From assembly GCA_965112735.1 (NCBI GenBank), contig OZ218951.1, forward strand, positions 4,836,001-4,900,000: a DNA stretch of 64,000 nt, in the 5' to 3' direction. Numbering within the stretch: position 1 is the first letter of the stretch; every line of letters begins with the position of its first letter. The position numbers and the translations under genes were made by a program. Origin of the DNA: Phaeosaccion multiseriatum. Its lineage: Eukaryota > Protista > Ochrophyta, other classes. The notes below the pieces were generated by a model. That model saw nothing but the letters and a program-made list of their open reading frames with translations, was not told the origin of the DNA and did no database searches. This document shows, in pieces, positions 1 to 64,000 of the stretch.

Positions 1-599
1 GGGAGCTGGAGATGCTCAGGGGGGAGGAGGAGAAGGACTACGCAGGAGGAGGGAGGACCCGAGCGACTAGAGGGGAGGGCTCTAGGCGCGGACAGACGAC
101 TCGGCCTGCCAGCGCTCGGCCTCGGATGGAGGGGGGCGCCGGGCAGACCCAGGGGGGGCAGGGAGAGCAGGTATGGAAGGAAGGAAGTGGCTGTAGATGA
201 AAGTTGAGGGCTGAAGGCTGAACGACAGCATGACAGCAGCTGTCAAGGCCGCGTGGGGATGGAGGGGGGTCGGTGCCAGGGTGTTGGGGGGGGGGGGGAA
301 AGGCGCAAAGGAGCAAAGGTGGATGATCAACGATTGAGTCCTCTTCGCCCTTCTTTCTCTCTCTCTTTCTTTCTGTCCCTCTCTCTGTCGCTCTCGCTGT
401 CTCTTACCTCTCTCTCTTTCTCTCTCTCTCTCTCTCCCTCCCTCTCGCTCTGGTCACCTGCCTCTCTCGCCCCCTCCTTTCCTCCCTCCGTCTCTCTCTC
501 TCTCTCCCTCTGTCTCGTGGGCCACAGACGCGTACACCGCTCTCCTTCGACAGCAGACCAGGCAGCGCTCGCAGCGCCAGCGCCGCGAAGAAGCGGAAT

Positions 600-649
<50 letters not shown>

Positions 650-2566
650 CAGAGGGGGCAAGGGCGGCAGAGAGGGAGGGCTGCTGATGCGGGGGGCGGC
701 GGCGGTTCTGCAGCAACAGCGGCAATCCGGCCAAGCCTCTGCGGTGAGTGAGGGGAGGGAGAGAGGGAGGGAGTGCGACACTGACGGAGGGAGGGAGTGA
801 CGTAGAGAAAGCGGGAGTGAAAGCGCGAGGGAGTGAATGAGTGCGGGAGGAAGTAAGGTAGTGAGAGCGTGGGGGGAGGAAGGAAGGAAGGAAGGATAGC
901 AGCGTCGCCAGCATGGCAGTGAGGTCTCACAACAACGAAGACAGCGACGTGTGAATTGAATGAGTGCTTGATACCCTCGGTGTGAATTGAATGAGTGCTT
1001 GATACCCTCGGTGTGAATTGAATGAGTGCTTGATACCCTCGGTGTGAATTGAATGAGTGCTTGATACCCTCGGTGTGAATTGAATGAGTGCTTGATACCC
1101 TCGCTCCCGTACCCTGCCCCACTCGTGCTCTGCTGCTCGGCTGCTCTGCTGCTCTGCCCCACCATTCATGCCTGCTCGATCCTGCTGTATGCGGCTCTGT
1201 CCCACTCCTTTCTACTCCTCATCTCTCATCCCAAAGGCCAAGCTTCGGAGTCGTCGGGAGAAGCAACAGCAGCGGCGAGCAGCGGCCATCGCGGCGACAG
1301 GCGTGGTTGGATCCAGCACGGCCAGAGGAGGAGCAAGGCCGGTGACGGCTGCTGCTGCTGTACCACCAACTGTTGTATCTCGAGACGATGTGCTGGAGTG
1401 GGGTAAGCAGATCGAGATGGCACTGGACAGGAGGGCAGAGCTTGTCGAAGGCGGCAAGATGTTCGCCGTCAATGGAAGGTGAGGAGGGAGGCAAGGAGGG
1501 ACGGAGGGGGTAAGGAAGGGATGGACGGAGGGAGGGAGGGAGGGAGGGAGGGAGATGGCAAAGGGTAGAGAATGTTATGGATCCAATGCACGAAGGGATG
1601 GAGCGCTATGGATCTAATGCACGAAGGGATGGAGCGACGAAGCGAGGGAGCGACTCGACTCCCCACAGCACGGACGGTGGTGCGCTCGGCTCTACCCCTC
1701 CCGACATACACTTCCTCCCTGCCTCCTTCCTTCCTTCCTTCCTTCCTTCCTTCCTTCCTTCCTTCCTTCCTTCCTCCCTGCCTCCTTCCTTCCTTCCTTC
1801 CTTCCTTCCTCCCTGCCTCCTTCCTTCCTTCCTTCCTTCCTTGCTCCCTTCCTTCCTTCTACTCCTTGACTTAGGGCACATTCTGATAACCTCCTCCCCC
1901 CCCTCACCTCTCTCTCTCTCTCTCCACTCTCTCCACCCTCTCGTCCCCCTCCCCTCTGTCCACCCTTTCTCCCCTCGTACCAGAGAACAAGTACGCATCA
2001 TCGAAGAAGATCCTTCCGCCGCCGCCGCCGGAGCGCCTTCCTTGCACAGAGACCGTTCCAGATCGGTACAACAGCTCCGACCCGCCCCCTTAGAGTCAGC
2101 GCGGAGCGGTCGGCGATCGTTCCGGGCCTCGCGATCCCCCGGGGCGGAGGGGAGGGGGCAGGAGGAGGATACGTTGGGTGGAGGGCCAGGGGGAGGAGGG
2201 AGCATGAGCCATCGAAGCGTTCCCAATCTCGCCATTGGGGGGGGGAGAAGCTCTGTCTCTGTTTCTGTCTATGGCTCCAACACTCAGGATGATGAGGAGG
2301 AGAAGGGGGGCGTCACAAATGGCGTCAGTACCACCAACACCAGGAGGGGGAGAGGGGGTGGTAGGGCCGGGCAAGGTCATGGACTTGGGTATCAGCAGAG
2401 GCCCAATGGAAGCCCCGTCACAGGGATGGGCAGGAGAGAAGGAGGAGGTATCAGTGGTGGTGGTGGGGTTGGTGTTAGGCCGGAGTCAGCCCCTGTGAGT
2501 CGGGGGGGGGGGAGGGAAGAGGAGGTAGAGGGGAAGAGGAAGGAGGGACGCCACGAGGGAGGGTAG
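1..2566 (+). CDS. 3' part of an intron-containing hypothetical low-complexity protein (5' end outside window); exons <1-170, 528-743, 1237-1478, 1984-2566
   Basis: GT/AG sites give phase-compatible joins (0,0,2) and one open frame ending at TAG 2564-2566; no recognisable domain. Confidence 0.65.
949..1103. repeat. Minisatellite: 5 perfect copies of 31-bp GTGTGAATTGAATGAGTGCTTGATACCCTCG inside an intron
   Basis: Direct reading; copies are head-to-tail with no spacers. Confidence 0.95.
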
Positions 2567-3741
2567 CAGGAGGAGGAGCAAGAGGAGGAACAAGCGGAAG
2601 AGGAGTAGGAAGAGGAGGACGAGGAGGAGGAGGAGGAGGAGGAGGAGGAGGAGGAGGACGAGGAGGAGGAGGAGGAGGAGGAGGAGGAGGAGGAGGAGGA
2701 GGAGGAGGAGGAGGAGGAGGAGGAGGAGGAGGAGGAGGAGGAGGAGGAGGAGGAGGAGGAGGAGGAGGAGGAGGAGGAGGAGGAGGAGGAGGAGGAGGAG
2801 GAGGAGGAGGAGGAGGAGGAGGAGGAGGAGGAGGAGGAGGAGGAGGAGGAGGAGGAGGAGGAGGAGGAGGAGGAGGAGGAGGAGGAGGAGGAGGAGGAGG
2901 AGGAGGAGGAGGAGGAGGAGGAGGAGGAGGAGGAGGAGGAGGAGGAGGAGGAGGAGGAGGAGGAGGAGGAGGAGGAGGAGGAGGAGGAGGAGGAGGAGGA
3001 GGAGGAGGAGGAGGAGGAGGAGGAGGAGGAGGAGGAGGAGGAGGAGGAGGAGGAGGAGGAGGAGGAGGAGGAGGAGGAGGAGGAGGAGGAGGAGGAGGAG
3101 GAGGAGGAGGAGGAGGAGGAGGAGGAGGAGGAGGAGGAGGAGGAGGAGGAGGAGGAGGAGGAGGAGGAGGAGGAGGAGGAGGAGGAGGAGGAGGAGGAGG
3201 AGGAGGAGGAGGAGGAGGAGGAGGAGGAGGAGGAGGAGGAGGAGGAGGAGGAGGAGGAGGAGGAGGAGGAGGAGGAGGAGGAGGAGGAGGAGGAGGAGGA
3301 GGAGGAGGAGGAGGAGGAGGAGGAGGAGGAGGAGGAGGAGGAGGAGGAGGAGGAGGAGGAGGAGGAGGAGGAGGAGGAGGAGGAGGAGGAGGAGGAGGAG
3401 GAGGAGGAGGAGGAGGAGGAGGAGGAGGAGGAGGAGGAGGAGGAGGAGGAGGAGGAGGAGGAGGAGGAGGAGGAGGAGGAGGAGGAGGAGGAGGAGGAGG
3501 AGGAGGAGGAGGAGGAGGAGGAGGAGGAGGAGGAGGAGGAGGAGGAGGAGGAGGAGGAGGAGGAGGAGGAGGAGGAGGAGGAGGAGGAGGAGGAGGAGGA
3601 GGAGGAGGAGGAGGAGGAGGAGGAGGAGGAGGAGGAGGAGGAGGAGGAGGAGGAGGAGGAGGAGGAGGAGGAGGAGGAGGAGGAGGAGGAGGAGGAGGAG
3701 GAGGAGGAGGAGGAGGAGGAGGAGGAGGAGGAGGAGGAGGA
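2567..3741. repeat. (GAG/GGA)n trinucleotide tract, uninterrupted from 2660 to 3741
   Basis: Direct reading; source of the spurious poly-Ser and poly-Pro ORFs. Confidence 0.95.
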
Positions 3742-4743
3742 CAGGGGACGAGGCGGGCGGGGCAGATAAACGTGGAACCCATACTCACTCACCCACTCAC
3801 CCACTCAACCACTCAACCACTCCCCCACTCACTCACTCACCCACTCACCCACCTATTCACTTTCTAGCTCTATTCTATGTACGAAGTTCAGAGAGCATGA
3901 ATGCAGTATATACACACTTCTCCAAGGTCGAGAGGCAAGCAGCAAGATTCACAGATGGAAATATTTGCGGCACTCCGTATCTAGTGCCTCCCCGCCACTC
4001 TCTTCCGTCCGCTGGGAAGCAGGGCTCACCCGTACGCTTCTATCTGATCCCCACTTGATATTGCCGAGGGCAGGGCTGTCTTTGACGAGGGGCTAAGTAG
4101 AGACCAAAAAGTAGCAGAGCACTGAGAAAGGCACTCAGTACTAGCTTATCTCGTTGGTTTACGTAATCTTTAGTAATAGCATAGTGTTTCATAAGCCACT
4201 GAGTACGCGTTGACTCGATTGGGCGGAACTTGCCTTTTGTCTCCGCACGAGCACAAGCCCCGCCTAGGACCTGGCGTTCACCTTTTATCATTGTGTGTTT
4301 AGCAGGCAGTACTTTCTCTAAGCTACGACTACTTGCTGTGCCCGCATGCCCCACTAAGGAAGCCCTCGTCCTCGATCCGTCGGGATTGCACTCTCTCCCC
4401 TCCACATGAGCTCACCTTCCCTCTCCCTCCTCCCTCAAGCTATGCACTTATTCACCCATTGATCCCGTAAGCTACACACATGACTCCCCTACCCCCCCCC
4501 GGACCCCCTTCCTCATATACTCCGCTCCTCTCTGCGACAGAGGATCGCAATCACTTCATCCCTCCTATACCAAGCCAGTGTGCCATGGGCAGTCTCTCCC
4601 TCGCATCGCATCCTGATGTACAGGCCCACTCGCATGGGCTGCATGACTGGTGCAAGCGAGCGAGCTGGAACGATACTCTTTCGTTGTCAAAGTCGTCGTT
4701 GCCCTACCAGCCCCCACCTCGCCCATCCCTCCTGGCTGCTCGC

Positions 4744-6247
4744 TCAGCCCATCTCCTCCGCCATGCTCTCCCACGTCTCGCTCCCCACACTCCAGGGCCT
4801 CTCCAGCGGCAGGATTCCGCTCTCCTTGCCGAAGGTCGGATCCGTCCTTCGCATGAGGTCCAGCGCGGTTTGGGACCGGAAGAAGGCTGTTGCCGCCTCC
4901 ATAAGTCGCTGCTCGATGTCGAGGCCGAGCTGACACCGCCGTGCCCCAGCCAAGGCCTTGTCCACCGAAGCACCGGCCGAGAGGAGCTGCCGCGCAGTCC
5001 CGTGCTGGTGTCTGATGATGGCAGCAAGGAGTGGGGTGGCACTGTGTGATTCCGTGATATCGATGAGGGATCCCGCAGAGATGAGACGAGCGACGACGGC
5101 CTCGTGTCCACAATGCGCGGCAAGGTAGAGAGATGTTGTGCCGTTGTTGGCCCATTTGTCCACACGCGCTCCCGCAGAGAGAAGCTTCTCCACCACGGCG
5201 TCGTGTCCCTCTTGAGAGGCAAGGTGAAGAGGAGTGAAACCTTCGAGGTCAGCCTTGTCGACGTTGGCGTGGGCCCTGATGAGCTGCTGTACAATTCCCG
5301 CATGCCCTTTAACAGATGCCTGATGAAGCGGAGTTCTCCCTTGATTACTTGCGTTGTTGACATCCGCTTGGGCTGAGATGAGGTGCCTTACAATAGAGCT
5401 GTGTCCGTTCTGAGAGGCAACCCAAATCGCAGAGATACCCCGCTTATCGGCCAAGTCGACAATAGCACGCGCCGAGAGCAGCTGCTGCACAGTCGTGGAG
5501 TGCCCCCTTTCCGACGCTACCATCAAGGGAGTAGCTCCTGTGGCGTCCGCCTGGTCGACAGGGGCTCCAATGTCCAACAGCCGCCTCACCACCTGATCCT
5601 GTCCATAGCTGCTAGCCGTCATCAACGGCGTGTATCCAAAGGGGCCCCCTCTGGTGCTGAAGGAGGCCTCTTCCCGCAGCAGCAGGTCTAAGACATCCAG
5701 CCGATCGTGCAGTATAGCCTCAAGCATTGCGGTACTTCCTTCTTCTTCGATGGGCTGATCCAAGCTTGCTCTGCCATGTTTGGCGATGAGCTTCCCAATC
5801 AACGCTTTCACAGTGGGGAAGCTGACTCCTCCCTTCAGAGCCTGCCCCAGCCGCTCCGCCTGGTGTTGTTGAGGGAAACGAGTTCGGGGGGGACAGACGC
5901 ACACACGTACATAGGATGAAAGGGATCAACAGGAAGCTGCTCGCTGCTTCGATACGTGAACATCCCACCGCCGCCCATCGTATCCGCAAAGCCCCCCCTC
6001 GCTTTGCTCTCCCCGAAACACAGAGTCCATCTTAGTGTACTGTGTGAGAAGCGGGGGAGAGGCGCAAACGCCGGGGAAAAAAGGGATCAATAGAGAGCTT
6101 CCCTCTGCGTCGACACGTGAGAACCCACCGCAGCTATCGTATCCGCACAAGAACCCCTCTCTCTTTGCTTCATTCTTTCCGAAGGACACCGTCTTACAGG
6201 AGGACGCTAGGTCGTACCTCGGGCGTTAAAGTTGCCTGCTCCGCCAT
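4744..6247 (-). CDS. Ankyrin-repeat protein ANK1 (8 repeats + conserved C-terminal tail); exons 6247-6218, 5859-4744
   Basis: Eight GxTPL..A...GH..VV..LL..GA repeats; exon 1 MAEQATLTPE|gtacga joins in phase 0 to caccag|AERLGQAL; same structure in all four copies and in the 42-43 kb paralogue. Confidence 0.9.
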
Positions 6248-6445
6248 GGTGAGCAAGCGGCTTCACGATTGATAGGGTAATGCTCACAAGGAGCCTACAG
6301 AAGGCTCTCTCGCTGCTGTGCAGTAGTCGGTGGCTCTGCCTATCACCGTCCCCCCCGCTCTCTGAAAAGTTTTGAAACTATGGAGGCCTCTGAAGCATAC
6401 TTTATTGACTTAATAGGAATCACCTAAGAAACTGAAAGTGTGAAA

Positions 6446-6476
<31 letters not shown>

Positions 6477-6522
6477 TGTGTGTGTAGGTGTCGCTGTGTC
6501 TCCGGGGCCCTCGAGGGGCCGG

Positions 6523-9500
6523 TTACTCCCCCTCTAGGGCGGGGAGGGGGAGTGCGGGACCGGCTCCGCGGTTGAGCCGACCCAGGAAGGCGCGCTCCCG
6601 CTCCGAGAGCCACATCTGGTGGCTGCAGCTGACGAGGCGGCGTAGTCGTGTCAGGACGTGGCCCTTGGTGGTGGAGGAGCCCGTGCGGCCAGTGCGGGTG
6701 ACCACGTGCTCGGCGAGTGCGTGCAGGAGCGATTGCGCCTGTGCGCCGAGTCGGCCGTGGGTCTCGATGGCGAAGGTGGAGAGGCGAACACGCTCTCGGT
6801 CGTAGGTGCCCCTGTAATGTCGCTCCTTGCGGGTCTCGCTGTTGGCGGCTGCCGCTCCCGGTCTAATGTCCGTGCGGAGCACATTCAAGGCCGTCCTGCA
6901 GAGGTTGTTACTCAGGGTTAGGTCAAGCATGTGCGCCGGGTGGGCAAAGGTGGGGTCGCGGGCTCCGGAGAGGGCGCCTCGGGGGAGGGTGGCGTCCATG
7001 CGGAAGGTCCGGGCGATGTTGTGCGGGGGGTTGAAGAGCTCCGAGCTCTCGTGTCCGACGCGGGAGACGTAGTTCTGCTTGAACATGTCCTCGACGGAGG
7101 AGAGCATCCCGGTGTGATAGAGCGAGCTCTGGTTGGGGCACTGGATGGCGTGGGAGGAGTCGGCGCGTGTGTTGCAGCGGGTGCAGACTAGTGCGTCGGG
7201 TTCCCCAGGGCTGTACAGACAGTTGATGCCGAGGGAGCGTCGTAGGGCCCCTACCATGTCTTGGGCCGGCATGGAGACCTGTCCAGGTGAGGTGGCGATG
7301 AAGCCCATGGCCCCGTCGCTGCTCTGGCTCAGGTGCCGAGACTTGGCCTGTCGGCGAGACTCCATGCCGGTATCGGCAGCAGCGGCGTCGTCGGGGAGTC
7401 GGTCCAGTGAGGCGCGGTACTTGTCCCGGCGTTGCGGCGCTAGGCATCTCTGCAGGGCGCGCTGCGTCTGCTGCTGCGGGGCCCAGGTGCCCTGGGCGAG
7501 GCTGGTGTCGAAGGCGTCCTCAGCTCGTTGGCGGTCCGCTGCTGAGGTGAGCGCGAGGTTGACCAGGGGGAGGGGGAGATTCATCTCCAGGTCTTGTCGG
7601 GAGAGGGTCCCGTCTTCGGCGGCGGCCTGGATGGTGGTAACGATGTTTTGGACCGTGCTACTCTGGCGGAGGGCTGGGGCGAGGTCGCGTAGGTCCGCCT
7701 CTGGCCAGATGGCTCCCGGTGTGATCACTGACTGGAGGGTGTCGGCGGCTGCGCCCAGGTAGGCTGGTATGGCGGTGTTGGTGAGGGAGAGGGAGCCCCA
7801 ACCTCCTTGGGACTGGGGAAGGAACATCTGTTGGTGCTGGTGTGAGGCGAGCTGAAGGTGCGACAGTCGGTCCGAGGGTGCGCTGGCGATGATGTCTCCG
7901 ATGGTGTCCGCTCCTGGGAGTTGGAGTAGGGCCTCTCCGACGGCGAGGCTGAGGGCGTCGCCGGGGGAGGCAATGGTGTTGATCGTCTGGCCGGGGGCGG
8001 CACCGCGCAGATAGTGCTGGAGTTTTGGCGAGAGTGACTTCGTGAGCAGGAGGAGGGCGGGTTGTGTCTCCGGCATGAGGGCGATCTGCTCGGCGAGGTT
8101 TAGGAAGGCGTGTCTGTCGGGTCCGTCCACCATGAGTTGGGAGAGGTAACCTCTGATGAAGTCGTCTTGGCCGACTGGGAGGCCGACAATGCTCAAGCCG
8201 CCGTCCTCGATGATGGTGCCGCCGGTGCGGTCCACGAAGGCGCGCTCTTCCATGGTGACGTGGTGGCCCGGGGGGGGGAGGTATCGTTGCTTGTCCGTGC
8301 GGCGGGTGAGGCCGATGGAGGCGAGGTCGGTGGTGAAGGTGTCGAGAGTGGGCTCGAAGTCGGCGAGGTTGCCGCGCCAGGGGTGGACGAAGTCGTCCTG
8401 GTAGGCCCGGGGTGCGGGGATGCCCTCCTCACGGGCCTCGTTGGTCCACTTCTGTTGGAGGGGGTAGAGTGCGCAGCAGAAGTTCTTGCTGGCCTCGGGG
8501 TCGCCTTGTCCGCCGCTGCCGCGGTTGGTGCGTAGCAGCTGGTTGCCGTCGTCAGACAGGTAGATGAGGTCGCGGTCCTTCCCAAGGGCGGCGATGTTGT
8601 GCTCGATGCCACGGGGGTCGACGAGGGCGGTTCCCGTGAGCGTGGCCGCGGTTGTGACTTCGTTATGGGCGTTGCGGAGGTCGCTGGTAGCGACCCAGTA
8701 GCCCATGTCGTGGAGCAGTTGGGCGGATTTGGCGACTTTCTCCGTGCCGTTCTTTGTCGCGACGCCAAGCTGGCCGACGCTCTCGAATGCCTCCTGGTAG
8801 GCGGGCTTGTAGTGGATGCCGTGGGTGGAGTGAAAGAGGCGGGTGAGCGTCTCCTTTACGGCGATGGGGCGTCGTTTCTCGCCGAGAGCGTCGAGGCAGG
8901 CATGGGTGAAGAGGCCGTGGAAGTACTCCGGGAGTTTGCCCAGGGACTCGTGGGCAAGGGGGAACTCGTTGACGAGGAGGAGGAGGAGGTCGGTGCCGTG
9001 GGCGGGGTCTTGAAGCATGTCCTTCAGGTGGGAGTAGCGGAGGCCTGAGGGGCCTGGTCCCGAGTGCCAGTTGGCGTTGATGAGTGCCTGCCGGATGACT
9101 CTGCGGTGGTCGGCGTTGTTGGGCTTAGTGTAGCGGCCGGGGTGTGCGGCGATGGTCCGTTGTGCGGTGGCGCGTGCGGAGGTGATGACCTCTTGTAGGG
9201 TTTCCGGGGCTGGCTCGCGTGGGTGCTTGGCGGCGAGGATGTCGAAGGTGGCCTGGTTGCGGGGGGGTTGATGCTCTGTCGAGGAGAGCGCGCTGGCTGC
9301 CTTGCTGATGCCTCCGGGTCGTGCGGTGAGTCCGGCAGCCCACGATCGTTTGGCTGCATCCGAGCGCACGGGGTCTTGTCGGGGGCGGCGGGCTTGGGCG
9401 TTTGCAATGAGCCTGCGAACGTGCTCCTCAATGACGAGGTTGTGGACGTCGTTGGCCATTTGGGCGCGTGAGTACTTGGGGGCGTGGCCGAGGATGAGGG

Positions 9501-9740
9501 CGGGGAGGAGTTGCCGAAAGTTGAGCCAGGCCCGAGCGGTGTTCCATGCGTCCTCTGGGGCAGCCGGTTCCAGGGCGGCGCGGATGGAGGTGATGAGTTG
9601 CCGGCCGATGTGGAGGTAGAAGGTGGCGAAGTGGAGGTTCTTGTGGAGGTGTTTGACAGTGGGGAAGACGAGTCCTTTGAGGTCGTATTGTGCCAATCCT
9701 TGGATCGTTGGGTGGTCCGAGGTCCAGTGTGGGAGGGGTA
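6523..9740 (-). CDS. Reverse transcriptase - zinc knuckle - restriction-like endonuclease portion of family A polyprotein
   Basis: SGPGPSG, RRPIAV, DLRNAHN, GQGDP, AYQDD, IVGLPVG, LPQSQGGWG; CTRC..HAIQC; RMD...LDLT...KERHY...FAIETHG. Confidence 0.9.
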
Positions 9741-10676
9741 GGGGGGGGGGGGGCCGGCGCCGGGGTCCGGCGCGGGGTCCCTTGCGTCCTCACCAGGAGG
9801 TGGCGCCGGTCCACCTCCTGCGCCGGGTAGCTGTCGTCGGTGGTGGTCGATGACGCCGGTGGTGATGGCGTCCAGTTCCCGTGCGAGTTGGGCGTGCTGT
9901 TCCGGTGTGATGGCGTGGGTGGCGAGCTGGTTGGCGTAGTGGGTCCTGATGTTGTCGACGGTGATGAGCGGCGGGAAGCGAGTGGGGCAGGGCTCGTTTC
10001 CGGCGCGTTGTTCAAGGATGCTGATGCAGTGGAGTCGGCCGTGGGCGTCAAGGTGAAGGTCTTGCAGGGCGGGGGTGGCCACCCTGTCGGCCATGCTGCC
10101 CGCCTGACAGCGGGGGTGGAAGCTGTGGCCGCAGGGGTAGGAGATCGCCTCTCCTGCGGGGATGGCTTCGGCGCAGATGTGGCAGATCTGGCGTGCCGGG
10201 TCGCGCGGGGGGCCGGGTGGTGGGGCCGCAAGGCGGTTGGTAAGGCGGTTGGCCAGGCGTGTAGCGGTGTCCTCCGGGAGGCGGGAGATGAGGGCCTCGT
10301 GGGTTTCCGAGCTGCGGCAGTAGGCGCAATCGGAGCTGGTGGGGAAGTGCGGTGGATCCGTGGCGTTGTGGAAGATGGCGTCGGAGATGCAGTCCGCGTG
10401 GGCTGGATGGGGGTGCTGTGCGCAAGCGTGGAAGGGAGCGGTGGGCGCGCTGTTGAGTGGCTCTAGGCAGTACAGGCAGCGGTCCTGGCCTTCGTCCTCA
10501 GGGGGGTCTTGGTCGTCGTTGTCGTCCGGGTCCTCATGGGGTGGGGTTCCGGGGGGGCTACCGGGGGGCGAGGCGGGGGGGCTGGGGGGTGGGCTGGCTG
10601 ACGGCCCTCCTGGGGGGGGTCCTCCCCCTGGCCCATGGGGGGGGGAGGGTGGGGGGCTGTCCGTGGGGTCGTTGCG
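9741..10676 (-). CDS. N-terminal part of family A polyprotein with Pro-rich region and two RING-type zinc fingers, separated from the RT frame by a -1 shift in a C13 run
   Basis: CLYC...CAQHPHPAHADC...CAYC and CHIC...CGHSFHPRC...; the RT frame is open back to G13 at 9741-9753 (LPLPHWTSDHPTIQGLAQYDL). Confidence 0.75.
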
Positions 10677-11344
10677 TCTGAAGCAGGCATTGGGTTTGGT
10701 GATCCGATTCACAGATCCCGATCCAAGGAGGGCGGAGTTCCTTGTTTGGGTGAAAGGCAGCGGCAGCAAGGCCGTGTTGAGTTTAAGTGCGCACAGACGC
10801 AACAGCGCCGCTGCTGCCTAGATGAGCGGTGCCTTCCTTCCGCCTCCACACGAGCACAACGACCTGGCGTTCACCTTTACAATTGTGTGTTTATTTAGCA
10901 GGGTAGTGCTCTTCTCTAAGCTGCGACTACTTGCTGTGCCCGCATGCCCCACTAAGGAAGCCCTCGTCCTCGATCCGTCGGGATTGCACTCTCTCCCCTC
11001 CACATGAGCTCACCTTCCCTCTCCCTCCTCCCTCAAGCTATGCACTTATTCACCCATTGATCCCGTAAGCTACACACATGACTCCCCTACCCCCCCCCGG
11101 ATCCCCTTCCTCATATACTCCGCTCCTCTCTGCGACAGAGGATCGCAACCACTTCATCGCTCCTGCACCAGACCAGTGTACCATGGGCAGTCCCTCTCTC
11201 GCATCGCATCCTGATGTACAGGCTCACCACTCGCATGGGCTGCATGACTGGTGCAAGCGAGCGAGCTGGAGCGGTACTCTTTCGTTGTCAAAGTCGTCGC
11301 TGCCCTACCAGCCCCCACCTCGCCCATCCCGCCTGACTGCTCGC

Positions 11345-12831
11345 TCAGCCCATCTCCTCCGCCATGCTCTCCCACGTCTCGCTCCCCACACTCCAGGGCC
11401 TCTCCAGCGGCAGGATTCCGCTCTCCTTGCCGAAGGTCGGATCCGTCCTTCGCATGAGGTCCAGCGCGGTTTGGGACCGGAAGAAGGCTGTTGCCGCATC
11501 CATCAGTCGCTGCTCGATGCCGAGGCCGAGCTGACACCGCCGTGCCCCAGCCAAGGCCTTGTCCACCGAAGCACCGGCCGAGAGGAGCTGCCGCGCAGTC
11601 CCGTGGTGGTCTTCGCAGATGGCACCAAGGAGAGGGGTGGTACCGTCTGTTGCCGTGACATCGATGGGGGATCCCGCAGGGATGAGACGAGCGACGATGG
11701 CCTCGTGCCCACCCTCCGCGGCAAGGTGGAGGGGTGAAGCGCCCTTACTGGTTTTCATGTGCACACGTGCTCCCGCAGAGAGAAGCTTCTGCACCACGCC
11801 GTCGTGTCCCTCTTGAGAGGCAAGGTGAAGAGGAGTGAAACCTTCGAGGTCAGCCTTGTCGATGCTGGCGTGGGCCCTGATGAGCTGCTGTACGATGCCT
11901 GCATGCCCTTCAACAGATGCCTGATGAAGCGGAGTTCTCCCTTGATTACTTGCGTGGTTCACATCCGCTTGGGCTGAGATGAGGTGCCTTACAATAGAGC
12001 TGTGTCCGTTCTGAGAGGCGATCCAAATCGCAGAGATACCCCGCTTATCGGCCAAGTCGACAATAGCACGCGCCGAGAGCAGCTGCTGCACAGTCGTGGA
12101 GTGCCCCCTTTCCGACGCTACCATCAAGGGAGTAGCTCCTGCTGTGGCGTCCGCCTGGTCGACAGGGGCTCCAATGTCCAACAGCCGCCTCACCACCTGA
12201 TCGTGTCCGCAGCTGCTAGCCGCTATCAACGGCGTGCCTCCAAAGGGTCCCCCTCTGGTGCTGAAGGAGGCTCCTTCCCGCAGGAGAAGGTCTAAGACAT
12301 CCAGCCGATCGTGCAGTATAGCCTCAAGCATTGCGGTACATCCTTCTTCGTCGATGGGCTGATCCAAGCTTGCTTTGCCATGCTTGGCGATGAGCGTCCC
12401 AATCAGCGCGTTCACGGTGGGGAAGCTGGCTCCTTTCTTCAGAGCCTGCCCCAGCCGCCCCGCCTGGTGTTGTTGAGGGAAACGAGTTCGGGGGGGACAG
12501 ACGCACACACGTACATAGGATGAAAGGGATCAACAGGAAGCTGCTCGCTGCTTCGAAACGTGAGCATCCCACCGCCGCCCATCGTATCCGCAAAAGCCCC
12601 CCCTCGCTTTCCATCTTAGTGTACTGTGTGAGAAGCGGGGGAGAGGCGCAAACTCCGGGGAAAAAAGGGATCAATAGAGAGCTGCCCTCTGCGTCGACAC
12701 GTGAGAACCCACCGCAGCTATCGTATCCGCACAAGAACCCCTCTCTCTTTGCTTCATTCTTTCCGAAGGACACCGTCTTACAGGAGGACGCTAGGTCGTA
12801 CCTCGGGCGATAAAGTTGCCTGCTCCGCCAT
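11345..12831 (-). CDS. Ankyrin-repeat protein ANK2; exons 12831-12802, 12463-11345
   Basis: Intact paralogue of ANK1 with the same splice sites and a one-codon insertion (DATAG). Confidence 0.9.
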
Positions 12832-12922
12832 GGTATGAGCAAGCGGCTTCACGATTGAGACGGTATTGCTCACAAGGGGCCTACGGAAGGCTCTCTCGCT
12901 GCTGTGCAGTAGTCAGTGGCTC

Positions 12923-12989
12923 GTAATTATGAGAGAATTTTTTTTTTTTTTTTTTTTTATAGGAATGACCTAAGGAACTGAAAGTGTGA

Positions 12990-13033
<44 letters not shown>

Positions 13034-13126
13034 GTGTCGCTGAGTCGTCGGGGCCCTCGAGGGGCCGGTTACTCCCCCTCTAGGGCGGGGAGGGGGAGTG
13101 CAGGACCGGCTCCGCGGTTGTGCCGA
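12923..13126 (-). mobile_element. 3'-end fragment (~200 bp) of family A retrotransposon with poly(A) tail, inserted with ~93-bp target deletion
   Basis: Matches 6413-6579 with several substitutions; T-run at ~12938-12958; CCGA microhomology at the 5' junction; host sequence between GGCTC and CCGATCC is missing. Confidence 0.88.
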
Positions 13127-13144
13127 TCCAAGGAGGGCGGAGTT

Positions 13145-13484
13145 TTGAGAGAGAACCAAAAAAAAACACGACCTCATTTGGTCTCTTATAGGATGGAACA
13201 GCAAGGTTTTTGTCCTTCAGCTCAGGTGCTTTCAAAACACTCGCCACCCAAGAACACCTGAACATGAGGGCTGCCTTATGGACGAGCTGTTTGTGTCATT
13301 CGAAGGCGCTTGGCTGTGGCGCTCCAGCGGGCCCGCCATGAGAGATCGATTCGCCACCGGGTTCTGGCCGGTATCAACTTTGTTCCGATGGAGAGGACTG
13401 ACGAGTCGGAGGTAGACGACCTCTGGGAACTTAGTTTTAGTTCCCAGGGGGCTTTCTGGAGTGTATACTAAAAGTAAATATAAA
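13145..13484 (+). mobile_element. Degraded 3'-end fragment of family B retrotransposon in opposite orientation; possible AGTT TSD
   Basis: Translates to ..EQQG..PSAQ..RAVCVIRRRLAVALQRARHERSIRHRVLAGINFVPMERTDESE, near-identical to the C-terminus of ORF 16045-17361; AGTT at 13141-13144 and 13485-13488. Confidence 0.85.
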
Positions 13485-13912
13485 AGTTCGTTTGGGTGAA
13501 AGGCAGCGGCAGCAAGGCCGTGTTGAGTGCGCACAGACGCGACCGCGCCGCTGCTGCCTAGATGGGCGGTGCCTTCCTTCCGCCTCCACACGAACACAAC
13601 GACCTGGCGTTCACCTTTACCATTGTGTGTTTAACCAGGAACAGTTTTCTCTTATCCTACGACTACTTGCTGTGTCCGCATGCCCCATCAAGGAAGCCCT
13701 CGGCCTCGACCCATCGGGACTACACTCTCCCCCCTTCAAACGAACTGACTTTCTCTCTCCCCCCTCCCTCAAGCTATGCACTTCTTCGCCCATTGATCCC
13801 GTAAGCTACACACATGACTCCCCTCCCCCCCCGGACCCCCTTCCTCCTGTACTCCGCCCCTCTCTGCGACAGAGCATCGCAATCACTTCATCGCTCCTAC
13901 ACCAAGCCAGTG

Positions 13913-14165
13913 TCGGCCCCCCGCGGGGCTTCTCGGGCTCCGGGCTTCTAGGCCATAGCCCCCTCCAGGCTTCGGGCTTCTGGCCGCAGGCCAGAGGTCT
14001 GGGCTTCGGGCTTCTCAGGCTGGGGAAAAAAATGGGAGACTTGGGCTTCTCGCTACTTTCCTGCAGGCTTCTGGCCGCAGGCCAGCCCCGGGCTTCTTAC
14101 TTTCGGCCGCAGGCCGCCTCAGACTTCTGCTTATCGGGGGGCCCGAGAAGCCCGCGGGGGGGCGA
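13913..14165. mobile_element. MITE (253 bp) with ~25-bp TIRs TCG(G/C)CCCCCCGCGGG(G)CTTCTCGGGC and 4-bp TSD AGTG
   Basis: Absent from the other three units (empty site CCAGTGTGCC in unit 1); internal GGGCTTC repeats. Confidence 0.9.
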
Positions 14166-14336
14166 AGTGTGCCACGGGCAGTCCCTCTCTCGCATCGCAT
14201 CCTGATGTACAGGCTCTCCACTCGCATGGGCTGCATGACTGGTGCAAGCGAGCGAGCTGGAGCGGTACTCTTTCGTTGCCAAAGTCGTCGTTGCCCCTAC
14301 CAGCCCCCACCTCCCGCATCCCTCCTGGCTGCTCGC

Positions 14337-15839
14337 TCAGCCCATCTCCTCCGCCATGCTCTCCCACGTCTCGCTCCCCACACTCCAGGGCCTCTCCAGC
14401 GGCAGGATTCCGCTCTCCTTGCCGAAGGTCGGATCCGTCCTTCGCATGAGGTCCAGCGCGGTTTGGGACCGGAAGAAGGCTGCTGCCGCATCCATCAGTC
14501 GCTGCTCGAAATCCCGGCTGAGCTGCCACCGCCGTGCCACAGCCAAGGCCTTGTCCACCGAAGCACCGGCCGAGAGGAGCTGCCGCGCAGTCCCGTGGTG
14601 GTATCCGCAGATGGCAGCAAGGAGAGGGGTGGCTCCGCTTGATGCCGTGACATCGATGGGGGATCCCAAAGAGATGAGACGAGCGACGACGGCCTCGTGC
14701 CCATTCTGCGCGGCAAGGTGGAGAGGTGTTGAGCCCTTGTTGGTCCTTTTGTCCACATGTGCTCCCGCAGAGAGGAGCTTCCCCACCACAGCGTCGTGCC
14801 CTTCCTGACAGGCAAGGTGAAGAGGAGTGAAACAGTGGAGGCTAGCCTTGTCGATGCTGGCGTGGGCCCTGATGAGCTGCTGTACGATGCCCGCATGCCC
14901 TTTGAGCGATGCCTCCCGAAGCGGAGTTCTCCCTTGATTATCTGCGTGGTTCACATCCGCTTGGGCTGAGATGAGGTGCCTTACAACAGAGCTGTGTCCG
15001 TTCTGAGAGGCAAGCCATATCGCAGATAAACCCTGCTCGTCCGCCAAGTCGACATTAGCACACGCTGAGAGCAGCTGCTGCACTGTTGTGGAGTGCCCCT
15101 GTTCCGATGCCGCAATCAAGGGAGTACCTCCTGTGGTTTCCGCTTGGTCGACAGGGGCTCCCATGTCCAACAGCCGCCTCACCACCTGATCGTATCCGTA
15201 GCCGCTAGCCGCTATCAATGGCGTGTATCCAAAGGGTCCCCCTCTGGTGCTGAAGGAGGCCCCTTCCCGCAACAGAAGGTCCACAACATCCAGCCGATTG
15301 TGCCGTATAGCCTCAAGCATTGCGGTACATCCTTCTTCGTCGATGGGCTGATCCAAGCTTGCTTTGCCATGCTTGGCGATGAGCTTCCCAATCAGCGCTT
15401 TCACAGTGGGGAAGCTGTCTCCTCTCTTCAGAGCCTGCCCCAGCCGCCCCGCCTGGTTTTGTTGAGGGAAACGAGTTCGGGGGGGAGGGAAGCACGCACG
15501 TACATAGGATAATAGGGATCAGCAGGAAGCTGCTCACTGCTTCGATACGCCAGCATTCCACCGCCGCCATCCTATCCGCAAAGCCCCCCCCTCGCTTTGC
15601 TCTCCCCGAAACACAGAGTCCATCTTAGTGTACTGTCTGAGAAGCGGGGGAGAGGCGCAAACTCCGGGGAAAAAAGGGATCAATAGAGAGCTGTCCTCTG
15701 CGTCGACACGTGAGCTTCCCACCGCAGCTATCGTATCCGCACAAGAACCCCTCTCTTCGCTCCATTCTTTCCGAAGAACACCGTCCTACAGGAGGGCGCT
15801 GGGTCGTACCTCGGGCGTTAAAGTTCCCTGCTGCGCCAT
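14337..15839 (-). CDS. Ankyrin-repeat protein ANK3; exons 15839-15810, 15452-14337
   Basis: Intact paralogue with the same splice sites and reading frame. Confidence 0.9.
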
Positions 15840-15985
15840 GGTGAGCAAGCGGCCTTGCGCTTGAGACGGTAATGCTGACAAGGGGCCTACAGAAGGCTCT
15901 CTCGCTGCTGTGCAGTAGTCGGTGGCTCTGCCTATCATCGTCCCTCCCGGTCTCTGAAAAGGATATCCTGAAAAGTTCTGAAACT

Positions 15986-18726
15986 TACACCCTTAAGTGC
16001 CATCTATGGTTGTCTAAAAGTAATGTCTCACCGCCCCGGGGAACTTAGCCCTCGAGGTCGTGTCCCTCTGACTCATCAGTTCTCCCCATTGGAACAAAGT
16101 TGATACCAGCCAGGATCCTGTGTCGAACCGATCGTTCGTGTCGGGCCCGCTGGAGCGCTACGGCTAATCGCCGCCGAATGACGCAAACAGCTCTCGCATA
16201 AGCCTCCATGTCCAGATGTTCGTGCCCCCCAGCCATGTGGGTGGCAAGTGTTTTCATAAACGTCTGAGCAGAAGGACCAAATGCGCCTTGCTGTTCTATT
16301 GCGAAAGGGACGAGGTGGTACCTCGTGGGGTCATAGTGGATATCCCCACCCTGGCCTTCCATGCCTACCTGTGGCACCCCATACCTGGTCCGCTTAGTTG
16401 CTTCAGCCTTCTTGGCTGCCGCGAGTGCCTCCTTCGATGCCTTGGCCCGATTGGTGATGTTGGTGGCATCTGTGAGCGTGACATCAATCATAAGTGATTT
16501 GTGGCCGTCCCCATATTCGTGGTCGGATGGAAGCTCAAACATCCTAGGGGGGGTCACGATGTCCATCTCCATCTGCTTAGCCACGTGGGCGTCACCCCTC
16601 ACGGCGTTGCTCCCCCCTCTCCCTCGTCGTGGGGTGACCGTTCTTTCCCTCATGAAGAAGGGGAAGCCGGTGTTCTGCACTATCCCTCTGCCCAGGCCCT
16701 CAGTCTTCATCAAGGCGACAAGTGCCTTCTGCACAGCGTCATGTTGGGGTGTGCCGAGCCCCGTCTTTGTGCAGATGATTATGTGCCCCTCCGTCAGCGC
16801 CTTGCCAGGACACTTGTGGCAGTCCTTGCTGTATGTGGGATCGAAGCCTAGCCGGCTCCGGATGGCACCCTTATGCTCGGGAGGCGTGAGGTGGAGTGCA
16901 CCCCCTGCCGTTTTGGTGGGTCGGAGATGAAGCCACGCACCAGCCCCCTTCACGCTGTGACTGAGGGCTCTGGCCAGGCCCTTCTCCCGTGCATCCTGCT
17001 GTGGGATCAGTTTCAGGTGTTCCAGATAGTCTGTCCTCGCCTTCGACGTGAGGAGCTTGGTGAGACGCTTCTGGGCACCTCGCCTAGCCCCGTGGCGGCT
17101 CTGTGGGATGGAGGGTCCGCCCCCATCCAACATCTTGGTTTCCTCTGTCCGCCAGCGTATCTGGTCCACTACATCCTCGTCAACCTCTCCTGGTGCCACG
17201 TCGTGCTCACCACCCCCTGGGTCTTCGTCTCTCCCACCCCCTGGGTCTTCGTCACTCCCGCCCCCTGGGTCCGCCTCGCTGTCGGAGGTTGGCCCGTCTA
17301 CGGGCCCCTCCTGCATTGCCGCTGCGTCGCACCCCTCCGCCCCCCCCCTAGGTTGGACCACGTCGTCGCCCCCAAGTCTGCTCCCTCATCCCCAGACTGT
17401 GTGTCGCCCCCCCCGGGGGTCACACCCGCGGCCGGCTGGTCTCCTCGGCGACCCTCTGGTCTGTGCACTTCATGCGCTGGGGTCTCCTCTCTCTCCGGGA
17501 AGAGCTTGGTGATCAGCCATGGCTCACTCCATCTGTTGTCGCTGAGGTGGGGAATGATTGACGCCGCGCTGTACAGGGATGCTGTGATTACCCATGGCGG
17601 GAGGTCACAGTATGTGGGTCCAAGCGCATCTCGCAGCAAGCCTCCCCCCGTGGGGAGGAGCAGGGCCTCCGGTCTGCTGATGTGGCCGTGGGCAAGCAAC
17701 ACAGCCCATCCTTTCGGGAGGGACTTGAGGAAGCGCTCCTGTTGGCTGAGAGCACCTTCGGCCGCGTCTGCCTTGGGCGTGCTGGGGAGTTGGTCGTGGA
17801 TACGAGCTGCTGCTTGTATCACACGGATATGGTAGCCGTTGGGACCCTGTCCACGCTGTGACAGGGCCTGCCTGCTCCGCGGTCCCACCTCTCTGAGGGC
17901 GAAGGGGAGGGCTTGCATCGCCCCTGCAAGGAAGGCTGCGTCACAGAGTTCGGCTTGGGGGACGAGTCCCAGACCTCCATCGCCCACCTTCAGCCTCGCC
18001 TGTCTCGCTCTCAGCTCATCACCTATGAGGGGGAGCATCCGGAAGGTGTCCCTGCCCCCCTGCAGCACCCTCTCCTCTTGCGCTGCTCTGTGTACCTCTA
18101 GCTAGTATCGCCGTTACTGAGGTGCGCCCTGGATCCAGAGAGTTGGTTGCTGCATACCCCACGAGAGTGTCAAAGAGGGTGAGGGTGTGTCGAATGAGGT
18201 CCGGCGGGGTTACCCTCATCAGGAAGTTGGCCTTGGGAATCATCGACCTGGCTGCCAGGTACATCGAGCTGGAAGAGTCGTCCATGCGCCCAGCGAGCTC
18301 GCAGAGCTGGGGCATCACGCTGGTGGTGCCTAGCTGCTCATCGATGTATTGTTCCACAAAAGCTTGCGTGCCAACTGGCGCTCCAACCACTACAGCCCCT
18401 CAGTTGCCATTCGGGTGATGTATCCAGTGCCCCCCTTCGCCCCCTCCGTCTTCTCGAGCCATGTCCTCTCTTGTGGCGACAGCACCCTCCCCTTCCCCAG
18501 TAGCACGACACACTTGGTGGGGTTGAGGGAGAGGCTGACCTCAGCCAGCCTGCGGGCCATGAACTCCTGGCTCACTAGGTTTGCGCGGTGATAGAGCGGC
18601 TCCCCGCATGCCCCACTCACTCTCATGCCATCTAGGTAGGCGGTGGCTCGTACTCCAGTGCCCTGCATGAGATTATTGTGATCACGCAGGATGGGCAGGA
18701 GGAGGGCGGCGTACATAAGCGCGCCT
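15986..18726 (-). mobile_element. Non-LTR retrotransposon, RLE (CRE-like) type, family B; 5'-truncated within RT and frameshifted; 5-bp TSD AAACT
   Basis: AAACT at 15981-15985 and 18727-18731 (empty site 6375-6379); AYLDG (degenerate YxDD), VVGAPVG, LKVGDGGLG, CHKC..HIIIC, MEMD...IDVT...FAIEQQG spread over four ORF segments. Confidence 0.88.
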
Positions 18727-19403
18727 AAACTATGGAGGCCTCTGAAGCAGGCATTGGGTTTGGTGATCCGATTCACAGATCCCGATCCAAGGAGGGCGGA
18801 GTTCCTTTGTTTGGGTAAAAGGCAGCGGCAGCAAGGCCGTGTTGAGTTTAAGCGCGCACAGACGCGACCGCGCCGCTGCTGCCTAGATGCGCGGTGCCTT
18901 CCTTCCGCCTCCACACGAGCACAACGAACTGTCGTTCACCTTTACCATTGTGTATTTGGCAGGGCAGTACCCTTGCTTCTCTAAGCTACGACTTCTTGCT
19001 GTGCCCGCATGCCCCACCAAGGAAGCCCTCGGCCTCGATCCGTCGGGATTGCACTCTTCCCTCTCCACATGAGCTCACCTTCCCTCTCCCTCCTCCCTCA
19101 AGCTATGCACTTCTTCGCCCATTGATCCCGTAAGCTACACACGTGACTCCCCTCCCCCCCGGACCCTATACCTCCTGTACTCCGCCCCTCTCTGCGACAG
19201 AGGATCGCAATCACTTCATCCCTCCTATACCAAGCCAGTCTGCCATGGGCAGTCTCTCCCTCGCATCGCATCCTGATGTACAGGCTCACTCGCATGGGCT
19301 GCATGCCTGGTGCAAGCGAGCGAGCTGGAGCAGTACTCTTTCGTTGCCGAAGTCGTCGCTGCCCTACCAGCCCCCACCTCGCCCATCCCTCCTGGCTGCT
19401 CGC

Positions 19404-20907
19404 TCAGCCCATCTCCTCCGCCATGCTCTCCCACGTCTCGCTCCCCACACTCCAGGGCCTCTCCAGCGGCAGGATTCCGCTTTCCTTGCCGAAGGTCGGA
19501 TCCGTCCTTCGCATGAGGTCCAGCGCGGTTTGGGACCGGAAGAAGGCTGTTGCCGCATCCATAAGTCGCTGCTCGATGTCCCAGCCGAGCTGCCACCACC
19601 GTGCCCCAGCCAAGGCCTTGTCCACCGAAGCACCGGCCGAGAGGAGCTGCCGCGCAGTCCCGTGGTGGTCTCCGCAGATGGCAGCAAGGAGAGGGGTGGT
19701 ACCGTTTGTTGCCGTGACATCGATGGGGGATCCCGCAGAGATGAGACGAACGACGACGGCCTCGTGCCCACCCTCCGCGGCGAGGTCGAGAGGTGTTGCG
19801 CCATTGTTGGCCCGTTTGTCCACACGTGCTCCCGCAGAGAGAAGCTTCTCCACCACGGCGTCGTGTCCCTCTTGAGAGGCAAGGTGAAGAGGAGTGAAAC
19901 CTTCGAGGTCAGCCTTGTCGATGCTGGCGTGGGCCCTGATGAGCTGCTGTACGATGCCTGCATGACCATAATGCGATGCCTGATGAAGCGGAGTAGTCCC
20001 GCGATTATCTGCGTTGTTCACATCCGCTTGGGCTGAGATGAGGTGCCTTACAATAGAGCTGTGTCCGTTCTGAGAGGCCATCCAAATCGCAGAGATACCC
20101 CGCTTATCGGCCAAGTCGACAATAGCACGCGCCGAGAGCAGCTGCTGCACTATCGTGGAGTGCCCCTGTTCCGATGCCGAACTCAAGGGAGTAATTCCTG
20201 TGGCATCCGCTTGGTCGACAGGGGCCCCAATATCCAACAGCCGCCTCACCACCTGATCGTGTCCAACGCGGCTAGTCGCTATCAACGGCGTGCTTCCAAA
20301 GCGCCCCCCTCTGGTGCTGAAGGAGCCCCCTTCCCGCAACAGAAGGTCTAAGACATCCAGCCGATCGTGCACTGCAGCCCTAAACACTGCGGTACATCCT
20401 TCGTCGTCGATGGGCTGATCCAAGCTTGCTTTGCCGTGCTTGGCGATGAGCTTCCCAATCAGCGCTTTCACCGTGGGGAAGCTGTCTTCTCTGACCAGGG
20501 CCTTTTCGAGTCGCCGCGCCTGGTGTTGTTGAGGGCAACGAAGTGGGGAAGGAGAGACGCACGCACGTACATAGGATGAAAGGGATCAGCAGGAAGCTGC
20601 TCACTGCTTCGATACGCCAACATCCCACCGCCGCCATCCTATCCGCAAAGCCCCCCCTCGCTTTGCTCTCCCCGAAACACAGAGTCCATCTTGGTATACT
20701 GTCTTGGGAAGCGGGGGAGAGGCGCAAACGCCGGGGAAAAAGGGATCAATAGAGCGCTGCCCTCTGCGTCGACACGTGAGCTTCCCACCGCAGCTATCGT
20801 ATCCGCACACAAGAACCCCTCTCTTTGCTCCATTCTTTCCGAAGAACACCGTCGTAGAGGAGGGCGCTAGGTCGTACCTCGGGCGTTATAGCTGCCTGCT
20901 GCGCCAT
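19404..20907 (-). CDS. Ankyrin-repeat protein ANK4; exons 20907-20878, 20519-19404
   Basis: Intact paralogue; outermost copy, head-to-head with the gene at 21265. Confidence 0.9.
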
Positions 20908-21264
20908 GGTGAGCAAGCGGTTCCGCCCTTGAGACGAGCAGTGCTGACAAGGGGCCTACAGAAGGCTCTCTCGCTGCTGTGCCTGCTGTGCAGTAGTCAG
21001 TCGCCCTGCCTGTCACGGCCCTCCCGTTTTTTGGTTGTTGGAGGCCTCTGAAGGCATCGGGGGGCTTGATGCTCCAGAGTCACAGATCCCGATCTTTAGA
21101 AGGAGACCCCTCAGCTTCTCAACCTTGAAAGAGAAGGATACAATCGTGGAGCATAGAGCACTGATGGCGTAGGAAGCACACGCAACACGCAGCCAAGGAC
21201 GTGTAGGGGCTACGCGACACACGATCAGAAAGATCGCAGTCAGTTCAGCAGGGCAACGGCAAGA

Positions 21265-23871
21265 ATGGTCAAGCGCAAGCAGGAACAGCAGCACACATCC
21301 CAGGCCCCGCCTTTGGAGCCCATTCGTGCAGCTGCTGCCGCGACGGCGGCTCCTACTGCTGCTCCTGCCACTTCTTCTCCATCCGGGCTATTGCAGGGCG
21401 TGATGGGCTCATCCGCTGCGCCACGTTTCTCCTCCGGTCCACCCAGCTTTTCCCATGAGTCTCAAAAGGTAAGGAAAGGCTACGCAAGGTACTGCGTCCT
21501 TTGCTCCCGCCCTACACTTGCTGGGGGCTGGTAATTCCCCTCCTCGCATTATGTCCGCTTCTACCCGCGGTCCTTACCGGCCAATCCCTCTGCCTTTTCC
21601 CCCCAAATCTCCGCAGCTCGTCACTTCCGCCTCTTTTGCTGGGGGTGGGAAGATGCAGGCCTTCATGTCTCCCATCCACGCGGCTTCACGGCCAAGCCTC
21701 AATCGGACTCCCATGAGCGCCCCGGCTCCTCATCCGGCAGGGGGTGAAGGGGCTATCGCCCGCAATGGAAGACGCCTTTGTGAAGACTACCAAGAGACTG
21801 TGCCCCTCCTCCGCACTAGTCCCGTTCGCACCACGACTCCCGAAGTCTTGATGCCGCTGGGAACATCCGAGAATGACGAGGGAGAAGGAGGAGTCCATAG
21901 AGGATGCGGGACACAGAAAAAGGGCTCTGGGGCAGCAGTAGCACCCACTGGAGGAGAAGTAGTAGGGGGGGGCGGAGGAGCAGGAGCTCCAGCAACATCT
22001 GCGGCAGCACCAGCAGGAGGAGCAGCAGGAGGAGAAGGAGAAGGAGAAGCAGGAGCAGGAGCCGCTGCTGTACGGACTCCTCTCCCTTCCGCGAGGCCGG
22101 CGGAGCCCTTCACCTTCTCCCCCATTCTCCTGCAGGGCCTGGGCATCAGCACTCCCTCCCCCGGCACGGCTTTACTCTTCCAGCAGCCGTGGACCGATTC
22201 CGAGGGCCTGGCCCCGTGGAGCACCACGAATGCTGAGGTGAGTGGTGGCGAGTGCGTGGGAGGTGCGTGAGCGAGCCAAGTTGTGAGCCCCCTGTTTTCG
22301 GCTAGCTACAGCCTCCCCTCCTCTTTGGGAGAGCTCCACTCGCCTGCTCCCTCCCCTCCCGACTCTTCGTTACTAACCTCGTGTCTCGCCCCCTCCCCTC
22401 CTCACCCCTCCCTCACTCACTGGCCCCTCCCCGGTATTCGGCAGGCACCAACTGGCCAGCAGCAGCAGCAGCAGGAGGAGAAGGAGGAGGAGGAGGAGGA
22501 ACAGACCCACCACCCAGCCATGACCATGATACGCGATGGCCACCCCAACCGCAGCGACAGCCACCGCCCCTTCCGATCCTCCACGTCTCCCGCGGAGAAC
22601 GAAGCCGCTAATGCGCTGGTGGCCATCGGGAGTCCTCTTCCACCCGCTCGCCACCTCCGCCTGCACCACCAGGGTCAGGGTCAAGAAGGTGAATCATCTT
22701 CTTCTTCGGACACGCATGTAAGAATGTCGAGTCTCTCTCCCTCTCTCTCTCGCTCCACATCACTAGCTATACACTTCTACACACCCGTACACACGACACG
22801 CCCACACGCACGCACATCGTCGCCTGCCTCTCGAGACGCACTGCTCCATCAGAACTTTTGCTTCGCTTCTTATGACACTACTCCATCACAACTTTTGCTT
22901 CGCTTCGCTTCATGAATGCCCAGGGGGGACTCAGAGGAGTTGCTCACTCGACTCTTCAGCCCACGCGGAAGGCCAATCTGCCTCCTCTAGCGAGCCCCGC
23001 AGCCCAATCCCTGCAGAGCTCCACCACGCCTCGTCGCTCTACTCGCCGCACGACGGCTTCCAGCAGAACGGACGGGGGGCTAAGGAGCGGGCACCACCAT
23101 CAGCAGCAGCAGCAGAAGTCAGAGCAGGGCTTTGCCGTAGGAGTGGGGGAGCACGAGATCACAATCAAGCTTCGTATCCGCCCCTCCGCTGCCCATCCGA
23201 GGCCAGGAGGCTCCGTGGTGCCTTCTTCCTCTTCACAGTCGATGGTGGTGGATGGTGGGGACGTTGACGACAGATACGAAGGAGCGAGGCTGGGGGCGAA
23301 CAGGGTTTTCTTTGACTGCGTCGCGGATTACCATGGAACGGGAGCCATGAGCGCACGGGCGGAGGACGCGACATACACCCATTGGCAAGGGGGGTCACGA
23401 CTGGGCGAGGGGTGGGGTGAAGATTCCTTCTCCTCGGAGTCGGCTGCGACCAAGCGGAAGCAGGAGGAGCAGGATGAGAAGGAGGAGGAAGAGTGGCAGC
23501 CGCAAGGCGTGCAGAAGAAGAAGCGGGGGCCTGGGCGGCCGCGGAAGGTGGGTGGAACGACGAGCGGGCAGCAGCAGACCAAGACGGGCCGACCTCGCAA
23601 GGCGGCTAGAGGGAGAGTGTGGTCGTCTTCCCAGCAGTCGCGGGGCCCCGGGGGGAGGTTCGGAAAGAAGGTCGACGACAGCGGCGGTCGCAAGCCTGCT
23701 GGAGCAAATACGACTGCACAATCGAGCGGAGGGGGGGCAGTCGCGGCAGCGGGCATTGGGGAGCCTCATGAGGCAGAGGAGGTAGTCGGCACCGACCCCC
23801 CAGCCACGGCGCCTGCCGCCCTTGACAGCGACCCGCCGCCAGCCTCAGCAAGTGTGAGCGGGTGTAGCTAG
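21265..23871 (+). CDS. Low-complexity putative nuclear protein with AT-hook motifs; exons 21265-21468, 21617-22237, 22445-22717, 22924-23871
   Basis: All joins are phase 0 and link consecutive ORFs; KKKRGPGRPRK and TGRPRK motifs. Confidence 0.7.
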
Positions 23872-24882
23872 CTACAGCCTCTTCCCGCACAACTGGTGCT
23901 CCTGCCTCTGCGCTTGCTTCCAATCAGGGCAGCCGTACAGTCTCTCATTTACCGACAAGGAATGTGCTGTGCAGGGAGCTGCAGCTTTCAGTGGCTGGTG
24001 CCGATGGTGGTGACGGTGATGGTGGTGGTTGTATTGGTGGTTGTGTTGGTGGTGGTGGCGGGGGTTGGGGTGGTGGTGGTGGTGGAGGTGGTGATGGGGC
24101 TGTTTGGTCAATGCCAAGTCCAGCGGCGGAACACGGAGGAGAGGCAGGGCGAGGAGAAGTAGAAAACTCGGTTTCTTCAGGCGTTTCGTCAGGCGTTTCG
24201 TCAGGCATCCTCGCATGGAGCGATTACCGAGGGGCGGCGGTGGCAGGAGCGGCGGCTTGGGGGGCGAGGAGAAGCAAATAGAAGGGGAACGAGCCATGGC
24301 CATCAGGACACAATGACGGTACTAGGCTGGGGAGGGGAGGGAGAGGAGGGGGGGTATTGGAGGAGGCACAGGAGGTGGAGCGCTTCACAGAGGGGGCTTT
24401 TGCGATCGTTAGTTTACATACACATACAGCCACGCGAGTACGCAAACACACATACACTTCGCGCACGCACACACACCTAGTTCGCATTAGTTCACTCTTC
24501 GCCTTGTCCGTATTGTAGCATATAAGAGCAATAGAATTTATCAGGTCATACACACAGACATCTGTGCACCTCACCTGGCGCATCAGGTTCAGTGGCCGAA
24601 CCACTCCTCTCCTGTGTTTCGGGAGTTCATTTTCGTTAAACATTCCTTTCCTCTTTTCGATTTTCAGCTTCGATATCGACTCCGTTTATGTGTTCGATAA
24701 TGAGAAGGTCACATAAACTGAAATCTGAAAGCACTCCCCGCTCGGAACATGAGAGAGGAAGAGAAAGGGCAAGAGAGGCACGGGATGGAGCATTAGGGGG
24801 GGCTGTTGGCGCCAGTGGAGAGCGAGAGGGACAGGCAGAGACAGATGGAGAGAGAGAGAGAGAATGAGAGAGAGAGAGAGAG

Positions 24883-25009
24883 TCGACCCCTGACACGCTA
24901 TCGCCGACTTTCTCGATAGCGCGCTTTCGGTCCCCGGGGGGCCCGATAGCGGATAGCGCGCCGGCTGGCGCCGGCGATAGCGGATAGCGGATAGCGTGTC
25001 AGGGGTCGA
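24883..25009. mobile_element. MITE (127 bp) with perfect 20-bp TIRs TCGACCCCTGACACGCTATC inserted in an (AG)n tract; probable TSD AGAG
   Basis: TIRs read directly; several internal GATAGCG repeats. Confidence 0.85.
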
Positions 25010-25802
25010 AGAGAGAGACAAAGAATGAGAGTGCGCGTGAACGCTTTTTTGTTGTTTGTATGAGAGGACTGGTATGAGAGTCGAATGAGAGTGAAAATGG
25101 AAAGATGAAAGAAGCGAGTTGGGTATCACGATCGTCGCCAGAGATTTTGGGGACCCTCGAGAGGAGGGGCACTTCTGCCCGCCGCAAAGATCTGTATGAC
25201 CTGTGCATGAAAGCACAGGAGCACCTCAACGAAAGAGTGCAGGAGATCTCTTGTTATCGCTGCGCGCCTGTGGTGGGTGCGCGGAAGAGCAGGACGGCCG
25301 CAGCTCAGGTGTGAATGTAACATTTGGTTGAGTTTTTTTTGACCCCTGGGGAATTGGTGCCAACCATTCTTCACCGTCTCGCCTTTCTCGAGGTGGAGGA
25401 AGAACAGCAGCAACAACAACAACAACAGCAGCAGCAGCAGAAGAAGAGGAAGGGGGTGCAGAGGCGGCAGCAACCGCCGCGCATCAGCAGCCGTCGGGTA
25501 AGGACAGAAGGCCTCAGAGGTTCGTTGGAGCCTGTCACACAGAAGCATTGTTGAGGGCATATCCTGAGGAAGCTTGAGGCGTAAGTCCAAGAAACAACTT
25601 CCCTCCCGTATGAGTGGGGAGGGCGGGCGCTAGTGTGCTTGTCTTGAAGTCTCTCGCAAGGTCATAGCCAGGAGGAGCCGCAGAGCACAAAGAGTCCTTC
25701 GTGGCAGGGAGGGTAGGAGCAGCAGCAGCAGCAGTCAGCAGTCAGCAGCAGCAGCAAGCACAGTAGCAGCGGTAGCAGCTAGAAGGAGGAGAAGCGGTCA
25801 AC

Positions 25803-28576
25803 ATGCCTCCCGGGGGGAAAGTGCTCAACACCCTGCGAAAGATGATGACCATCGAAGCGGAGGAGCAGCTCACTCGAGTAGAGAAGGTGGTGGTATGCAA
25901 CAACTATCGCATCATGCTGGTTGATGCCGTCCCCGGAGGCTCAGGTGGGTGGGTGGGTGGATACGGAATGACAAGGCAAGGCAACGCCACGTCTTCTTCT
26001 TTCGTCTTTCTTTCGACTCCGCTACTTGAAGATACAGCCGCGCTTTCCCTTTTTTGAGCCTTGCTGCTGAGTTGGGATGGGACGGGATGGGGTGGGATGC
26101 GTCGCTCTTAGCCTACCTAACTCACTCACTCACTCACTCACTCTGCAGCCTTCAACCCTCGGGGCACGGCGAAGCTGGAGGACTGGGCGAGAATACACAG
26201 TGGACACACGCTATGGGAGGCGAGCCACCTGCTCAACAGCTACCTCGTGGGGAACAACGTATGCCGAGGTATAGAGAGAGAGAGGGGCGGGGGGTCCTTG
26301 AGGGGAAGAGATGAGAGGTCGAGAAACGGAGATGAAATGGTGAAACCCTCCCTCACAGACCCAGCACCGCCTCCCTTTCTCTGCTGCTGCTGCTGCTGCT
26401 GCTGGTGCTGCTGCTGTGTCACCAACTGCTCTAATCCTGTGTGTCTCAGACAAGAGGGTGTTGGAGCTTGGCTGCGGACTCGGAGTGTGTGGAATGATGG
26501 CGCATAGGGCTGGGGCTGCGGCGGTTGTGCTTACAGACGGGTGAGTAAGGAGCGGGGAGGGGGGGGGGGGGAGGAGGGAAGGTAGAGGAGGAGGGAAATG
26601 TATGTGGGGGAGGAGGAGGGCGTGGTCGCTCATTGCTGTCTCATCACTGTAGAACCGACCAACCAACCAACCAACCAACCAACCAACCACCACCCAGGCG
26701 ACTCACACACAGTTCCTCGATGCTCTTTCCTCGCGCGTCTCGCGTGTTGTTCTCCCATGCGTGTGTGTGCGTGTGTGCGTGTGTGTGTGCATGCGTGTGC
26801 ATGCGTGTGCGTGTGCCGCAGAGACGAGAGTCTGCTCCCCATCATTCGCAAGTCCATCACGACCAACAGGATGGAGGAGAGCGAGGATGAGAAGAAGGAG
26901 GACGAGGAGGGACTGGGGGGCGGCAGGCGCATTCAAGCAGAGGTGAGGGAGGGAGTGACGGGAGGAGGAGGAGGAGGAGGAGGAGGAGGAGGAGGAGGAG
27001 GAGGAGGAGGAAGAGGAGAACAAAGGAAATATTAAGGGGGTAAGGGGGGGGGCGGGGGGGAGGAGAGGCAAACAGAGAGAAGGGGGCAGGGAGGGAGAGC
27101 GAGAGAGGCAAACAGAGACAAAGAGGGGAAGAGAGAGAGGGTACAAGGGGAGAAGAATGGGCTTCGAGGAAGCCGTGCCGATGACGGCCCTGGTGTACGC
27201 TGACACCAGATACTCCCTCTTGTGTGTGCCATTTGTGATGTGCGTCAGATGCTGCGGTGGGGAGTAGCCCCGGACATCGAACACGTCCTCGACGAGTGCG
27301 GTGAGTGTATGTATGTGTGTGTGTGTGTATGTGTGTGTGTGTGTTCATGTGTGGTTTGGTACGTGTGTGTGTGTGCAAGTGTATGTATATGTGTTCTGCC
27401 CTTACGTGTCCTTACGTGTCCCCTCATCGTACACTATGCACCCCTCCCCTCCCCCTCACAGGCAAGTTCGACATTATCATCGCCTCCGACGTGCTGTACG
27501 TGTCTGGCCGCACCAAGCGAGAGGGCTTGGCCTGTCTGGACGGGACCGTACACGCCTTCTTCATGACCGCCGCCCTACTGCTGGGGGGGGCGGGCGGCTC
27601 CAAAGTGGTGCTTGCTCACGACTTGAGGGACCCTGCTGATGATGTGCTCGAGGCAGCGGCCAAGGTGCGTCGGGCGTATGGGCGGGCAGGCAGGTGTATG
27701 GGCAGGCATATGGGCAGGATGGGCGGCATGGGCAGGCAGAGAGCGGAGAGGCATATGGGCGGGCAGACATGTATATGGGCAGGCAGCCAAGAGTATATGG
27801 GCAGGCAGGCAGGCGTATGGGCTAGAACCCAGGCATGCAGTGGTATCTCAGGTAGTCAGGGAGCTCGCTAGAGGGAGCGTGCGCCCAACCTGGCTCTCTC
27901 TCTCCCCTCTTTCTCTTTTCTCTCTCTCTCTCTCGCTCTCCCTCTCTCTGTCACTCCTCTCTCTCTCACGCTCTCCGGCCGCCGTATTCCCAACTCATCA
28001 CACTTCTTGTCATGGACCCTCTCTACCCCTCCCCTTTTCTCTCTTTGACAACCTCCTGCTTCTTCTTCCTCCTCCCCCCTCCCCTCCCGCCACAGCACGC
28101 CACTGGCCAAGGCTTCGGCCCGCCCCGTCTTGTCAAGACCGACGGAAGTAGACAGGCCGACAGAGTGGTGCTCGAGATTCCCTTCCTTGGAGGCTCGGGG
28201 CTCGGCAATGAGAACAAGTCAGAGAGCAGAGAGATCATCCTCGAGCAGTGGGTGGAGCTCTTTCCCTTTTTGGGAGAGCGGTGGTGAGTGAGGGGAAGAG
28301 GAGGAGGAGGACCAAGAGGAGGAGGACCAGGAGGAGCACGACCAGGAGGCGGCGGTGGTGGTTGTAGCTTCAGAGCATGTACCCGAAACACGTTCCCCTC
28401 AATCTTCCCTCCCCTCCCTCCCTCCTATCCACTGCCATCCACTGCCATCTCTCCCCGCCTCAGTGTGAGCGGCTTTGCCCTCCCCTCCCCTCCCCGCGTG
28501 GTGACGACAAAGCAGCTCACGCCTCGCACCGACTTCAGCTTCTACGATGGCGATGACGATGCCGTAGATGGGCAGT

Positions 28577-28610
<34 letters not shown>

Positions 28611-28917
28611 GGATGCCAGCTACTTCAGCGACCACACCGCCGGCAGCAGCAGTCACATGGGCAGTACCACCAGCGGCAGCAACAACAACAACAGTAATAA
28701 TAACAGCGGCAGCAGCACCAGCAGCAGCCTCAGCAGGCGGATAGCTGCTGGTGGTGGTGGTGGTGGTGGTGGTAAGAGCGCTCCAAGCACAACGGTGTTC
28801 AGCAAGACACCACCGCGGCCTCCTCAGCATTCGTCGGACGGAAGGAGAGCTGTGATTCCTGCTGGGGGGGTGGGGGGGCGCGCGAAGAGCAATGAAGGGA
28901 CCTTGCGTCTCTCTTGA
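25803..28917 (+). CDS. SAM-dependent protein methyltransferase, family 16 (METTL21/METTL23-like), about 8 exons
   Basis: Spliced product contains SGHTLWEASHLL, KRVLELGCGLG, VVLTDG, LRWG and FDIIIASDVLY. Confidence 0.85.
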
Positions 28918-29680
28918 CTTGACGCTGGACAACTCTGAAGTGGTTTGGCTTTGGCTTTGGCTTTGCTATTGAGTGTACTACAGGATGGAGCTTACCTCAG
29001 TCTGCCTCAATTGGGGGGGCAAGGACAAGGAGGAGGAGTAGGAGGCGAAGGAGGAGGAGGAGGAGGGGGAGGAGGAGGAGGAGGAGGAGGGGGGGGAAGT
29101 GTTGTGAAGAGGCAAGCATGTTTTCATACTGATAGCATCTATTAGAGGAGGAGGAAGAGGAGGAGGAGGAGGAGGAGGAGGAGGAGGAGGAGGAAGAGGG
29201 GGAGGAGGAGGAAGAGGAGGAGGAGGAGGAGGAGGAGGAGGAGGAGGAGGAGGGAGCGTGATGAAAAGGCAAGCATGTCTCCATGCTCAGAATCCTTTGT
29301 AGAGGAGGGAGGAGTTTGTGAGATGAGGCAGGCAGGCATGCGGTATAGCTTTTGAAGGTATCTGGAGATAGAAGGGGGGCGAGGTGCATCTTATCCACTT
29401 CAGTTGGCTCACGCGGTCTTCCTTCTCTCTTCTGCAGGGAAGACTGGTGACCCTGCTCTCAAAGAACCGCCCTCTTCGTTTGTTGTCAAAGATACAGTAT
29501 CAAAGAACCGCCCTCTTCGTTTGTGTCTACCCTCAAGCCGCTCCCATCGTCTCATCCGGGAAAGCCGTCGCATCCGACCTACTTCGAAGTAAGAAGGTGG
29601 ATTTTCTGTCACTTCCCTCGTGAAAGCACTGGTGAAAACCCCCCGGGGAGACATCTCTCTCTCTTTGCCGCTCAAAGGGG

Positions 29681-29791
29681 GGGAAGGAAGGAAGGATCTG
29701 GCTTCATTGCATGAAAGGAAGGAAGGAAGGAAGGATCTGGCTTCATTGCGTGAAAGGAAGGAAGGAAGGAAGGATCTGGCTTCATTGCGTG
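29681..29791. repeat. Three tandem copies of a 39-bp unit (GGAA)n-GGATCTGGCTTCATTGC(G/A)TG
   Basis: AAGGATCTGG recurs at 29692, 29731 and 29770. Confidence 0.85.
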
Positions 29792-30430
29792 TGCTCGGTG
29801 AGGATGCTTGTGCCTAGTCAGCTGCTCACCCTCATCTCCTACTCTTGCTTTGTTGGCCCCTTTTAGCCGCCGACAGGGTCGAACGCAAGTCGAGCGATTC
29901 AGTAGTCTAGCTTCTTCGTCAGCGAGTGTATCACGAAGCCTTACGTGCACACGTATGTATACAATTATATAAGATTACGTGCACATTGAAAGGAGAAAAT
30001 ACGTCTATCGTGTATGTGTATCAATTGATCCAACCACTGCAAGTCAGACCCGCCCCCTCCCCTTCCTCCTCTATCTCTACATCTATGTCTCTGTCTGTCT
30101 CTGTGACTCCGCCCTCTTGTGCCTACATACTCCGTGTCTACACACTGTGAGTCTCCCTGACCCAAAAGCAAGCCAGTGAGGCTACCTACCTACCTATCAA
30201 TCAATCAATCAATCAATCGATCAGCACATCACAAAAGAGAGCATCAAGATACACCCTACCACACCCTGTTCACGCACTTGCCGTGGTTGAAGTTGGACAT
30301 CCCCTCCCCGCCGCCCCTCCTTCCCCCTCTATATCTGTGTGCTGCCTCTTGTCTCTGTCTATACACTCTGTGTGTGTATCTGCCCAAAAGCCAGCCTGTA
30401 AAAGTGTAACGCCATATGAAGCTAGGGGCC

Positions 30431-33400
30431 TCAGCGTCCCCCCGTACCATAGCTGTTGTACTTGGGCCCCCCTCCACCCCCATTCAGTGCCATCCGCTTC
30501 CCCTCCGCCCCTCCTCCCCCTCCTCCTCCGGCAACAGAAGATGTCGCAGACGATGCCGCAACAGTCTGTCGCAGCCTCTGTATCACCACCGCAGCCGCCA
30601 CCAAGGCAAGCGCCGCAAGCGCATCCATCCCATTTCGGAAGCTCACACCACTGTTGCTGCTGCTGCTGCTGCTGCGAGTCTCCTCTCTCGTCGCTCCTCT
30701 TCCCCCGGTTGAGTGTTCGGTGGAGCCGAAGTTCACTCCCCACGTTCCCTTTGCCGCCAAACTCACTTGTTCATTATTCGAGTTTGAGTTTGCGGAAGAA
30801 GAATGGAGTCCATCGACGTCAGTGTCGAGTGGGGCGTGGTGGAGAGCAGGATCCACGCCGAAGTCCTGATCACAGAGAGAGAGAGAGCGAGAGAGAGAGA
30901 GGTGAGTGGCGAGACAGAGTGGGGGGAGGAGGAGAGAGATGGAAGGAGAGGGAGGGGGAGGGGGAGGGGGAGGGAGAGAGAGAGGGAGAGAGAGAGCAGA
31001 CGTAAGATAAAAGACGAACGAACGTGTGATGAAGCCGCAGATGGCAGCAGATGGCAGCAGATGGCATCAGACGGCAGCAGCGGGGGGTTTGGCTTATACA
31101 CACACACACACACACACACTAGATATCGACTTGTACACCCACCTTCTTAAGCACTTTATCGAAGTCGTGGTAGGCGTCCTTAGCCCCTGGCCCTGTGTAC
31201 GTCCAGGGGAGGGTGTTGATTTCGAACAGCATGGCCCCAAGCGCCCAGCCGATCTGCAAGGGGGGAGAGGGGGCAGGGGGGGGGGGGTGGGTACAGAGAG
31301 AGAGGGAGGGTTTGTAATTCAGTTTCAGGTTCAGTTTAGACCGATATCGTAGGTTCATCTCTCGGTAACCCTCTCCCTCCTTCCCTCCCTCCCCCTCTTT
31401 CCCTCGCTCCGATTGACCTTGAAGCCGTCGATATCATCAACAAAGGTGAGGGGATGATCCAGCGCAAATCCGTAACCGTCGTGGAGCAATGTGAAGGCGT
31501 ACGACAGTTGGAAGCACGCCATGTGCAGCGCTGAGTCAATCTGCAATGGTTGGTTGTTCGGTTGGTTGGGGGCGGACACAGGGAGCGATATATTAGTATT
31601 CGTCAATTGGGGCAAGGGAATATGCACGCACACACTCACGCTCACACTCCCTCTCTCTCTCGCTCTCTCGCTCACGCTCTCTCCTCTCCCTCTCTCTCCA
31701 CCCCCCTCTCTCTCCCTCCCTCCCTCTCTCTCTCTCTCTCTCTGTCATACCTCCTTCTTCTTGATGGGCTTGCCCAGGAACTCGTTCCAAGCCTTGAGCT
31801 CCGTGTAGTTCATGGAGCAAATGTCCTCCGCCTAATATGGATGGCACCGGACGGCACCAGACAGCACAGGGCATACAGGGGCATACAGGGGGTATACAGG
31901 GGTATACAGGGGCATACAGGGGCATACAGGGGCATACAGGGGTATACAGGGGCATACAGGGGCATACAGGGGGTATACAGGGGCATACAGGGGCATACAG
32001 GGGCATACAGGGGTATACAGGGGCATACAGGGGCATACAGGGGCATACGGGATTCAGACAGAGAGCGGGGCTTCGCATAAGGGAGGAGGGTCACGTGAAT
32101 CACTCAATCACCAAATCAATCAACCACTCCATTGATCACTCCATTGATCAATCACCAAATCAACCACTCCATTGATCAATCAACCACTCCATTGATCAAT
32201 CAAACTCGCGACCTACACCTCTAAGCACGCGCGCACATACACCAAAGGAATAACAGTCGCCCTGCCTGACTGCTTGACTCACTGACTCATTCACTCCCTC
32301 ACTCACGCACGCACGCACTCATGCACACACGCACTCACACACACACGCACTCATGCACTCATGCACTCATGCACTCATGTACCTCACGCACTCCCACACT
32401 CACCTTATCGCGGAATTCAGCAAGGGTGGTGTAGGAGGGGAGACCCGTGAGTATCCACGCGTCGTAGTAGCCGGAGAAGGCGAAGAAACCGCTGCAAGGG
32501 GCAGGGGGGGGGGCAGACAGGCAGGGCAGGTAGGGAAGCAGGGAGGGGAGGGGAGGGGAGGGGAAGGGAAGGGAGGGGAGGGGAGGGGAGGGGAGGGAAG
32601 GGGAGGGGAGGGGAGGGGAGGGGAGGGGAGGGGAGGGGAGGGGAGGGGAGGGGAGGGGAGGGGAGGGGAGGGGAGGGGAGGGGAGGGGAGGGGAGGGGAG
32701 GGGAGGGGAGGGGAGGGGAGGGGAGGGGAGGGGAGGGGAGGGGAGGGGAGGGGAGGAAGGGGAAGGGAAGAAAATATGAGATAAGAGAAGGGAGGGAAAA
32801 CACGGTCGACGGACACTTACTGAACCCTAACCCACACCAACACCCACACCCACCCACACCCACACCCACACATACACCTTCCCATTGACTTACTACCCCC
32901 TGTACCTGTGGTTGCCGGTGGGCAGCGGCGGCTGATAGATGCCGGCATACGAGCAGTCGCCCTTGTGAGCATAGTGGCACCACCCGTTGTACTCCAGGTT
33001 GAGCAGCCATTTGGCGTTGGGGTAGCACGCTGCAAAGCCTGTATCATGCTCTCCTGCATCGGAGGCTACCGGTGTAACGGCCGCAATGCCGGCATTGTAC
33101 ACAGTCGGGGTGGTGGCATTGCTACTGGTGGAGGTGGTGGGAGAGTAAGGAGAGGGGGGGGTGCCGACGCCGTAGGTGAGTTTGTCTTCCTTCTCCTCCT
33201 CCTTCTCTTGCTTCTTCTCTGCCTTCTCGAGCTTCTTGTCCTTCTTGTCCTTCTTGCCATCGCCCTTGCTGTGTTTGCTCTTGAGAGAGCGACGATGACG
33301 ACTGCGAAGTCGGTTGTCCTTTTCGTTGGAGAGAGAGGGAGAGAGAGAAAGAGAGATAAACACAGATCGAACGAGAGAGAGAGAGATCGAGAGAGATCGA

Positions 33401-34794
33401 GAGTGAGAGAGAGAGGGCGAGAGAGAAGAGAGAGACAGAGAACACACGAGGGATGAAAAAGAAAGCAGTAAGGTCCTTGGGTGCATCGATGCAGTGAAGT
33501 GCCATCTGCCCTGCCGTAGTCCCTAGTCCTGCCTGCCACCTTTGCCCTTTGCCCTGATGACTGACCTTGTCCGGCGGCGGAATGAGCTCAATGAGGCGAG
33601 GCTTCCCGGAGCTTGTCTCCACAAAGTACGCCCCTGGGAAGCCGCTGGGGAGGCACACATCCACCACCTGGGTAGCGCTGCCCCCGTATTGCTGCATCAG
33701 GTCTACTCCGTCACACGGCACAGAGATGGGCGGTGGAGAGGAGGGGAGGGGCGGAGGGGGGGGGTGAGACGAGAGGAGGTTCTCTGCCACAAGCAGCAGG
33801 AAGGAAGGCGTATCAACAGGCGGGCATAAGAGCAGGCGTATGAACAGGCGGGCAGGCAGGCGTATGAACAGGCGGGCAGGCAGGCATAAGAGCAGGCATA
33901 AGAGCAGATGAGTAGGCAGGAAGGCCGACGACAAGTCGACCACCCCACTCCTGCTCCTCCTCCTGCACAGGCCATTCACTGCCATCCTTGCCACCCTTCG
34001 GTTGTGTGTGTGCCGGCATCTTGTACACCGCAAGCTGAGTTAAGTCGCGGTACGTAGGCTCACGTAGCGTCTTACGCAGTGGTACGTAAGAAGCAAGTAA
34101 CGTAAGCAAAGTAAGTAAGTACCTTGCACGTCCTCGTCACTCTTGAGCACCTCTGTTGGGTCGGCGATGCCCACTCCGAGCTTGCGGCGCTGAGATTGAG
34201 AGAACTCCAGCGGCTTGGAGTAGGGAAGATCCTTCTCCTGCACAAGTCAAAGGGGGGGGGGGGAGGGAGGGAGGGAGGGAGGGGAGGGAGGGAAAGGGGG
34301 AGGGAGGCAGGGAGGTAGGGAGGGAGGGAGGGAGGGAGGGAGGGAGGGAGGGAGGGAGGGAGGGAGGGAGGGAGGGAGGGAGGAGGGGAGATGTATGGCA
34401 TGGTTCAGAGAGATATAGACAGGACATAGACTGAGAGAGGGAGGATGCAGAGGAGGCAGTGGATGGGAGGGAGGGAGAGGAAGGCATGAAAGTAGATAGC
34501 AGTGGATGGTAGTGAATGGCACTTACTCACTTACTCACCTTCATGGTCTGCAACCTCCTCCCCCTGCCCTCCCCAACCGAGAGAGCCCGTCCACTGCCAT
34601 CCCCCTCCTCCTCTTCATCCTCATCGAGCAGGGCCATTGTGGCGATGTGAGACTTGAGACGCACACGCGCACTCGTGCTGCCGTAGTATAGGAAACTTGG
34701 AGGGGGGTGAAGAGGGGGGATGGCAGTGGACGGCAGTGGGGGGTGGGAGTGGGTGGCAAAAGGTGGAGGGGTGGATAGAAGCAAATGAGGTAGT

Positions 34795-34838
<44 letters not shown>

Positions 34839-37800
34839 AACAGAGAGAGAGAGAGAAGAGCGTAGAGAGAGAAAGGAATCAACCTCTCACTCTTCCCTCC
34901 GTCCCATCGCATCTGAAATTCCACACTCACGAGTGGGTGTACAGGTTGTAGTGCTTGTGCCCCCCCAAGTGCAACTTGAACAAGTTGGCCATGATCTCGT
35001 GGTCGGGGTTGAAGAAGGAGATCTGTGTGGAGGCCCCTCCCATGTCCAGAGCGCCGAAGGAGGTGCTTGGGAGAGAGGTGCCGTAGCCACGCCCGCTCAG
35101 CTGAGGCAGGCAAGTGGGTGGGTGAGTGGATGAGTGGGTTGGGGAGTGAGCGGGTGAGTGAGTGGGTGGGTGGGTGAGTGGGTGAGTGAGTGGGTGGGTG
35201 AGTGGGTGGGTGAGTGGGTGGGTGAGTGGGTGGGTGAGTGGGTGGGTGAGTGGGTGGGTGAGTGGGTGGGTGAGTGAGTGGGTGGGTGAGTGGGTGAGTG
35301 GGTGGGTGAGTGGGTGGGTGAGTCAGTGGGTGGGTGGGTGAGTGGGTGGGTGAGTGGGTAGGGGGGGGTTGTTGGGGGTCAGGGGTTGATTAATTGGGGC
35401 TTGTTGCATTTGTCTGCTCTGCGATACTCTCTACTCTCTCACACTGCCAAGTGCCTTTGCTCTACCCTGCACTCTCCTCTGCTCTACTCTTTGGCCCACT
35501 TTCTCTGCTCTACTCTTGCCTATATACCTCTGCCTTGCTCTGCTCTGCTCTGCTAGTCTGTACCCTACAAGCGGCACCCTACTCTCTCACCTGCAGAGTG
35601 TCTTTGATGAAGTTCACGGCGGTCCACCCGAAGATGCCCTCCTCCTCCCCCGAGAGCACTCTGCGACGTGTCGTGTGGCGTGTGATAGAGTTGCATCGGG
35701 TTGTTATAAAAGGGACAAAATAAAAATCGGAGGTGTGTAAGACGTGGTTTGGAATGTCTCTCTCACCTCTCCCTCTTTCTCTCTCCCCTCTCTCCCTGCC
35801 CCCCTCCCCTCCCTCCCTGCCCCCCTCTCTCTCACTCACCGAGCGTACTCCTTTTCGAAGTAGAAGGGACAGAGGTCTCCACCGAGGAACTTTTGCACCT
35901 CATCAACGATTGCGAAGCGCTGCGAGTGAGGAAGCTCACGCATACCTCCCGTAGCCTTTGGAGACAGAGAGACAGAGAGAGAGGGAGACAGAGGGAGAGA
36001 GAGACAGAGAGAGGGAGAGAGAGAGGGCGACAGGGAGAGAGAGAGAGAGCGACAGGGAGAGAGAGATAGATAGAGAGAGAGAGAGAGAGGGAGAGAGAGA
36101 GAGAGGGAGAGAGAGAGGGAGAGAGAGAGAAAGAGGGAGGGAGAGAGAGCGACAGGGAGAGAGAGCGACAGGGAGAGAGACGGAGAGAGAGGGAGCGACA
36201 GGGAGAGAGAGAAGGAGAGAGAGGGAGGGAGAGAGAGAAAGAGGGAGGGACAGAAAGAGAGAGGGAGAGAGAGAGAAGGAGAGGGAAAGAAGTTAGAGGA
36301 AGAGGGGGTGAGAGAGAGAGACAGAGAGGGAAAGAAGTAAGAGGGAGAGGGAGAGAGAGAGAGAGAGAGGGAGAGACAGAAGGAAAGGGAGAGAGAGCGA
36401 GAGAGAAAAATAGACAGGTGGTTCAATCAGGAAAACAAACGAAAGACGAATGAGCCAACTCCTTCGCCGCTGTCCGCTTCCCTCACTGCCCTCCCCTCCG
36501 CCCACTCACTCACTCACAGGGCTCTCTCTCATCCCCTCCCCCCTTCTCCATCCACTGCCATCTCCTCCCTCATACATCCGCCAAAAGATGAGGAAGGGGT
36601 GCCAGCCACGATCACCGTACTAACCGAGCTAACCAACTACCCCCCCCCCCCCCCATCTGCTGCCGTCCTCCCTCCCCTCCACCCACTGCCATTCCCCATT
36701 CCCCCTCTCCATCCACTGCCATCCCCTCCCTCACTCACCCTCCAGAAGACGGGGAAGGGGTGCCACGATTATCGTCCTAACAAGCTCACTAACTAACCCC
36801 CCCATCGAACACAATAAACTGAAACTCCCACTCACCCTCCAGAAGACGGGAAATGAGTGCCATCTGTCTGAATGTTCCTTCAGCGCCTCTTTGGCGAAGT
36901 CCATCAAAGGGAGCATCGCAGCCTCCACGTCCTGCGGGTGACTCCTGCACAAGGCAGGGAAGTTGGTGATACAGGGTAAGAGGGCAAGTGCGTGACAGAT
37001 GGTAGAAGAGTACGTTAAGCCCAATAGTATGCGTATTTCGTAGCCTTACGTACGTACCCGAAGGTGGAGATGCCCGGGCTCATTCGCTGCGTCCACAGAG
37101 GCTTGGAGCTAGGGAAGGACAGGGGAGGAGGCAGCTGGTCGGTGGCGCGGGGGTCCCACTCAAAGACCTGTTGGTGACACAGAGGGGGGCGAGGGAGGGA
37201 GTGAGGGTTGATAGCTTGATATCGACACGCATGTATTGCGATTGTCTGTGCCTCGTGGGAATATGTCAAGGGGCGGGAGGGGAGAAAGCCTCGGACATGC
37301 ATGTCCAAGTTAGTGTTAGACTCTACTTTGAAGGGTGAACTTACGTGCATTCGACTACCCTTGCTCCCTGCGTCAATCATCTGAGAGACAGATAAATGCA
37401 TATTAAAGAGAAAGAGAGAGAGAATGAGTGTGTGTGTGAGAGAGAGAGAGAGAGAAACAGAGACATAGAGAGTGAGAGAGAGAGTTAGAGAGAGAGAGAG
37501 TTAGAGAAAGAAATAAAAGGAGAGAGTGGGCGAGGAAGAAAGAGACGACAGAGGAAGAGAAGCGGGGAGGGAGGGAGAGAGAGAGAAGAAAGGGAGAGTA
37601 AGAGAGAGGGGGAGGGACTGAGACCTAGAGAGAGAGAGAGAAAGCAGCGAGAGAGAGAACACATCGAATGGGGACATAGTAGTGGCGGTGAGAAAAAGAA
37701 ACTAGAGAGTTGACTTGGCTTGAATGAATGCGTAATAGAGGTGCCCAGCCGCAGCACTCTACATCTGTCGCGCACACACCCACACCCTTACTCAACCCCT

Positions 37801-37991
37801 CACCCACCCACTCCCTCACTCACCAATCCATGGGTTGACCACGCAAGGTCGGGGACCTCTGCGGCGCTCCACGCCTCCACCCTTGCCGTGAACAGACCGG
37901 CCAACAGGCTCATGGCCAGGCCGCCCGCCAGCGAGAGAGATGACCGCGGGGACAGCCGCTGCCCCCTCCGCTGGTCCGGAAGGGGAGCCAT
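30431..37991 (-). CDS. GDA1/CD39-family apyrase (NTPDase), multi-exon, with N-terminal hydrophobic leader and C-terminal TM helix; some internal exons uncertain
   Basis: Apyrase conserved regions IDAGSKGSR (37380-37345), ATGGMR, SGEEEGIFGW, GALDMGGASTQ and IGWALG; phase-compatible splice sites for the first seven exons. Confidence 0.9.
31867..32050. repeat. 10-bp minisatellite GGGGCATACA / GGGGTATACA in an apyrase intron
   Basis: Direct reading. Confidence 0.9.
32545..32755. repeat. (GGGGA)n pentanucleotide tract in an intron
   Basis: Direct reading. Confidence 0.9.
35114..35360. repeat. (GGGT/GAGT)n tetranucleotide tract in an intron
   Basis: Direct reading. Confidence 0.9.
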
Positions 37992-38353
37992 GCCGCTCGC
38001 GTCTGTCTTCCCCGGCGTGTGCTGTTGCTTGGCGCCCGCCTGTTGCTCTCTCCTCTGCGGCTGTGAGGGATGATTCGGATACGAATCAGAACAACACCAA
38101 CAACAAAAAAGTACCGAGAAACAAGCGATACTTCCTCTGCATTGCAGCCCTGTCAACCCTCCCCCACCCCCCTCCCATCAGCAGTCGTAGCAGGAAGTAG
38201 GGTAGCAGCAAGCAGTGGCAGCAAACAACACTTACCACCTTACCACCTTGATTTTGTCATTTGGTCAAGCATGTGCCCATCCGGGCGCGAATCACGTCGT
38301 GGAAACCACAATCCGCACTTTCCCCCCTTCCTCTTTCACAAGAGAGCGGTGCA

Positions 38354-38954
38354 ATGAGGGGAAAGCCGGCCCTGCTTTGCTTAGCAGTACTCGTGCGGGT
38401 CAATGCAGGCAACCCCCTCAGCTGTAGCAGCAGCGGCGGTGGCAGGAGCAGCAGTGGCAGCCACAGTGGCTCGCGCTGCTGCCAGTGCAACATAGGTACT
38501 CCTGTTAGCAGGAGGAGTAGCAAGGAGAGTACTTTTAGCCCGGCTGCCAGAGCAGCGTGGGATTTACGGGGAGGGTGGCTCTGTGCAGCATCGTGCCCCA
38601 CTCATGCAGGAGCAGCAGCAGGAGTAGCACCAGGAGCAGCAGCAGGAACAGGAGCAGCAAGGCTTGGCCATGCTCGGAATTATCACTTGCTGCCAAGGCT
38701 TTCGCCTTGCTCAGCATCATCACTCCCCGCATCATCGATAACATCTACATGCACGCTGGAATCGAGCATTATTGCGCGCAGTGGGGCGCGCGAACCAGAG
38801 CTCGGTAGTGACCACCACCCCGTAGTAGCAGCAGCAGCTGCTGCCTTGGATAGGCTGCGTAGTAGACGTCGTAGAAGTAGAGGCAACCGCAGCAGTAGGC
38901 GCAGTGTTCGTGGCAGTAGTAGTAGCAACCTTGTTGGGTGCTACGGCCAGCAGA

Positions 38955-38985
<31 letters not shown>

Positions 38986-40168
38986 AATGACGTTCTCGCG
39001 GGGGCGGGGTGCGAGAAGTACTCGAAGGAGGAAAGCAGCATGGCATGGGTCAAGCGGATCAGAGCAGACGCAAGGGCGACGAATAGGAGGGCGGCGGTTT
39101 GCGTCAGCAGTAGCAAGAGCAGCAGCGGGAGGGGGAGGAGCTGGAAGAGCCAGACACAGAAGAGGAGGGGCAGAGGCGGGAACGATGGTAGCAGACGGCG
39201 CAACACAGAGGAGAACAACGTGGGGCTCGACGATAGGACGGAGGAGGAGGAGAAGAAGAAGCGGTGGCAGCACAGAAATGGAAGGAGGGAGAGGGTACGA
39301 AGAAGAGCAAGAAGAAACAAAGGCCGGGCGCGGCGTCACCCTCGCCGCGGCTGCTGCTGTTTCCATCTCCCCCTCCTCCGCCGAAGCCCTCGATGCGCTG
39401 CTGGACACGGCGGTCGAGAGAGCCAAGGCCTTTGCCGGTCGGGCGGGGCAAGCTCTGCATCCCGCGCAGGAGAGAGCAGCGGCAACATCGACGGCAATTG
39501 CAGGGTGGTTCTCCCGTCTGGTGCCATCGCTGTCGCCCAAGCAACCCATCGCAGCGTTGGGGGAGCGCTCCTCACATCTGCTGGAGCTGCCGAGCTCTCT
39601 CGGGGCAGGGGGGTGGCAGCGTGTGAGGCACTGGGCAGAGGGGGGGTGGCAGGGGGCGGTGACGTACCTCCACACCCTCCACACCCCCTCCACTTCTGAG
39701 CTGGGGCAGCAATGGAACGCCCTGGTAGAGGCGGTTGTCGACCGCTTGCAGTTCGCCCTGCTCAACATTACCATCCCCACCATTAGCTGGGCGAGGAAGG
39801 AGCCCCTCCAGGCCGCTTTCCTCATGGCCCTGTTGGTGAACATCGTTTGGATCTCCCTGCTGGATGTCGTGCAGAGGGTCTTGAAGCGTTACTTTGGTCG
39901 CGGCCAGGCAAGGGGGCTCTACGTGAAGCGCAGACCCAAGCACAGCTGCTACTACTGCGGCGGCTTTGGCATTGTGGAGTGTGACTTGTGCCTCGGTACG
40001 GGCTACCGACTGGACTTGGAGAGCCGCATCATTTACTCCGAGCCGTGTGCCAAGTGCATCGCCAGGAGGTGGCAGTACTGCGAGCGGTGCGGAGGCTCGG
40101 GCAGCAGGTTGAGGGCGTGGGGAACGTGGTCTGTGCAGCGCTTCGTTCACTCCCTCCTCTCGGGCTGA
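38354..40168 (+). CDS. DnaJ-type zinc-finger (CxxCxGxG) membrane protein, probably plastid-targeted
   Basis: Signal-like MRGKPALLCLAVLV, long Ser/Arg-rich leader, a TM helix, then CYYCGGFG, CDLCLGTG, CAKC and CERCGGSG. Confidence 0.75.
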
Positions 40169-42097
40169 AAGCTGAAGAAAGGGGAGGGAGGGAGGGTGGG
40201 CGGTACGGGCTTTTTGCTCACGCTGACTGGCTGACGGGCTGGCTGATTCACTCACTCACTCTGCGTCACTGCGACCGCTTCGTTCAATGCGTCAGTCATC
40301 AGTCATGGGGGGGATGTGCGCCTCTCCAACAGGGCAGCAGGAGAGGAGGGGTGTGGATTATTACCATGTGACGGTTACAGGTAGGGTGCTACATGCACCA
40401 CAAGCGTTTCGTATAGAAGGAAGAGACCTAAGCCCTACGGCACAGCCCAAGCATTACCGCTGTATCCAATGGGCGATGGCTTTCGTCAGAGAGAGAGAGG
40501 GGAGAGAGAGGCGATAAGGGGGCTTGCTTGTCGCACAAGGGATGGAGGCAGGACCTCCCACACACGGAGGCTTTTCCGGAAAGGGCTTATCCATTTTACT
40601 TTATTTTTGCTTAATTTGAAGGAAGGAGCAAGCGCACACACCCACCCCGCACCCCTCCACCGGGAGCCTCACGAACGCATACCACTCGAGGCCGATACTT
40701 CCGATCTCGAATGTCCTCTGTCGCACAGCCAGCCCCCCACACGGACCCTCCCACCTAGAAAGCATGTGACGCACAGGTAACCTGAGACATAGAGAAGCGA
40801 GGCAGAGGGGCAATGATGAGAGTGGGCAAGTAAAGGAGGTGGGTTGAGGGGGAGGAAGTCTTGAAAGGAGAAAGAGACAGGCGGAGATGGAAAAAAGCTG
40901 AAGGTTCTCTGTATGGCTATGATCGAGAATAGCACAGGCGGAGTGTGTGGCTGAGATCAGAGATCGACTTTCGACTTTTGGAAGGCAAAATCGACACTGT
41001 GTGGAAGGAGGAAAAAAGCCGATCCGTTCGTTGGTGCAGCCTGTCGTCCTCCGACGGGGCCAGCAGCATGAAGGACAGTGCGGCCAGCACCAAGGACTCA
41101 GTCCTCGACATGGCAGGGGATGCTGTGGACAAGGCTGGGGACGTGGTGGACAAGTTGAAGTAAGAGGCGCGGCGGAAGGAAGGCACCAAGGACACCTGAA
41201 CGGCGGTCTCGATACGCTCTCACTCAAGGCGACCAACCGTAGTGAACGCCCATTTTGCGGAGCGGGACTGGTATTGGGGATCAGTCGCGCGGGGTAGACA
41301 GAAGTGGAGTAGAAGGTTGCTTACGAAGGTTTGTCCTTCCATCTCTGGAATATAAAAAAATTGTATTACACACTTACAGTTTCATTGCTACGGGCTCCGG
41401 TCACGAGGGAGGAGCCACGGTGTGTTTGCTTCTTGCTCCCCTGAATAGGGAGTCGCGTACTGAGTGACACGTGCCTACCTTGGTGACACGGGGCTTAGCT
41501 ACTTCGTAGAACACCTCTGTCTCAACATCGAGCGAGCGAGACACCCCCCGCCTCGGCTACTAAAGGCTCTCTCCCTCTCTCTGTCCAAGGTGATTTTGAT
41601 TCAAGCTTGGTACAGCTGACGCTGAGGCAGTGGTTTTCACACAGACTCTGTTCCATAGAACGTCACACGTCAGCCGCCCACCATTCTCTGCACGCCTCCT
41701 TGGACGCTCTTTAGGGGATTGCTCTCCCATCTCCCCTCTTCCTGCCCTCTCCCCTCCTCCTGCCTGCCCACTCGACTACCCCATGCCATGACCTGTGATG
41801 GAGAGACAGGGCCAGAGCCGCGCGAGCCGACGAACCCCAAGTGTGGACGATCCCCAGAACCAAACCATTGTGAGGACGTCACAACATGACCCCGCAGCCC
41901 CATAAATAGCTGACAGTTTCACACTCCACAGCGCCTTACGCCGACCATCTCATGTCCCCTCTACGTGACCGTACCACCCTCTCCCTGTATCTCACTAAGT
42001 CTCAACAGCACCACCTTCCTTCTCGTCCTCGCCCGAGTAGCTCCAGCCACCCTTCCGAACACCTTGGCCACACCGCAGGCGAGAAGCGCTCCATTTA

Positions 42098-43652
42098 TCA
42101 TGCCATCTCCTCCGCCACCTCCCGCAGCACCTCAGGGCTGACCTCTTTCTGCGACACCTTCAGCCTCCCTTCCTTGCCAAAGAGAAGGTCAGTGCCCCGC
42201 ATCAGGTCCAACGCGCTTTGTGACGCAAAGTGCTGTCTGTCCGCGGCCAGGAGGAGCTCGATTGGTGGTGCAACCCTGAGCGCTCTGATCCTTGTCAAAG
42301 CGTTTGGCAGAGAGGCCCGTCCTGAGAGCAGCTCTAGCACCGCCCCGCTGTGGCCCTTTAATGCTGCATACATCAAGGGCGTTTCATCGTGGATATTGTC
42401 ACCCTCATTGTCAGGATCAGCCCCGGCAGACAGCAAGACACGGATCACTGCCTCATGGCCCTGCATAGCAGCATATATCAAAGCTGTGTGCCCCTGAGTA
42501 GTCAGCATGTCCACATCGGCCCCTCCTGAGACGAGTTCCTCCACGACACGTGCGTGGCCACTCTGAGACGCCACGTGTATCGCTCGAGCCCCGTCGCCAC
42601 TCACCGCATTCACCTCCGCACCAGCCCTGAGCAGCTTTCGCGCAATGCTTCGGCGTCCACTGATACACGCTATCATCAATGCAGTTCTCCCCACCACGCC
42701 GTTAAGGCTCTCGAGGTCAGCGCCGGCTCTGATGAGCTGCTCCACCACAATGTCATGACCATTTAGGCTCGCCATATAAAGCGGAAACCACCCGTCGCGG
42801 GTCACCGAATTGACGTTCGCTCCCGAGGTGATCAGCAGCTGCGTGACCCTGTGGTGTCCGTCTTTAGCGGCCACCAACAAGGGGGTGATGTCTTCACCGT
42901 TTCTTCCATCAACGTGGTTGGGATCCGCGCCGGCCGACAGTAGCTGCTGCACCACCACATGCTGCCCTTCCAAGGAGGCTGTACAGAGGGCCGTAACACC
43001 TTTCGAATCAGCCCGTTCAATCTCCGCGCCGGCCGAAAGAAGCTGCTGCACCACTGCGTAGTGCCCCGCCTCTGATGCCAACTTTAGAGCCGTCGAGTCG
43101 TAATTGGTGGCGAGGTCTACATTGGCGCCGGCGGAGAGCAGCTCCTGCACTACCGTAACATCGCCCCTACAGGAGGCAACCACCAGAGCCGTAGCACCCG
43201 TAGCATCTTGGGCGTCGATATCAGCACCGGCCGATAGCAGCTGTAGAAAACTAGCAGTATCCTCATTAATACATGCCACAAACAAGGGAGGCACACCCAT
43301 AACATCTCGAGCATTCGGCGACGCCCCCTCTTGCAGGAAAAGAGGAATCATATCACCCCTCTCCTGTTGCAAAGCTAAGTGCAAGGCAGGAAACCCTTGC
43401 TCATCGAGGGGCTCGTCCAAGCATGCCTTCCTCCCTCCGTTCTTAGCGACGAGGGCCCTCACGGCCGCTTGCACCCTTTGGACGCTCTGGCCACCGGTGA
43501 TGGCTTTACCAAGGCGGATAGCCTATCCCACAAGGAGAGGGAAGAGAAAGAGAAAAAAAAGAAAAAGTCAGGGAAAAGGGAGTGAGTGAAGCCACCCTCT
43601 TACGTATCATGCTCTGCCTCTCCCTTACCTCGACACTGATGGCTCGCTGCAT
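42098..43652 (-). CDS. Ankyrin-repeat protein ANK5 (11 repeats), diverged member of the array family; exons 43652-43629, 43522-42098
   Basis: MQRAISVE|gtaag..ag|AIRLGKAI mirrors ANK1-4; C-tail FASQSALDLMRGTDLLFGKEG...VAEEMA is homologous. Confidence 0.88.
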
Positions 43653-44390
43653 GGCAATATACTGTGGGTTTAAGACAAGGTACGGGAAGGAAAGGAAAAA
43701 GGAAAGGCAAGTTTGAAAAAAGCGAAAAACGAAAAAGTACTCGTCCGTCCTGCCCGTGGGCACAACGCCGTGCTTTCTTTTTCACTCCGCCCCTGATCGA
43801 CCCTGACATCCTGCTTCTTTGCTTCTGGCCGGCGCCAGCCGGCCTGCTTCCTGCTCCTGGGCTGGCCTGGCCTGTCTCAGAAGCATGTCAGGGGCCGAGT
43901 TCACGGCTCGCGAGGTTTTCATAGGGAACAAGCAATGACGTGGAGGAGGAGCAGCTGAAGATCGAGGAGGTCAAAAGCGCGGCGGGCGGGTTCCTCCCTC
44001 AAAGCGGCGCATGAGCACACACCCCTTCTCTTCCAATATCTTTGCTGATTTTCATCAAAATAAATAAAATAAATACAGTGTCGACAGCGACGACCCTCTA
44101 ATATCGGGACTGCCCTCCTGTCCTTCTCCTGTCCTCCACGCAAGACAAGAGACCCCCCCCACCCCGTGTATTACTCTCCTCTCCACTCCTCCCACTGCCG
44201 TAGGGTATCATGCCCCCCCCACACCGACCTTCTCCTCTTCCCTCCCTGTGCCCTCTCCCCCCCGTCCCCTCCGTTTCCTCCCTCTCGCTCCTCCTCCTCC
44301 TCCTCCTCCTCCTCCTCCCAGGGCCGTAAAAGAGCCTCAACGTTGATGGAGCTCTCCCCCCTCGCTCCCTCAGCATAAAAAACAACCCTC

Positions 44391-45796
44391 TCAATCGTCC
44401 TTCCTTCGCACCGGCCTGGGCTTACTCAAAAAGCCGCTCAATCCGTTGTCCTTCCTTCGCTTCGGCAGCAGACTTTCCAGTCCTCTGTCTTGGTTCTTTC
44501 TCACCGCCCTTGGCCTTCCCTTGGCAGCCACTCCTCTGGCCTTCTTCCTCTGCACCGGTGTGCGCTTCCCCACTCGGTCCCTGCTGCGCACCGGCTTGCG
44601 CCTCCCCATGAAGCCAACTCTGTACTCCTTCTCCTTCTCGCTTGCCCTTTGGTCGGGCGTGAGCAGAGCCCACCGCAACGGCCCGGGCAGCACGGACAAG
44701 ATAGCCCCCTCCTCCCGCTCAATTTCAGAGCCCCTCTTGCCGTAGGGCGCCCCCTGCGCCACCAGGGGAGGAGAATATGGGCTGACTTCGTAGGGGCTGA
44801 CACTCCACTCACTCAGCCAGCTCTGGGGCAATCGCTGCTGCAGTTTGGAGGGCAACAAGCCCAACGAATACTCCCGGAGGTACCGCAGAATGGCCACGAC
44901 ATTCCTCAGGAGCGTGGAGAAGGTCTCTCCCGGGTGAGATGTCGCCTGCAGCACCGCCTGCAGCAGCGGCCCTGCCCAATTTGTGTTTCGGAGTCTTTCA
45001 AACTCCTTGCTGGCTCCCTCCTTGAGCCGTTCATTCTCCCTCTCGAGGTCGAAGTTACGCAGATAAGTCTGAACGCTCTGACCCCATCCGTACAGCCTCC
45101 TCTTCTCCTCCTGCCAGTCCACCGGTGGCCTCATCTGCCACTCATCCATCGCCTTCATCCGCAGCCCCTCTAGTGCGATCCTCCAGTCCGAAGAGGCATC
45201 TCCGAGCGCCTCAACCCCCTGCTTGGTCCATCTCGATAGGCTGTAAATTGTTCGGCACACGCACACACACACACAGCAATTTAGTTTTTTTCTCCTCTTT
45301 TCGTTCTCCTCTGTCCTCTCTGCTTCTCTACACACTCATCGCAAAAACATACACACACATACACACACATATATATACCACATATATACATACATACATA
45401 CATACACACACATACAAACACACATACAAACACACTGCACAGTGACATCAAGCTAGTGTCGTGTCGGGCTACTACCGCCCCCTCTCCGCCTCCCCTCTAC
45501 TCCCCCCTTACGTGTCTGTGGCCACAAGGTAGTTCCTCCTCAGTTGGTACTGATTCTCGATAGCCTTGGCCTCTTTGGAAATGAAAGTCATGACCGACGT
45601 GTACTTGTCCATCAGGCGGTACTGCGTGTCGTACTTCTCGAATATCTGAAGGCATATGGGCGTACGTACGGGCAGGGAGGGACGAGCATATGGGCAGGGA
45701 GGAGAGAGAGAAGGAGATTGACAGATAGAGAGGGAGACAGGGAGAGAGAGACATGCACACAGAGAGAGGGAGACAGACAGAGAGAGAGAGATAGAA

Positions 45797-45848
<52 letters not shown>

Positions 45849-47543
45849 GGTGGGGTGGGGGATGAGGATGGGGAGAGCAGCAGCGACACGAAGATGTGAG
45901 CACGATATGCCGCTGTTGAGTATACTGCTGCTGCAAGACTAGAGGGGAAAGAAAGACAGAGTGCCTACCCGCGGCCACTTCTCCCCTCCGTCCACTGCCC
46001 TCCCCTCCACTGACCCTCCCCTCCATTCACCACCATCCCATCCCACCCCCCCCCACACCCTTGTCCTCCCTCCCTCGCTCCTTCCCTCCTTCCGTCCCTC
46101 CACTACCATACCCTCGACTGCCATACCGACCCTCCATCCACTGCCATCCAATCCATTGCCATCCAGTGCCATCCACTGCCATCCATCCCGCACCTTGTAG
46201 GAGAACTTGCTGGTTTTGTACATGAAAACGGATTGGCGATACCACGTCTTGACGTCGTATACCAACAGCGCTACCTGAGTGCCGATGGCCGTGCTGTATC
46301 GCCCCATGGGACCTGACCATCCCAGAGGGAGGGAGGGAGGGAGGGAGGGAGGGAGGGATGGATGGGTGGATGGAGGGAGGGAGGGAGGGAGGGAGGGACG
46401 AGAGGGAGGGAGGAATGTATGAGCGACCAGTGAGAGGGGTGGCAGTGGATGGTGTGCGAGGCGAGGCATCATGCCCTGCATGTGGTCCTTCCCGCGGAGC
46501 TGTGTGTAGGCTGGCGACTACCACCTCTCAAGCAAACAAGCGCGTACCACCAACCACTACATCCCTCTTCTCCACCTTCTCTATCGGGAGAGCTGTCCAA
46601 ACAGATCCAAGGACAAGGAGGACAGAGGACGCATGACAATGGTGGGGGCCACGCCGAAAGACTATCGATCCATCGCTTGTTTACCTTCCGTCGTGGTGAG
46701 GTGAGCGAGGAGCGAGGCGCCGATGACCGCGCCCACGAACCACAGGTTGGTGTGGATCGACCAGAATACCACCCCGCCTATAAACACACCCGCAAAGGCC
46801 GCTCCAATGCTCGTAGACCGCTTGTCCTGAATCAGCTTCCTCCTCACCTCTTCCTCTTCCTTCTGCTTGGTGTATTGTTCCACAGCTCCCAGAGGAGAAA
46901 ACGTGGTCAGAACGTGCTTCACGTCTTCCTTCGTCCTGGAGTACTGGTCTTGAACCGACTGTGGAGCCTTCATGTTCTTCAGAGCCTGCTGTATAGCCTT
47001 GTCCCAACTGCCGCTTGCCTGCTTCACCACCCCATCCCAGTTGAGGAGGCTTCCCCAGCTACTGCTGCTTCTGTCGATAGGGACCTGGTAAGTCTCCTTC
47101 ACTTTCTCCAGCTCCTCCTGCCCCTTCTCCTTCTCCTTCTTCTCCTCCACCTTCTCCTGCTCCTCCTCCTCTTCCTCCTCATCCTCCTCATTTTCCTCCT
47201 TCGCCTCTCCGTCACCCTTCTTTCCCTCCTTCTCCTCGTCTTCCTCATCCTTCTGACCACTACCAAATTTCTTCATGAACTTTGAGGCCTTGTGCATGGC
47301 GCGCCTCCCCTGGGGCTCCCGATCCCCCAAAATAGGATTAGACAGTCCACCCCCGGCCGCGGGCACTGTTGCCGGCGCTTTGGGAGGGGTCGGTGGCGAT
47401 GGCCCTATCACTGAAGGCGAAGAGGAGAGGGGGGCACGGGAGGAGGGGGGGGACGAGGAAGATGGGGAGAGGGAGGAGGAGGAGGAGGAGGGGAGGGAGG
47501 ATGAAGATGTGGAGGAGGAGGGGAGGGAGGAAGAAGATGTGGA

Positions 47544-47574
<31 letters not shown>

Positions 47575-48968
47575 GAGGAGGAGGAGGAGGAGGAGGAGGA
47601 GGAGGAAGAGGAGGAGGATGAAGAGGAGGGGGAGGAGGAGGGGAGGGAGGAGGAGGGCAAGGAAGAAGTAGATGGGGAGGAGGAGGTGGGGGGGGGGGGG
47701 GAGGGAGAAGATGGGAAGGAGGAGAGCGAGGACGAGGAGGAGGGTGGGGGGGGAGAGGAGGAAGAAGATAGGGAGGAGGACGACGAGGAGGAGGAGGAGG
47801 AGGAGGAGGAGGAGGAGGAGGAGGAAGATGGAGAGGAGGAGGAGGAGTGGGGGGGGGGGGGGGAGGAAGAGGAGGGAGGTCGTTGTAGCATGGCGTCCTG
47901 CCTCCTCTTCCCCTTCATGTTGTTTTTCCTGAGCAGATGCGACCGCAGTGCCTCTTCTTCCTCGCTGCGGTGGTGGTGCAGAGGGTCAGAGGAGAAAGCC
48001 TTGGCAGTGGACGATCCCTTTAGCCGCGCCGCCGTCGCCGCCGCGAAACCTGCTACACTCTCCGTGGTCCGCGGAATACCATGCACAATCTGAGAAACCC
48101 TAGACGACGAACTGCTGCTGCTGTTGCCACTGCTGCCGCTTCTGCCGTTCGTGGCACCGTGGCCCCCGATGCGGCCGCCACCACCACTGCTGCTGCTGCC
48201 GTTGCTGTGCATATGTTCCTGAGAGTGGACACCACCTGTAGCATCAGTGAATGCACTCTCATGTCGCTGCTGCTGGTGGTGGTGGTGGTGCTCGAGGTGG
48301 TGGTGGTTTCCTTCGGCCAAGGGCAGTGAGCTGGAACCCGTCTCCACCGCCACCTCCTGCTCCTCCTCCTCCTCTTGTTCCTCTAGTGTCGCGCTGGAAG
48401 AGGATCCGACTGGCGCTAATGAGCTCCTTTCTGCCGCCAGCATTGGAGTATTCTCCGCGCCCCCGCCGCCGCCTACCCCCTTCCCAACCCCCACGCCGCC
48501 CTTGCTGCCAGAGCTGTTGCGCGGATTAACCCCCCATGGATAGGGTTTGCTGCCACCCCACGCACTGCTCCACCAGTTCCCTGTCGGTGGGTCCGACTTC
48601 ATTTGAAGGGCGGAGGAGGAGATGCCCAAGCCTTGAAGCCCCCGTCGGCGCCGCCGCCGCCGCCGCTGTTGGTGGTGCGGGTGCTCCTGCTCTTGATGGT
48701 CATGAAGGCCTTTCCATTGCTCCAGCGCTGACCCTACCCGTAGCTCCCTCCTCCCACCCCTCCTGGAGATGCCGCTCTTCCTACAGCCCTTCGCCGAGTC
48801 AGCCGAAGTAGTCCTCTGTGAGCCTTGGTCCCACAAACCTTTCCTGCTGCTGCTGCAAAATGTCCCTGCGGCGGTGGCCTCCGTGCGAAAGCCCTGCCGC
48901 TGATTAGTAAGGAGTGGTGAGTGGAAGGCCAACGCCTGTCGGGGAAGCCCTACATAGGCCTTGTCCAT
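44391..48968 (-). CDS. Large low-complexity membrane protein of unknown function; exons ~48968-46685, 46312-46194, 45645-45512, 45240-44391 (start uncertain)
   Basis: Phase-compatible joins (1,0,2); two TM helices near 46800-46690; poly-Ser region. Confidence 0.7.
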
Positions 48969-49159
48969 ATTATGCCGCTCTTTTGTCGCGTGTCGAGAGG
49001 GCCTTATTCGTTCAAAGAGACGGCCATGAAACTGAAATGTTTTTTGTGTTTTTCGTCTCCACCTTTCTTTTCGGGCGCCAAAAAAGTGCAAGTGCGAAAT
49101 GCGATATCAAATGGCAGTTGCGACATGGCAGTTGCCCGTTCCTATCGGCCTGCACATTT

Positions 49160-50372
49160 ATGAACATCTGCAGGAGAGAGATGATGCAGCCAGGGTCCAA
49201 GATGCGCCTTCTGAATATCATGTACGGAGACAAAATGTTCCCGAGAACGATGGAAATGGATGCCAAGTCGGCCGGGCAAGACTACTGGGATGACGTCCAT
49301 GCAGCGTGGATGAACACAGAGACAGACGTCGGGCCGATCATCTCACAGGACGCAAGATTCAACACTGACATAGGCGCCGCTGCCGTGGTCCATTCTGTGA
49401 CGCCAGCCAAGCTGAAGGCCTGGTACCGCGAGATCCTGTCGCTCCTCAAGGTGAGGTCTGTGTTCGGCATAGCAGCCCCCCCGACGTCGTATAGTTTGGG
49501 TGGGGGTGCGTGTACGAGTCTACTCTGCTCTGCCATACACCCCCGCTTTGTGGCCATGTTCTCCTGTGTGTGCGTAAATCTCCCTTCCTGCTCTCTCTCT
49601 TCTCTATTGCCCAGTACTAGAGACAGCTTTGAACCCGGCCTAGTCCGGAGGGGGGTGTCGATTCGCTCTGCTCTTGTTTTACCTTCATACGTAAGCATTG
49701 CCTTCCACTCCTTCCTCACCCACCCAACCACCCCATCCGCATGTTGTCCAGGCTTACAGAAGGAAACACGACAGGCCAGGTGAACACCGTTATGCAGATA
49801 GCAATTTTTCTTGTGCAGGGCTGGGAGACAAGGATATTGCCGCCGCCATCGACGGAGACGAATCGTTCCAGCAGGCTGCCAGGTTCGCACAGGACCGTGA
49901 CACGCTGTACCTCGTAGCGTGGATGACTCGCAGAGGCTGCGATTGTTTCAATGTGTGGAGGGACCAATTACCCGATGGGGGTGGAGAGGACGTGGGACAT
50001 GGCTTTACGGCCATACCCGGCGACCACACCACCACCAGCGCCCCGGCCCGAAAGAGGGCGAGGCGAAGCGCCAGTACTTCTTCCAGTGCCAGCAGTTCTG
50101 CATCAAGTGAGGTGGCGGCGTCATTGATGGCCACGTCTGAGCGCAACGCCGAGACGCTCGCAGGCATGGCGGAGGCGATTAAGGCGGGGCTGCTTGCACT
50201 GGCCGAACGCAAGCGCGTCAAACCTGTGGAGCGCGTCGCCCCTGTGGAACTATTCACGCAATACGACCGGCTCCGAGTCATGCGGGAGGAATACGAGAGT
50301 GAGGGGGACATGGACACAGCCAAGAGGGTGACAGACGCCATGGAGAAGGTCCTTGCGAGGCTGGATGGGTGA
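49160..50372 (+). CDS. Putative Myb/SANT-like (trihelix) DNA-binding protein; exons 49160-49450, 49752-50372
   Basis: RLLNIM...YWDDVHAAW...AKLKAWY...TLYLVAW spacing, NLS-like RKRARR and a C-terminal coiled coil; family assigned from recalled pattern only. Confidence 0.5.
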
Positions 50373-50441
50373 AAAGACAGTGTGTACGATGAGTTCGTCT
50401 GCCGCACTTTTTTTACTGCTCGCTTTGCGTACAGTACAGTA

Positions 50442-50646
50442 CAGTAAGAATCGCCCAAATCGCCAAAAAAAAAATTTGGACACTTGTAGCAAAATGTCGG
50501 TGGGAGAAGCGTTGCAGCTCTTTGAGATGCCTATCCATCCATCCATAGGCTTTCTTTTTCCCTTCTCTACTTGTCAGCAGTTCTGCCAGAGCACTCCCCC
50601 TTGCCGCCCCACCCCCCCCCCAAAAGGGATTTGGGCGATTCTTATG
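50442..50646. mobile_element. Tc1/mariner-like MITE with 17-bp TIR core TAAGAATCGCCCAAATC
   Basis: Perfect inverted repeat 50445-50461 / 50628-50644; left end TA|CAG, right end degenerate. Confidence 0.65.
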
Positions 50647-51457
50647 CAAATCGAGTGTTAAAATACGTAATTGATGGTACTAGTATAAAATATAAAACTT
50701 GGACTTGTAAGGAGTGGTCGACATGGTATGATCTCTGGTACAGCTACCCCCCCCCCCCCTGCCTGGAGCTAAGGGGCATCACCCTAACCTTGCGCCCGCA
50801 CCTACGGTCGTACACACGGTTCACCAACCGCGCTACCAATCACCCACAATCATCCTTCCTCAGCAGATCAGCGCCACCCAAGCACAGTCACCCACATCTA
50901 CACTGCTTGTCCCACACTGGCGCAAACCCCTTTCCCTCCCAAACTACAACCGCCATTGCTGCTGACCCCCATCGGCACCCCCATCGGCGGAATCAGACCC
51001 CAGGGCCCATACGTAATCAGCACCCCAGCCCCTACCATCCTCTGTGCTTCTGACGGATTGCTGCAGACACAGCTTCCTCCTGCGTACTCATTTTACTTCC
51101 CTTCCTGTCTAAGCCGTCTATTCCTCAGCTCGTTTTGTTTTGAAAGAAGCATCCGCTCCTCCTCCGGTTTAACCCCCGCCCCCCTCCACCCCATCTCTAC
51201 ACGAGTGACGGGGAAACCAAGCCCCGTTACCTTGACCCCTGCCCTCCGTCCAGCCCCCCTCAGTTACTTCCTCCCTTCCTTCCTATCCTGCCACCGCTGT
51301 ATCACTCGTTGCTGCGGCGGCTGCTGCTGTCGACCCTCTATGGCGAGCATGGAGCCCACCGCCTTCGTCCCCCCCCCCTCAAAAGCCTCCTCATCCCTCC
51401 ATCTATCCCATCCTTGCTGCCTCGCCATCTGTGATTCACTTGTACAGGTAGATGGAT

Positions 51458-53277
51458 CTACAAGCCGACCTGCTTCTTGAGCTTGTCGAGGAAGCCCGCC
51501 TTCATGCTCTCTTCAATGGGAGTCACTTCCTGCTTGCCGAGTTTCTCCTCCAACCCGTTGTATCGCACTCGGAAGCCGTACTGGAGCTGTGTATTTCGAA
51601 ACAGCACATCGATATGATCATAAATACAGAGACACAACACAAAAAAATGAAAAAAGGGTTAGGAACTGAGCACGGTTCAAAACATGGAGCAATCAGTGTA
51701 GCAGTGTCGCAGCAAAGCCAACACACCGAATACTGACTCCTCGTTCTTGCCTCCCCTCCCCGCCTCTCCCCACCTCCTCCTCCTCATCCTCATCCTCTCC
51801 CTTGGCGCCTGACCACGCCTCTGGTCTCTTCCTGCCTCCGCTCGGCAGCGGCACATCACCCACAAAGGCGTAACTGCTCACACTCACCTGGCTGCCCTTC
51901 TTCTTGAGACTCGGGTAGGCCTTGACTACATTCTCCCTCAGTGACTTCTTCTGGTCCAGCACACTCGTCGCCACGCCTCGCTCAATCTGTCCAGAGATGT
52001 ATCCGGACAGTGCAAAGATATTGAGGTTAGTTCTGAAGATGAATTGCAATGAGAGCAAGAGGAGACTCATACCACAGCAGTGCACAGTGTCCTGGGACGT
52101 GGGCGAGTGGAACACAAGCCTTACGTATTGCATCATGCCCAGGCCTCCTCCTCTCATACGGTGTCCTCCTTCCACATACTCCTCCCTCCCTCCTTCCCTC
52201 CCTCCTCCTCTGCCTTGTCCCGATGTTTCTCACCTGGCCCTTGTAAAAGTCGCTAAAGAAGTTCCCCATCCACGCGTCCACGGAGGCCTTGGCCCGCTCG
52301 TCACCCCCCAGAGAGCCGCAGGGATACCACATGGTGCCATCCTCCTTGCTCGTGCGCACGTAAATGTCGAACATGGGCAGGCTGAGGTCCTCCTAATAGA
52401 GCAGAGAGATCGAATCAGAGTCGCCGTAAGTCAGTCAGTCAGTCACCATAGCAGGAAGGAGAGGGGGGAGGGAGGGGGGGGCAGTGGGTACGGGACATGG
52501 ACAGTAAGGTGGGAGCAGAGCGCGTGGAGGAATTGGAGATCCTCCTCCTTCTTTCCCTCTTCACCCCCACTCCCTTTCGACTGGCTTCAGGGGCGATGGA
52601 TGGACTGGTGGTGAAACTGAATGCACCCCTGTCCTCTGCTCCGGCTGTGCCATCAGAAAGAGGGGCAGCCGAACTACTACTTCCGCCTCCTCATCCTTCA
52701 TACGCACCTTCGCCCTCATCCCACCTGCTCCCTGTGGATTGGCCATCTTTGCTCTGTAGGCGGCCTGGTCAGCTGCGGAGCCCCCCTGCTTACCCTTCCG
52801 CTTCATGCTGAGCGAGGCCGCCCCGCTGACGCTTACAGGCTGAGGGTTTGCCCCGAACAAGCAAGCGAGAGAGAGGGACAAGAGAAGTACGGAGACAGGT
52901 GGGTTAGGGGAAGCTGGGCTCGCTCGTCCACCGCAGGCAGCCGTCGGGCGCAAAGGAAAGTGTCTTGCAGCTTCTGCCTCTGGTTCTCTCGCCTCTCTCC
53001 GCCTTCGAACATGTGACTCTGCCTCACTCCTCCCCCTCCCCTTGCCGTTCCTAAACCTCCCCCTCTCTCCTCCCTCTTCTGTCGTCTCATCGTCCTTCGA
53101 CTAATCACCTCCCCGCCCCCAAATCCCAACTCCCTCCTCCCGCACCTGTCTTTGTTGGCACTGGTTCATAGCCCTGTTCAACGAAGAAGCCTGCAGCAGC
53201 GTACCGAACGCCACCACTTGGACCATGGCCGCGGCAAACACGGCACAAGCCAGAGCAAGCGCTGACGATTGCCTCAT
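51458..53277 (-). CDS. HHL1-like plastid protein; exons 53277-53146, from 52839, ~52394-52234, ~51986-51888, ~51586-51458
   Basis: Bipartite leader MRQSSALALACAVFAAAMVQVVA-F; PMFDIYVRT..WYPCGSLGG..AK...YK..I.R.VA...QYGFRV matches the HHL1 pattern. Confidence 0.75.
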
Positions 53278-53604
53278 CCTCGCTTCTCCTCCTCCTCTGG
53301 TTCAACAGGCTCTGCACGGACCTGCCTCCTACTGAAGACACTCACGCCTTGACTCTGTCCCTCCTCTTGAGAAATGAAAGAGCTGTGTAAGGAAGCAAAG
53401 GAGGAAGTTATGAGTGTGGCATCATGATCGGGTCCGAGTCAGAGTACGATACTTAATCGATGTTGAAAATCGAGTCCCTCAGCCTCCATTTTGATATCCC
53501 ATTTTCCTTGCAGCCTCCACATCGCGCCTCCTAGCAGTGGGGGGGAGGAGCTTTAGAGTTAAACCTTACCTGCGCTCTCACGCGCTCTCTTATTTATTAA
53601 TAGT

Positions 53605-54270
53605 ATGGTTGTGACGAGGAAGGCGAAGCCGGGGACGCCTGCCAAGAGGGTGACGAAAGGTGCAGCTGCAAAGCCGGCCGCCTCCAAGCCCAAGGTGGGA
53701 GAGAAGAAGAAGAAAGCCGCGGCCAAGAAGGCAGCAGAGCCCGCGGCCGCGGCTTCTACTCCTGACCTCGGGCTTGCCGCTGGAGCACGTGTGGAGATTG
53801 TGGCCTGCAAGAGCTGAGGCGTATTCAAGGTGAGGGACTGCACCCCTTTTGCTCTCTTGTCGGCTCTGGCTTCGACTCTTTCTTCTTACCCCCCCTCCCC
53901 CTCTTCCGTCTTCCCCAACCCCAGCGTTCAGCTGCCAAAGTGGAGCAGCTGATCGCGGCCGGGGCGCCCGGCACCAAAGTCGTCGTGAATCGCGAGAAGC
54001 CTCCGAAGGGAACCTTCCGAGTGCTCGTGACGGGCGATGGGCCTGACTCCCCACCCCATGTCGTCGTCTCTCTTGATGCTATGCCGCGACCCTTCAAGAA
54101 GGTACGTGCGTGTACTGACGTGACTGACTCGAGCGACATCCCAATCTATTCATGCGGGCCACAGATCTGAGGCTCGTGGACGCGTGAATTTTTCCTTCAT
54201 GTACACTGGGATGAGTCCTCCAGAGCACGTCGTGTCGCCTGTGTCGTGCCGTCTCTTATCAGAATACCCC

Positions 54271-54304
<34 letters not shown>

Positions 54305-54431
54305 TCTCCGTCCTTCTCCCATCCTCCTTTCCCTCCCTTCCCACCCCTTCCCCCTTCTCCGGCCGCTCGAACAGCTGAGAGAGCTTGACCTGGAGGCGGT
54401 TGCCAACGACGTGCTCAGCTCCCTCCGATAG
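53605..54431 (+). CDS. SELENOH: Selenoprotein H (Rdx family, CxxU); exons 53605-53829, 53925-54101, 54375-54431; TGA 53815-53817 = Sec
   Basis: Lys-rich N-terminus, VEIVACKSUGVFK, NREKPPKGTFRV, SLDAMPRPFKKLRELDLE; the frame continues through TGA into phase-0 splices. Confidence 0.88.
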
Positions 54432-54748
54432 AGGGCAGGGCAAGGGAACGGGTGTTCTGTCAGCCTGGCCAGGCCCGCCGCCCTCCTACCTACGGCATGT
54501 GTCGTAGGCATTGAAAGTCCTTGTCCGCACATCTACCGTCTACCCGAGAGAGAGACAGAGAGAGGGGGGTGGGAGGGGGAGAGGAGACGAGGAGGCCACG
54601 CGGGCCACGAAACAAATAGCTCCATTTCGTACATATGGACATGGGGGGAAATGGTGGAAATTGCAATCGCACATGCGTGCGTGTGGCTTTGCTTCACCAC
54701 CCACTCCTGAAGTGAGTTGACGGAATCTTTAGCCCCTGCACGCAGAAA

Positions 54749-54967
54749 AGTGTGAATGACGGCTGCCGCTCTAAATTACCAGCCCCTAAACTCCACCCCA
54801 CCCCACCCCCTCCCCCTCACCCGCACGGCTCGTTTCACCTTCCTCCCCCTGCTGGTCTTTTGCCTTACGGCGGAGCATCGGGGGGGCGAGGAGGGGAGAG
54901 GGGCGGAGAGAGAGAGAGAGAGGGGAGGGAGGTGGAGGGGCGAGAGACCAGCAGCCTGAGAAACACT
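54749..54967 (+). promoter_or_regulatory. Candidate SECIS element with ~170-nt apical insert
   Basis: AGUGU/ACACU helix I, AUGAC/UGAG core, GGCUGC/GCAGCC helix II, AAA 13 nt after AUGA; lies 3' of a Sec-containing gene. Confidence 0.55.
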
Positions 54968-56533
54968 CCGCAGAGGGGGCAAGGAAGGTGACTCGACTCG
55001 ATTGTCGACGGGGAGGAGAATTAATTTTAATATCATAAGAGGGATGGTACTTTACGGTACGATGAGACGAAGAAGCAGTAGCAAGACATGGGCGGGCGTG
55101 TGGAGTCTTCGGGTGAGAGGCCGAAGCCAGCAGGCGTTACATCAATCAGACCATGTTTGTGTGTGTGGGCACCGTGCTTCGATGGCGACGTCGTGCAGAC
55201 TACCACCTTCCCCACCTACCAGTACCTACCCACGAGACAGGAAGGGAAGGTACCGCGAAAGGGCAAGCACAAGAGGTCACTTAAATCATTGGCAGAGCCA
55301 GTACTGTCCTCATCACCAGGTTCCCTTGATTAAGCCTAGGTTGTACCCCCGAGAGAAATACTCTTCATAATCTCACTTCGCTACTAAGAGGCAGAGCACC
55401 ATGCCCATCTTCTCACACATCGTATTCTGATTAGGAAGGGTTGGTAAGCAGGGAGAAAGCACGTTCATTAAACCTCTCGCCCCTCCTCCCTCCCACACGA
55501 ACGCGCCCACACAACAGACAGACAACAGGTACTTCACGCACACGGAGACTCCCCATCACCTAGACTCGCCTCTCATGTCGTTTCTCTCCCTCTGTCCATT
55601 CATTCTGCTGAGTGTCGATCAATACAAAGGCCGCTGGAGGTAGCCTCTGTATAATACCGAGCCCATCTTCAAAAGCCGCTGCCTTTCCCACGCGTGCACA
55701 CACCCACATGCCCCACTCGCCGCCCACACCACACACACTCGCGCTGTGGTTCTGTGGTTGGTCATGGACCGACCCCCTCGGGTGAGAAGCTATGCGCCCA
55801 CGCGCCCCCTCCAAATTTCCCTCACACTAACCCATTTTAACCCCACCTACGTAACCCATTAAGCCCGGGGCAAACATGGGGCGCTTCGTCCCCGCAGCAC
55901 ACCCCATACCCTCCTTCCTCCTCCTCCTCCACCTCGACTCCTGGCTCCCAAACGAGCCTTCCGTGTGCGACAGCAAAAGGCACGGCCCAGCCACCAAATC
56001 GCACGCCGAACCAACTAAAAGACTCCTCCCCCCGTGGGAACGGAACTTCAAAAAGTAAAACAAACACACACAGAGACACACACACAAAAACAACTACAGG
56101 TGCTCCATCGCCCCCCCCTCTCAGTCTGACATCAGTTGCCATCCTGTACTGTGCCGTCAACCTCCTTCCCTCTCTCTCTCTCTCTCTAGTACTTGCTGTC
56201 CTCGCTGCCTCGCCCCTGCTGTGTGCGATATAAAAACCTTCAAATCAAAAATTGTCCACTCAAGCCCCTAAAGAGGCCCTGCGCGACGGTATCGTGCCAT
56301 GCCTAAGTGTCCAATGCGCCGCGCCCTCCCGTCCTCTCCGCGCCTAGCCTTCCCTCTGGCCTCTCCCCCCTCTCCCCCATGGAGCTGCTCCAGCTGCTGG
56401 TAGTAGTATAGTGTAGTGCTTGCTTGTGTGTATATGCGTGATGAGTCGTGCCAGCTTCCCTCAGCAGTCAGTCACTGAGTCCGCCCGCCCGCCCGCCAGC
56501 CAGGCCATACACAGGAATACATGCTGCTCCTCC

Positions 56534-57592
56534 TTATACTCCCGTTGGCGGCACGGAGGCGGCGGGGATGTCCTCGTCATTGTACTTGCTGGAGTCGTCG
56601 TCGATAATGTCGACTCGGAAAACGGCAAGCATACCCGCGAACACGGAGTATATGACGAAGAGGAAGAAGGAGAAGGCGGCGAAGGCGCGGTCTGTGGGGG
56701 CCTCGCCCTTGTCCTTGGTGCTTCCGGCACGGCCCTGAGTAAATAGGAAAAAGCAGCAGGACAAGGGGCGAGTAGGGGGGTGAGAGGGCGGGCGGGTGGG
56801 AGGGCGAAAGGGCGGACGGGAAGGGAAGGACCAGTCGCTTTCCCAGCAGAACACACGTTTTGGTGGCATTTTGGTGGGAAGTCACTTGGCAAAAACAGCG
56901 GAAAATGCGCTCAGAGAAGAGTGCCATAAACCGTCAGTTGAGGGCGAAAAGGGCTCACAGAGCGAGGACGAGATTGGTTTCATGCAAACCCATAGACGGA
57001 AACACACGCACCCACACACCCACACTTGACTCACCGCGAAGATGGCGAAGAGGATGAGCATTTGCTGCGACGTGACGGCCACAACACCAAGGAAGAAGCC
57101 TACGGCAAGGCTCGTGCGGTACTTTCGCATCACCATAATGCCCCCCGCGGACAGGCAGATGAGCAGCAACACCGTCCACACCGCGGCGAAGCCCAGTGTG
57201 GCGGATCCATCACCTGCACACACAGCACAGCAGTACAGCAGTTGGGTATACAACACACACGCACACGAGGGGAAGTACATATTGAGGCTTTAGAGGACAA
57301 GCACTAATGAGCTAAGCGACCTCTACCCTCGGCGGCGTGGCGTGGATGCGGTGCTCGTGTGGCCATTCTCTCTCTTCCACCAGGTGTGTGTGTGTGTGTG
57401 TGTGTCTCGGTCTGTCTGCCTATCGGTATCTCTCTCTCTCTCTGGTTCGCTCTCACCTCCTCGCTCTGTGGCGGCAGCGCACGCACAGATGAAGGCAATG
57501 GCCACGAGGATGATGCTGCTGAACCACGCGTACACGATGGACTTCTGCGGTGCCTTGTCGCACGGGGAACACAGGGTGTTGCGGATGTTCAT
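56534..57592 (-). CDS. Small four-TM membrane protein of unknown function; exons 57592-57457, 57213-57035, 56734-56534
   Basis: Phase-compatible joins (1,0); four hydrophobic helices and an acidic tail. Confidence 0.8.
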
Positions 57593-58608
57593 GGCGAAGT
57601 GTAAGGAGGGGACAAAGTGGGGAGGTTTCTGTTGGGGTCGCAGAGGAGGAAGGGAAGGGAAGCATGTGGTAGAAAGTAGACGGGTGGTGCGTGGGGGGAG
57701 GTCGGGGGCAACAGAACGAAACCGCAGCAGCAGCGGAGGAGGAAGAGGAGGGGGAGGAGGACGAGAGCAACGGGAAGGGAAAGAGAGCAAACGAGGGGCC
57801 GAAGGGCGAGTCAGAAACGAGTCCAAGCTGAGCTGTTGGCAAGGGAAAGGAGATTGGTAGAAATGAGACAGTTTGGAAGATACGGTTGAGCACGACAGGC
57901 ACAGAGCGAGGGTGAAGGCTTGTTTGTGAGTGTACGATCACGCCCAGACGTCCCCACACTCAACCGACCGCCCTACATAGACCACAGACAGCTCCCTTTG
58001 GTACCGCCCTTTCTTCTTCTCAAGGTTGATTTGAGAACAAACCAACCCGGTGAGAGCCGGATCTTGCAGAACATCAAGCTATTCACAACCCACACCCGCG
58101 GAGCGCGTGTCGGCCCGCCACTAGCCCAACCTAAATGGCCTTCACATCCTGAACATGCACTCGTATGCCCCACAAGCCCTGCTGCAGTTTGGCGGCCGAG
58201 CTGCCATTCTTTCTTGTCGAGCTGGCCTCCACCCTCCTTAACCGCAAGCATAGCATTGCAAGCCACCAGAAACAGCACCACACTTTCCTCATCTTCATTG
58301 CAAATCCAATGCCCAAATCATCATTCTTCCCCCCCCCCCGTTCCTCACCCTCTTCCCTTACCTTCGTTCGCTCTGTGAGCGCTGTGGGCTCCCACGCGCG
58401 CGCCCACACCCCCTCGGGTTTCATTAACTTCAGGTGCTGAGTCCGCCTTGTCCACACCGCCCGACCAGAAAGACGCGGCAAATGATATTACCTTTTGCGT
58501 AGATAAATTCTCCACCGGGTAGTACAAAGGACCTACTTTGTTCATACACAAGCCTGTGGAGCTCATTCTTCGCACAGGTCTTGGGAAGCCTGTCGATTTG
58601 CGTGAAAC

Positions 58609-60360
58609 ATGAGAACGGCTGAGTCATTTTTCGTTCTTCTCGCGCTCGTGCCCTACACAGCCTCGCTGGTCATCACCAGCACACCCGTCAGCGGGAAAGG
58701 CTACCACAGTAGCTCCAGCCCTCGCGGAAGCACATCTTTGGGCAGCTCCAGCAGGCATGGGGTGACAAGAAGTATGGCAGGCTTGATGAGGAAGAGAGGC
58801 AGGGTAGGCAGCTCGGCTGCCGGGGGGTTCGACACATTGAGCAGAAGCAACAGTAGAAGTATTAGCAATGACGAGGGAAGCGCATCAGTATGTAGATCCG
58901 TAGCGCCTTTGTCTGCCCTTCCTCTCACTGGCCTGGGGGCCTTGACCACGACGATTGGAAGCAATGCAAGTGCACTTTTAGCCGTGACCTTCGGTGAGTA
59001 GTCAGCTCCAGGAATTGATTCGGTTGGCCGCTCTTCGGTGGTTGCTGGGGGTGAAGCTTATTGGCTGCTCTCACTGGATATATAATACCCCCCTGTCCTC
59101 CTTCCCTTGCTCGATCGTGCTCTCCCCGCAGTCATTTTCTTTCACGAGTGTGGTCATTTCTTCGCTGCTCGGCTGCAGGGAATCAAAGTAGAAGGGTTCA
59201 GCGTGGGGTTTGGCCCCGCCATCTTCGAGAGGGGGCCAGGGGCGGGCGATGACGCCGCAGCCGCCTTAGCAGCAGCGGAGGAGGCCAAAGCCAAGGAGGA
59301 GGAGGCCAGGAAGGTAGAGGCCAAACGCAGAGGATGGGCAGGCGCTTTGTTCGCATCCATCTCTCAGTCAAGGGCAACAAAGGAGGAAGTTCCTGCACCA
59401 GCAGCAACAACCGCATTAGCAACGGCAACAACAGCAGCAGGTACGAGCCCGCTGTGGGCTCTCTCTGTCTCTCTTCCCAGTGCCTCTTGCGACACTTCTG
59501 TACGACTGTGTACGTCCCACTCCCGTGTGCAACGCCCAAAACGACGACTGCTTTAACTCAAGTGAAGCCCCTATACCCTCTGTGTGCTGATGTCTGTTGG
59601 TGCGTGCTTCCTGATAGCAGGGGGACAGAGGCTGGGGAGCAGAATCGCTGCCTTGGGAGAGGGAGTCACGTACAGTCTAAGAGCCATCCCCTTGGGCGGT
59701 TACGTGTCTTTCCCGCCCAACTTTCTGCCCACGGGGGAGAATGGAGAACCTGGGGAAGAGCTCACGGACCCTGACTTGCTGCAGAACCGCTCCATCGCTC
59801 AGCGAGCTGCCGTGATTGGGGCGGGGGTAGTGGCCAATGTAGTGCTCGCCTTCCTCTTGTTCAGCTGGACGATCCAGACCAACGGCTTGACTAAGCCCGA
59901 GTTTCAACCAGGGGTGAAGCTGACACACATCATGGACCGCTCAGGAGGCGCTGCCATGGCGGGGCTGCAGGAAGGGGATGTGTTTCTGTCCGTGGACGGA
60001 GTGAAGCTTGAGAAAGGTGGGTGGGTAGGTAGGGTTGGGGGTGCCGTGAGGAGCGAGGGAGTGAGGGGAAGAGGGTCGTGAGGGAAGGAGGGCGCGAGGC
60101 AGGCAGGCAGGGAGGGGGGAAGGGAGGAAGGCAGGCATGTCGGTAGGGAGGGAGAGACGGGCTCTGTCTCACAGAGGTACATGAGAGACGCACGGGGAGA
60201 GTATCGAGAGAGAGAGCGAGAGAGCGGTCTATGAAGCGGCACCACAGCCTTCTTTGTGTTGCCCCCCGACGTGCTCCGTCCACCCCACACCCTCGCCCCG
60301 TGTGGGTGCATCCATCCGCCTCTGTAGCCTCTCACCCTCCCGAGTGGTCTTATGCTCTCC

Positions 60361-60395
<35 letters not shown>

Positions 60396-62226
60396 ACTCT
60401 CTCTCTCTCTCTGTCTGCTCTCATCTCTGTCCTTCCCCTCTCTCTATCTCTCTGCAGGCTTTGACTCCTTGGAGTACGCTGTCACCTCAATTCGAGGCTC
60501 GAACGGCTCCCCCGTCAAGGTCGACGTCTTGAGAGCTGGCACCAAATCCACAAAGGTGGACGCATGTGCATGTGTATGCATACACGCACTGAGCTCCACA
60601 CTCCCCCGCCTCGTCCTTCCTCTGCCTATCGATATATTGTTCTGTCGTTGCCTCTCTCTCTCTCTCTGCATCCTTCAAGTGTCTTGGCTGTCCCTCTGTC
60701 TGCGTCTGCCTGTCTCTTGTCTTGTCTCTCCCCACGTCTGTGTATATCGGTGTCTCCCGAGCTCAGCCTCTTTCTCATCTCAAAGCGTGAAGCCTCTGCG
60801 GATCTGTCTGTGCGGCCGCCTCGGGTGCCCCTTCCTTCCTCCCTCACTCACTCACTCACTCACTCACTCCGTACTTCAAACCAGTCTACATCACACATAC
60901 CCCCTCTCCATCCTTTTGCGGGGGCCCTCAGACCCTCTGACACAGACCCTCCCTCCCCTCCCTCCCCTCCCGCGCCCATCCTCTCTCTCGCCGGCCCTCC
61001 CCCCCCCTCTCTCCCTCTCTCTCTCCTTGCGTTGCTGACAAGCAAGGTGGTGAAGCTGAAGAAGCTGGAGAGCAACCCCAGCTACTACAGCATGGGTGTG
61101 CAGCTGTCCGCCAACGTGGATGGCGTGAAGCGTGTAATCCCCTCCAGCCCCGTTGAGACCGTTCAGTTGGCAGCGGCAGAAACTTCCACGGTCATCAGAG
61201 ACACCACCAAGGGGCTCTCACAGGTGGGGTGGGCGGCCATGGTGTGGTGTGTTGTATATCCAATTCAAGTCAGTTCTAGTCCTTTCCTTCTCCATCCAAT
61301 AGTGCTCCACGCGCACAGTGCTCAATCGAATCGGCGTTTCTATCGATCGATGATGCCACACACTAATCATGTTGGTGGGTATGGGTGTGATCAAAGATTA
61401 ATGGGGGTGTGGTCCCACCCATGTATTTTCAGTGCCTTACGATACCTTCCTCCTCGCCGCCGCTCCCTCAATCCCTCCCTGCTCCCTCCCTCCCTCCCTC
61501 CCTGCCTCCGTCCCTCCTTCTCACGCAGCTTCTCAGAGGCTCCGGCGGTCTCGGACAAGTGCAAGGCCCCGTAGGCGTTGTGAAGACAGGAGGAGAAATG
61601 GCGAGGGATGGAGGCGCTCGGTCGCTGCTGCCCTTTGCGGCCGTCATCTCCATCAACTTGGCCGTGGTCAATGCGCTGCCCTTCCCCGGGCTGGATGGGG
61701 GGCAAATGGCCTTCCTGCTACTCGAGCTCGTACAGGTACGCGTGTGTGCGGGTGGGTGTGTGCGTGTGTGGGCGTGTGTGGGTGTGGGTGTGGGTGTATG
61801 TGGGTTGGTGTGTGGGTTGGGCATTTGTGCATAGAGGAGTTGTCTGGTAGGGGCAGAGAGGTCCATGGTCGGCGGACATACTGCTGATTTGGCAGGGCGC
61901 AGCTGTCTTGTTCGGTGACTCCATCAAAGGAGGTATATATATATACGGCCTCGCCCCCCTCCGATCCCCTTTTTCCGTCTTCTCTCTACTCTCCTTCTCT
62001 CTCTTACGCTGTCTCTTGTGTACCCCCCTCTCGCATTCTCTCTTCCTCTTCCTCTGTCTCTCACTCCCTCTCTCCTGGTCCCCCCTCCCACTCTCCCTCT
62101 CCCACACCTTATCAGGGCAAGAAACTTGATCGCGAAGTGGCGGCCACAATAAACGGCGTGGCCTTCCTGCTGCTGCTTGCCCTGGGCATATCTGCCACAG
62201 TGGGTGACATAATGCTCCAAAAATAA
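58609..62226 (+). CDS. RseP/AraSP-like site-2 protease (M50 peptidase with PDZ), plastid-type; exons 58609-58993, 59132-59440, 59621-60016, 60458-60555, 61047-61223, 61529-61735, 62116-62226
   Basis: HECGH, FSVGFGP, YSLRAIPLGGYV, GVVAN, PDZ (AGLQEGD), GPVG, INLAVVNALPFPGLDGG; all joins phase-compatible. Confidence 0.92.
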
Positions 62227-62794
62227 ATCCATCCATCTTGTCAATAAAAACACCTCTGAAGTTCTCCCGAGGGGAGGACCCCTTTCACAAGTAGTAGTAC
62301 TGGGAGGACAAGTAGCTTACGTTAGCCTATTCAGGAAGAGGGGGGGGGGGGCGGCTAGCGGCGCCGTGCGGGCGTCGCCATTTTTTGTGGCGTTTCTGAA
62401 CTTGAAGTTCGTCGCCGCCCTACTGGAAAGGCAAACGTCCCCCTCCTTCCTCTAAAGTTCCGTACGCTGCTGGTACTATAACGATGGAAATGACAAGGTA
62501 GAGAAACCCAAAGCCAGCCTAGCAGCCAGCCTTGCCTCTATTAGCTTATCTATGATCTATGTGTCTATCTTAAAACGACCACGGCTGGCGGATAGTGGCG
62601 CTGTACAATAGGCCACCATGCATTGTCCGATGCCTGGCCCTTCCTTCACATCCTACTACTACTTACATAAACGAGAGAGATATATACGGTATTCCATACA
62701 AACACGGAGTCTGGAGAATCTGCAACACGCAACAAGCTGCGCCTTCCCGACCACATCTCAACTATCGTATGAGTTGATGCCGCCCGACACCACC

Positions 62795-64000
62795 TCAAAC
62801 GGGGCAAGCCTGGAAGCGGCCGAAACCGCAATAGCGGCATTCACTCGTGGAAACCTTCTTGATCAAGGCCCCGCAGCCAAGGCCGCTGTCCTCGTACTGT
62901 CCGGGGGGGGGCGACTCGCCGCCGGGGCACGTCTTGTCGAAGACGCAGGGCTCGTAGGGGTTGGCGGCGAGACAGGCAGCGGCGCACTCGTCCGGGACAG
63001 GCGCGTAGGTCGGAGGGTGGGTAGGAGGGGGTGTGGTCAGGTAGGTAGGAGGAGGGGTGGGCACGTAGGTGGGAGGAGGAGTGGCGACGTAGGTCGGCGT
63101 TGGCGTGGGCGGGTCGTCACAGCCGGGCTTGGGGGGGCAGCTGGTGTCCGCGGGGCAGCTGGCGTCGCCAGAGAGCATGTCGCACCTACGGCAGGTCGGC
63201 ATACCGAACAGGTTGCACCCCTGCTGATTGCGGGCCGCATATGAGCGGCTCGTGCTGCGGCCGGAGCAGGAGTTGTCGATGAAGCAGGTGAGACCCTGAG
63301 CGCCGCACATGTTCTGGCACTGGGTGCAGTCTTGGTCCAGGCAGTCCTCTGCGCGGGTAGGCGAAGACACAAGAGGGGGGGGGGGGGCGGTGAGGGGCAT
63401 GGGTGTGATTCAGTGCTGGGTGAGAGAAGAGACAGGCATTGTGAGCGGAAACGCAAGGCAGCAGCAGTGGTGGTGCCGCTTGAACGTGATTGATTGAGGA
63501 AGGCATCGAAGCAAGCGGAGGCACAGTTTTCGTACCTGGCGGGGTCGGAGGGGGTGTGGTCGGGTAGGTCGGAGGGGGTGTGGTCGGGTAGGTAGGAGGA
63601 GCAGGAGTGGGGTCGCCGGTCGGCGTTGGCGTGGGCGCGTCGTAACAGCCGGGCTTGGGGGGGCAGCTGGTGTCCGCGGGGCAGCTGGCGTCGCCATAGA
63701 GCTTGTCGCACCTGCGGCAGGTCGGAATGCCGAAGAGGTTGCACCCCTGTTGATTGCGGGCCGCATATGAGCGGCTCGTGCTGCCGCCGGAGCAGGAGTT
63801 GTCGATGAAGCAGGTGAGACCCTGGGCGCCGCACAAGTTCTGGCACTGGGTGCAGTCTTGATCCAGGCATTCCTCTGTTCGAGTAGGCGAGGACACAAGA
63901 GGGGGGGGGGGCGGTGAGGGGCATGGGTGTGATTCAGTGCTGGGTGAGAGAGGAGACAGGCATTGTGAGCGGAAACGCAAGGCAGCAGCAGTGGTGGTGC
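62795..64000 (-). CDS. 3' part of a Cys-rich, Pro/Thr-linker repeat protein, probably extracellular; exons 63874-63536 and 63348-62795; continues beyond window
   Basis: Two near-identical Cys modules CLDQDCTQCQN.C...CFIDNSC...GCNLFG.PTCRRC, each with a duplicated intron at ~525-bp period; terminal GLGC..CRYCGFG motif. Confidence 0.8.

Follow-up and report, generated by a model that had tools for sequence, protein, structure and literature searches.

A tandem ankyrin gene array as a probable integration hot spot for two related families of R2-type retrotransposons

The window analyzed in this work, a stretch of 64 kb of DNA from a stramenopile alga, contains an array of ankyrin genes that alternate with retroelement sequence. 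The array is probably an integration hot spot for two related and recently active R2-type families, here named A and B, rather than a functional ankyrin-retroelement system, and the insertions in its spacers are most likely due to a short word that is present in each repeat and is favored genome-wide by these elements. Read in this way, binder genes and retroelements can alternate without being coupled to each other, and the outcome is a deflationary one.

The ankyrin array and its insertions

The array consists of four minus-strand ankyrin open reading frames, all of them matched by Pfam Ank/Ank_2 (E 1e-45 to 1e-62) and 82-87% identical to each other at the protein level. They lie in tandem units that are about 90% identical, with start-to-start spacings of 6601, 2992 and 5067 bp; the units arose from local tandem duplications, the repeat period being about 2.29 kb, and about 1.1 kb of each 2.3-kb unit is non-coding. 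All three internal spacers (S1, S2 and S3) contain sequence of families A or B at no more than about 120 bp from one common upstream site, in agreement with an earlier reading made from the sequence alone (the sequence-only reading), which had placed retroelement sequence at the same position of each internal spacer. The features of the array are the following (positions in the window):

4744-5904, minus strand: ankyrin gene 1, an open frame of 386 codons with seven ANK repeats and a conserved C-terminal tail
6389-6397, minus strand: downstream copy of the target-site duplication of A, 9 bp, TGCTTCAGA
6399-10676, minus strand: element A, full length, in S1
10677-10685, minus strand: upstream copy of the target-site duplication of A, 9 bp
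10698-10718, minus strand: landing-pad word GGATCTGTGA followed by ATCGGATCACC, its first base 42 bp from the 5' junction of A
11345-12508, minus strand: ankyrin gene 2, 387 codons
about 12927-13139, minus strand: older A-related 3' fragment in S2, 93% identical to A, with a 21-nt poly(A) end
about 13249-13490, plus strand: B-related fragment in S2, inverted, its truncated 5' end pointing toward the word position
13913-14165, no strand assigned: MITE-like insertion of 253 bp with terminal inverted repeats of about 30 bp, in the 3' flank of gene 3; not a retroelement
14337-15404, minus strand: ankyrin gene 3, 355 codons
15962-18729, minus strand: element B in S3, 5'-truncated and frameshifted, of the second RLE family, with its 3' end at 15985
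18762-18782, minus strand: landing-pad word upstream of B, its first base 57 bp from the 5' junction of B
19404-20471, minus strand: ankyrin gene 4, 355 codons
21041-21094, minus strand: landing pad upstream of gene 4, with GGATCTGTGA at 21080-21089; the site is empty

The proposal that the four genes vary at binding positions was confirmed. The variable columns cluster at repeat positions 1, 2, 3, 5, 9, 10, 13 and 14, and 26 of the 42 columns at positions randomized in DARPins are variable versus 42 of 189 elsewhere (Fisher p = 1.2e-6; four ankyrin ORFs), the substitutions being concentrated at the beta-turn and first-helix contact positions, as in a hypervariable contact face. The genes had also been called intact, which is right as far as their open frames are concerned, but the long frame of two of the four has no upstream ATG. 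Both the variation at positions randomized in designed binders and the occurrence of these ankyrin genes in tandem arrays on several contigs resemble what is seen in DARPin-like natural repertoires (ankyrin-only families), and no link was found between diversification and the retroelements. Diversification of the ankyrin genes would be a property of the gene family, independent of the retroelements.

At least four separate insertions took place in the three internal spacers, and one more occurred in a paralogous array on contig 15. The insertions are considered independent because they differ in junction, orientation, family, 5' truncation point and age, because the identity of A to distant copies (99%) exceeds that between the units (about 90%), and because the junctions E1 and E2 of a sister array 30 kb away are empty. 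The sequence duplicated around A, TGCTTCAGA, occurs singly in E1 and E2, and element B is flanked in S3 by a short duplication (GTTT). The A and B junctions lie about 20 bp apart within the ankyrin pad, junctions in ankyrin pads scatter over about 120 bp, and next to the A-related fragment of S2 the landing pad has lost about 90 bp, among them the word. A search of the 64 kb with the family HMM revealed no further sequence of this family elsewhere in the window.

Identity and insertion mode of families A and B

Element A is 4.28 kb long and encodes RING-like fingers, a reverse transcriptase (RT), a CCHC knuckle and a restriction-like endonuclease (RLE). The copy of the window shares 98.9-99.7% identity with those on other contigs, and its single frame is broken by a 2-bp insertion (CC, 9752-9753) into two ORFs, 9024-10802 and 6523-9696. 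Pfam gave no match to ORF2 of A itself, and RVT_1 is carried by 18 of its 25 aligned relatives. The sequence profile of A matches R2 proteins (RT) in the PDB (E 1e-11), and the RT motifs KxRPIA, DxxNAxN, QGDP, YQDD and GL..K are present. The AF2 model of A (pLDDT 89) has R2 proteins as its best matches (about 1100 columns, E 5e-17), and its fold matches R2 and LINE-1 ORF2p with Z scores of 20-22. When modeled in isolation (pLDDT 90), the C-terminal domain matched the zinc-knuckle/RLE region of R2 (R2Tg 1205-1390, Z 11.8; R2Bm 923-1107, Z 11.4), followed by PD-(D/E)XK nucleases with Z scores no higher than 7.2. The CCHC residues are C838, C841, H849 and C853, and residues D901, D925 and K957 are conserved without exception in 29 relatives. 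In L021, a copy with an intact frame of 1383 residues, RING-like matches were sub-threshold only (residues 165-196), and a search for Exo_endo_phos (APE) in this frame gave no match up to an E value of 0.1. By profile and predicted fold, A is an R2-type, RLE-encoding non-LTR retrotransposon that combines RT, CCHC and restriction-like endonuclease, and the earlier assignment of the elements to the RLE-type non-LTR retrotransposons agrees with the profile, the fold and the C-terminal RLE match. Element B spans positions 371-1001 of the family HMM, and its ORF (16045-17361) is homologous to the C-terminal domain of A (E 1e-9).

The 3' end base was identical in all 18 other copies of A that were compared, with 5' truncation varying among them, and the same was observed with 20 copies of B. 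Target-site duplications of about 8-16 bp were found at many A and B sites, and the target sequences are unrelated. Because of the exact 3' ends, the 5' truncation and the target-site duplications, the insertion of both families at many unrelated genomic places can be ascribed to target-primed reverse transcription. R2 and the other RLE clades (CRE, R4, NeSL/Utopia, HERO) share with these elements the single ORF in the order RT, CCHC and PD-(D/E)XK RLE, the absence of an APE domain, and the exact 3' ends with variable 5' truncation; R2 proteins are, moreover, the best structural matches of A, although its N terminus carries RING-like fingers and not the ZF/Myb domains of R2.

Targeting is common in RLE-encoding clades, and the insertions of CRE, R2, R4 and NeSL members are for the most part found at a single fixed nucleotide within a multicopy RNA gene or a microsatellite (PMC4640811). 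In contrast, A and B have variable target-site duplications and unrelated target sequences, and they are only loosely distanced from a nearby word, which may be in either orientation. The ankyrin unit was considered as a fixed multicopy target of the R2, Utopia or NeSL type and rejected, since ankyrin-unit flanks were present at none of 38 other copies (18 of A and 20 of B) and the targets and duplications are unrelated.

A dispersed word beside the insertions

The assembly comprises 67 Mb in 22 contigs, in which 123 3' ends of A and 169 of B are recognizable. Under uniform insertion, about 0.02 hits would be expected in the approximately 39 paralogous 120-bp ankyrin sites that were retrieved, versus at least five observed events (P ~3e-11, counting the events that we judged independent); the co-occurrence beyond random density that had been suspected is thus real.

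In a de novo analysis of the 80-bp stretches that precede the 5' junctions, the top enriched 6-mers all tiled one word. This dispersed word, CGCCATCTGTGA(G/A), tends to lie 14-89 bp from the 5' ends of A and B genome-wide, in either orientation. The association was tested on 35 A and B sites, all of them fixed copies, in which survivorship under selection is inseparable from a true insertion preference. CTGTGA was found upstream at 15 of these sites and downstream at none. With up to two mismatches and within 150 bp, the word was present upstream at 21 of the 35 (20 of them at 14-89 bp) versus downstream at 3, and with up to one mismatch at 12 versus 0, the background expectation being 2% (binomial P ~4e-12). 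The exact 11-mer has at least 906 genomic occurrences versus 9 of the reversed control, i.e. about 100-fold more, and its flanks are unconserved. About 40% of the A and B sites have no recognizable word and, among 17 independent random word sites, one has a short A-like tail at a distance of about 27 bp. The characteristic distance and orientation from a DNA feature that define a position-specific retrotransposon with a TRE5-A/Ty3-like mode of action were observed, in a small sample of fixed copies.

The ankyrin units carry a variant of the word with two mismatches, GGATCTGTGA, about 510 bp upstream of the coding frame and at a distance from the insertions that matches the genome-wide one. In the copy of the contig-15 ankyrin array the word is at about -47, and the inverted fragment of S2 is on the opposite side of the word with its 5' end facing it. 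Two mismatches to the 10-mer consensus, as in GGATCTGTGA, are found by chance in about 12% of 150-bp windows, and because such matches are common the case for a role of the word at the ankyrin array rests on where it lies and on the 8-mer that is shared, ATCTGTGA. The 3' tail of B itself contains, on the opposite strand, a near-copy of the word, GCCATCTATGG.

The excess of insertions at the ankyrin array is more than can be explained by the word alone. Three of the four pads of the window array are occupied, holding four events, and typical word sites are occupied at about 0.2-2% (a rough estimate); some 30 paralogous pads of other arrays carry no insertion. The sequence-only reading had regarded a lack of insertions in other ankyrin arrays as evidence against its proposal, and such a lack was indeed observed for these pads and for the sister array, but not for the contig-15 array, which has one event.

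Alternative explanations and a possible mode of integration

The insertions might have accumulated passively, A and B integrating more or less at random and surviving in the few tolerant intergenic spots of a gene-dense genome, here the short stretch between the 3' end of an ankyrin gene and the next promoter. Nests of transposable elements of mixed classes do exist: the 253-bp MITE of unit 3 has copies directly beside A or B at C13:2099269-2099510, C5:1529706-1529959 and C1:6330542-6330719, and the sites that have no recognizable word are also in agreement with such accumulation. However, it predicts neither the presence of the word on the 5' side of the elements (21 versus 3, and 12 versus 0 with up to one mismatch) nor the narrow distance range, and it does not fit with hits confined to about 120 bp per unit despite the 1.1 kb of non-coding sequence, or with the empty paralogous pads; we regard it as unlikely. 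An artifact of assembly, in which the array or its insertions result from a repeat mis-join, is hardly credible. Repeats of 2-4 kb at 90-99% identity are certainly difficult to assemble, and the check relied on short unitigs, most of them from the sample that probably gave the assembly; nevertheless, unitigs free of differences span the upstream junction of S2 (13309-13519) and the 3' junction of B (15908-16009) and connect the two S2 fragments (13092-13338), and the 67 Mb are assembled in 22 contigs. It is also very doubtful that a single ancestral composite insertion was copied with the unit and later remodeled by deletion and gene conversion. The origin of the units by local tandem duplication would allow it, and in the contig-15 array one B fragment was in fact copied six times together with its unit. 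In the window, however, A is flanked by a 9-bp duplication of its own, whose sequence is present once in the empty sites, and its 99% identity to copies on other contigs is higher than that between the units (about 90%). Moreover, the A and B junctions do not coincide but are about 20 bp apart, one S2 fragment is inverted, and the sister array, whose units are the closest relatives, has empty sites.

A coupled system specific to ankyrin genes, whether based on homing to their promoter, on break-driven gene conversion and diversification, or on a trap of transposable elements expressed by read-through, had been the subject of the three models of the sequence-only reading, and it appears improbable. 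It would account for an array far more occupied than the word predicts, with a further event on contig 15, for the sense insertions oriented as the ankyrin genes, and for binders that vary at contact positions; moreover, the frame of A is open from its first base, and A may for this reason depend on outside transcription. Against it, all of the 38 other copies examined lie outside ankyrin units, and one insertion is antisense. The model of an ankyrin promoter as a safe harbor is retained in a generalized form, since a target preference exists, though not for the ankyrin family; the feature common to the insertions is the dispersed word. The model of a recurrent break site that traps cDNA and drives shuffling was not supported: the junctions are canonical for target-primed reverse transcription, there is no identity gradient toward the spacers between units, and the sister and contig-9 arrays were diversified without insertions. 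In this respect, capture of cDNA by break repair was rejected because A in S1 and B in S3 have exact canonical 3' ends and duplications; the only atypical insertion is the older A fragment of S2, with its poly(A) and 90-bp target deletion. No observation requires the read-through trap.

According to the favored explanation, i.e. an integration hot spot created by the word, the word or a protein bound there would position the nicking complex of the element, and therefore tandem gene duplication would have multiplied the landing pad. The positioning protein might be a host factor or the N-terminal zinc fingers of the element itself, which recalls the upstream DNA contacts of R2. Favored pads may then be struck repeatedly, and such repeated use would account for the tandem tails found elsewhere (L034, L036, L045, L053 and L054) and for the neighboring A and B elements whose 3' ends are 95-124 bp apart at C13:2099510/2099605 and C3:3882879/3883003. 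If word-directed targeting is true, A and B would provide a compact system for studying site choice by R2-type elements that are not bound to a single rRNA position, and a strongly over-represented genomic word would acquire a function or, at least, a binding partner. R2 is currently the subject of efforts to retarget it for gene insertion, to which the site choice of R2-type elements is relevant.

A more tentative idea, which we consider possible though not the likelier outcome, is that A and B would be the first RLE-type LINEs shown to integrate by position and not by sequence, tethered to a factor bound at a word like CGCCATCTGTGA, and that the near-copy of the word in the B tail could seed new pads. 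The tethered complex would make the first nick a few tens of bp from the word, with the 5' end of the element toward it. A precedent for this mode of action is TRE5-A of Dictyostelium, an APE-type non-LTR element that is tethered about 50 bp upstream of tRNA genes via TFIIIC/IIIB (PMC3159450). A and B resemble TRE5-A in that, within a gene-dense genome, integration is specific for position and not for sequence, in a set distance from a recognizable DNA feature, in a fixed orientation of the element relative to that feature and in repeated hits on the same pads, a likeness that we suggest for the way of working and not as membership. They differ from it in their endonuclease, which is an RLE and not an APE, and in the feature recognized, a word of 10-13 bp and not a Pol III gene; tRNA and Rfam matches were sought in the 64-kb window and none was found. 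An insertion of B could make a new pad through the GCCATCTATGG of its tail and so seed more hits, and such seeding would account for the tandem tails and for very hot pads like those of the ankyrin array.

Ankyrin genes and the elements in their spacers

The tandem array of the window contains four ankyrin open frames of 355-387 codons each:

4744-5904, minus strand: ankyrin open frame 1, strong Pfam ankyrin match
11345-12508, minus strand: ankyrin open frame 2, strong Pfam ankyrin match
14337-15404, minus strand: ankyrin open frame 3, strong Pfam ankyrin match
19404-20471, minus strand: ankyrin open frame 4, strong Pfam ankyrin match

The units are ~90% identical to one another, with spacings of 6601, 2992 and 5067 bp, and belong to a large family that has at least 90 matches in the 67-Mb genome (22 contigs) holding the window, including arrays on contigs 15, 9, 2, 7 and 1. 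The four proteins share pairwise identities of 82-87%, and their differences cluster at repeat positions 1, 2, 3, 5, 9, 10, 13 and 14. As the sequence-only reading had proposed, the genes vary at binding positions: 26 of the 42 columns at the positions randomised in DARPins (designed ankyrin binders) were variable, compared with 42 of 189 elsewhere (p = 1.2e-6). Four sequencing runs matched the stretch (Logan unitigs, DNA-like coverage) and supported several junctions, most of the unitigs coming from the probable source sample of the assembly.

The three internal spacers between these genes (S1-S3) hold sequence of two related element families, A and B:

6399-10676, minus strand: element A, 4.28 kb, filling S1 (family HMM, relatives, folds)
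12956-13139: A-related 3' fragment, 93% identical to A, then a 21-nt poly(A), in S2 (12923-13499)
15962-18729, minus strand: element B, 2.77 kb, filling S3 (family HMM)

Because searches of Pfam and PDB (phmmer) with the ORF2 of A alone returned no match, its identification needed relatives, profiles and folds. A library of 1.8 billion proteins yielded 355 relatives of A, RVT_1 was carried by 18 of 25 aligned relatives, and the sequence profile matched R2 proteins (E 1e-11), which were also the best matches of the AlphaFold model (pLDDT 89) over ~1100 columns. When the C-terminal 228 residues were folded alone (pLDDT 90), they matched the zinc-knuckle/RLE region of zebra-finch R2 (Z 11.8) and silkworm R2 (Z 11.4), the next matches being PD-(D/E)XK nucleases at Z 7.2 or less, and residues D901, D925 and K957 were invariant among 29 relatives. 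The 438-codon ORF of B is homologous to the C-terminal region of A (E 1e-9), and the window copy lacks its 5' part up to a point within the RT and is frameshifted. Taken together, these results confirm the earlier label of RLE-clade non-LTR retrotransposons for A and B. A profile HMM of the A/B family run on the 64 kb recovered A, the S2 fragment and four B frame pieces (family positions 371-1001) but no other sequence of the family, in agreement with the earlier statement that no non-LTR element was recognised in the other ~47 kb.

An intact A copy, L021 (G000:C1:4580634-4584901), consists of a single 1383-codon frame, open from the second base of the element, in which RING-like fingers score below threshold and no APE domain was found. 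Relative to L021, the window A carries 37 substitutions, and a 2-bp insertion at 9752-9753 breaks its frame in two. In L021 the first ATG is at codon 194, and the RING-like fingers are upstream of it, a layout that suggests non-AUG initiation or reliance on outside transcription. Over its last 120 bp (15985-16104) the window B matches at least a dozen other copies at 100% identity, and its remainder is only 86-87% identical to the long copies; the B 3' end is common to subfamilies.

Insertions at the ankyrin landing pads

All of these insertions occupy a landing pad, a ~120-bp site upstream of each ankyrin gene. A lies between two copies of a 9-bp sequence, TGCTTCAGA, which is single in the empty site of a sister array, and B lies ~20 bp further on in the pad with a GTTT duplication. 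S2 also contains an inverted B-related fragment, and the S2 fragments take the place of ~120 bp of the pad region. The inverted sister array, 30 kb away (C2:4802873-4810426, contig coordinates), has empty unit junctions and supplied the pre-insertion sequence. Its outer flanks are 97% identical to those of the window array and the units themselves are only 87-90% alike; together the two arrays form a large palindromic duplication whose genes diverge faster. Taken as G000:C2:4802356-4810426, the sister array is convergent with window positions 4268-21500 and is free of any A or B.

An ankyrin array on contig 15 harbors a shorter B fragment 5-6 bp from the position of the window B, with another truncation point. 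This fragment is 89% identical to the window B, the surrounding units being only 82-83% alike, and was later duplicated six times together with its ankyrin unit. About 30 paralogous pads in other arrays are empty. Counting A, B, the S2 fragments and the contig-15 fragment as independent, five insertion events fall within ~120 bp, versus ~0.02 expected under uniform insertion in the ~39 paralogous pads fetched. The clustering of insertions at ankyrin pads is thus real, and the co-occurrence noted earlier goes beyond chance.

Both families are dispersed, with 123 (A) and 169 (B) recognisable 3' ends in the genome, and ankyrin-unit DNA flanked none of the 38 copies fetched besides those of the window (18 A and 20 B). 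All 38 end at the fixed 3' base of their family with varying 5' truncation, and target-site duplications of ~8-16 bp accompany many of them, in unrelated target sequences. A and B are therefore not tied to ankyrin genes, and the coupled ankyrin-retroelement system put forward from the sequence is not supported. The proposal that an ankyrin promoter serves as a safe harbour survives in part, in that the elements land beside a short word that ankyrin units also carry, but ankyrin-specific homing does not. A recurrent break site that traps cDNA and drives ankyrin shuffling is disfavored by the canonical TPRT junctions, by a sister array that is diversified yet empty and, in a weak test, by the lack of any identity gradient toward the spacers.

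Both families commonly re-use sites: tandem tails are separated by a few tens of bp, and on contigs 13 and 3 the 3' ends of A and B lie 95-124 bp from each other. At five loci (L034, L036, L045, L053 and L054) a 3'-tail copy of 30-70 bp lies tens of bp from a copy of the same family, and further very short tail pairs are present at C1:6062150/6062189, C11:1191440/1191462, C13:2958560/2958597 and C16:2216713/2216792. Such pairs may reflect several insertions into one pad, or may arise as a by-product of reverse transcription.

A dispersed word on the 5' side of the insertions

Across 35 independent A/B sites, the 6-mers most enriched in the first 80 bp upstream of the 5' junction are all overlapping pieces of a single word, CGCCATCTGTGA(G/A). 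CTGTGA was present upstream at 15 of 35 sites and downstream at none, the 10-mer with up to two mismatches within 150 bp at 21 upstream versus 3 downstream, and the 10-mer with up to one mismatch at 12 versus 0, where ~2% of 150-bp windows would match by chance (P ~4e-12). At the 21 sites the word occurs in either orientation but always on the 5' side of the element; in 20 of them 14-89 bp separate its first base from the junction, and in the other the first base is at -111 bp. The exact 11-mer GCCATCTGTGA occurs 906 times in the genome, compared with 9 occurrences of the reversed control, and the flanks of 20 random copies are mutually unrelated. In the window it is found, e.g., at 3949-3958 (minus strand) and 51425-51434 (plus strand), and it includes an E-box-like CATCTG.

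Every ankyrin unit contains GGATCTGTGA and, after it, ATCGGATCACC. The first base of GGATCTGTGA is 42 bp from the A junction, 57 bp from the B junction and ~47 bp from that of the contig-15 fragment; the inverted S2 fragment is on the opposite side, and its 5' end faces the word. The pad upstream of ankyrin gene 4 has the word and an empty site. This ankyrin version is a two-mismatch match, for which the chance rate is about one 150-bp window in eight.

Other readings of the word and the pad were rejected. Neither Rfam (gathering threshold) nor tRNA scanning matched anything in the whole window, so the landing pad is no known RNA gene. The word fails as a start-codon context (reverse strand TCACAG-ATG-GC), since in the majority of 20 random copies a stop follows after only a few codons, and it fails as one of two terminal repeats bounding a small element or intron, since most random sites lack an inverted partner within 200 bp. 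A literature search on the word returned only primers and unrelated matches. Since all A/B copies examined are fixed, and selection and preference are not fully separable in such copies, survivorship under selection rather than preference might account for the association, but it does not predict the one-sided placement of the word. Guidance of the RLE LINEs of P. multiseriatum by a dispersed DNA word is a testable lead.

The window array is a real integration hot spot. Occupancy of ordinary word sites is ~0.2-2% by a rough estimate and ~30 paralogous pads elsewhere are empty, versus three of four pads filled here; either more than the word makes the array hot or chance and ascertainment contribute. 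At random word sites, ungapped scanning detected no A or B tails, and at 1 of 17 independent copies (L064) a short A-like tail with an indel, spotted by eye, lies ~27 bp from the word in the expected orientation. A near-copy of the word sits within the B tail and might in turn seed new hits. The pad at 10698-10717 also contains ATCACCAA, resembling the core of another hyper-abundant genome word (TTGGTGATA, in reverse complement), and at one B site (L046) the complete CTGTATCACCAACT lies upstream.

Most members of the RLE clades CRE, R2, R4 and NeSL are target-specific, using RNA genes or microsatellites, and the HERO clade is largely non-specific (PMC4640811). With their loose spacing to a short word and variable cleavage sequence, A and B fall between the two. 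Their nearest analogue in mode of action is TRE5-A of Dictyostelium, which is tethered ~50 bp upstream of tRNA genes (PMC3159450), although TRE5-A, unlike A and B, is an APE-type element that uses the Pol III complex.

Other repeats around the array

A microsatellite tract of ~1.4 kb (2392-3804), reading as poly-Ser or poly-Pro in two frames, lies just outside the array edge, and on contigs 15 and 9 the equivalent 3.4-kb "gap" within the longer 5.5-kb ankyrin repeat likewise contains a long short-period repeat. The 3' flank of ankyrin gene 3 holds a 253-bp MITE-like element (13913-14165) with ~30-bp inverted ends and at least 197 genomic candidates, the best 96-97% identical. Copies of this MITE directly adjoin A or B copies at C13:2099269-2099510, C5:1529706-1529959 and C1:6330542-6330719, and mixed TE nests thus exist in the genome.

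What the first reader, a model, noticed from the sequence alone, without database searches (positions are those of the whole stretch)
6336..18731. Four separate non-LTR insertions from two families within one ~115-bp promoter window
Projected onto the empty unit, the insertion points are: after GGCTC (12922; family A fragment with ~93-bp deletion), at AAACT (15985; family B), at TCTGAAGCA (6397; family A) and at AGTT (13144; family B, opposite strand). All lie about 90-205 bp upstream of the ankyrin ATG. Junctions, TSDs and orientations differ, so they were not copied by the tandem duplication. Targeting is region-specific rather than base-specific, unlike R2-type elements. The only promoter without an insertion (ANK4) is diverged and shared head-to-head with the AT-hook gene, so selection against insertion there plus open chromatin in redundant copies is a plain alternative.
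Basis: seen in the sequence. Interest (0 to 1): 0.8.

Follow-up and report, generated by a model that had tools for sequence, protein, structure and literature searches.

The report
Retrotransposon pile-up between tandem ankyrin genes
Two families of R2-like jumping genes have landed four separate times in the short gaps between tandem ankyrin genes of this alga, but about 99% of their copies lie elsewhere, so the pile-up looks like an accessible, tolerant landing zone and not a dedicated homing site.

Summary
Three spacers between four tandem ankyrin genes hold four independent insertions. Their junctions, target duplications and orientations all differ, and they map to -89..-204 from the putative ATG.

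Both families are LINEs with a restriction-like endonuclease. Family A shows RT homology to L1 and R2, and its C-terminal model matches only R2 structures. Family B's C-terminus is homologous to A's.

They do not home to this spacer:
- Only 1 of 84 A and 1 of 127 B canonical 3' ends lie in ankyrin arrays.
- At least 16 homologous spacers are empty.
- A normally hits C-runs, and the window's two A sites are non-canonical.
- The "115-bp window" is barely narrower than the roughly 320-bp intergenic gap (P=0.14).

There is still a modest hot zone. Independent B-like insertions sit within about 20 bp of the same spot in two other arrays (P about 0.02). All junctions cluster around a near-invariant 59-bp element that also marks the duplication joints.

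Best reading: opportunistic integration near an accessible promoter element, surviving only in redundant ANK-to-ANK promoters. Targeting and selection cannot be separated here.

An unchecked note from this scan (s1-346035) reports a similar insertion upstream of a 7TM tandem gene elsewhere in this genome.

The parts
4268..6397 (-). Ankyrin unit 1: main ORF 4744-5904, putative ATG at 6247, promoter up to the family A insertion
   Evidence: Pfam Ank/Ank_2 at E 1e-46; self-BLAST
6398..10676 (-). Family A RLE-type LINE, apparently full-length (4279 bp). The RT-CCHC-RLE ORF is 6523-9696. The upstream ORF with RING-like fingers is 9024-10676. The 9-bp TSD TCTGAAGCA is at 6389-6397 and 10677-10685
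10677..12922 (-). Ankyrin unit 2, including the conserved 59-bp block (its right part is 10686-10728)
12923..13122 (-). 5'-truncated family A 3' fragment: 15-nt filler 12923-12937, poly(T) 12938-12958, then the A 3' end, 93% identical to the full copy. About 94 bp of the target is deleted, including the conserved block. The 5' junction is by microhomology
13123..13143 (.). 21-bp remnant of the spacer lying between the two insertions of unit 2
13144..13480 (+). Family B-like 3' fragment in the opposite orientation. It is 81% identical at the DNA level and 57% at the protein level to the B copy in unit 3. Inserted at AGTT
13481..15985 (-). Ankyrin unit 3. It carries an unrelated 252-bp MITE-like insertion at 13914-14165
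15986..18726 (-). Family B RLE-type LINE, 5'-truncated to 2741 bp and frameshifted. The CCHC-RLE ORF is 16045-17361. The 5-bp TSD AAACT is at 15981-15985 and 18727-18731. The canonical ATATAT 3' tail is missing
18732..21030 (-). Ankyrin unit 4. Its promoter is uninterrupted, carries a diverged block, and is head-to-head with a plus-strand gene whose ATG is near 21266

Best explanation
Two dispersed LINE families with a restriction-like endonuclease inserted by target-primed reverse transcription, four separate times. The targets were the roughly 320-bp intergenic spacers of a tandem ankyrin array. These elements are not specific for this spacer.

The insertions accumulated for two reasons:
(i) The DNA around a near-invariant 59-bp promoter element is unusually open to nicking or integration. 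This element also forms the joints of the tandem duplication. (Inferred.)
(ii) Insertions survive only in the redundant ANK-to-ANK promoters. The same promoter, when shared head-to-head with a partner gene, stays empty. (Inferred from the distribution.)

Shown here: the independence of the events, the element class, the dispersal of the families, the non-canonical nature of the family A sites, and the recurrence in paralogous arrays. Not shown: chromatin accessibility and selection.
For: Independence: the junctions, TSDs and orientations all differ.

Element class:
- A profile built from A and 15 relatives hits L1 ORF2p and R2 RTs in the PDB at E 2e-14 to 6e-10, with one R2 chain at 2e-8.
- 14 of the 16 alignment members hit Pfam RVT_1; A itself does not.
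- An AF2 model of the A C-terminus (pLDDT 87.7) has R2 proteins as its seven best Foldseek hits, probability at least 0.99.
- The B C-terminus aligns to A's at E 1e-9.

TPRT hallmarks: 5' truncations, 5' inversions, and TSDs of 5-14 bp.

Dispersal: there are 84 exact A and 127 exact B 3' ends genome-wide. Only the window's own copies fall in ankyrin arrays.

Non-canonical sites: A's flanks carry a C-run at positions +3 to +7. The two window sites score only in the top 12-39% of all positions in the window, below 19 of the 23 training sites. The best canonical site in the spacer is unused.

Recurrence: independent B-like insertions lie at the left edge of the same block in two other arrays. One is in the C15 array and has a poly-A tail and a different truncation point. 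The other is at C2:2.019 Mb (L083). A MITE and another junction abut the block in L082. Four or more of seven RLE events fall within 19 bp of a 320-bp spacer, P=0.02.

Tolerance: the empty homologous promoters in C15 and C9 are all followed by the partner gene. A MITE and a 477-bp insert in the 3' regions show that other non-coding parts of the unit can also accept DNA.
Against: - There are no chromatin, TSS or expression data.
- The window's four points are not significantly clustered within the intergenic gap (P=0.14).
- The family-wide P of 0.02 is post hoc.
- The sister inverted array at C2:4.80 Mb has three empty ANK-to-ANK junctions of the same sequence.
- A and B 3' ends co-localise elsewhere too: 9 A ends lie within 10 kb of a B end, against 3.1 expected. 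At least 7 of 26 A flanks are other repeats. General nesting of transposable elements could therefore contribute.
Confidence: 0.5

Rival explanations
1. Pure survivorship. Integration is essentially random with respect to this locus. The roughly 320-bp spacers of redundant tandem copies are simply among the few places in a compact genome where an insertion is not removed by selection.
For: The four points span 115 of about 320 intergenic bp, P=0.14. No RLE insertion lies in the roughly 6 kb of ankyrin gene bodies. The bidirectional promoters are all empty. About 99% of copies are elsewhere.
Against: With roughly 600 A/B copies, the expected number per spacer is about 0.015, assuming some 13 Mb of intergenic DNA. 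Yet about half of the independent ANK-to-ANK junction lineages are hit. Three B-like 5' junctions in different arrays fall within 11 bp of each other. The 3' UTR regions accept a MITE and a 477-bp insert but no RLE element.
Confidence: 0.25
2. Break capture. The conserved block is a recombination or double-strand-break hotspot, and it is also the joint of the tandem duplications. LINE cDNAs are primed at, or captured by, pre-existing breaks there.
For: The block flanks the ankyrin unit on both sides and marks the array edges and joints. The A fragment of unit 2 has filler DNA, a poly-A tail, a microhomology junction and a 94-bp target deletion. L083 has a target deletion of about 100 bp that ends at the block. 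The window's A and B copies use non-canonical sites or lack the canonical 3' tail. An unchecked scan note reports mosaic ankyrin copies.
Against: The two young insertions have clean 9-bp and 5-bp TSDs, which is typical of endonuclease-made staggered nicks. There is no direct evidence of breaks.
Confidence: 0.13
3. True regional targeting. The A or B proteins recognise the block, or are tethered to a host factor bound to it, and they integrate at its edges.
For: Junctions cluster from -46 to +70 around a 59-bp element that is near-invariant in 36 copies while its flanks are about 80% identical. The site is re-used in three arrays in the same orientation.
Against: At least 25 block copies are unoccupied. 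Only about 1% of A and B copies are near a block. Two unrelated element types, a MITE and RLE LINEs, also abut it. That argues for a property of the DNA, not for recognition by one element's protein.
Confidence: 0.1
4. Not independent. One ancestral insertion was rearranged or spread by gene conversion, or the pattern is an assembly artefact.
For: Unit 2 holds two adjacent fragments only 21 bp apart, which could be one complex event.
Against: The families, truncation points, TSDs and orientations all differ. The A and B copies in units 1 and 3 are about 99% identical to copies on other contigs, whereas the ankyrin units differ from each other by 7-10%.
Confidence: 0.02

Closest known systems
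R2 and other LINEs with a restriction-like endonuclease (the R2, R4, NeSL and CRE clades)
   Same: They share an RT with non-LTR motifs, a CCHC knuckle and a C-terminal PD-(D/E)xK nuclease. The family A C-terminal model matches only R2 cryo-EM structures. TPRT hallmarks are present. They tend to hit repeated DNA: A hit the same MITE terminal repeat three times and re-inserts at its own TSD.
   Different: Those clades are mostly strictly site-specific for rRNA, spliced-leader or snRNA genes or for microsatellites (PMC4640811). A and B are dispersed on all large contigs with only a loose motif. No ZF/Myb N-terminus was found; A has RING-like fingers instead. The clade could not be assigned because no reference set was available.
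HERO clade and non-site-specific R2-like elements
   Same: These are RLE LINEs that insert at many genomic sites (PMC4640811; title and abstract of PMC7650587).
   Different: Phylogenetic membership was not tested here. A recurrent hot zone at a Pol II promoter element has not, to my knowledge, been reported for them.
Retroelements that integrate upstream of genes: Tf1 next to Sap1 sites, Ty1/Ty3 and Dictyostelium TRE5-A upstream of Pol III genes (from general knowledge, not checked here)
   Same: Insertions pile up within tens of bp of a protein-bound or nucleosome-free upstream element, at variable bases.
   Different: In those cases most copies obey the rule and a tethering factor is known. 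Here only about 1% of copies are at the site and no factor is known.
Endonuclease-independent or break-associated L1 insertion (from general knowledge)
   Same: The unit 2 A fragment and the L083 B-like copy show target deletions, filler DNA and microhomology junctions.
   Different: The two young copies have clean TSDs, as in ordinary TPRT.

Membership tests
Non-LTR retrotransposon (LINE) | A reverse transcriptase of the non-LTR type | tested here: met
   The family A ORF alone has no Pfam or PDB hit. A profile of A with 15 relatives hits L1 ORF2p at about E 1e-14 and R2 at about E 1e-12. 14 of the 16 alignment members hit RVT_1. The motifs QGDP and Y-DD are visible in the sequence.
Non-LTR retrotransposon (LINE) | TPRT footprints: 5' truncation, variable TSDs, and no LTRs or TIRs | tested here: met
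   Family A copies range from 371 to over 2000 bp and share one 3' end. TSDs are 5-14 bp. L012, L014 and L016 show 5' inversions.
RLE-bearing LINE (R2-like architecture) | A C-terminal CCHC motif plus a PD-(D/E)xK restriction-like endonuclease | tested here: met
   C838, H849, C853, D901, D925, K957 and Y961 are at least 90% conserved across the 16 aligned sequences; the first CCHC cysteine, C835, is read from the sequence and was not in that list. The AF2 model has pLDDT 87.7. Its top seven Foldseek hits are all R2 proteins, followed by PD-(D/E)xK nucleases. The B ORF aligns to this domain at E 1e-9.
RLE-bearing LINE (R2-like architecture) | No N-terminal APE endonuclease | tested here: met
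   Pfam finds only weak RING-like fingers in the upstream ORF and no Exo_endo_phos domain.
Site-specific RLE clades (R2, R4, NeSL, CRE) | Most copies sit at one defined target sequence | tested here: not met
   The 84 family A and 127 family B 3' ends are scattered over the contigs. A's flanks share only a C-run. At least 25 spacer blocks are unoccupied.
Site-specific RLE clades (R2, R4, NeSL, CRE) | Phylogenetic placement of the RT within a named clade | not testable with these tools
   No named reference sequences were available. The 'CRE-like' label in earlier scan notes is unverified.
Promoter-targeting retroelement (Tf1, Ty or TRE type behaviour) | A genome-wide excess of insertions at a fixed distance from a bound upstream element | tested here: inconclusive
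   There is a local excess around the 59-bp block in four ankyrin arrays (P=0.02).

The most novel reading that the evidence does not exclude
RLE-type LINEs, long regarded as sequence-specific homers, may be steered here to the edges of a protein-bound 59-bp Pol II promoter element. The steering would come from a host factor or a chromatin feature, not from the DNA sequence. This would be a regional, tether-like targeting mode not yet described for this class. The same element would also act as the recombination joint that builds the tandem array.
Probability: 0.12. Interest if true: 0.75.

Novelty: new member of a known kind. Interest (0 to 1): 0.4.

Why it matters
If the hot zone reflects insertion preference, RLE LINEs would be able to use regional cues such as open promoters or bound factors. 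That bears on how R2-like enzymes choose targets, and so on their use as gene-insertion tools. It also bears on how tandem gene families become sinks for transposable elements.

If it reflects selection alone, the locus is an ordinary example of insertions being tolerated in redundant promoters.

Either way, the locus is useful. It offers matched filled and empty sites: the sister array at C2:4.80 Mb and the arrays on C15 and C9. It also carries two young, apparently recently active RLE families with clean junctions, which makes it a convenient natural test bed.

Tried and rejected
- Pfam and PDB searches with the single A and B ORFs gave nothing. A profile and a structure model were needed.
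- The word-based protein search found only two relatives. The full HMMER search found 355, but none carries a name, so no clade could be assigned.
I did not try to read flanks out by N-padded patterns.
- The idea that A's own sequence motif explains the sites is rejected. The PWM scores of both window sites are unremarkable.
- The idea that A prefers AT-rich DNA is rejected. Its flank GC of 0.57-0.59 equals background.
- The idea that B lands in long AT tracts is rejected. Only 1 copy has eight more A/T bases after the tail. B's true preference stays unknown.
- The idea that the conserved block is a small RNA gene or a hairpin is rejected. There is no Rfam hit and the folding z-score is 0.68.
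- The idea that the spacer is the elements' main target is rejected.
Full report
LOCUS. The window is G000:C2:4836001-4900000 of a 67-Mb, 22-contig eukaryotic genome with about 60% GC. Earlier scan notes call the organism an alga. A TGTAA-type poly(A) signal fits a green alga.

Self-comparison shows four tandem units, 90-93% identical, each carrying a minus-strand ankyrin-repeat gene. The three gaps between the units are interrupted.

OBSERVATION.

- Family A (6398-10676, minus strand) is flanked by a 9-bp duplication, TCTGAAGCA.
- Unit 2 holds a 5'-truncated A 3' end with an antisense poly-A tail, 15 nt of filler, a microhomology 5' junction and a target deletion of about 94 bp.
- 21 bp further on, unit 2 also holds a B-like 3' fragment in the opposite orientation, inserted at AGTT.
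- Family B (15986-18726, minus strand, 5'-truncated) is flanked by AAACT.
- Two real empty sites in a sister inverted array (C2:4.805 and 4.807 Mb; L064 and L062) validate the reconstructed target.
- The insertion points lie 89 to 204 bp upstream of a conserved CCATGG, the putative start codon.
- The A and B copies in units 1 and 3 are about 99% identical to copies on other contigs, while the ankyrin units differ by 7-10%. The insertions are therefore later than the duplication and independent of each other.

WHAT THE ELEMENTS ARE. Neither ORF hits Pfam or the PDB on its own. An exhaustive HMMER search found 355 relatives of the 1057-aa family A ORF.

- A profile of 16 sequences hits L1 ORF2p and R2 reverse transcriptases at E 2e-14 to 6e-10, with one R2 chain at 2e-8. 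14 of the 16 alignment members hit RVT_1.
- The C-terminal 278 residues carry a conserved CCHC motif and D...D...K..Y motifs. They fold with pLDDT 87.7. The seven best structural matches are all R2 retrotransposon proteins, followed by PD-(D/E)xK nucleases.
- The family B ORF (16045-17361) aligns to this domain at E 1e-9 and to the C-termini of A's relatives.
- Family A copies elsewhere show 5' truncation, 5' inversions and 5-14-bp TSDs.

Both families are therefore LINEs with a restriction-like endonuclease, that is, R2-type in architecture. The named clade could not be assigned.

Family A has 84 exact 3' termini and family B has 127, on all large contigs. Only the window's own copies lie in ankyrin arrays.

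The flanks of 23 independent A copies are unrelated to the spacer. They share a C-run at +3 to +7 after the terminal AAAGT. A hit the terminal inverted repeat (CGACCCCTGAC) of a MITE three independent times, and it re-inserts at its own target duplication (L018, L019).

Against this matrix, the two A sites in the window score only in the top 12-39% of all window positions. The best canonical site in the spacer, a C7 run on the other strand, is unused.

Family B normally ends in ATATAT or ATATAA (82 of 127 copies); the window copy lacks this tail. It is not a long AT tract.

IS THE 115-BP WINDOW SPECIAL? A TGTAA on the minus strand at 10878-10882 suggests that the next gene's mRNA ends about 170 bp beyond the insertion zone. 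The whole gap from the ATG to that poly(A) site would then be about 320 bp.

Four random points in 320 bp fall within 115 bp with P=0.14. The window alone therefore gives no evidence of targeting finer than 'intergenic'. The number of hits is still far above a uniform expectation. With roughly 600 A/B copies and an assumed 13 Mb of intergenic DNA, that expectation is about 0.015 per spacer.

EVIDENCE FROM PARALOGOUS ARRAYS. Homologous spacers occur in arrays at C15:2.34-2.44 Mb, C9:0.43 Mb, C9:1.79 Mb, C2:4.80 Mb, C2:2.0-2.2 Mb and elsewhere. At least 16 are empty.

Several others are filled by independent events:

- Six ANK-to-ANK junctions in C15 share one B-like insertion. It has a poly-A tail and is truncated at 752 nt, and its ends lie 1-14 bp left of the same GGAGGCCTCTGAAG motif.
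- L083 (C2:2.019 Mb) has a B-like copy whose 5' junction lies inside that motif, with a target deletion of about 100 bp.
- L085 has a B-like fragment at the ATG.
- L082 has a MITE and another junction abutting the motif.

Four of the seven RLE events fall within 19 bp, P=0.02 for a 320-bp spacer. This test is post hoc.

THE BLOCK. All of these junctions surround a 59-bp element. Its right part is window:10686-10728 and its left part is 6382-6397. It is near-invariant in 36 distinct copies, while its flanks are about 80% identical.

- It lies upstream of every ankyrin gene, whatever follows it.
- It also lies beyond the gene's 3' end (L070, L073, L074) and at an array edge (L078). It therefore flanks the duplicated unit and forms the duplication joints.
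- It has no Rfam match and no stable fold.

WHO IS EMPTY. In C15 and C9 the empty promoters are all followed, within about 15 bp of the block, by a plus-strand partner gene. These are bidirectional promoters, like that of ANK4.

ANK-to-ANK junctions are the ones that get filled, but the sister array has three empty ones. This distribution fits selection against insertions in shared promoters. The 3' regions of the units do accept a 252-bp MITE (13914-14165) and a 477-bp insert, but no RLE element.

GENOME-WIDE CONTEXT. Nine family A ends lie within 10 kb of a family B end, against 3.1 expected (Poisson P about 0.005). Three of the 29 sampled A loci outside the window contain B sequence. At least 7 of 26 A flanks are other repeats. 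Co-occurrence of A and B is thus a general habit of these elements and is not peculiar to ankyrin spacers.

VERDICT. Spacer-specific homing is refuted.

A modest, real-looking hot zone around a conserved promoter and joint element remains. I rate the explanations as follows:

- Accessible or nick-prone DNA combined with tolerance in redundant promoters: 0.5.
- Pure survivorship: 0.25.
- Break capture at a recombination-prone joint: 0.13.
- True tethering or recognition of the block: 0.1.

Separating these needs chromatin, break and polymorphism data, and a full genome-wide junction census.

Noticed in passing
window 6382-6397 + 10686-10728; 18734-18792; 36 copies in loci L035-L090: A 59-bp element is near-invariant while its flanks are about 80% identical. 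It begins GGAGGCCTCTGAAG and contains three GATCC repeats. It lies upstream of every ankyrin gene and also beyond the gene's 3' end, so it brackets the duplicated unit and forms the array joints. It has no Rfam hit and no stable fold.
   Followed up: partly
L005, L021, L020 (C9:1.346 Mb, C10:0.978 Mb, C12:0.112 Mb); a copy of the target MITE at window 24914-24989: Family A inserted three independent times at the terminal inverted repeat (CGACCCCTGAC) of a small palindromic MITE-like element. It also stacks repeatedly at its own target duplication (three times in L018, twice in L019). This points to a real but loose C-run target preference.
   Followed up: partly
window 13914-14165; also L019 1138-1386 and L082 1275-1473: A 252-bp MITE-like element with GC-rich terminal inverted repeats sits in the 3' region of ankyrin unit 3. 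The same family abuts the conserved block in L082 and lies next to a family A copy in L019.
   Followed up: partly
genome-wide: Family B normally ends ...GGGTGTA followed by ATATAT or ATATAA (82 of 127 exact termini). Tandem 3' ends 20-180 bp apart occur at several loci. Seven B termini lie within 51 kb at C3:5.476-5.528 Mb.
   Followed up: no
window 9024-10802 and 18390-18914 (minus strand): Open reading frames run from the spacer, downstream of the neighbouring ankyrin gene, straight into the 5' ends of both the A and the B copy in the sense orientation. This could be chance in GC-rich DNA, or it could permit read-through expression.
   Followed up: no
window 9024-10676 (minus strand): The ORF upstream of the family A RT gives weak Pfam RING-type finger hits (E 4e-4 to 1e-3, below the curated cut-off), where R2 has ZF/Myb DNA-binding motifs.
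   Followed up: no
window 2491-3800: A long array of 9/12/15-bp repeats with extreme GC and AT skew lies just beyond the 3' end of ankyrin unit 1.
   Followed up: no
C2:4802830-4808816 versus window 4268-21053: An inverted sister ankyrin array about 30 kb upstream of the window has the same ANK-to-ANK junctions, 88-96% identical, all of them empty. It is a natural control for the filled spacers.
   Followed up: partly
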